DNA of 34,058 nt, taken from the IMG/VR virus record IMGVR_UViG_3300032320_002496, positions 1 to 34,058 of that record; one strand, written 5' to 3'. Below the pieces are notes generated by a model that saw only the letters and a program-made list of their open reading frames with translations, ran no database searches and had not been told where the DNA came from. The DNA is from a virus (Duplodnaviria; Caudoviricetes). Below, in pieces: positions 1-34,058 of this stretch; the stretch's first letter is position 1, and the number at the start of each line of letters is the position of its first letter. Made by a program: the position numbers and the translations under genes.

Positions 1-120
1 GCTACATTCTACTATGCACTTTTAAGTGAGACTCAAAGTCAATTACAACAAGGTAATCTAACTATGACAGGTCAAGATTATGCTCTTTGGGTAACAAATG
101 ATTATGCTTACAATTGGGTA
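1..120. repeat. Direct terminal repeat, left copy (circular assembly overlap)
   Basis: 1-120 is identical to 33939-34058, and an ORF reads through the junction. Confidence 0.95.
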
Positions 121-203
121 GCTACACAAATTGATGTAACAATTGTTGGTGATTATGTAGAAGTGGTAGAAAATTAGTATATTTGTTACAAATTTAAATA
201 TAT

Positions 204-350
204 ATGTTACAACTAAGCGAAAAAGACCTGAACGAATTACAGGCATTTATCAACAAAATCCCAACTGAATTTGGGTTGCCATTGTTAAACTTCTTTGGTA
301 AGTTAGCAGAAGACCAAAAGCCTAAAGAAGAGCCTAAAAACGAAGACTAA
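204..350 (+). CDS. Small hypothetical protein, 48 aa (MLQLSEKDLNELQAFINKIPTEFGLPLLNFF...)
   Basis: ATG at 204, TAA at 348-350, directly abutting the next ATG at 351; below the ORF-track size cutoff. Confidence 0.7.
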   Translation: MLQLSEKDLNELQAFINKIPTEFGLPLLNFFGKLAEDQKPKEEPKNED

Positions 351-524
351 ATGCAACAAGATAGCAGCCAAGCTTTAATCAATACCGGCGTATCAATGAC
401 CGCCGCGACATTGTCAGTAACCCAAGCGCAACCTTTTGTTACTTTAGTAGCCGGCTTGGTTGCTATTATTTCCGGTTTTATGGCAATAAGGTATTACTAC
501 AACGCCACAAAGAAAATAAAATGA
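351..524 (+). CDS. Small membrane protein, putative holin (57 aa)
   Basis: MQQDSSQALINTGVSMTAATLSVTQAQPFVTLVAGLVAIISGFMAIRYYYNATKKIK: hydrophobic helix plus basic C-terminus; ATGA overlap with the next gene; lysis context. Confidence 0.6.
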   Translation: MQQDSSQALINTGVSMTAATLSVTQAQPFVTLVAGLVAIISGFMAIRYYYNATKKIK

Positions 525-709
525 AATTTTTAAATAGTATTTATGGATCATGGCTTAAGCTTGTCTTTACGGCAATACTTACCATGATTATTAGTAAAGG
601 TAATATTTATGAGGTAACCTTAGAAGAGTGCATAAGCGCCGCCGTAATATCTATTTTACCTATTATTATAAACTGGCTTAATCCAAACGACACACGTTAT
701 GGGAAATAA
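521..709 (+). CDS. Putative holin (two TM segments)
   Basis: Two hydrophobic segments, C-terminal WLNPNDTRYG; upstream of the spanin-like gene and endolysin. Confidence 0.65.
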   Translation: MKFLNSIYGSWLKLVFTAILTMIISKGNIYEVTLEECISAAVISILPIIINWLNPNDTRYGK

Positions 710-1199
710 AACAAGACTTTTTTTAATTTACTTAGTTATACTTTTGGCCATATTAATTACCGCTTGCAACCCATTACGTAAGGCCGAGCGCTTAGTTTTA
801 AATAATAGAGACGCTAGCAATAGAGTTTTTAACACCTTGGCCCTAGAGCGTCCATGCGCTAACGATACTATGGTAGTAACCTTAAGCGATACCACAATAC
901 TACAAGACACCATTGTAGACTATAAGCGCGACACAATAAACAATGTAATTACCTTAACCGAGAAAGGCAAAACAATAGTTAAGACTATTAAGGTGGTAGA
1001 CATTAAAACTGCTTATGTGCAAGATATGCGCATGATAGGGATTCTAAGCGATTCGGTGCGATTTTACAAGGTTTTATATCAAACTGAGTATAAGTATAAG
1101 CAAAATGCCGAAAGCCGTTTTTGGTGGCTTATAATCGGTTTAGCGGTTATATTTATTTTAAAACGTTATTTATGGTCATTTCTCAACACCTTGTCTTAG
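699..1199 (+). CDS. Putative unimolecular spanin (lipoprotein with C-terminal TM helix)
   Basis: Signal peptide with lipobox ITA-C23, a beta-rich middle, and C-terminal TM FWWLIIGLAVIFIL; lies within the lysis cassette. Confidence 0.6.
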   Translation: MGNKTRLFLIYLVILLAILITACNPLRKAERLVLNNRDASNRVFNTLALERPCANDTMVVTLSDTTILQDTIVDYKRDTINNVITLTEKGKTIVKTIKVVDIKTAYVQDMRMIGILSDSVRFYKVLYQTEYKYKQNAESRFWWLIIGLAVIFILKRYLWSFLNTLS

Positions 1200-1621
1200 C
1201 CGAACTTATTAGATCCGAAAGCGCCAAGCGTCACGGCATTAATAATATGCCAACTCCAGAACATATTGAAAACCTAAAAGCTTTGGCCGAAAACATATTC
1301 GAGCCTATACGTATTGAGTTTAGAGTGCCTATTTACATAAGCAGCGCTTATAGGTCGGCTAAACTTAATAAGCTTATCGGGGGCGTAAAAAATAGCCAGC
1401 ATAATTTTGGCGAAGCCATGGATTTAGACATGGATGGCCACTCACACGATATTACTAATAAAGACATATTTGATTTTATTGTAGCTAAGCTACCATTTGA
1501 CCAAGTAATTAACGAGTTTAACTATTCCTGGGTACACGTTAGCTATAAAAAAAACGGCCCACAAAGACGTCAAGTCTTGAAGGCCGTTAAAAACAATAGC
1601 GGGGGAACTATTTACTTATAG
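1172..1621 (+). CDS. Endolysin, peptidase M15 family (Zn peptidase)
   Basis: SSAYRS...SQH-x6-D...WVHVSY motifs; likely start MVISQH at 1172. Confidence 0.88.
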   Translation: MVISQHLVLAELIRSESAKRHGINNMPTPEHIENLKALAENIFEPIRIEFRVPIYISSAYRSAKLNKLIGGVKNSQHNFGEAMDLDMDGHSHDITNKDIFDFIVAKLPFDQVINEFNYSWVHVSYKKNGPQRRQVLKAVKNNSGGTIYL

Positions 1622-1970
1622 CATGTAAAATTGTAGAATGATCTTTTTTTAAATAACTAGCAATAGAAGTACAAGTATAACCATTTTGATAAGCAATTTT
1701 TATAAATTCATGCCTAATATCAACTACATGTCTTTTTCTAGATTTATTACTTACCTCGTTATAGCTTAATAAGTTTTTTGTAAAATAAACTTCCGCCCAT
1801 ACTGATATAGGTGTTTTTGGCTTAATTCTACGCTGAATATATTTTTCAACTTCTACTATCTTTTCTATTATTTTAGGCTGAAGCCTAGGCTCAAGCATTA
1901 CCTCAATACGCTTTAAAGCGTGATCATTGCAGCCAGTGTAAAGCTGAATGTATTTAAGAATTTCCTTCAT
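1608..1970 (-). CDS. Protein with C-terminal DnaA domain IV-like helix-turn-helix
   Basis: SRKRHVVDIR...TSIASYLKKDHSTILHA resembles the DnaA C-terminal DHSTV-H signature. Confidence 0.7.
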   Translation of the reverse strand: MKEILKYIQLYTGCNDHALKRIEVMLEPRLQPKIIEKIVEVEKYIQRRIKPKTPISVWAEVYFTKNLLSYNEVSNKSRKRHVVDIRHEFIKIAYQNGYTCTSIASYLKKDHSTILHAISK

Positions 1971-2136
1971 CGTTAATTTTTACTTCGTCAAATAATCCGA
2001 TAATCTCGCTTATTTTAATCCACTTTATAAAAGTTTCAAAACTTTTTTCGTCGTTTTGTAAAAGATGCGTAAGCTGGCCTACTAACTTAACTTTTTCAAT
2101 GATAGTAAGTTCTTGCCATTGTTGGTGATTTGCCAT
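1954..2136 (-). CDS. Hypothetical protein (60 aa)
   Basis: ORF tightly packed in the leftward operon. Confidence 0.65.
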   Translation of the reverse strand: MANHQQWQELTIIEKVKLVGQLTHLLQNDEKSFETFIKWIKISEIIGLFDEVKINDEGNS

Positions 2137-2138
2137 GG

Positions 2139-2255
2139 TTATTGGTTTTTGAATTTTGAAATAATAGTAGCGATTAAGTATAACGTAATTGCTAGCGGAA
2201 ATGATATGAACGTAAAAAATAATAGTTCATAAATAAAGATTAAGTAGTGCCTCAT
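2139..2255 (-). CDS. Small membrane peptide (38 aa, MRHYLIFIYELLFFTFISFPLAITLYLIATIISKFKNQ)
   Basis: Translated by hand; ATGA coupling to the upstream ORF; almost entirely hydrophobic. Confidence 0.5.
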   Translation of the reverse strand: MRHYLIFIYELLFFTFISFPLAITLYLIATIISKFKNQ

Positions 2256-2380
2256 AAGCTTTCTAATAATGCGGTTATAATTAGCGCAAAGCATATAATA
2301 ATTACTGCATATACCGGCTTGATACTTTCTTGAGCGTAACGCTCGTTTGCCTTTTGTTGGGGGCTTTTTAACTTGTTCAT
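2252..2380 (-). CDS. Small membrane peptide (42 aa, MNKLKSPQQKANERYAQESIKPVYAVIIICFALIITALLESL)
   Basis: Translated by hand; first gene after the promoter-like element at 2404-2411; C-terminal TM helix. Confidence 0.6.
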   Translation of the reverse strand: MNKLKSPQQKANERYAQESIKPVYAVIIICFALIITALLESL

Positions 2381-2402
2381 AGTTTATTGATTTGATTATG
2401 AA

Positions 2403-2416
2403 ACAAAGCTAAAGTA
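2403..2416 (-). promoter_or_regulatory. Bacteroidota-type -7 promoter element (TAGCTTTG), leftward
   Basis: ACAAAGCTAAAGTA is identical to 6852-6865; its reverse complement contains TAnnTTTG. Confidence 0.6.
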
Positions 2417-2440
2417 AAGAATCCAAATAAAAAAATATTT

Positions 2441-3667
2441 TTAATAAATTTTTTTAAAATGACTTAAAGTAAAGTCTTTTTTGTTTTGTACCATACTATA
2501 AATGCGATCTTCTATGCCGCCGGTGGTGAATATCCAAAAAACACGCGAAGCGGTTTTTCTGTTTTGAGTTTGCATCCTGGCTCTACTTTGCCAATAACTT
2601 ACCGCGCTAAAGTCTATATTATACATAACCAAAGCATCCGCCGTGCTTAAGTTTATACCCTCACGCCCGCTTTGTATTTGACTTATAAACACCGCGTCGC
2701 CCATTGCCTCATTAAAAGCCATAGGATTATCGTAAATGCGTCCTACAAAGTCGACTCTTAGCTGCATACCCTCGGCAATATACTTATAAAAAATAGCTAT
2801 CTTTTGCCCTTTAAATCGCTCTTTAATAAACTTGGCCTTAGTATCGTCAAACATTAAAGCATTACCATCCTCAGTCTTAACCGATCCGCTACATATTTGG
2901 TGTATCTTTTGCATCTCTTTAACCGAGGTGTCAGCTAGTACTACTTTACCATCTTTAGTCTTAAATAACTTATCCTTCTTAATCTTATCAACGGCCCACT
3001 TAACCTTATCCGACATAGGTACGTAAAGAATAACTTCTTCAACTAAAGACTCAAATCCGGCCTCTTCTTGCGTATAAGTTAACAATAAGTGTTGAATTTC
3101 GGTTTGGATTCTTTCTTGTTTAACGTGTGTATAGTCCGGCACTTGCATATTATATAAAAACTTTGTCTTTGGAATGCCATACTCTTTATGCCAGGAATAA
3201 AAGTTTTTATGTTCTTTAAACGGACTATAACTACTAACATAAAATTGGTGGTAAAATTGTGCGTATGTTTCGGGCGATGGTGTACCGCTTAAATATATTA
3301 CCGGTTTCCCTAAGCATATCTTCTTTAATTCCGTTACGCGGTTGCTCGGCTTTGGATATTGCCCCAAAGCGTGCGCTTCGTCTACTATAATTAAATCGTA
3401 AGTATGTGTTATCTTATGTAAGCTTTCGTAGTTAATAACCAGTAAATCATATAAAAAACTGGACTGCTTAAAATCATCTTCAATGCTGCTTATAGCTTTT
3501 TTCTTAGTGACAAATAAAACCTTCTTTGCTCCATATAAACTAGCAATGTGCAAGCTTGTTATAGTCTTGCCCGTACGCACTTGCATAGCTAAATAAACTA
3601 ACTTAAATTCTTTAAGTATGTTTATGGCTTGCTCCGCAATGTCTACTTGGTAGTCTCTTAGTTGCAT
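2441..3667 (-). CDS. Superfamily II (SNF2/ResIII-like) DNA helicase
   Basis: Q-motif LRDYQ, Walker A RTGKT, DEAH, SGTP, SGREGINL, QSRARM. Confidence 0.9.
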   Translation of the reverse strand: MQLRDYQVDIAEQAINILKEFKLVYLAMQVRTGKTITSLHIASLYGAKKVLFVTKKKAISSIEDDFKQSSFLYDLLVINYESLHKITHTYDLIIVDEAHALGQYPKPSNRVTELKKICLGKPVIYLSGTPSPETYAQFYHQFYVSSYSPFKEHKNFYSWHKEYGIPKTKFLYNMQVPDYTHVKQERIQTEIQHLLLTYTQEEAGFESLVEEVILYVPMSDKVKWAVDKIKKDKLFKTKDGKVVLADTSVKEMQKIHQICSGSVKTEDGNALMFDDTKAKFIKERFKGQKIAIFYKYIAEGMQLRVDFVGRIYDNPMAFNEAMGDAVFISQIQSGREGINLSTADALVMYNIDFSAVSYWQSRARMQTQNRKTASRVFWIFTTGGIEDRIYSMVQNKKDFTLSHFKKIY

Positions 3668-3835
3668 ATTAAATGATTCAAAAAGTAAAGTTATTGACTT
3701 ACTTTTTTATAATGTATGTCAAGTTGTAGCTTTACTTTATGTAAAAGATAAGACCGACAAGTCACATAATTACTAAAAAAGTTTCTCGCCGGCCTTTTGC
3801 CTAATCATTTTTAATTGGTCAAAGGCTATCCAATT

Positions 3836-4108
3836 CTATATTAAGCCGTCTTGTAATGGCTCGTCTTCTTTTTGATCCACACGCCTATAACCCTCCTTCC
3901 ATAAAATGCGTGTAAGCATAACGGAGTTTTTAACTATGGTAGCTTCCGAATTTCGAGGATATAATAAGTGCAACACTTCATGTATTAAGATTTCCAGGTG
4001 CTTTTTGCCTTTAAGGCGTTCGTCGATTTCTATAACGCCGTCGCTACTAGCAAGGCCATGCGCTTGCTCGCGTCCGAGTTTACGATATATAATCTTTATT
4101 TTAAGCAT
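3836..4108 (-). CDS. Small HExxH metallopeptidase-like protein
   Basis: LIHEVLH motif preceded by IEID strand. Confidence 0.6.
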   Translation of the reverse strand: MLKIKIIYRKLGREQAHGLASSDGVIEIDERLKGKKHLEILIHEVLHLLYPRNSEATIVKNSVMLTRILWKEGYRRVDQKEDEPLQDGLI

Positions 4109-4298
4109 CCTTTTTTAATTCTATTTCATCAAGCCTATCTATTTCATCACTAGGAGTAAATATAACTTGCCCGCCACGAACTTTAGCTAGGTATCTTCTT
4201 ATCTCAATTTCTATGCCGTGTACTTCGGCAAGCTTATTCGTAAGCCACGTTTCTTGTTCCGATAATTTCATTTTGTTAAATAACTTTGGTAGTTTCAT
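4101..4298 (-). CDS. Hypothetical protein (65 aa)
   Basis: ORF overlapping both neighbours in the operon. Confidence 0.65.
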   Translation of the reverse strand: MKLPKLFNKMKLSEQETWLTNKLAEVHGIEIEIRRYLAKVRGGQVIFTPSDEIDRLDEIELKKDA

Positions 4299-4515
4299 AC
4301 TCTAGTTTTATTAGTAGGTCTATATAGTGCCTAGCTTTTTTTAAATCTTCGATGCCGTTTTTATTTTTATGTCTCATTACATACTTAATAATATTTCCTT
4401 CAATAAAAGGAATACTATTTGTATGGATAAATTCGGTTGGCTGAATCTTATAAATCTTATAATGATCGCCACCTACTTGTCTGTCTTGCGGTGAAATTTC
4501 CCACACGTCTTGCAT
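4276..4515 (-). CDS. DUF3310 (SaV / T7 gp1.7-like) protein
   Basis: QVGGDHYK...GNIIKYVMR...KNGIEDLKKARHY signature; start uncertain. Confidence 0.85.
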   Translation of the reverse strand: MQDVWEISPQDRQVGGDHYKIYKIQPTEFIHTNSIPFIEGNIIKYVMRHKNKNGIEDLKKARHYIDLLIKLEYETTKVI

Positions 4516-5204
4516 TTGTAAATTAATTTAATGGTTCCGCTTGCTAGTATTTGTCTGCTATGTTTTATTAATTCATCCGATCCACACTCCGGGCAAGTAC
4601 CTTTATACTCACCAAAGATAACGCCGTAGTGCGTCTTAGCCGGTATGTGATTATTCAAAAGCTTATGCACTTTCTCTAAAAGTATTACGTCCATGATACA
4701 ATATTTAACCATCTTAGCAAGTGCAACCTTATCATTCTTTAAGGCGATGTCCTTCCATAAATCAAATTCAGTTTTAATCTTTTGTCCAATGCCTAAATAC
4801 TGCGCAATGTAATTAAGTTTATTAGAGTTAAACTTAAACTTTGATCGTGCAACTTTTAGTGTGTCAATCGTTGTGTAACTAGGGAACATATCTATTCCAT
4901 GAAATAAACAACGAGTGCGAACCCAGGCTAAGTCAAACTTATCGCCGTTATGTCCTATCGTTTCGTCGGCGGTATTTAATACTTTGATAAATTCAACAAG
5001 CATTTTTTTATCATTCTGTTTGCTATCCCACGTTAACGAGTGCGTTTCTTTTTCATCCTCCCACTTATAACAGATACAAATAATTGCACGCTCTTTAATA
5101 ATATTTTGTGGCCCGATGTTAAGCTTATACCCACTTTGCCAAAAGAAACCGATATTCGCTGAGGTTTCAATGTCAAAGTATAATCGTTTTCTTTTGGTTA
5201 TCAT
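4473..5204 (-). CDS. RNase H-fold 3'-5' exonuclease (YprB/PolB-exo-like) with C-terminal Zn ribbon
   Basis: FDIET, HNGDKFD, YCIMDV (DEDDy) motifs; CPEC...CKTC. Confidence 0.85.
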   Translation of the reverse strand: MITKRKRLYFDIETSANIGFFWQSGYKLNIGPQNIIKERAIICICYKWEDEKETHSLTWDSKQNDKKMLVEFIKVLNTADETIGHNGDKFDLAWVRTRCLFHGIDMFPSYTTIDTLKVARSKFKFNSNKLNYIAQYLGIGQKIKTEFDLWKDIALKNDKVALAKMVKYCIMDVILLEKVHKLLNNHIPAKTHYGVIFGEYKGTCPECGSDELIKHSRQILASGTIKLIYKCKTCGKFHRKTDK

Positions 5205-5217
5205 GGTGCTAAGTTAA

Positions 5218-5967
5218 TTACTTTTTATGAGAAAGTTGGTAACTAAATTCTTTTGGCTTATCTCCTTCATGTTCCGCGTGCCATAATTGTTGGACGGCTT
5301 GAAATAAAGACCATTGTTTAGTCGTGTCCATTTCGGTCACCATTTGCCATCCTGGGCCTTGTACTACTCCGTTCTTGCCAAAAGTCCTAGTCTTTGCATT
5401 AAGCCATAAAATAGCCACGCCGTCAATATTTGGCATAGTATTGCCATGGTCTACGCTTGCGTTATATAGTTCACGATAAGCCGCCAATTGTAGCCAGTAA
5501 CTATTATAAATGCCGTTACTTGTTTTAATGTCAAGTACATAAGTTTTGCCGTCAATAGTACAAACGCGGTCAATAGTTCCCGCAAAGCCTAGGCCACCGC
5601 CAATAAAAGTTTGCTCAATTAAGTGATGCTCCGGTTTGTGGTTAGTGCTAAATTCTACGTAACGCTCAAACATAGACCATTCGTCCAATGAGTACTTAGG
5701 CTTGCCGTATTCATCAAGTAAAGTACATTCAATGCCATTATCGTAGTCTTCGGTTAATTGATGCACCGCCGAGCCGCGCTTGCCGGCTGCGTCTCTAATT
5801 TCATCGGCTTTAGATCCTACCTCTTTCATCCACATAATAAGTTGCGCTGGCTTTGGGTAGGCCTCTAGCAAGGTAGTTGCGCTAGGGAAGTAGTTGCCGT
5901 TTTCGTCAGTATAAAAACGGCCGTCCTTAAAAGTAAGTTGGTTTGATACTAGATTTTTAATTAACAT
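5218..5967 (-). CDS. PD-(D/E)XK nuclease (Cas4-like/recombination exonuclease)
   Basis: PSATT, RGSAVH, AGTID, LDIKTS, LQLAAY motifs. Confidence 0.85.
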   Translation of the reverse strand: MLIKNLVSNQLTFKDGRFYTDENGNYFPSATTLLEAYPKPAQLIMWMKEVGSKADEIRDAAGKRGSAVHQLTEDYDNGIECTLLDEYGKPKYSLDEWSMFERYVEFSTNHKPEHHLIEQTFIGGGLGFAGTIDRVCTIDGKTYVLDIKTSNGIYNSYWLQLAAYRELYNASVDHGNTMPNIDGVAILWLNAKTRTFGKNGVVQGPGWQMVTEMDTTKQWSLFQAVQQLWHAEHEGDKPKEFSYQLSHKK

Positions 5968-6152
5968 ATAATTTCTTTAATGGTTACTTCCTCAGTTTTT
6001 TCTTTACCTCCGTTGACTGCTAGTTGTTGTGCTACCTCTTCGGCTTTTTCTAAAGTAGCAAAACCTTGTATAAACTTGCCGTCTATTCTTATAAAGTATC
6101 TTGTCTCGTTATGTAACAAATTTGTTTCGCTTGTAATTTTTATTACTGGCAT
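5961..6152 (-). CDS. Hypothetical protein (probable start MPVIKIT)
   Basis: ATG at 6152 after an A-rich leader, downstream of a terminator-like hairpin. Confidence 0.65.
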   Translation of the reverse strand: MPVIKITSETNLLHNETRYFIRIDGKFIQGFATLEKAEEVAQQLAVNGGKEKTEEVTIKEIIC

Positions 6153-6174
6153 AAAATATTTTTTTATTGGTTTT

Positions 6175-6205
6175 AAAAAGTGTGGCTTTTTGTACGGAAG
6201 CCACA
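6175..6205 (-). terminator. Putative rho-independent terminator after the SSB-like gene
   Basis: TGTGGCTT...AAGCCACA stem followed on the minus strand by CTTTTT. Confidence 0.6.
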
Positions 6206-6228
6206 AACCGCTAACCAATAATCACCAA

Positions 6229-6819
6229 CTAAAAAGGTGTTTCGTCTTCGTCTAAGACAATATTGTTATCGTTTGAATCAGCAAATAGTTTAAATGCCAT
6301 TTGCTCTAAAAATTGCATCATGTCGCTATCGTCCCATTGCTCTTTGCCTTTTACCTTAATCTTTACCATTTGTGGTAAGCCGTTAGGGTTTTCTTTAGTG
6401 TAAGCCGGTGCGATTTTTTCGCCGTCCTGGTACAATGTAACGCCGGTAATTGTTTTAGTAGCGTCATTCTTGTCCTTCATTGCCCATGGCATAAAGCGTA
6501 AATCTTTACTAACGTCTAAGTTTGGCAAAGCTTTTAAAAAGCTTGATGCGTAACGGCTAGAGTATGGCAAGCTAACTACATAGCTTGCATCACCTTCCGC
6601 AAAATGTAACTGCCATTGCGTACCATAGTCATTCGTACGCGTGGTAATGTTTTCTAGCTTTGCGGTAAGATCCTTAAACCTTTCCTCAAAGACTAGCTTG
6701 CCGGTTTTTGTTAAGCGCTCCGATGTGCGCTCGTTTGCTTGTTTGTGTTGGCGTACTAAGTTGCCGTCCGCAACACTGAGGTAAGTTGTGTTAACACCTC
6801 CTAAATTTGATAAAGCCAT
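6229..6819 (-). CDS. Putative single-stranded DNA-binding/annealing protein
   Basis: Beta-rich, with acidic tail ending DEDETPF typical of SSBs; adjacent to the exonuclease. Confidence 0.6.
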   Translation of the reverse strand: MALSNLGGVNTTYLSVADGNLVRQHKQANERTSERLTKTGKLVFEERFKDLTAKLENITTRTNDYGTQWQLHFAEGDASYVVSLPYSSRYASSFLKALPNLDVSKDLRFMPWAMKDKNDATKTITGVTLYQDGEKIAPAYTKENPNGLPQMVKIKVKGKEQWDDSDMMQFLEQMAFKLFADSNDNNIVLDEDETPF

Positions 6820-6851
6820 AATATAAAATGTAGTTTGTTTTGACTACAAGG

Positions 6852-6916
6852 ACAAAGCTAAAGTATTTATTTTGAATAAAAAAACTTTTTTTTTAAATTT
6901 ATTTTATCTATGTTTG
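6852..6916. promoter_or_regulatory. Divergent early promoters
   Basis: TAGCTTTG on the minus strand (6853-6860) and TATGTTTG on the plus strand (6909-6916), in the AT-rich gap between divergent operons. Confidence 0.6.
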
Positions 6917-6934
6917 CAGCAAATTAAATAAATT

Positions 6935-7809
6935 ATGAATCACGGATCTTTATTTAGCGGTATCGGAGGCTTTGACTTAGCCGCAGAATGGGCCGGATGG
7001 AATAATATTTTTCATTGCGAGTGGAATCCGTTTGGCCAAAGAGTTTTAAAACACCATTTTCCAAAATCAATATCATACAATGACATTACTAAAACAGACT
7101 TCACTATTCACAAAGGAGCAATTGATATCTTATCCGGAGGGTTCCCATGCCAACCATACTCAATGGCCGGACTTAGAAAAGGAAAAGAAGATGAACGCCA
7201 TTTATGGCCAGAGATGCTTAGAGCAATTCGAGAAATTCAACCAAGTTGGGTGGTGGGCGAAAACGTTAGCGGGCTTATTAATTGGGGGGGGGGGTGGTAT
7301 TCAATGAGGTGCAAACTGACTTGGAAACTGAAGGGTACGAAGTACTCCCGTTTCTACTTCCAGCTTGCGGCGTCAACGCTCCGCACCGAAGAGACCGAAT
7401 TTGGTTTATTGCTTACACCAACAACGAGAGAGGAAATAGTAGACTTAGAAAAATTCAAACAGAGAATGGAAAAGTATCCGAATGGTACAACGATGCCGAA
7501 TTTAGCAACGCAAGTAATGACTTTACTTCCGACACCTCAAGCAATGGAGGGCGGAAAAATTACGGGCTTAGAGAATCAAGACTCATTAACGAAAAGAGCA
7601 AGACAAATGAGTGGCAAAATTTCCCAACTGAATCCCCGCTTTGTGGGGGAGATGATGGGATTTCCAAAGAGTTGGACGGAATTACCTTTTCAAAGTGGCG
7701 TAACGAATCAATCAAAGCATACGGAAACGCAATAGTTCCGCAAGTAGCATACGAAATTTTTAAAACCATAAAACAAATAGAACATGAAAAAAGAAACCCG
7801 CGGCCGTAA
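6935..7809 (+). CDS. C5-cytosine DNA methyltransferase alpha subunit, frame interrupted at poly-G 7284-7294
   Basis: Motif I FSGIGG, IV GFPCQ and VI ENV lie in the 6935 frame; VIII HRRDRIWFIA and X GNAIVPQV lie in the 7282 frame; one extra G joins them into 291 aa. Confidence 0.85.
7080..7735 (+). CDS. Overlapping alternative-frame methyltransferase beta subunit (variable region + motif IX), interrupted by the same poly-G
   Basis: With G12 the 7080 ORF joins WYSMRCKLTWK...LPTP...LNPRFVGEMMGFPKSWTEL (motif IX-like), giving 218 aa. Confidence 0.72.
7284..7294 (+). repeat. G11 homopolymer inside the methyltransferase locus
   Basis: ATT-GGGGGGGGGGG-TGG, exactly at the frame break. Confidence 0.9.
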
Positions 7810-7924
7810 GGCGCTACCCACAAAAGAGAAAAAGCAACCATTGTACATAATGGTAAAGCAAAAGTTTATTAAAGAGGTACACCCAAAACTTAAAGAACTT
7901 GAGAGAGAGTATTCTACAAAGTAA
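7784..7924 (+). CDS. Small basic protein (46 aa, MKKETRGRKALPTKEKKQPLYIMVK...), possibly DNA-binding
   Basis: Translated by hand; fills the gap between the MTase and VRR-NUC; RGRK AT-hook-like start. Confidence 0.55.
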   Translation: MKKETRGRKALPTKEKKQPLYIMVKQKFIKEVHPKLKELEREYSTK

Positions 7925-8147
7925 GGTGATCCGACACTTTGAGTTGCTCGGCTATTATGTAGTAAAAATTATACAATGCAACAAAAACGGAATGCCCGAC
8001 CTTATGCTTCTTAAAGATGGTAAGACATTCTTTATAGAGTGCAAGGCCGAGAAAGGTAGACTATCCGAGTTGCAGAAATACCGGCATGAGCAACTGCAAG
8101 AACTAGGATTTGAGGTAAGAACAATTTACAAAATGCAAGAAATTTAA
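7899..8147 (+). CDS. VRR-NUC domain nuclease (Holliday junction resolvase-like)
   Basis: ESILQ...GMPDL...FIECK...GRLSELQ motifs. Confidence 0.9.
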   Translation: MRESILQSKVIRHFELLGYYVVKIIQCNKNGMPDLMLLKDGKTFFIECKAEKGRLSELQKYRHEQLQELGFEVRTIYKMQEI

Positions 8148-8150
8148 CCA

Positions 8151-10637
8151 ATGATTAAAGCAGCCAACTATTACACAAAGCAAGGATTCTCCGTAATACC
8201 AATAGGAGAAAACAAACGCGCCGTTTTTCCTTGGACGGAGTTCCAAAGTAAGATTATGGACGATGGAACTATTAAGGCCCAATTCAATAACGAACGTTGT
8301 AAAAATATCGCAATAATTGCCGGCGGTGTTTCCGGTGGCCTGGAGATTATAGACGTGGATCTTAAATACGATGTCAGTGGTACACTATGGGAACGCCTTA
8401 AAGAATCTTTAACGAATCTTATGCCATTACTTTACGTAGTACGTACTAAGTCCGGCGGGTACCATCTTTATTATCGTTGCGAAGTAGTTGAGGGAAACCA
8501 AAAGCTAGCTATGCGCCACGCTACCAAAGAAGAGTTAATCGACACACCACACGCCAAAGAAATAGTTTTAATAGAAACTAGAGGCGAAGGCGGTTATGTC
8601 CTAGCACCGCCATCCGAAGGGTACACTAAAGAAAAAGACTTCGTTATCAATTTGATAACGTTAGAACAAAGGGATAGCATACTTTCTATATGCCGTTCGT
8701 TTAACGAAGTAGTAAAAGAAGTACGATCGCAAGTGGTGGCGGACTCCGAAGCATACGCGACAACGCCGTGGGATGATTACAACGCTAAGTGCGACGTGGT
8801 GGCCTTACTTGAGTCAAATGGTTGGACGTGGATCGAGAATAGAGGCGAACGAGATTTTCTTAAGCGTCCTGGTAAAACAGACTCGCACATAAGCGCCGAC
8901 TATCACAAAGGCCTTGGCTTATTTAAAGTCTTTAGTACCTCAACGCAATTTGAGACCGGCCGAGGTTATAAACCTTTTGCCATATATGCCACGCTAGAGC
9001 ATAACGGAAACTTTAGCGAAGCAGCTAAGCAGCTTATTAAAGACGGCTACGGCGAAGGGCGTAACAAAGTTAGTGTTAACATAAAAAAAGATTATCTAGG
9101 TAAAAAAGACGAAGGTATAGACTCCGAGAATATTGCAGCGTTCATAAGTCAAAAGCATAAGCTTGATATTAACAAGGCTAAGCAATTAGTAACGGACTTA
9201 GATAATGATACACAAACGGAACTAAATACTTTTTGGTCGGTTACTAAAGGAGTTATAGCAATTGATAGGTACAAGCTTATAAACTTATTAAGTAGTGAGG
9301 GTGGGTTTTATTTATACTACTATGATAAGAAACTTAACTATCAATTAGTACGAATTGTTGATAACTTTGTTTCGGAGACTAACATGGAGCAAATTAAAAA
9401 GTTTTTAATTAATTACATAGACTCTATTCCTTACGATAACTTTGATGGCATTAATAAGAACCGCCTACGTGAAATAATCTATAAGGGTGCCGATGCTTAT
9501 TTTAATAAGGGATTATTTGAGTTCATGACTAACATAGAACTTAAACTTCTTAAGCATACTAAAGACTCTGCTTATTATCCTTTTCTTAATGGCGTAGTAC
9601 ACGTTACTAAGAATAAAAAAGAGTTGCTTAAATATGGTGCTATCAATATGCACGTATGGCGTGAGCAAGTTATTCCTTACGAGATTAACATAGACCAGGA
9701 CTTAGACCTTAGCAACGTAGCATATCTTAAGTTTATACAAAAGATAAGCAACGACGAAATAGCACGCACCGAATACACTAAAGCACTTATAGGTTACCTT
9801 TTGCACACGTATAAAGATCCGACAAAGTCTTATGCGGTTATTCTGGCCGAAGAGACCGAAGACGAAAGCGAAGGAGGTGGCGCCGGTAAAGGTTTATTCT
9901 TTAAGGCAATAGGTAAGCTTATAAACTTAGTGTCTATTGATGGTAAGAACTTTAAGCTTGATAAATCTTTTGCATTCCAAAGAGTTGAATTATCGACTCA
10001 ACTTATAGTTATTGAGGATTGCCGTAAGAACGTAGACTTTGAAGGCTTTTATTCTAAGATCACCGAAGGCGTAACGATAGAGAAAAAGAATAAGGACGAA
10101 ATTTATATAAGCTACGAAGATGCGCCTAAGTTTGGGTTTACTACCAATTACACTATAAACTATTCTGGAGGTCATGGCAAGCGTAGGGTTAAAGTGCTAG
10201 AGTTTAGTAACTTCTTTAACCATAATAACACGCCTTTAGATTTCTTTGGTGGTAAGGCTATGTTTAGCACCGACTGGGATAGAGACGAATGGAACCGATT
10301 TTATAACTTTATGATTGACTCGGTGCAAAATTACCTAGCAAATGGAATACCAAAAATAGATAATAGCCAAACTATTAATCGTAAGAATATAAAGCTTAAC
10401 TTTGGCGAAGACTTTTTAGATTACTTTGAACTTATAGAGTTTGACAAATGGTTTGAATTTGGTAACGAATACTTAAACTTTTTAAATACTAACGACCTAG
10501 AGAAAAAAGATTATAGCCAGCTTAAGTATAAAAAAGGTCTAAAGATTGCATCGGATATATTTAACCTAGAAATAGAAACAAGACGAAACCGACAAAATAA
10601 TAATAAGAATGAATTTAAAATTACTGCTAGAATTTGA
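8151..10637 (+). CDS. Bifunctional primase-polymerase fused to SF3 helicase
   Basis: N-terminal Prim-Pol (IIDVD, TKSGGYHLYY, RGEGGYV); C-terminal Walker A GGAGKG, Walker B VIED, FTTN. Confidence 0.9.
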   Translation: MIKAANYYTKQGFSVIPIGENKRAVFPWTEFQSKIMDDGTIKAQFNNERCKNIAIIAGGVSGGLEIIDVDLKYDVSGTLWERLKESLTNLMPLLYVVRTKSGGYHLYYRCEVVEGNQKLAMRHATKEELIDTPHAKEIVLIETRGEGGYVLAPPSEGYTKEKDFVINLITLEQRDSILSICRSFNEVVKEVRSQVVADSEAYATTPWDDYNAKCDVVALLESNGWTWIENRGERDFLKRPGKTDSHISADYHKGLGLFKVFSTSTQFETGRGYKPFAIYATLEHNGNFSEAAKQLIKDGYGEGRNKVSVNIKKDYLGKKDEGIDSENIAAFISQKHKLDINKAKQLVTDLDNDTQTELNTFWSVTKGVIAIDRYKLINLLSSEGGFYLYYYDKKLNYQLVRIVDNFVSETNMEQIKKFLINYIDSIPYDNFDGINKNRLREIIYKGADAYFNKGLFEFMTNIELKLLKHTKDSAYYPFLNGVVHVTKNKKELLKYGAINMHVWREQVIPYEINIDQDLDLSNVAYLKFIQKISNDEIARTEYTKALIGYLLHTYKDPTKSYAVILAEETEDESEGGGAGKGLFFKAIGKLINLVSIDGKNFKLDKSFAFQRVELSTQLIVIEDCRKNVDFEGFYSKITEGVTIEKKNKDEIYISYEDAPKFGFTTNYTINYSGGHGKRRVKVLEFSNFFNHNNTPLDFFGGKAMFSTDWDRDEWNRFYNFMIDSVQNYLANGIPKIDNSQTINRKNIKLNFGEDFLDYFELIEFDKWFEFGNEYLNFLNTNDLEKKDYSQLKYKKGLKIASDIFNLEIETRRNRQNNNKNEFKITARI

Positions 10638-10668
10638 CAAATGGCTTAAAGAAAACCCAAAAGGTGGT

Positions 10669-10869
10669 ATATTTGTACGCGGTGTACACGCTTTTCGAGT
10701 TTCTGTACGCGATTTGAAAAATGATAACTAATTGATTATCAATGTGCGGGACTCGATGTACGCGGTGTACTAGTTTTTTTAATAAATTAAGGGGGGGGGG
10801 GTAAAAAGAAAAAAAAAGAATAGGGCTAAGATAAAACACGTAAAAAGTGCGTACACCGAGTACAAATAT
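10669..10869. promoter_or_regulatory. Putative replication origin with inverted and direct repeats
   Basis: 27-bp inverted repeat at 10669-10695 and 10843-10869 (3 mismatches); direct repeat TGTACGCGGTGTAC at 10674 and 10757; G11 and A tracts; immediately after the primase-helicase. Confidence 0.6.
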
Positions 10870-10878
10870 TATAATATA

Positions 10879-11415
10879 TTGAAAATGAATGAGTTAGAAA
10901 AAAATAAAATAATTGAGTTTTTGTACAACCATGTCGATATTAATCGCCTTATTAATTCAGTTGATCCGGAACACGTTAGAGACGATTTAAGACAAGAAAC
11001 TTTTTTAGCGTTACTATCTATGCCCGACGATAAGATAAGCGAAATTTGGGCCTCTAATGGCCTTGTAGGGTTTACTATAAAGATTATTACTAACATGGCA
11101 TTTTCTAGTACCTCCCCTTTTTATAAGAAGTTTAGAAAAAATGACTACCAAAAAGCTTTAGATTATCTTAGGAGTCAACAAAAACTACCGGAATTAAACA
11201 TAAACTTTGCTACCATAGCTACCAAACGATTGGCAATTAAATATCAAGAAGACGAGATGCAAGCACACGAAGCCATTTTGTTTACTAAGTACGTGGAATT
11301 AAGAAGCTGCAAAAAAGTAGCTGACTTCTTTACCATACCCGAAAAACATGTTAAAGACATTATCCGTAAAACAAAACTTGAATTAAAAAACCTTTGCTTA
11401 AATAATAAAAATTAA
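10879..11415 (+). CDS. Sigma-70/ECF-like transcriptional regulator (probable late activator)
   Basis: DDLRQETFL region-2-like segment and C-terminal HTH (SCKKVADFFTIPEKHV); heads the late operon. Confidence 0.6.
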   Translation: MKMNELEKNKIIEFLYNHVDINRLINSVDPEHVRDDLRQETFLALLSMPDDKISEIWASNGLVGFTIKIITNMAFSSTSPFYKKFRKNDYQKALDYLRSQQKLPELNINFATIATKRLAIKYQEDEMQAHEAILFTKYVELRSCKKVADFFTIPEKHVKDIIRKTKLELKNLCLNNKN

Positions 11416-11419
11416 TCTT

Positions 11420-11659
11420 ATGTTAACAATTGCACTTGCGGCTTTCTTTTTTGCTTATTATTTTGTGGAAGTGGCCAAAATAATTTACTTTATTAAAAAA
11501 GTATGGCAAATTCCTTTTGAGAAACGAATCAAACCTTTTGACTGCGTAACTTGCTTAAGCGTTTGGATGGCAGTTTTATTTTATTTCTTACCGATTGAGT
11601 TAGTACAATTTATTTGTATTATATTTGGGGCGGGATTTATTGGACAAAAAATTAAATAA
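11420..11659 (+). CDS. Small membrane protein with CxxC (KPFDCVTCLSVW)
   Basis: Hydrophobic segments plus CxxC. Confidence 0.65.
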   Translation: MLTIALAAFFFAYYFVEVAKIIYFIKKVWQIPFEKRIKPFDCVTCLSVWMAVLFYFLPIELVQFICIIFGAGFIGQKIK

Positions 11660-11660
11660 C

Positions 11661-11891
11661 ATGGAAGGTATAATACTACCCTTGCTTTGCCACAACGATA
11701 ACACAATTTTATTTGATGAACTTGGTATCGAGTACAATTACGAGAACTTAACGCGTGTTGAGTTTATGTTTTTTACTATTGACTATGCTTGTAGCAATGT
11801 AAAGAACGATCGCGAGTTTACAGAAATAGTAAGCATGGGCGAAAGCTTTGTAGTTGACTTAACCTGGGATGAATTTAAAAAGCTATTTTAA
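11661..11891 (+). CDS. Hypothetical protein (probable start MEGIIL)
   Basis: ATG right after the previous stop; TAATG coupling to the next gene. Confidence 0.65.
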   Translation: MEGIILPLLCHNDNTILFDELGIEYNYENLTRVEFMFFTIDYACSNVKNDREFTEIVSMGESFVVDLTWDEFKKLF

Positions 11892-12898
11892 TGATACAAG
11901 TACTAGGCATTACACAAAAGATAAGTGGCTGCGGGTGGCATAGGGTGATGCTACCTTTAGCATTTATGCCAGATGCTTATAACCATGTTACTAACGTACC
12001 TACTAAAGAAATACTTGAAGAGCGTGGATTTGATATTATGCTTTATAATAGGTTTAGTCCTTTTGACAATGCGTGGGATGAAACTAAGCAGCACTTTAAA
12101 GTGGTGATGGATTTAGACGATGATTGGGAGTTGCCATATAATCATCCTTTATTTCAATACTACGAGCCACAAAAGAAACGAGTAGTAAATAATATCTTTA
12201 ATGCTGACTTGGTGACATGTACCAACGAGCGAATAGCCGACAAGGTAAATAAGTATAACAAGAATGTTTTAATACTACCTAATTGCATACCACTAGGCGA
12301 GCAACAATACACCGACTTTAGACACGAAAGCGATTTGGTGCGCATTTTTTGGGCGGGAGGTTCTACGCACTTAGAAGATATTAGGCTACTTGTAAACCCA
12401 TTAAAAAGACTTACTGCGAATAAAGGTTTTGAAATGGTTTTAGGCGGTTACACGGATAGTGATCCGGTTAGCAAAAACTACTGGGATCAAGTACACCACA
12501 TGTTTACTTTTGGTAATAAGTTTACTAATAGAAAACTTAAGAGTGAGTTGCCAAATAATTACATGACACATTTTGAACATGCTGATATTATGTTAGTACC
12601 TTTACAAGAAAGCGAGTGGCACGCATGTAAAAGTAATCTTAAGATACTAGAAGCTGCAAGCAAACGCATAGCGGTAATTTGTAGCTATGTAGAACCATAT
12701 AGCAAAGATAGCGACGCACCGGTGCTTTGGGTTAAAAGCCAAGGCGATTGGTATAAACATATAAACTATTTATTAAACAACCCTCAAGAAAGGATTAAGC
12801 TAGGCCAAGACCTTTACGAGTGGGCAAAAACAAACTACAACTATGAGTCAATCGGAGCCACTAGACGCGAGGCATTTGGAGACCTTGTTAAGACATAA
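11891..12898 (+). CDS. Glycosyltransferase, GT-B fold (GT4-like)
   Basis: SGCGWHR, MDLDDD, WAGGSTH, ADIMLVPL...KSNLKILEA motifs. Confidence 0.85.
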   Translation: MIQVLGITQKISGCGWHRVMLPLAFMPDAYNHVTNVPTKEILEERGFDIMLYNRFSPFDNAWDETKQHFKVVMDLDDDWELPYNHPLFQYYEPQKKRVVNNIFNADLVTCTNERIADKVNKYNKNVLILPNCIPLGEQQYTDFRHESDLVRIFWAGGSTHLEDIRLLVNPLKRLTANKGFEMVLGGYTDSDPVSKNYWDQVHHMFTFGNKFTNRKLKSELPNNYMTHFEHADIMLVPLQESEWHACKSNLKILEAASKRIAVICSYVEPYSKDSDAPVLWVKSQGDWYKHINYLLNNPQERIKLGQDLYEWAKTNYNYESIGATRREAFGDLVKT

Positions 12899-13085
12899 GC
12901 ACTTTTACGATTTGTTTAAAGCAACCGGTGAACTGGTAGCGTTTACGCATGAAGTACAAAACGAACTTTTAGAAGTCATGCGCACACGTAATGCTTACTA
13001 TACGTATAACAACCGATGCGGTGCATGCGTAGGAACCTTTTTAGTTAACGTTTATAATACATTTAATGAGCAACTTCATACATAA
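12843..13085 (+). CDS. Hypothetical CxxC protein
   Basis: RCGAC motif; overlaps both neighbours. Confidence 0.6.
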   Translation: MSQSEPLDARHLETLLRHKHFYDLFKATGELVAFTHEVQNELLEVMRTRNAYYTYNNRCGACVGTFLVNVYNTFNEQLHT

Positions 13086-13551
13086 GACGGCAATAGTAGG
13101 GCCAAACGTAACCCTTGGCGACAATATTTATATCGGGCCTTATTGCGTAATAGGGGAACCAGCCGAGTATAAATTATTTTGGAATGCACCAATAGGCGAA
13201 GTGGTGATAGGTGACAACTGCGTAATAACTGGCCATGTAACTATCGACGCCGGTACTACTGAAAAGACAATGATTGGATCTGGAACCTGGATGCTAAAGC
13301 ATAGCCACGTAGGACACGATTGCCAAATAGGTACTAACGTAACGATAAGCTGCGGAGCAAAGATAGGCGGCCATACAAGGATTGGCAACCATTGTAATAT
13401 AGGACTTAACGCAGTCATTCATCAAAAGCAAGTAATTGCTCCGGGTTGTATGATTGGTATGGGTGCCGTAGTAACTCGCAAGCTTTATACTACCCACTCG
13501 ACTAAGTACGCTGGTAACCCGGCAAAAGAAATAGGTAAAAACATAGTCTAA
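13066..13551 (+). CDS. Left-handed beta-helix (hexapeptide) acyl/acetyltransferase, LpxA/PglD-like
   Basis: Hexapeptide repeats, HVGHDC, YAGNPAK. Confidence 0.88.
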   Translation: MSNFIHKTAIVGPNVTLGDNIYIGPYCVIGEPAEYKLFWNAPIGEVVIGDNCVITGHVTIDAGTTEKTMIGSGTWMLKHSHVGHDCQIGTNVTISCGAKIGGHTRIGNHCNIGLNAVIHQKQVIAPGCMIGMGAVVTRKLYTTHSTKYAGNPAKEIGKNIV

Positions 13552-14150
13552 TGAAAATACTTATAGCTGGCTTAACTTATGGCAAAAGGCCTTTAATGCA
13601 AATAGATTTAAACATGGCTAATGCCGGTTATCCCTTTAATTATATTAATATAAATATTGAAGGCATAGCTAACGCTATGAACGAAGCTATTGACATTGCC
13701 GGTGTTGATGGCTACGATGCTATTGCATATTTAGCTAATGATATAATAGAGCCGGACAATTGGCTTGCTAAAAAGGTAGAAGCGTTGCAGACTTACCCAA
13801 ACGCGGGTATTGTGGCTAGTAGTTTAGATAGGGTTAGGCGTGGTGTTAATAGCCAGCACATTATAAGCAACTGGTTACTTAGCATGAAAGTAGTTAATAA
13901 AATAGGCATCTTTAACGAGTCAATGTTCCCTTATGGGCCAATAGACTTAGACTACTGCGAGCGGGCCAACCTTGCCGGATTTAATACTTACTATGTAATG
14001 GATTGTCTTGCCGAACATATTGGCGGGCATGGAAGCGGTGACGAATACGGATATAATAAAGCCGAATTATTACAAAAGAACTGGGCCAAGCACGAAGCAG
14101 ATATAAGAGGCTACCGCGATGGCACTAAAAATATTAAACTATGGAAATAA
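13551..14150 (+). CDS. Glycosyltransferase, GT-A fold (GT2-like)
   Basis: GIANAMN, AYLANDI, IGIFNE...YGPIDLDYCER motifs. Confidence 0.8.
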   Translation: MKILIAGLTYGKRPLMQIDLNMANAGYPFNYININIEGIANAMNEAIDIAGVDGYDAIAYLANDIIEPDNWLAKKVEALQTYPNAGIVASSLDRVRRGVNSQHIISNWLLSMKVVNKIGIFNESMFPYGPIDLDYCERANLAGFNTYYVMDCLAEHIGGHGSGDEYGYNKAELLQKNWAKHEADIRGYRDGTKNIKLWK

Positions 14151-14569
14151 GAGAACATGTGACAAGAAAGTTTAAAGACGTAGACGAAGAGAAACTTATG
14201 GAGTTGGCCTTTGCCTATTGCGACAACTGCATGGAGGGGCAAAAGCAAGTTGCTACCGGAAGCGGTAAGATAGTAGAAATACGCGACCGCTTTGTACCTA
14301 CGATTGATTATTTCCTAGATCATTGGTTAAGAAAGCATGACTTTGATTTTTATACACGAATGGGGCTTTGGAAGGTTAGGCAAGATCCTACGCATCCTTA
14401 CAATGAGGTTGCAAATAGGATTGTAACTATGTTTAAGTCTTTAGCTATTGACATTGTGGCTAACGAAGGTAAAGCTATTTTCTATGCTAAAAATGCGTTA
14501 GGCATGACCGATAGAGCAATGACCGAAAACACAAACATAGACACCATTACAATCAAGTATGAATCTTGA
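14141..14569 (+). CDS. Terminase small subunit
   Basis: Position upstream of TerL; AIFYAKNALGMTD motif. Confidence 0.75.
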   Translation: MEIREHVTRKFKDVDEEKLMELAFAYCDNCMEGQKQVATGSGKIVEIRDRFVPTIDYFLDHWLRKHDFDFYTRMGLWKVRQDPTHPYNEVANRIVTMFKSLAIDIVANEGKAIFYAKNALGMTDRAMTENTNIDTITIKYES

Positions 14570-15725
14570 TATAAAACTATGTAAGCCGCACCCAGCACAA
14601 AAGCAAGTATTGGATTCCGACGCTCGTTTTAGGGTTATGATGTGCGGGCGTAGGTTTGGTAAGTCTTTAATTAGTCAAAACATAAGTATTGAGACGGGCC
14701 TTAAGAGGCAGCACGTTGCATACATAACACCTACTTATCAACTAGGTAAGATGTTCTTTAAGGAAATATGTAAGCTATTACCGGATAAGGTTTATAAAAA
14801 GAATGAGACCGATTTACTTATCGACTTTGTAACGGGTGGCTCGGTTAGGTTTTATACCGGCGAACGATTAGACGCAATGCGTGGAACCAAATACCATTTA
14901 GTCATTATAGACGAAGCGAGTTATATACCTAATTTAGAAGAGGGATGGAATAATAGTATAAGGCCAACACTTACCGACTATAAAGGCAAGGCCATCTTTT
15001 TAAGTACTCCACGTGGCAAGAACTATTTTTATAGTTTATTCATGCGAGGCGGTGAGTCTAACTGGGAGTCTTTTAAGTTTAGCACATACGATAATCCGCA
15101 CATTGATCCTACGGAAATTGATGCCGCATCCGCTCAGTTGCCTAGCGTAGTATTTAAACAAGAATATCTTGCCGATCCTATGGAGAATGCCGCCAACCCT
15201 TTTGGCTCGGAGTTCATCTTTGCATGTACTAAAGAAACCAAAGGCACGGCTGCTTACTATGGTATTGACTTAGCTAAGTCCGTCGATTGGTCAGTTATAA
15301 TAGGAATGGATAAGCAAGGTAATGTTGTACATTTTGAAAGGTTCCAAAAAGACTGGATGCAAACCAAAGAAACAATATTAAGGTTACCTAAGAATTTGCC
15401 TATTGTAATTGATAGCACCGGCGTAGGTGACGCCATTGTAGAAGACCTACAAAAGAAGTTTAACAAGATGTATGGCTTTAAGTTTACGGCTACAAGCAAG
15501 CAGCAACTACTTGAGTCATTAAGTAGCGCCATACAAACTAAAGCTATAAGTTACCCAGATGGCCCCATTAAACAAGAACTAGAAGTATTTGAGTACACCT
15601 TTACGCCAACCGGTGTAAGATACTCGGCACCTCAAGGATTCCACGACGACTGCGTTATTGCTTTGGCTCTAGCAAATAAGTGCCGTATTGAGCATAAAGA
15701 GGTCGGTAAGTACCACGTTATCTAA
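14559..15725 (+). CDS. terL: Terminase large subunit
   Basis: GRRFGKS Walker A, IIDEA Walker B, STPRG, GIDLA nuclease, HDDCV. Confidence 0.95.
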   Translation: MNLDIKLCKPHPAQKQVLDSDARFRVMMCGRRFGKSLISQNISIETGLKRQHVAYITPTYQLGKMFFKEICKLLPDKVYKKNETDLLIDFVTGGSVRFYTGERLDAMRGTKYHLVIIDEASYIPNLEEGWNNSIRPTLTDYKGKAIFLSTPRGKNYFYSLFMRGGESNWESFKFSTYDNPHIDPTEIDAASAQLPSVVFKQEYLADPMENAANPFGSEFIFACTKETKGTAAYYGIDLAKSVDWSVIIGMDKQGNVVHFERFQKDWMQTKETILRLPKNLPIVIDSTGVGDAIVEDLQKKFNKMYGFKFTATSKQQLLESLSSAIQTKAISYPDGPIKQELEVFEYTFTPTGVRYSAPQGFHDDCVIALALANKCRIEHKEVGKYHVI

Positions 15726-15730
15726 AAAGT

Positions 15731-15740
15731 ATATTTATAA
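15731..15740 (+). promoter_or_regulatory. Candidate late-promoter motif ATATTTATAA
   Basis: The same motif with an upstream AAAAAG lies just before the ATG here and at 24334-24343. Confidence 0.35.
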
Positions 15741-15744
15741 TAGT

Positions 15745-16383
15745 ATGAAGCTAACAATTGACAAATTCCAAAGACTGCAAGCAATTGCAACCTTAGACAC
15801 CGAGGAAATAGAAAAGGCTAGCCGTTTAGTGCAAGTATTGCTTAATAAAAGCGAGGCTGAAGTAGACGCTATGCCATTAAGTAAGTTTGGTAAGCTATGC
15901 GATAAGTTAAAGAAAGCGTTTGACCTAACAATAGACGCAGCGACTATGAGCAAGCCTAAAACCTTAATTGTAGCAAATGGCAACGTGTATAATTTAAACT
16001 TTGATATTAAGCCACCATTTAATACCGGTAGGTATATTGAGGTTTTGACGTTTAGCAAAGATGATCCGATTATGAATATGCACAATATCTTAGCTAGTAT
16101 TTGTACACCTATGGCCTGGAGTTGGCGTAAGTTTAATTATGTTAAGCAACCTTACGATGCACTAAAGCATGAAGACTATGCAAACGATTTTAAGCAAGCA
16201 GACTTTAGACACGGATACTTTGCGATGGTTTTTTTTTATTCATTATTAACCAATTCAACGGGCGGTACCATGGACTCTTTGATAGCGCAGATGAATTTGA
16301 GAAAGGTGAACAAAAAAAGAGTGTTACAATTGAAGAGAGTTTTGCAGACAATTGGGGGTGGATCTATAACGCAAAACAAGTAA
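15745..16383 (+). CDS. Probable tail assembly chaperone (short form)
   Basis: Probable start MKLTIDKF; T9 slippery run at 16229-16237 with a long open -1 frame. Confidence 0.6.
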   Translation: MKLTIDKFQRLQAIATLDTEEIEKASRLVQVLLNKSEAEVDAMPLSKFGKLCDKLKKAFDLTIDAATMSKPKTLIVANGNVYNLNFDIKPPFNTGRYIEVLTFSKDDPIMNMHNILASICTPMAWSWRKFNYVKQPYDALKHEDYANDFKQADFRHGYFAMVFFYSLLTNSTGGTMDSLIAQMNLRKVNKKRVLQLKRVLQTIGGGSITQNK

Positions 16384-16520
16384 GTGAGTTTGAAGCGATT
16401 GCACTAGACCTGGTTTATGATTTACCAGTAGTGCAATTTTTAAACGATTTAAGTTATTTAAAAAGTAAAAGACAACTAGATGAGCATCAATATAAACAAA
16501 GCGCAAGCGGATTTTCTTAG
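16236..16520 (+). CDS. -1 frameshift extension of the chaperone (LFIINQFNGRYHGLFD...FADNWGWIYNAKQ...LSYLKSK...GFS)
   Basis: 94 sense codons with no early start codon; frame opens only after TAG at 16206-16208; fills the 16383-16480 gap. Confidence 0.7.
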   Translation, partial: LFIINQFNGRYHGLFDSADEFEKGEQKKSVTIEESFADNWGWIYNAKQVSEFEAIALDLVYDLPVVQFLNDLSYLKSKRQLDEHQYKQSASGFS

Positions 16521-17124
16521 GGAGGGTGGCGACTTAGGTGGCAGCAATATTGTTGAGTTTGGAGTAGTTGCTAGTATGCTTGAACAATATGGTGCGGAGT
16601 TGCTTACAAATATTAGCTACTTTGGTAACAATAAAGGCGTTGTCGGTAGTGGTGATTTGCTTAGTAGTATGGTGCCGGAATTAACCGAGGAAAACGGCGT
16701 AGACATATTTAGGTTAAGGATGCTAGATTATTACGACTATCCCAACGAAGGGGTAAAAGGCGTTAATAGTTCTAGTAATGCTCCGGGATCACCTTACCAA
16801 TATAGAAACTACGGAATGAGTAGCGAAGGTAGGGCATCACTTAAAAAGTATATACTAAGTGGTAAGGCAAAGATTACTAGCGTAAGAAATGATAAGGCGC
16901 TAGGTAAGGGCGGCGAAAAGATAGGCGTAGCATTTAGTAATAAGACTTTAATAGATAAGCAAGTAGACACGCTTGCTTATTTGATTAAACGCTTTGGTAT
17001 TAAAAAGACTAACTACTTTACGGATGCGTTTAACAAGACTTTTAAAAGTTTTGAGGTTGACATGGTAGAAGCCGCCGGAAGGGATATAGTGATAACATTT
17101 AATAGATTAAATAAAAGAAAATAA
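16480..17124 (+). CDS. Putative tail completion/neck protein
   Basis: SGDLLSS...GIKKTNYF pattern reminiscent of HK97 gp10-like proteins; structural context. Confidence 0.5.
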   Translation: MSININKAQADFLREGGDLGGSNIVEFGVVASMLEQYGAELLTNISYFGNNKGVVGSGDLLSSMVPELTEENGVDIFRLRMLDYYDYPNEGVKGVNSSSNAPGSPYQYRNYGMSSEGRASLKKYILSGKAKITSVRNDKALGKGGEKIGVAFSNKTLIDKQVDTLAYLIKRFGIKKTNYFTDAFNKTFKSFEVDMVEAAGRDIVITFNRLNKRK

Positions 17125-18254
17125 TGGCAATAACAAACTTAGCCTATCCTAGTGGAAGTCCAAGCTTACAAGATACGCTTTGGCATATCTTTGATTCAAA
17201 TATAACAAGCGCAGACTTAAAGTATGTGATGGATATATACGTAGGCGGTACACAACAAGTAAGAGTAAAACTTTACCCGGAACCAACAACCGGCATAGGC
17301 TATTTTGATGCCGGGCCTATTGTAAGAAACACAATGACTTACGAATGGCTAACACCTAACAACAATGTATTAATGTGTCAGCCTAGCGTAAGCGGACAAG
17401 TGGCACAAACTTACCAATATAGAATAGGTGAAGAGACAAGTGGCGTAACTACATTAAACTTAGCTAGCGGAAGCGTAACGGCTTATAACTTTGTACCTCC
17501 TACGTTTAAGCGTAAGGTTACAGATTTAAGCGCATACAATGGTAAGGCAATGACAAACAGACCAACAACAATAGAATATAGTTTAGGCGAAAATCTTTAT
17601 ATTCCATGTAAAGATGTAAGCGGTTTAGTAGTTAGTACTTATAATGCTAACAACTTAAAGATAGCAGATACTACTTATAGTTTAGGTGGCACCAAGGCAT
17701 TTGCTCAATTAAACATTGGATCACCGGCTTTAAACAATCCAACTAGTGTTATTACAAGTGCGGTTAAATATTATTTAGTGCAAATAGGATCTAGCAGTTA
17801 TCAAGTAAACATTAATTGCAACCCTAAATATACAAGCTATAACTTACATTTTATGAATCATCTAGGTATGTTTGACACCGCTAAATTTGATTTAGCTAGC
17901 AGACTTACCATGGATGTATCGCGTAAAAGCTTTACTAAAAGAGACTACTCTTTAGGTGCTAGTGCAGTTAGTTATTATGATGCTAATAATAAATATGTAA
18001 GCAGTAAGATAGATTATTTAAACAAAAAAGATCATAGCTACAAGCTTACAATGAATGCGCCGACGGATGCCGAATACGAATGGCTTGCCGAATTAATAGA
18101 CTCGCCGCAAGTTTACTTTGAGTTAGATGGCTACTTTTACCCAGTAAGTATTAAGAATAATAGCTACGAGTATAGCAAATATGTAAACAATAGGCTTAGA
18201 GTGCTTGAGGTTGACATAGATATAAACCAAACGCGATATAGCCAATTAAGATAA
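17124..18254 (+). CDS. Tail structural protein (distal tail-like)
   Basis: Beta-rich; FMNHLGMFD and ELIDSPQVY motifs; precedes the large tail-tip gene. Confidence 0.55.
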   Translation: MAITNLAYPSGSPSLQDTLWHIFDSNITSADLKYVMDIYVGGTQQVRVKLYPEPTTGIGYFDAGPIVRNTMTYEWLTPNNNVLMCQPSVSGQVAQTYQYRIGEETSGVTTLNLASGSVTAYNFVPPTFKRKVTDLSAYNGKAMTNRPTTIEYSLGENLYIPCKDVSGLVVSTYNANNLKIADTTYSLGGTKAFAQLNIGSPALNNPTSVITSAVKYYLVQIGSSSYQVNINCNPKYTSYNLHFMNHLGMFDTAKFDLASRLTMDVSRKSFTKRDYSLGASAVSYYDANNKYVSSKIDYLNKKDHSYKLTMNAPTDAEYEWLAELIDSPQVYFELDGYFYPVSIKNNSYEYSKYVNNRLRVLEVDIDINQTRYSQLR

Positions 18255-18255
18255 T

Positions 18256-21200
18256 ATGACTAGAATATTTATTGAAGGATACGAACTAGATTTAACAACC
18301 GGACTAAGTAACCAAATTACTTACGCCATTGATGACTTACAAAACTTAGATAGTAAAAGTACAAGCTTTACTAAAACTATTATACTTCCAGGGACTGCTA
18401 ACAATAATAAGCTATTAGGTAATATCTTTGAATTTAACAACGCAAACTTTGACAACCCTTTAGATGCTAACGTGCTAGCAAACTTTAATGCAGCACGCAA
18501 CGCGGTAGCACGAATAGAAGTAAACGGCTTACAAATAATGAAGGGCGTTTTAAGACTTTTAGAAATAGTGCATATAGACGGAGCAATAGAATATGAATGC
18601 GCATTATTTGGCGAACTTGGTGGCTTTATTAATGCACTTGGCAATAGTAGAATTGAAGATTTAAACTTTAGTTCTTACAATCATACTTATAGCTATGCAA
18701 ATATTGTAAGCAGTTGGGACACTAGCGGAAGTACCGGTTATTGTTACCCTTTAATTGATTACGGAAATGTAAGCACGGGAACTTATGGCGTTGCTAAAAA
18801 AGACTTTCAATATACTACATTTAAACCGGCCTTATTTTTAAGAGAATATATAACAAAGATAATTGCAAATAGCGGTTATTCTTACGAGTGTGATTTTTTT
18901 GATACTACTAAGTTTAGAAATATAGTTGTGCCTAATAACCAAAAGCAACTAACAAAAGAGACTAACAATGTTCTTGCTTTAACTAAAGCAATTAATCAAG
19001 TAATGAATACCGGAGGTACTCAAGACTTTGTAAGCTACGAAACTAAGGTAGGTAGCTTATTTACTGCAAGCGTTGGCGATACTACTTTTACTTATACCGG
19101 TACACCTACTTTAACTACTAATTTAACAATAGAACTTTTTGGGGATTATATTTTAGCTGCAAGACCTTTAACAATAGCTTTGCTAAAAAATGGCGTTGTA
19201 ATTCCTTTAAGTAGCCAAACGTATAACGGCACCGATTTACTTTATTATAACAAAACATTAAGCGTTCAATTTGCTACTAACGATACTTTAAGAGTTAGGA
19301 CTACTTGCGTACTTGATGGCGGCGACGAAGTCAATGTTAGTGAAAGTACTATAAACGTTTTAAACGATATAGCTACAACGGCACCTATTGAATTAGGTGA
19401 TACAATGATTATTAATAACACTATCCCAAAAGGTATATTTCAAAAAGACTTTTTTATATCAGTACTTAAAATGTTTAATCTTTTAGTTACTGAAGATAAG
19501 AATAGGACTAACCATTTAATAATTGAGCCATACATTGACTTTTGGGGTGGCTCTATATTAGATTGGTCGGACAAGATGGATAGAAGCAAGGCTATTAAGA
19601 TTAAGCCTATGAGCGAAATAAACGCTAGATACTACAATTTTAAATTTAAACAAGACAATGATTTTTATAATGAAGACTATCGTAAAAAATTTAATGAGGG
19701 ATATGGTGATATAATTTACGATAATGGCCTTGAATTTGCAAAAGATACTGAAAGTGTTGAAGTAATATTTGCTTCAAGCCCGTTATTTGGTACTAATACA
19801 ACGGACAAGGTTTTTCCGGCCATTTATAAAAAGTCTAACGAGAATACTAAAGAGGATCCTATGGATCACATAGTACGAATAATGCAGATAAAGAAAGTTA
19901 CGAGTATTGCTAGTTGGAATATTTTAAACCTTGCAACTAACCTAGGATCTAACACCGCTTATTTATATGCGGGTCATTTAAACAATCCTACTACGCCAAC
20001 CGATGATATTAATTACGGAGCGCCAAAGCAATTATATTTTAATTTAACAAGTGGCGACTTAAGTAATAACTTATTTAATACTTATTATTCTTCTTACCTT
20101 GCAGAGATAACCGATAAAGATAGCCGCTTACTAACGGCATATTTTAACCTTACAGACTTAGATATTTTTAACCTAGACTTTAGTAAGTTTATTTATATTG
20201 ATGGAGGTCTTTATAGAATTAATAAAGTAATAGATTATGCGCCCGAAAATAATGAATTAACAAAAGTTGACTTATTAAGAGTTATTGAAAAGGAATATAT
20301 TGAGCAACCGCCATTGCCTACAACAACAACAACTACTACAAGCACAACAACTACTACTACAACATTAGCTACTTTTATTGCATCTTATAGCATGGTAAGT
20401 GCTTATGATGTATGCAATGTAGTATGTCCTAATCCAGCAAGACCAGTAGAAACATTTACTATTTTAGCGGGTGGTAATACGCTATGTACTGCAACTAAAT
20501 TAACAAGTACCTTAATTGCTAACGGAACTATAACCGGCAATTTTTGGTTAAGTGCATGTAGCGGAACTAGTAGACAATTTACTATTATTATTGAAGGAGG
20601 TCAATTTGTAGCCGTATGGGCCGAGGAGACTTGTCAAACTTGTCCAGCGGTTACAACAACCACCACAAGTACAACTACTACAACTACAACGCCGGCACCT
20701 ACAACAACTACAAGTACAACTACTACTACTACTACATTAGCTACTTTTAACGCCTCGTTTAGCATGGTAAGTGCTTATGATGTATGTAATGTAGTATGTC
20801 CTAATCCAGCAAGGCCGATAGAAACATTTACTATTTTAGCGGGTGGTAATACACTATGTACTGCAACCAAGATAACAAGTAATTTAATTGCTATCGGAAC
20901 TATAACCGGCAATTTTTGGTTAAGCGCTTGTACTGGAACTAGTAGACAATTTACAATTATTATAGAAGGTGGCCAATTTGTAGGGGTATGGGCTGAAGAG
21001 ACTTGCTCTACTTGTCCGGCCGTAACTACTACTACAACTAGTACTACAACTACTACAACAACACCGGCGCCAACTACTACAACTAGTACTACAACTACTA
21101 CTACAACGCCGGCGCCAACTACTACAACTAGTACTACAACTACTACAACAACACCGGCACCAACTACTACAACTAGTACTACAACTACTACTACAACGCC

Positions 21201-21744
21201 GGCACCTAACCATAGCTATCAAGCTACAAGGTGTAGTGATGGCGCTACAAGTACTTTAATTGTATCAAGTACTAAAAGTGTTGGTTCGGTTTATACAAGT
21301 GCGCCAAGTGGAATTAGTCAATGTTATACTTTAACAAGTTATAACGGGCCGGTAGATATAGCTACAAACATAACTTTATACACTTCAGTTTTAGAATGTG
21401 CTGACTCAGCATGTATTCAGCCGGCTACAACTACAACAACAAGTACTACAACAACAACTACTACGGCTGCGCCTACAACAACAAGTACAACAACTAGTAC
21501 TACTACTATTGGTTATACTTATTATATTTTAGATAGATACATGTGTGATCCTTGTACTTTAGATGCTTCAAGCGTAGCAATTGCAAGGTCTACAAATAGC
21601 GGCTTAAACGCTTTATTCTTTAACTTTGCAAACGGATACGTTTACTTATCAAATGGTACAACAAGCGGAAGTTCTTACGACTTTGACATAGATACAGAAA
21701 GCGCTAAGAGTGGAGCAGATTGTACGGACGTATGCCAACTTTAA
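18256..21744 (+). CDS. Tail tip/baseplate hub-like protein with mucin-like Thr-rich, Cys-module C-terminal extension
   Basis: About 690-aa N-terminal tail-protein-like region (SFTKTIILPGT, YPLIDYG, YRINKVIDY), then poly-Thr stalks and Cys-rich modules. Confidence 0.75.
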   Translation: MTRIFIEGYELDLTTGLSNQITYAIDDLQNLDSKSTSFTKTIILPGTANNNKLLGNIFEFNNANFDNPLDANVLANFNAARNAVARIEVNGLQIMKGVLRLLEIVHIDGAIEYECALFGELGGFINALGNSRIEDLNFSSYNHTYSYANIVSSWDTSGSTGYCYPLIDYGNVSTGTYGVAKKDFQYTTFKPALFLREYITKIIANSGYSYECDFFDTTKFRNIVVPNNQKQLTKETNNVLALTKAINQVMNTGGTQDFVSYETKVGSLFTASVGDTTFTYTGTPTLTTNLTIELFGDYILAARPLTIALLKNGVVIPLSSQTYNGTDLLYYNKTLSVQFATNDTLRVRTTCVLDGGDEVNVSESTINVLNDIATTAPIELGDTMIINNTIPKGIFQKDFFISVLKMFNLLVTEDKNRTNHLIIEPYIDFWGGSILDWSDKMDRSKAIKIKPMSEINARYYNFKFKQDNDFYNEDYRKKFNEGYGDIIYDNGLEFAKDTESVEVIFASSPLFGTNTTDKVFPAIYKKSNENTKEDPMDHIVRIMQIKKVTSIASWNILNLATNLGSNTAYLYAGHLNNPTTPTDDINYGAPKQLYFNLTSGDLSNNLFNTYYSSYLAEITDKDSRLLTAYFNLTDLDIFNLDFSKFIYIDGGLYRINKVIDYAPENNELTKVDLLRVIEKEYIEQPPLPTTTTTTTSTTTTTTTLATFIASYSMVSAYDVCNVVCPNPARPVETFTILAGGNTLCTATKLTSTLIANGTITGNFWLSACSGTSRQFTIIIEGGQFVAVWAEETCQTCPAVTTTTTSTTTTTTTPAPTTTTSTTTTTTTLATFNASFSMVSAYDVCNVVCPNPARPIETFTILAGGNTLCTATKITSNLIAIGTITGNFWLSACTGTSRQFTIIIEGGQFVGVWAEETCSTCPAVTTTTTSTTTTTTTPAPTTTTSTTTTTTTPAPTTTTSTTTTTTTPAPTTTTSTTTTTTTPAPNHSYQATRCSDGATSTLIVSSTKSVGSVYTSAPSGISQCYTLTSYNGPVDIATNITLYTSVLECADSACIQPATTTTTSTTTTTTTAAPTTTSTTTSTTTIGYTYYILDRYMCDPCTLDASSVAIARSTNSGLNALFFNFANGYVYLSNGTTSGSSYDFDIDTESAKSGADCTDVCQL
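20362..21024 (+). repeat. Duplicated Cys-rich module (period 372 nt / 124 aa)
   Basis: AGCATGGTAAGTGCTTATGATGTATG at 20389 and 20761; near-identical protein copies. Confidence 0.9.
21061..21207 (+). repeat. 45-bp tandem repeat encoding TPAPTTTTSTTTTTT
   Basis: Units start at 21061, 21106, 21151 and 21196 (partial). Confidence 0.9.
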
Positions 21745-21755
21745 AATAAAAATAA

Positions 21756-22721
21756 ATGATATATATTTGTACACAACCTAAGATTATTTATTACGCATGG
21801 CATTTGGAAGTTATGCTTACCAACTTTAAGTCGGTAGGCATACCCGATGATAAAATACACGTTTTGTTATCTGTAAGTAAAGACCAGGAAGATAAAACTA
21901 ACTTGCCCGAAACAAAGCAAATGTTTGATAGGCTAAAAGAAAAGTTTAGAAATATAGCTTTCTTTGAGTACACCGATACAAGGGTGATGCCTACTTATAT
22001 ACCAAGCGTAATAATGAACGCAGTAAAACACCATTATAAAGCTTACCCATATTTGCAAATGGAGAATGTTTTTTTACATGATTGCGATATGATATTTACA
22101 AAGCCGGTAGACTTTACGGACTTAGAGCAAGACGATTCATGTTATGTAAGCGATAGTAAAAGCTTTATTTGGAGTGATTACATATTAGAGAAAGGCCAAG
22201 ACCTTTACGAAGATATGTGCGACATTGTAGGCCTAGATTATAGCGTGCCAATAAAACACCGATTACATAGTGGGGGTAGTCAATATATTTTTAAAAATAT
22301 AGACTATAAGTTTTGGCAAAAGGTAGAAAGCGATAGCGTGGCTTTATTTGATTATTTTCAAAAAAGCGAACCTTTAAGAGTACAAAAAAATCCGGCTTAC
22401 TATGGCATTCAACAATTTACGGCGGGTATGTGGGGCATGCTTTGGAATTGCTGGTACTACGATTTAGATGTAAAGATTACAGATAGACTCGATTTTTGCT
22501 GGGGTACCGATCCGATAGAAAAATGGGCCAAGTGTCATATTTTTCATAATTCGGGCGTAACCTATGATATTGGTAAAAGTCATAATATATTTTACAAAGG
22601 TGCTTATACCGATAAGCTACCTTATGAAGACGTTATGAATAACGAATACAATGAGGCCTTTGGTTCTTATAATTATACTAACCTAATAAGACAAGTAGGT
22701 TTAAATACTTGTTTAAAATAA
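21756..22721 (+). CDS. GT-A glycosyltransferase resembling peptide O-glycosyltransferases (HPAT/SERGT-like)
   Basis: YYAWHLEVM N-terminal motif, FLHDCDMIF DxD motif, FTAGMWG, IFHNSG; directly after the Thr-rich gene. Confidence 0.6.
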   Translation: MIYICTQPKIIYYAWHLEVMLTNFKSVGIPDDKIHVLLSVSKDQEDKTNLPETKQMFDRLKEKFRNIAFFEYTDTRVMPTYIPSVIMNAVKHHYKAYPYLQMENVFLHDCDMIFTKPVDFTDLEQDDSCYVSDSKSFIWSDYILEKGQDLYEDMCDIVGLDYSVPIKHRLHSGGSQYIFKNIDYKFWQKVESDSVALFDYFQKSEPLRVQKNPAYYGIQQFTAGMWGMLWNCWYYDLDVKITDRLDFCWGTDPIEKWAKCHIFHNSGVTYDIGKSHNIFYKGAYTDKLPYEDVMNNEYNEAFGSYNYTNLIRQVGLNTCLK

Positions 22722-22727
22722 TAAAAC

Positions 22728-24311
22728 ATGGCAACTAAAAAGACACAAGTAGTAGTAGAAATAAAAACTGATTCAACGCAAGCAACAAGCGAAGCCAATA
22801 AAACCAAAGACGAAGTCGCTGGTATTGGTAAAGCTGCGGCCGGAAGTATTGCCGAACTAAAAGAACTTAAAAAGCAGTTAAAAAATACCGCAGCCGGTTC
22901 CGAAGAGTTTAAGACTTTATTTAATCAAATTGATGATTTAGAGGATAAAATTAAAGGATCTAAGAAAGCTTCAAGCGATTGGATTGATACTTTAGAAAGT
23001 GCCGGAGGGCCTTTAGGTATGTTGGGAGGCGCGCTTAATAGAGCAAAGGTTGCAACTACTAGCTTTAGTGCTGCGTTAAAAGCTACCGGTATTGGTTTAA
23101 TTGTTTCTTTAGTTGCCGGACTTGCCGCAGCGTTTGCTAAAAACGAAAGCGCAATGAAAAAGCTTGAGCCTATAATGACTCAAGTAGGTAGATTATTAAA
23201 CGGAATTTTAGGAGCAATGCAGCCCTTAATTGATAGCTTTATTAATTTTGCAGAAAGGGCTTTGCCTTATGTAACGCAAGGTTTTAAAGTTGCTTATAGT
23301 GCTTTAAGTTCTTTTTTACAAGGTATTGGAATGGTAGGCTCGGCGGTTAAAAAGTTTATAAGTGGTGATTTTGCCGGAGCCTGGGACGATGCTAAAAAGT
23401 CAGTTACCGAATTTGGTACTAGATATGAAGATGCAAATAAGCGTTTTATTGCCGGAAGCCAAGAATTAACAGATAAAGAAAAAGCAGAACAAGAAAAAAG
23501 ACTAGCGGATCAAAAAGCTGCAAACGAAAAGGCAGCCGCAGAAAGAAAAGCCGAAGATAAAAGAAAGGCAGCCGAAGAGAAAGCAAGACTTGAAAAAGCC
23601 AAAGCAGACGCTAAAGCTTACGAAGATTTTGATACAGAATTGCAACAAAGATTAATGCAACTTCAAGAAGAGAAAGACGCTAAAGAAACTGCAAGACTTG
23701 AAAAAGCCGCCGCTGAAGCTAAAGCTTATAATGATTTTGAAATAAAATTAGCACAAGATCTTTTAAAACTTGAAGAAGAAGCCACTGCTAAAAAAATATT
23801 GCTTGCGGATCAAGAACTTCAAGCAAAATTAGCATTAGCTAACGCGATAGGTAATATTGCCGGAGGGTTATCCGCACTATTTGAAAAAGGCACAACCGCT
23901 TCAAAGATAGCCGGACTGGCAGAAATAGCAATAGGCACCGGAGTTGGATTTATACAAGGCTTAGATATTGCACAAAAGGGAGCAAAAGCAACCGGCCCGG
24001 CTGCGCCTTTTGCATTTCCTATTTTTTATGCGTCTCAAATTGCCGCAGTACTTGGAGCAGTTAGCAGAGCAAAAAGCGTAATGACTCAAGTAAAGGGAGG
24101 CAGTGGGCCTTCGTTTAGTGTTTCAGCTCCGACAATTCCTAGGGTAAATGCAGCGGCACCTTTAGCGGCGCAAGCAAGCACAACAACTTTAAACCAAGCG
24201 CAAATTAATCAAATAGGAAATGTAGCAGCTAGAGCCTATGTAGTTGAAAGCGACATAAGCGGTAACCAAGAACGTGTTTATAGACTTAACCGCGCTGCTA
24301 GAATTAATTAA
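22728..24311 (+). CDS. Tape measure protein
   Basis: Ala/Gly-rich helical protein, LKATGIGLIV segment, charged coiled coil, AYVVESDI C-terminal motif. Confidence 0.75.
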   Translation: MATKKTQVVVEIKTDSTQATSEANKTKDEVAGIGKAAAGSIAELKELKKQLKNTAAGSEEFKTLFNQIDDLEDKIKGSKKASSDWIDTLESAGGPLGMLGGALNRAKVATTSFSAALKATGIGLIVSLVAGLAAAFAKNESAMKKLEPIMTQVGRLLNGILGAMQPLIDSFINFAERALPYVTQGFKVAYSALSSFLQGIGMVGSAVKKFISGDFAGAWDDAKKSVTEFGTRYEDANKRFIAGSQELTDKEKAEQEKRLADQKAANEKAAAERKAEDKRKAAEEKARLEKAKADAKAYEDFDTELQQRLMQLQEEKDAKETARLEKAAAEAKAYNDFEIKLAQDLLKLEEEATAKKILLADQELQAKLALANAIGNIAGGLSALFEKGTTASKIAGLAEIAIGTGVGFIQGLDIAQKGAKATGPAAPFAFPIFYASQIAAVLGAVSRAKSVMTQVKGGSGPSFSVSAPTIPRVNAAAPLAAQASTTTLNQAQINQIGNVAARAYVVESDISGNQERVYRLNRAARIN

Positions 24312-24346
24312 AAGTACATAACCTATAAAAAAGATATTTATAAAGT

Positions 24347-25393
24347 ATGGACTTACCTATTTACGAACTTAAGATTCAAGAAGAGTTGCAAGACGATGCC
24401 GAGGTTTCGTTTATTGCACTTGTAGACAAGCCGGCTATTCAACGTGACTTTGTGGCCTTTTCTCAAGATTTTATACAACCAACTAAAGGCGAAGGCAAAG
24501 ATGCATTTTTACCTAGATGTATTAGTTATATTATTAATGAAGGTAAAGAAAGTGAACAAGCCGTAGCTATATGCAATTCAATGTGGGAGCAACACTTTGC
24601 CGAAGATTCATATAATGATTACCCGGAGTCAGCTAAAAATAATGCAGAAAGGGCAATAAAATTAAACGATAATCTTAATAACAAATGCGCTACTCAAGTA
24701 GGTAAGGTAAGAGCGCAACAAATAATGAAAGGCGAAAACTTAAGCAAAGAAACTATAAAGCGCACCTATTCTTATTTAAGTAGAGCAAAAGAATATTATA
24801 ACCCAAGCGATAGCGAGGCTTGCGGAACTATTAGTTATCTTTTATGGGGTGGTGATCCAATGTTAAATTGGTGCGAATCTAAAATGAATAATCAAGATTT
24901 TAAGTCAGCATCTATGGCATTTGCTATCCAGGACGAAGACAAACATATTATAAGCGGGCCATTGATGTTAGCGGATAAGCCTATTTATAGAAACAATAAG
25001 AAATTTGGCGAACACTTTGTGACATTTAGCGCAGAGACTATTAAAGACATAGCTATTAAATTTAGCAAGAAAGGATACCAAGGCAATGTTAATTTAATGC
25101 ACGACCAGGATATGCAGCTTGAAGGTCTTATTATGTTTGAAAGCTTTATAGTTGACAAAACTAGAGGCATACATCCTATGGCGGGTTTTGAAGACGCTAA
25201 AGATGGTTCTTGGTTTGGGAGCTTTTATGTAGAAAACGAAGAAGCATGGCGATTAATTAAACAAGGCAAAGTAAAAGGCTTTAGCGTTGAGGGTTACTTT
25301 GAATACCCTAGCGAAAAGAAGGCGCCTACTTATGCAGAACAAAAACTAGCAGAACTAGCGGAGTTATTAAAAGTACCTTTACAACTTAAATAA
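24347..25393 (+). CDS. Prohead protease (XkdF-like serine protease) with inserted domain(s)
   Basis: IALVDKPAI, NLMH, GSWF, VKGFSVEG motifs; precedes scaffold and capsid. Confidence 0.8.
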   Translation: MDLPIYELKIQEELQDDAEVSFIALVDKPAIQRDFVAFSQDFIQPTKGEGKDAFLPRCISYIINEGKESEQAVAICNSMWEQHFAEDSYNDYPESAKNNAERAIKLNDNLNNKCATQVGKVRAQQIMKGENLSKETIKRTYSYLSRAKEYYNPSDSEACGTISYLLWGGDPMLNWCESKMNNQDFKSASMAFAIQDEDKHIISGPLMLADKPIYRNNKKFGEHFVTFSAETIKDIAIKFSKKGYQGNVNLMHDQDMQLEGLIMFESFIVDKTRGIHPMAGFEDAKDGSWFGSFYVENEEAWRLIKQGKVKGFSVEGYFEYPSEKKAPTYAEQKLAELAELLKVPLQLK

Positions 25394-25404
25394 TATATAT
25401 AAAC

Positions 25405-25989
25405 ATGGAACAAGCACAAAACATTCTTAACAAAGTTTCTATGTTCTTTGCAGAACTAGTAGGAAACGAATCAATGCCTATGCCAAGCGGCGAGACTGCG
25501 GCACCGGTAAAAATGATGGAAGCCAAATTATTAGATGGCACTATCGTTGAAGTAACTGAATTAGCGGTAGGTGGTATCGTAACTATTGAAGGTGTACCGG
25601 CTCCGGTTGGCGAACATACTTTAGAAAATGGCGATATGATTGTACTAGGTGATAATGGCGTTATCATGGAAATTAAGCCAAAGATGGAAGACGAAGTTTC
25701 AGTAGAAGTAGAAGTACCAGTAGTTGAAGACATGAGCGCAAAGTTTGCAGCTTTTGAATCAGCAACAAACGAGAAATTTACTGCATACGAATCTAAGTTT
25801 GCACAATACGAAGCTAAATTAGTACAAGCAAACAAAGTAATTGAGGGATTAATGCAAATTAGCAAAATGCTAGTTGAAGCACCTCAAAGCGCACCGGATG
25901 CTGGTGTTAAAACAAGCAACGCTTTTGCGGATCAAAAACTAGATGCAAAGAGCGAGTTCGAGAAATTCTCAAAATCAATTTGTTCATAA
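25405..25989 (+). CDS. Capsid scaffolding protein
   Basis: Acidic; PAPVGEHTLENG motif; coiled coil; between protease and capsid. Confidence 0.7.
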   Translation: MEQAQNILNKVSMFFAELVGNESMPMPSGETAAPVKMMEAKLLDGTIVEVTELAVGGIVTIEGVPAPVGEHTLENGDMIVLGDNGVIMEIKPKMEDEVSVEVEVPVVEDMSAKFAAFESATNEKFTAYESKFAQYEAKLVQANKVIEGLMQISKMLVEAPQSAPDAGVKTSNAFADQKLDAKSEFEKFSKSICS

Positions 25990-26007
25990 ACTAAAAATTA
26001 AAATAAA

Positions 26008-26967
26008 ATGGCATTATCATTCAGCGGCATAAGCGCATATACTAAAGAGCAGATTGCGCCCTTATTAACCGAAGCAGTTTTCTCTGCAAAAACACAAACT
26101 TACTTAAAAGCGGGTGGTATCTTATTACCTAAAGTTAAGTCAAGCGTAAAAATCCCTAAGTTAGCTACAAACGCTAACTTCCAAACTGATTCTTGCGGTT
26201 GGAACCCTAGTGGTACAACTACTTTAAGCCAAGCAAGTGTTACGGTTGGTAAAATCAAAATCGAAGAAACAATTTGTCCTAAAGATTTCGAAGCTTACTT
26301 CTCTCAAGAAGCTTTAAAAGCGGGATCAACTTACGAAGATTTTGGATGGGCTGATTTCCAAACTAAGTTCACAGAGCAAAAGAACAAAATGATTGCTAAG
26401 CAATTAGAAGTTGCAATTTGGCAAGGTGATACTACAAGTGCAAATCCTAACTTAAGCCCGTTTGATGGTTTAATCAAATTAATTGATGCGGGTTCTGCGG
26501 TTAACGCAAACGTATCTGGTTACGTATCGGGTGGCCCAATTGCAACAATTACTGCTACTAACGTAGTAAGTATTTTAAATGCAGTTTACAAAGCTATTCC
26601 GGTTGAGATTATTGATGCTGAAGACTTAAAAGTTATGGTTGGTAACGATGTTTACAGATTAGCAGTATTAGCTTACCAAGCATTAAACCTTTACAACTAC
26701 AAAGTTGACGGAGACGCAAACCAAACTTTTGTGATCCCAGGAACAAACGTAGAATTAGTAGCGGTTAACGGATTGAACGGAACCGGTGATATTTACGCAA
26801 CAACTTTGTCTAATATCGCTATGGCGTTTGACTTAGAAGCTGAAGAAGAAAACTACATGATTTGGTATTCTAAGGATAATAACGAAATGCGTTATAGAGT
26901 AGCTTTCAAATTAGGTGTAAACGTAGCTTACACAACTTTATGTGTTAAGTTCAAGTCTGCAATCTAA
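26008..26967 (+). CDS. Major capsid protein
   Basis: 319 aa after the scaffold; IWQGD...FDGLIK motif; strong codon bias; followed by a terminator. Confidence 0.85.
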   Translation: MALSFSGISAYTKEQIAPLLTEAVFSAKTQTYLKAGGILLPKVKSSVKIPKLATNANFQTDSCGWNPSGTTTLSQASVTVGKIKIEETICPKDFEAYFSQEALKAGSTYEDFGWADFQTKFTEQKNKMIAKQLEVAIWQGDTTSANPNLSPFDGLIKLIDAGSAVNANVSGYVSGGPIATITATNVVSILNAVYKAIPVEIIDAEDLKVMVGNDVYRLAVLAYQALNLYNYKVDGDANQTFVIPGTNVELVAVNGLNGTGDIYATTLSNIAMAFDLEAEEENYMIWYSKDNNEMRYRVAFKLGVNVAYTTLCVKFKSAI

Positions 26968-26983
26968 TTAATATATAATCAAG

Positions 26984-27014
26984 AAAAGGCGGTTAAATAA
27001 GCCGCCTTTTTTTT
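26984..27014 (+). terminator. Rho-independent terminator
   Basis: AAAAGGCGGTT-loop-AGCCGCC followed by T8. Confidence 0.85.
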
Positions 27015-27028
27015 AAACTTTTTTTAAC

Positions 27029-27550
27029 ATGCCATGTGTAATTACTAGCGGATATACAATAGATTGCCGCGAAAACATAGGAGGCCTACAAGCCGTTTTT
27101 TTAGCCGAGTTCGGTAATATTAGCGCAGTAGCAGAGGTAAGCGGTTTAGTTACCGGCATTACTAAAGTAGTAGGTAAAAGATTTTACAAGTTTGAGGTGC
27201 CACGTGCAACCGCAAATACAAGTTCTAACGCAACCGCTTCCGAAGAGAATGGATCAGTATTCTATACTCATTCAGTAGTTTTCCCTTTAAACAAAAGAGA
27301 TTCTACAACTGCAAACATTGTACGTACTTTAGCTAAAAATAAGCTAATTGCGGTTACTTTAGATATGGATGGCGTTTATAGAATGTACGGCGAGAATAAC
27401 GGGCTTTACTTAGCCTCTACTGAGTCAACAAGTGGTACCGCTGCGGGAGATCGTAACGGATACAATATTACTTTAACCGGTATTGAAAAGGATGACTTTT
27501 TACAAGTAAGCGCTAGTGTAGGTGCTGCGCTTGAGACTGCTGGAGTGTAA
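27029..27550 (+). CDS. Probable major tail (tube) protein
   Basis: C-x9-C...GG N-terminus, ENGSVFY, SGTAAGDRNGY; has its own terminator. Confidence 0.6.
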   Translation: MPCVITSGYTIDCRENIGGLQAVFLAEFGNISAVAEVSGLVTGITKVVGKRFYKFEVPRATANTSSNATASEENGSVFYTHSVVFPLNKRDSTTANIVRTLAKNKLIAVTLDMDGVYRMYGENNGLYLASTESTSGTAAGDRNGYNITLTGIEKDDFLQVSASVGAALETAGV

Positions 27551-27576
27551 TTCTACCTAAGTAGTTATTTAATTAT

Positions 27577-27608
27577 GCCCTACCTACATTGTGTGGGTAG
27601 GGTTTTTT
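27577..27608 (+). terminator. Rho-independent terminator
   Basis: GCCCTACCTACA-TTG-TGTGGGTAGGGT followed by a T run. Confidence 0.8.
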
Positions 27609-27620
27609 AATTTAAAACAA

Positions 27621-27992
27621 ATGTTACATATTTATAAAGGAGTGGACAATAACTTAATATTTACTGGTTTAGAATTGGCAACAATTTCTAACCCTAAATA
27701 TTTGTTTATTTTTACTAGTGCTACCGAAGATAGTGTTATATTTGTAGGAACTAATATAAGCACCGAGGATAGATACCAAAAAGTACTTGTATTAAAGTCG
27801 GTTTTTAAGAATGAAGAGTGTGGCACTTGGCGTTATAAGATTAGAGAGCAAGCAAGTGCTACTAATAAAAAAGAGGCCTTAAGTGGCGCGATAGTAGAAG
27901 AGGGCTTTATGTATTTACACCAAGCCGAAGAGTGTGAAGACGCTCAATACGATGAACAATGTAACGAATTTAAAACCTATTCAAGTGAGTAA
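27621..27992 (+). CDS. Hypothetical structural protein (probable start MLHIYK)
   Basis: ATG at 27621 after the terminator. Confidence 0.65.
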   Translation: MLHIYKGVDNNLIFTGLELATISNPKYLFIFTSATEDSVIFVGTNISTEDRYQKVLVLKSVFKNEECGTWRYKIREQASATNKKEALSGAIVEEGFMYLHQAEECEDAQYDEQCNEFKTYSSE

Positions 27993-29964
27993 AGCATATA
28001 ACATAATTAATGTACAATTTGACCAAGCGCAGCAACCTAGATTTGAAGAGAAAAGGGGCCGCAATTATATAGAATTTGGAGAAAAAAACAACTATCCAAA
28101 TTACTTAATAGACCTTTATGGCGAAAGCCCTAAGCATGGCGCTATTATTAAAGGTAAAGTTAACTATATTTTTGGCAAAGGTTTTGAGGATATAACGCAA
28201 AAAGCTAACACCCGTGGCGAAACATGGAACCAAATTTTAAAGCGTTCTATTTTAGATGATGAATTACAAGGCGGTTATTACTTACAAATTATTTATAATG
28301 CGTTAGGTAAGATTAAAGACGTATTTCATATTGAGTTCCAAAAGGTAAGAGCAAGTAAAGACTTAAGTTGTTTTTATGTTAAAAACGATTGGAGCCTAAG
28401 CGATTTTAAAGAAAAGCCTAGAGAATATCCGGCTTTTAACATTAATGATCCTAGAGGTACGCAAATACTTTTTGTTAAGCAGTATAACCCTAAAAGTGAC
28501 GTTTACCCATTACCAAGTTATTTTCAAGGTCTTAACTACATTGAAAGTGATATTCAAGTAAGTAGACACATTTTAGGTAATGCTAAGCATAACTTTGTCG
28601 CTACTAAGTTAATTAATTTCAATAACGGATTACCTCAAGAAGAGGAACAAGCTGACGTTGAAATGGATTTAAAAAAGAAGTTTACTAATCACGATGGCGA
28701 CCGCGTAGTTATAGCATTTAACCCTAGCAGAGAAAATGCAGTAGACATTGTAAGCTTAGGCGAAACAAGTTTAACAAAAGAAGATTTTACGAACGTAAAT
28801 AATTTAATACAACAAGAAATATTTAGTTGTCATCAAGTTACAAGTCCGATGTTATTTGGTATTAAGACCGAAGGACAATTGGGAGGCCGTAGCGAGATAA
28901 GAGACGCTTACCAAATATTTGCTAACACCTATGTAAACGAGCGCCAACAAGAACACGAAGTTACATTTACTAAACTTATGAATTTAGCCGGTATTCCTGG
29001 CGATCATTATATTATCCCGGTTGAGCCGTTAAGCTTTGAATTTAGCGAAGCTATTATGAGCGCTAATATGACACGTGATGAAATTAGAGAAAAATTAGGC
29101 TTAAAAAGTGAAATGCCAACGGATGCTAGCGGTACACCATTAGCACAACCAGTGCAAGCAAACGCAACGCTTACCAACTTAAGTGGGCGTCAGCACCAGA
29201 ACGTTATGCGTATCGTGCGTCAATTTGCAAATGGTAAGATAAATAAAGCGCAAGCTACTTTAATGTTAAAGAATGGTTTTGGATTTACCGATGACGATGT
29301 AAATACTTTCTTAGGTGTTGATGAAGATCCTGGAACGGAGCAAGCGTTTACATCAATGCAAGACGAATTGTTATTAAGTGAGTTTGCAGCGTGCGGAGAT
29401 AATGTTAATGATTTTGAGGTATTAGAAACCCACGAAGCTAAAAACTACGAAAAGTTTGCCGACGAAGAGATTAACGTACTTAAAGCAAACGTGCTAGATT
29501 TGATAAGTAAAGACAAAAGAGTTACGCCGGAAGTCATGGCCAAGGTGCTAAATAAAAGCGTTGAGCAAATAGATAATGCTTTAGAGGCGCTAAAGCTTGA
29601 GGGGTACTTAGTTCAAACCGGTCTTGAAGTAAGTATTTTAGCCCCAAATTACACACCGGTAGTAAGAAAGTTAACCGAGCCACTTAAAAAGATTCCTGGC
29701 GGCGACAAAGCCACTAAGACCGAAGTACTCTTAAGATATACTTACTATGGGCCGAGGGATAGTAAGAACAGACCATTTTGCGCTCGTATGTTAGAACTTG
29801 CCGAGACTAAGCTTTGGAGCCGTTCGGACATAGAAAATATAAGCGAGCGTTTAGGTTACTCTGTTTGGGATAGAAGAGGCGGATGGTTTACAGAGCCTAA
29901 CGGCAACCATCGACCATATTGCCGTCATCGTTGGAATGTAAAAATAGTAACTAGAAAAAAATAA
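27985..29964 (+). CDS. Portal protein with C-terminal wHTH and MuF/minor-capsid-like extension
   Basis: FGEKNNYP, SPKHGAII, YPLPSY, HQVTSPMLFGI motifs; C-terminal RPFC...HRPYCRHRW; likely GTG start at 27985. Confidence 0.85.
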   Translation: MSKAYNIINVQFDQAQQPRFEEKRGRNYIEFGEKNNYPNYLIDLYGESPKHGAIIKGKVNYIFGKGFEDITQKANTRGETWNQILKRSILDDELQGGYYLQIIYNALGKIKDVFHIEFQKVRASKDLSCFYVKNDWSLSDFKEKPREYPAFNINDPRGTQILFVKQYNPKSDVYPLPSYFQGLNYIESDIQVSRHILGNAKHNFVATKLINFNNGLPQEEEQADVEMDLKKKFTNHDGDRVVIAFNPSRENAVDIVSLGETSLTKEDFTNVNNLIQQEIFSCHQVTSPMLFGIKTEGQLGGRSEIRDAYQIFANTYVNERQQEHEVTFTKLMNLAGIPGDHYIIPVEPLSFEFSEAIMSANMTRDEIREKLGLKSEMPTDASGTPLAQPVQANATLTNLSGRQHQNVMRIVRQFANGKINKAQATLMLKNGFGFTDDDVNTFLGVDEDPGTEQAFTSMQDELLLSEFAACGDNVNDFEVLETHEAKNYEKFADEEINVLKANVLDLISKDKRVTPEVMAKVLNKSVEQIDNALEALKLEGYLVQTGLEVSILAPNYTPVVRKLTEPLKKIPGGDKATKTEVLLRYTYYGPRDSKNRPFCARMLELAETKLWSRSDIENISERLGYSVWDRRGGWFTEPNGNHRPYCRHRWNVKIVTRKK

Positions 29965-29967
29965 GCA

Positions 29968-30558
29968 ATGAGTTTAAACATACTTTTTATAAACGAGACT
30001 TTAATTAAGAGTCGCACCGCGATAAGCGATGCAATAGATGGCAAGCAAATAAAGCCCGTTATTAAGTTAGCACAAGATAAATATATTATGCCGGCGCTTG
30101 GTAGCACCTTTTACAAAAGATTACAAGACGGCATTGAAATAGGGAACTTAAGCCAAGATGAAAAGAACTTGCTTGATAATTATATTACAGATGCGCTTTG
30201 TTGGTTTACTATTGGTGAAATGGTAATAAGCACAAGCTTTCAATTTTTTAGCAAGGGCGTATTACAAAAGACTTCCGAAGATAGCAGTTCACCAAGTAAG
30301 GGCCAATTAGATTTATTAGAGCGTAAGTATATGAGTAATGGCGAATTTTATAAGCAAAGACTTATAGATTACCTAAGAGAAAATAGGACAATGTTTAAAG
30401 AGTATCTTACTTATGGTGGAGGTTACGATGTAATTGCTCCGCAGATACAAGCTTATACTTCGCCTATTTATTTAGGTAGAACAAATAGCAGACGCAAAAT
30501 CAGTAACCTAGATTTGCCATATAATTTTAACTACCCTTATGAAGATACGCAGCTATAA
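29968..30558 (+). CDS. Head-tail connector/adaptor-like protein
   Basis: Follows the portal; AQDKYIMPALGSTFY motif; helical. Confidence 0.55.
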   Translation: MSLNILFINETLIKSRTAISDAIDGKQIKPVIKLAQDKYIMPALGSTFYKRLQDGIEIGNLSQDEKNLLDNYITDALCWFTIGEMVISTSFQFFSKGVLQKTSEDSSSPSKGQLDLLERKYMSNGEFYKQRLIDYLRENRTMFKEYLTYGGGYDVIAPQIQAYTSPIYLGRTNSRRKISNLDLPYNFNYPYEDTQL

Positions 30559-30593
30559 ACGCGAGTTCTTAGATAAAGTAAAACAAAAATTTA

Positions 30594-31031
30594 ATGACTT
30601 ACAACCAAGTAATAAAGACCATAAAATCGATACTAAGCACCCATGCAATGATAAAGAGCATAAAGGGTGCGACACCGCGCGAGTGGCTTTACGAAGATAG
30701 TCAACCGGTTTTCCCGGTTGCTTGCTATGCGGTTAATACCGGTAGTTTAAACGTAGGCCGTGAGCAAGTGTTTAACTTAACGCTTTGGTTCTTAGATAAG
30801 TCCGGCATGGAGCGAGAATTTGAAGACGATGTAAGTAGCGATCAGTTGCAAATATGCGCGGACATTATTAGCAAGCTACGCAACGGCGCAAACAATTGGA
30901 CAATAAGCGACAATATAACATATAATTTAATAAGCGATAAATTTGAAGATTATTTAGCCGGTGTTGAAGTTAGCTTCGACATGACTACTTTTTCGGATTT
31001 TGATGCTTGCGATATACCATTAAACCCTTAA
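30594..31031 (+). CDS. Tail terminator-like protein
   Basis: Acidic 145 aa; DKFEDYLAGV...CDIP; context. Confidence 0.5.
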   Translation: MTYNQVIKTIKSILSTHAMIKSIKGATPREWLYEDSQPVFPVACYAVNTGSLNVGREQVFNLTLWFLDKSGMEREFEDDVSSDQLQICADIISKLRNGANNWTISDNITYNLISDKFEDYLAGVEVSFDMTTFSDFDACDIPLNP

Positions 31032-31034
31032 AAA

Positions 31035-31406
31035 ATGAGTTGCAATAATAGCACTACGGCTGATTTAAGACCAGCACAATACAACGTAAAGATATGGCGA
31101 AATGATAGTTGGAGCCAAGTATTTGCAATACTTGCAGATACTACACCAGTAGACTTAAGCGGTTGTACTATCTTAGTGCAAGTAAGACCTACGCCAGCAA
31201 GTACAAGTGTTGTGTTAACATTAACTACCGCTAATAGTAGTATAAGCATAGGCGGTGTAAATAGAAACCAAATAACTTTAAATAAAATAGTAGACGTTGC
31301 GGCTGGATCATACGTTTATGATATGAATGTAACCTTTCCAAGCGGAGAAGTCAAGACATATATTTGGGGTAACTTTATTGTTCAAGAAGATATAAGCCGA
31401 TTATAA
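31035..31406 (+). CDS. BppU-like baseplate/fibre adaptor
   Basis: PVDLSG...YVYDM...G motif; directly before the fibre gene. Confidence 0.55.
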   Translation: MSCNNSTTADLRPAQYNVKIWRNDSWSQVFAILADTTPVDLSGCTILVQVRPTPASTSVVLTLTTANSSISIGGVNRNQITLNKIVDVAAGSYVYDMNVTFPSGEVKTYIWGNFIVQEDISRL

Positions 31407-33832
31407 TGGAAATAATAGAAGTAAACGTAACCGAAGAGGTTATAAACATAGTTACCGAAATGGGTGCTTATCCGTTGCCTACTAATGTTATTAGTGTATT
31501 TGGTAGAAGCGGTGTGGTAGTTGCTGCAAATGGAGATTATACTACAACGCAAGTAACGGAAGGAACTAATCTTTACTATACCGAGGCTAGAGTTAACGCT
31601 AATACAAACGTAGCGGCTAATACGGCGGCAAGGCATAACGCGGTTACAATAGGCACGGCAAATGGTTTAAGCTTAAGCACGCAAGCTTTAAGCTTAGCGG
31701 CGGCAAGTACAAGCACAACTGGTGCGCTTACTAGCACCGATTGGAATACTTTTAATGGCAAGCAAGCGGCGCTTAACGGCACGGGATTTGTAAAGATTAG
31801 CGGTACTACAATAAGCTATGATAATACAAGTTACTTACCTTTAGGTGGTGGAACATTAACCGGAGGAGTAAGTGGTACTACTGCTACTTTTAGCGGTATC
31901 TTAACTACGCCTCAAGTAAAAGCTGCAACAAGTGCGGGACTAAGTATTAACGCTAATAGCGGTACTCAAGTAGCAGATTTTGGAGCCGGAGGTAGTGCTA
32001 ATATAACTTTCTTTGGAGGTTTAAGTGGTACTAGTGCAAGTTTTTCTAGTAGTATTACTGGAAATACAATAGTTAAAAGTGGTGGTACTGCTGCACAAAT
32101 ACTTGCTGCGGATGGATCAGTAATAACGGCTGGTACAAACATAACCATAAGTGGTGGTACAATTTCATCAGCTGCTGGAATGGCTATCGGTGGTAGTATT
32201 ACAAGTGCAACGGCCGGAAGTGTTTTATTTGCGGGTACAAGTGGAGTGCTTGCTCAAGACAATGCTAACTTCTTTTGGGATGACACTAATGATAGATTAG
32301 GATTAGGGACTGTATCACCTAATTCAAGATTACATATTTCGGGTTCTACAACTGCTGCAAGTGCTATTGCTCGTGGTGCAAACCTTACTTCTACTTTAGT
32401 AGCTGCTGCAAATAGTGATGTATTAGTTGGATTAGATATTACACCAACTTTTACTAATGGAGCATTTACGGGAGTTGCAAACTATGGATTAAGGCTTTCA
32501 AATAGTCAAGCATTTTTTGGTGGTAGTGGTGGTACTGCAATATTAATTCAAAGTAGCACTGCTATAAGAACAGTTGCAGCAACAAATGGAACTATGTATA
32601 TTGATTCTTCAGCAGATCTAACTGGCAATTTATTTTTAAGAGCAACTACTTTAAATTTTCCAAGTGGAACTGCATCATCAAGTGCATTTAATATTAGCCC
32701 AATTGCAACCTTTTCTAATGTGGTTAACTTTAATAGTATTGGTGGTATTGCTTCTTTTAGATTAGTTAATACAACTTCATCGGCAACGTGGTATTTTGAA
32801 AATAATAGAAATGCTCCTTCTGGTTCTTTAGAAATTAGTAATAGTTTATCTAATCCAACAATAACTGCATTTAGTACACGAAATGTTGCTATAAATTCTA
32901 ACACTGACTCGGGCTTTCGTTTAGATGTCAATGGTACTGCAAGGGTTAGTGGTCAATTAACTGCTAATAGCTTTGTGCCTACATCAAGCACAATACCTAC
33001 TAATGGAATGTATTTAAGTGGTACAAACACACTTGGATTCGCTACTAATGGTACACTTGATATGGTGCTTGATGCTAATGGTGCTTTAGGTATTGGAGTA
33101 ACCAATATGTCATCTTATAATGGAGGTGGTAATCAATTTGTAATTGGTGGCGGTGGTTTTAGAGGATTAACTATTGCTGGTACAACAGAAGGAAACATTT
33201 ATTTTGCTGATGGCACTTCAGGTGCAGATACTTATCGTGGAGTAGTTGGATATAATCACACAACAAATTATTTATTTTTCTTTTCAGATGCAACTGAACG
33301 TATGCGTTTATTTTCAACAGGTAATCTTGGAATAAACACAACCACAGACGCAGGCTTCCGTCTTGATGTCAATGGTACTGCAAGGGTGCAAGGTGATGTA
33401 TCATTATCTTATGCTGCTCCAAGATTAGCAATGACTGCTACAACAAGTACAAATGCTACATATATGACTTTTACTAATAGTAATGGTATTGCATATGTAG
33501 GAAGTGACAATTCAACAGGAAGTTTATTTAATGGTGAAGCATATGCTTTTAATATAGCAATAGGCGGAACTAAGTCAATATTTCTTTCAACACAAAATTC
33601 TACTTTTAAAGTTTCAGGTTCAAATTCTTGTGTGACTATTGGAAGTAATACAGATATATTATCCGCAGCATTAAATGTTGTATCTACTACCAAAGGCTTC
33701 TTACCACCAAGAATGACAACAAGCGAAAAGAATGCAATATTTTCTCCTGCAACAGGGTTGGTAGTATTTGATACAACATTAGGTAAACTTTGCGTATTTG
33801 CAACAACTTGGCAAACAATTTCATCAACATAA
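31406..33832 (+). CDS. Tail fibre / receptor-binding protein
   Basis: G/S/T-rich; SVFGRSG, EGTNLYYT, repeated RLDVNGTARV, terminal KGFLPPRMT...GLVVFDT. Confidence 0.85.
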   Translation: MEIIEVNVTEEVINIVTEMGAYPLPTNVISVFGRSGVVVAANGDYTTTQVTEGTNLYYTEARVNANTNVAANTAARHNAVTIGTANGLSLSTQALSLAAASTSTTGALTSTDWNTFNGKQAALNGTGFVKISGTTISYDNTSYLPLGGGTLTGGVSGTTATFSGILTTPQVKAATSAGLSINANSGTQVADFGAGGSANITFFGGLSGTSASFSSSITGNTIVKSGGTAAQILAADGSVITAGTNITISGGTISSAAGMAIGGSITSATAGSVLFAGTSGVLAQDNANFFWDDTNDRLGLGTVSPNSRLHISGSTTAASAIARGANLTSTLVAAANSDVLVGLDITPTFTNGAFTGVANYGLRLSNSQAFFGGSGGTAILIQSSTAIRTVAATNGTMYIDSSADLTGNLFLRATTLNFPSGTASSSAFNISPIATFSNVVNFNSIGGIASFRLVNTTSSATWYFENNRNAPSGSLEISNSLSNPTITAFSTRNVAINSNTDSGFRLDVNGTARVSGQLTANSFVPTSSTIPTNGMYLSGTNTLGFATNGTLDMVLDANGALGIGVTNMSSYNGGGNQFVIGGGGFRGLTIAGTTEGNIYFADGTSGADTYRGVVGYNHTTNYLFFFSDATERMRLFSTGNLGINTTTDAGFRLDVNGTARVQGDVSLSYAAPRLAMTATTSTNATYMTFTNSNGIAYVGSDNSTGSLFNGEAYAFNIAIGGTKSIFLSTQNSTFKVSGSNSCVTIGSNTDILSAALNVVSTTKGFLPPRMTTSEKNAIFSPATGLVVFDTTLGKLCVFATTWQTISST

Positions 33833-33845
33833 AAATAAAATAAAA

Positions 33846-34058
33846 ATGAAACAAATCTCTCCTGTGGTATTCCCACTAAACTTAGGAACGGCAGTAATAC
33901 TTAATGCATACTGCATCAATGACAATTTAAGCACATCAGCTACATTCTACTATGCACTTTTAAGTGAGACTCAAAGTCAATTACAACAAGGTAATCTAAC
34001 TATGACAGGTCAAGATTATGCTCTTTGGGTAACAAATGATTATGCTTACAATTGGGTA
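33846..34058 (+). CDS. Fibre-associated hypothetical protein (89 aa), continues across the junction to stop at 175-177
   Basis: MKQISPVVFPLNLG...WVATQIDVTIVGDYVEVVEN reads through the terminal overlap. Confidence 0.75.
   Translation, partial: MKQISPVVFPLNLGTAVILNAYCINDNLSTSATFYYALLSETQSQLQQGNLTMTGQDYALWVTNDYAYNWV
33939..34058. repeat. Direct terminal repeat, right copy
   Basis: Identical to 1-120. Confidence 0.95.

Follow-up and report, generated by a model that had tools for sequence, protein, structure and literature searches.

An uncultured phage encodes a predicted glycosyltransferase directly downstream of a predicted baseplate hub protein with Thr-rich stalks, and we propose that this enzyme is an O-glycosyltransferase that places the first sugar on poly-Thr tags of virion proteins, a reading to which we assign a probability of about three in four. 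Support comes from a GT-A structure model whose active site is conserved, from purifying selection on the gene, from remote homology to HPAT-family proteins, and from the way in which gene and Thr runs are gained and lost together. It is likely that the phage particle is sugar-coated by means of this enzyme. The phage genome is complete at 34 kb, and the window, meaning the whole stretch of DNA that was analysed, is 34,058 nucleotides long. The parts of the locus, all on the + strand and with coordinates that refer to the window, are:

18256..20316, +: predicted baseplate hub (tail tip) core, residues 1-687, from an AlphaFold model and VIA-align matches to gp27-like hubs
18952..19386, +: TNF/C1q-like jelly-roll insert in the core, ~residues 233-377, from Foldseek and structural alignment
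20317..20364, +: Thr stalk 1, 16 aa, from residue composition
20365..20652, +: Cys-rich module 1, 96 aa with 6 Cys, of no family, from sequence comparison
20653..20736, +: Thr stalk 2, 28 aa, from residue composition
20737..21024, +: Cys-rich module 2, 91% identical to module 1
21025..21207, +: Thr stalk 3, 61 aa, with a repeated Thr-Pro-Ala-Pro-Thr-run unit, from residue composition
21208..21420, +: Cys-rich module 3, 71 aa, which varies among relatives, from comparison with them
21421..21507, +: Thr stalk 4, 29 aa, from residue composition
21508..21744, +: Cys-rich module 4, C-terminal, 78 aa, with other modules in its place in most relatives
21756..22721, +: predicted GT-A glycosyltransferase, PHROG 4417, from the fold model, a DxD motif at 22080-22088 and the conserved His264
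22728..24311, +: probable tape measure protein, from PHROG 3336 (E 5e-4) and its position directly after the hub gene in relatives without the cassette

The ORFs lie where the original prediction put them: the 321-aa enzyme ORF starts after a gap of 11 nt from the 1162-aa tail-tip ORF (18256-21744), and a 527-aa ORF with weak similarity to tape measure proteins begins 6 nt past it. Promoter and terminator scans performed at chance level.

The enzyme belongs to an unannotated PHROG, matches no Pfam or NCBIfam family, and gave no significant match in PDB sequence searches. Its structure model (pLDDT 96.4) nonetheless has the Rossmann-like GT-A fold that had been anticipated, with GT8 as the nearest fold: it aligns with LgtC and glycogenin over ~230 residues (Z 14.8, rmsd 3.3-3.5), and Foldseek matched glycogenin at E 1.3e-6. 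The DxD motif noted earlier (HDCD) is present, and neither of its aspartates, D109 and D111, varies among 41 aligned homologues. Across 358 domains, D109, D111, G174, Q176, M225, W226, F247, and K281 are conserved at 100% and H264 at 99%, which gives the family both the DxD and the C-terminal His of GT-A enzymes. Sequence comparison indicates that the gene is under strong purifying selection, with dN/dS of 0.017-0.058 in nine of ten pairs and saturation in the remaining pair. The first beta strand of the model starts at residue 2, and the model shows no signal peptide or membrane anchor.

A resemblance to plant HPAT had been seen by eye, and it stands as remote homology reached through bacterial proteins, not through plant sequences or the HPAT Pfam model itself. 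That model, PF23452, matched 0 of 41 and 0 of 28 enzyme family members at E up to 1, but it matches above cut-off all six bacterial proteins scanned, two of which are fused to PqqD. When the enzyme family was compared with an alignment of bacterial PF23452 proteins, hhalign returned 94.6% (E 7e-8, 252 columns) and, for the second comparison, 92.6%, against 0.05% for a control, with motifs collinear over the full length. From these alignments, the enzyme is judged a remote relative of HPAT-family proteins. In the Atlas, PF23452 occurs on 10% of the members of a look-alike cluster; PF23452 searches run over the genome of this phage, over 40 records, and over 301 Bacteroidota genomes gave no match, not even for their control, and so carry no weight. 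Plant HPAT (GT95, PF23452) and SGT1 (GT96) start chains on peptide hydroxyls of repetitive stalk proteins, and the candidate role of the phage enzyme is alike. In the searchable text of PMC8012813 and PMC8476585, HPAT is predicted to be GT-A-like. HPAT transfers arabinofuranose to hydroxyproline, whereas the phage enzyme, whose transfer reaction is a prediction, has Thr as its candidate acceptor, and its model is soluble and lacks the Type II Golgi membrane anchor of GT95/HPAT. The nearest solved folds, those of GT8 and GT24 (LgtC, glycogenin, GlyE, UGGT; Z 13-15), share the DxD and C-terminal His. However, they are 9-14% identical to the enzyme, the GT8 Pfam model matches none of the 41 and 28 family members, and these enzymes mostly extend existing glycans.

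Pfam, PHROG, and PDB sequence searches gave no match to support a tail-tip identity for the 1162-aa protein, and it has no Pfam or NCBIfam family, but its predicted fold bears the label out. The AlphaFold model of residues 1-680 (pLDDT 71) has a gp27-like hub (Tal) fold and matches gp27-like baseplate hubs with Z 11-14 over ~260 residues, including the cyanophage A-1(L) baseplate at Z 13.9 in VIA-align. The jelly-roll insert resembles BclA-CTD (Foldseek E 5.5e-7) and C1q, and aligns with the cyanophage A4 tail and BclA at Z 13.4 and with the A-1(L) fibre CBD at Z 13.1. It is a possible candidate for a carbohydrate- or receptor-binding domain.

Beyond the core, residues 689-1162 form a 474-aa extension in which four Thr runs (residues 688-703, 800-827, 924-984, and 1056-1084) lie between four Cys-rich modules, with 20 Cys in the extension compared with 4 in the core. 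The original prediction of ~470 aa of stalk is thus right for the extension and its alternating plan, but only 134 residues (103 Thr, 10 Ser) are stalk. Eight Thr in 12 residues occur in no other ORF of at least 30 aa in the window. Thr is encoded by a mixture of codons (ACA 48, ACT 49, ACG 4, ACC 2), and therefore the stalks are no simple DNA microsatellite; the frame is also open in 23 of the 24 close relatives for which upstream sequence exists, and such an artefact is ruled out. Modules 1, 3, and 4 have no Pfam match at E up to 10, and PHROG and Atlas searches with the Cys-rich modules gave no lead; these small domains are probably disulfide-locked. Mucins and extensins likewise alternate Thr/Ser/Pro stalks with small Cys-rich domains, but the likeness is one of analogy: no Pfam match ties the modules to mucin Cys-rich domains, and the stalks, 134 residues in all, sit on a phage hub assembled in the cytoplasm.

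The enzyme gene and Thr runs are gained and lost together, as the original prediction had suggested should be checked. A search with the hub core, blind to the enzyme, found relatives in 57 IMG/VR loci, 5 of them cut off and many stopping right after the core. Thr runs are present in 8 of the 57, with the enzyme gene adjacent in all 8, while none of the 44 complete loci lacking a run has the gene in the locus (0/44), 11 of these carrying a different, Thr-free extension. Among the 49 gene-less hub loci, searched as whole records, a single one has a copy of the enzyme elsewhere. A quick tree places four changes, at least three of them forced by starred branches. Within the hub clade, gene and extension form one physically linked cassette that moves as a unit, with enzymes 90-94% identical on cores that are 54-93% identical; for this reason the hub-clade counts are not independent.

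The same association extends to genes that are not neighbours. Among Enterococcus tail-tube relatives, all nine with the enzyme have runs on both the tail tube and a gene in the capsid position ~3 kb upstream, and all eleven without it (0/11) lack both runs, a contrast that amounts to two independent pairs and gives p 0.5 in a formal test of them. Independent contrasts for co-occurrence of gene and runs are few. In Staphylococcus SA2, three proteins bear runs, and 5/5 of its relatives have neither gene nor runs. Joint gain and loss is observed in three phage groups, including on non-adjacent genes. Searching from the enzyme, a run was found in 66 of 75 viral loci with at least 1 kb of upstream sequence, directly upstream in 49, and in 20 of 23 clusters at 70% identity. 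The 120 run-carrying proteins fall into 44 groups, and these carriers are unrelated and come from phages of different host phyla. All 11 cultured phages fetched, of 75 phage records matched, have Thr runs. In Lactococcus phage 1706, the capsid/protease orf10 and the major structural orf13 finish with 9-10 Thr, and orf14 is the enzyme gene; other cultured carriers are bIL285 (orf45) and Lactobacillus PLE3 and iLp84 (gene 9). Many Firmicutes phages have the runs as short tags at the very C-terminus of capsid and tail-tube proteins, and the idea that the system is specific to this tail or to a mucin architecture did not survive this comparison.

The association is looser when approached from the Thr runs. 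The enzyme lies within 10 of 78 poly-Thr loci of at least 4 kb, or 8 of the 36 that remain once short frames, edges, and repeats of a single codon are filtered out. Among 34 additional whole records, one has it; one 83-kb record (G033, 99% complete) has tagged tail proteins and no enzyme. Thr runs thus do not need the enzyme, and most poly-Thr loci are without it. Conversely, 9 of the 75 viral loci have the enzyme without a run, three with weaker Thr tracts and six with none nearby.

If the proposed reading is correct, the enzyme would act in the host cytoplasm late in infection, using an NDP-sugar from the host together with a divalent metal to attach the first sugar to the Thr runs of the hub extension, and the tail tip of the finished particle would then bear sugar-coated stalks. 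The Thr run would be a portable acceptor tag, one that a virion protein can carry at whichever end or linker is exposed. Hubs of gp27-like fold are trimers, and on three hub copies the four small modules would be held apart by stalks of 16-61 residues. A glycan coat that gives a hydrophilic, protease- and binding-resistant surface seems more likely than spacing as the general purpose, because many Firmicutes tags form the end of their protein and no domain follows them; in this phage, spacing may come as a further role.

The fold is also compatible with a different chemistry on the same runs, in which the enzyme adds a sugar-phosphate or polyol-phosphate like some GT-A-fold phosphotransferases. 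Stealth-type phosphotransferases share the fold (CpsY Z 10.2, GNPTAB Z 10.1), and the enzyme is at most 15% identical to any solved enzyme. We consider phosphate transfer unlikely, however, as true glycosyltransferases match better by more than 4 Z units and the homology is to HPAT-family proteins. Furthermore, homologues are often fused to GT2, GT6, GT7-like, and GT29 domains, as expected of a chain starter, and these fusions therefore count against it. The runs could instead be unmodified and the protein one that binds them without catalysis, as a chaperone or as a partner within the virion, which would suit the location of the gene inside the structural operon in almost every cultured carrier fetched and the existence of runs without enzyme. 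The invariance of metal- and donor-binding positions in phage and bacterial members makes this quite improbable, as does phage 1706, where the gene is annotated 'unknown' and several neighbours are annotated structural.

Enzyme-free poly-Thr, together with the physical linkage in the hub clade and the run-less copies beside other glycosylation genes (L035, and G074, which is 98% complete), would also fit an enzyme that glycosylates another target, such as a host surface receptor, DNA, or a small molecule, and hitch-hikes with Thr-rich linkers. But runs on several non-adjacent genes come and go with the enzyme, their carriers are unrelated proteins of phages from different host phyla, and the model lacks a signal peptide or anchor, so that we regard such a target as very unlikely. 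Least probable is glycosylation of the stalks by a host enzyme or by other phage glycosyltransferases, for which the genome offers GT-B-like, hexapeptide acetyltransferase, and GT2-like genes at 11891-14150. Among enzyme-less hub relatives with enough upstream DNA, the GT-B-like gene is present in 29 of 33 and the other two in 15 of 33; their presence does not track stalks, and they were rejected as stalk-specific partners. Under the initiating-glycosyltransferase reading, they could still extend the first sugar.

The enzyme family, phage and bacterial, comprises 1,010 sequence clusters at 50% identity. Many Bacteroidota homologues lie in RiPP-like clusters, and a peptide-exporter motif or Gly-Gly-leader peptide was found in 44 of 80 bacterial genome loci, a regex count that includes false positives. 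Several of these peptides have Thr runs behind the leader; lanthipeptide-type precursors are generally Ser/Thr-rich. We lean slightly towards a broader proposal, in which an unrecognised HPAT-related peptide O-glycosyltransferase family reads the poly-Thr tag, phages of at least two host phyla use it to coat capsids, tail tubes, and tail tips, and Bacteroidota use it on RiPP peptides that they secrete. Glycosylated phage particles would then be common, among dairy, enterococcal, and staphylococcal phages too, and the enzymes of plant wall proteins would have relatives in prokaryotes with the same chemistry.

In searchable papers, phage virion glycosylation is reported for mycobacteriophages (Che8 gp108-110, Corndog, and Myrna; Freeman 2023, as cited in PMC12363180), where that source says it shields particles from antibodies. 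The Che8 system, as described there, uses phage-encoded glycosyltransferases on capsid and tail-tube proteins, the same classes that are tagged in Firmicutes carriers here. In contrast, the present system has one gene, inside the structural operon and paired with poly-Thr tags, its hosts are Firmicutes and probably Bacteroidota, and its glycosylation is predicted. Homology to the Che8 enzymes was rejected (hhalign 1.0% for gp108, 0.3% for gp109, 0.1% for gp110), and no mycobacteriophage was among the 75 phage records matched. A search of the openly accessible literature turned up no paper in which this enzyme is linked with poly-Thr tags. If the proposal is true, a single-gene virion glycosylation that differs from the mycobacteriophage one exists in about 1,000 sequence clusters, including well-studied cultured phages in which the gene is annotated 'hypothetical'. 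It would bear on particle stability, immune recognition of therapy phages, and gaps in structural proteomics. A small soluble enzyme with a tag of 9-12 residues is also a possible tool for cytoplasmic O-glycosylation.

The gene that begins 11 nt after the tail hub gene probably (about three chances in four) encodes an O-glycosyltransferase that would start glycan chains on Thr tags of virion proteins. We base this reading on the fold and conservation of the enzyme and on its co-occurrence with Thr runs, and we infer its activity, sugar donor, site occupancy and benefit. The two genes are:

18256–21744, tail hub protein of 1162 aa, a 687-aa core followed by a 474-aa extension
21756–22721, enzyme of 321 aa, PHROG 4417 (E 5.6e-54), function unknown

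The model of the enzyme (pLDDT 96.4) has a predicted GT-A fold, as originally anticipated, with LgtC and glycogenin as its closest structures (Z 14.8). The DxD motif that had drawn attention to the gene is present and, like the GGxQ and MW motifs, His264 and Lys281, is conserved across 358 domains (93–100%), and dN/dS is 0.017–0.058 in nine of ten pairs. The family is large, with 1,010 clusters at E ≤ 0.001, many of them fused to additional GT domains.

The core of the hub protein matches no sequence family. Its model (pLDDT 71), which includes a TNF/C1q-like insert, is structurally similar to gp27-like baseplate hubs, the top alignment having Z 13.9 and an rmsd of 3.9 over 267 residues, so the earlier assignment as a tail-tip protein holds. 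The extension alternates Thr-rich stalks with Cys-rich modules as described from the sequence: the four runs are 16, 28, 61 and 29 residues long and together contain 103 Thr and 10 Ser, and the four modules have 20 Cys. Modules 1 and 2 are duplicates (91%), no family was found for the modules, and they are swapped between relatives. The Thr codons of the runs are mixed, and no comparable run was seen in any further ORF of the window. In close relatives (loci L047 and L048, 10059–11996; L051–L056; L063), the hub bears an alternative Cys-rich repeat extension of 519–651 aa that lacks Thr runs and has no family match.

Searching with the hub core only as query yielded 57 loci, five of them cut inside the tail gene or at its end. 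Thr runs occur in eight, and the enzyme adjoins in all eight; 44 have neither run nor enzyme within the locus, and 11 of these 44 bear a different, Thr-free extension, including relatives with 78% core identity. The whole records of the 49 enzyme-less loci contain the enzyme elsewhere in a single case, genome G074, which is also the only case among the 19 records at least 90% complete. G074 has no Thr run in the stretches read, which span the record, and is a real exception; at L373 (377–2677) its enzyme gene lies away from the tail genes, and after it come a gene that looks by eye like a methyltransferase and one that looks like a further GT. On a quick tree built from 65 cores the label changes four times, at least three of them forced by starred branches. 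Within the hub clade, the enzyme is 90–94% identical on cores that are 54–93% identical, and therefore extension and enzyme travel as one cassette; within the hub clade alone, hitch-hiking of the enzyme would give the same pattern. In Enterococcus and Staphylococcus phages, tags also occur on genes not adjacent to the enzyme, which speaks against hitch-hiking. Among 20 loci found with the tail-tube core of Enterococcus phiFL1A, nine have the enzyme, and in all nine both the tail tube and the product of a gene ~3 kb upstream bear a C-terminal run; the other 11 have neither enzyme nor runs (two changes, two independent pairs, p 0.5). Staphylococcus SA2 carries runs on its protease, tail tube and a small protein; five of five relatives (38–88%) lack both enzyme and runs. 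The predicted co-occurrence of enzyme homologues with Thr-run structural proteins is therefore borne out in the hub loci, the phiFL1A relatives and SA2.

Starting from the enzyme leads to the same pairing with Thr runs. Cultured phage records matched numbered 75, and in all 11 fetched (phiFL1A, MA9V-3, iLp84, VFW, phiCTP1, SA2, bIL285, PLE3, 1706, Semele and TPWB06) runs lie near the enzyme, on capsid, tail tube, portal, protease or small proteins. Among 80 more distant viral loci (L025–L039, L100–L164), 69 have a run; excluding five with <1 kb upstream leaves 66 of 75, with the run directly upstream in 49, and after clustering at 70% identity 20 of 23 clusters have a run. Three of the nine loci below the run threshold have weaker Thr tracts and six have none nearby. 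The 120 run-carrying proteins form 44 groups. The pairing of enzyme and runs is real, and the comparisons support it well.

The enzyme is almost always accompanied by runs, whereas runs frequently occur without the enzyme. A pattern scan of IMG/VR gives an estimated ~6,000 poly-Thr stretches. The enzyme is present in 10 of 78 poly-Thr loci of at least 4 kb (one locus without a readable run left out, two contigs present twice), in 8 of 36 once short frames, edges and single-codon repeats are removed, and in 1 of 34 more when whole records, mostly fragments, are considered. Enzyme patterns match only ~1,100 stretches in 2.9 million contigs; against that background the enzyme is very strongly enriched at poly-Thr loci (13%), although the two counts are in different units. 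G033 is 99% complete and has tagged tail proteins without the enzyme. At L315/L316 (G033), L246/L247, L314 and L257, tail proteins or other structural proteins carry a poly-Thr tag at the C terminus, with no enzyme-family member in the searched record; a different enzyme may serve such phages.

The resemblance to plant HPATs (GT95) that had been noted by eye survives as remote homology and not as membership. HPATs are described in PMC8012813 as chain-starting enzymes on peptide hydroxyproline, with SGT1 related, and PMC8476585 gives GT95 as predicted GT-A-like and GT96 as a novel fold. The HPAT model PF23452 matched 0 of 41 and 0 of 28 enzyme-family members, and it is found on 10% of the members of an Atlas look-alike cluster. 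A Ca. Microthrix genome encodes a true PF23452 protein 4 kb from an enzyme-family member, near a frame with Thr-rich repeats. This protein has 83 relatives, 41 of them aligned; six of six scanned exceed the Pfam cut-off and two are PqqD fusions (fusions among the relatives: P0273–P0277). The bacterial PF23452 alignment matched two phage-family alignments at 94.6% and 92.6% over ~250 columns, compared with 0.05% for the hub alignment as control; from other GT-A families, the controls were single Che8 sequences. Because the profile alignments match while the PF23452 model does not, the enzyme is a remote relative of HPAT-family proteins. At the Microthrix locus (L243 in G121, 5178–13018), the PF23452 gene and a 1012-aa enzyme-family member stand on either side of a frame whose end consists of Thr-rich repeats; the locus resembles a peptide-modification cluster associated with PqqD.

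Runs occur in 20 of 80 bacterial loci, many of them phage or prophage DNA by eye, and most of those without runs are genes of Chitinophaga, Pedobacter and Sphingobacterium that usually encode an additional GT-like domain. Regex searches, false positives included, found a peptidase-exporter motif in 33 of 80, a short Gly-Gly-leader peptide in 32 and either in 44. In peptides at L185, L199, L201 and L214, a Cys-rich part comes after a Thr-rich stretch. These exporter motifs, leader peptides and Thr-rich stretches point to peptide acceptors for the bacterial members, in a comparison among enzyme-bearing clusters only. The leaders resemble Bacteroidetes lanthipeptide leaders as described in PMC7268733, and neighbours read by eye as lanthipeptide, radical SAM and ATP-grasp genes. 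Eight Bacteroidota RiPP-like clusters (L177, L184, L185, L191, L199, L201, L211, L214) combine the enzyme with Gly-Gly-leader peptides whose cores start or finish in Thr-rich stretches, and are a candidate class of glycosylated RiPPs.

Of the systems already known, virion glycosylation in mycobacteriophages, as presented in PMC12363180, comes nearest; here glycosylation is predicted from genes, and the Che8 enzymes have no detectable homology to this enzyme. The literature searched contained no description of poly-Thr runs paired with this enzyme family, and a survey of low-complexity regions (PMC6821194) gives Ala, Gly and Pro, and not Thr, as most enriched in phages.

Direct terminal repeats bound the window, the virus record is complete, and its gene content is that of a small tailed phage, with terminase, portal, protease, capsid-like, tail fibre and replication genes. 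A host among the Bacteroidota is a weak guess, because among cultured phages the enzyme has its best match in a Chryseobacterium phage (39%) and the hub its only match in an Elizabethkingia phage (E 1e-4). Further features are:

6935–7735 and 7282–7809, overlapping frames dividing a C5 DNA methyltransferase (6935–7809)
11891–14150, directly ahead of the terminase genes, a GT-B-like gene (PHROG 7162), an LpxA-like hexapeptide acetyltransferase and a GT2-like gene
17124–27550, unusual gene order of hub, tape measure, protease, scaffold, capsid, probable tail tube, then portal

The genes at 11891–14150 are a putative second glycosylation module, distributed independently of the Thr cassette, as they occur across the clade whether the cassette is present or not: 29 of 33 enzyme-less relatives have the GT-B-like gene, 15 of 33 the acetyltransferase and 15 of 33 the GT2-like gene. 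In the methyltransferase, the Pfam match stops at residue 116 of the first frame, close to a G run, which suggests a frameshift.
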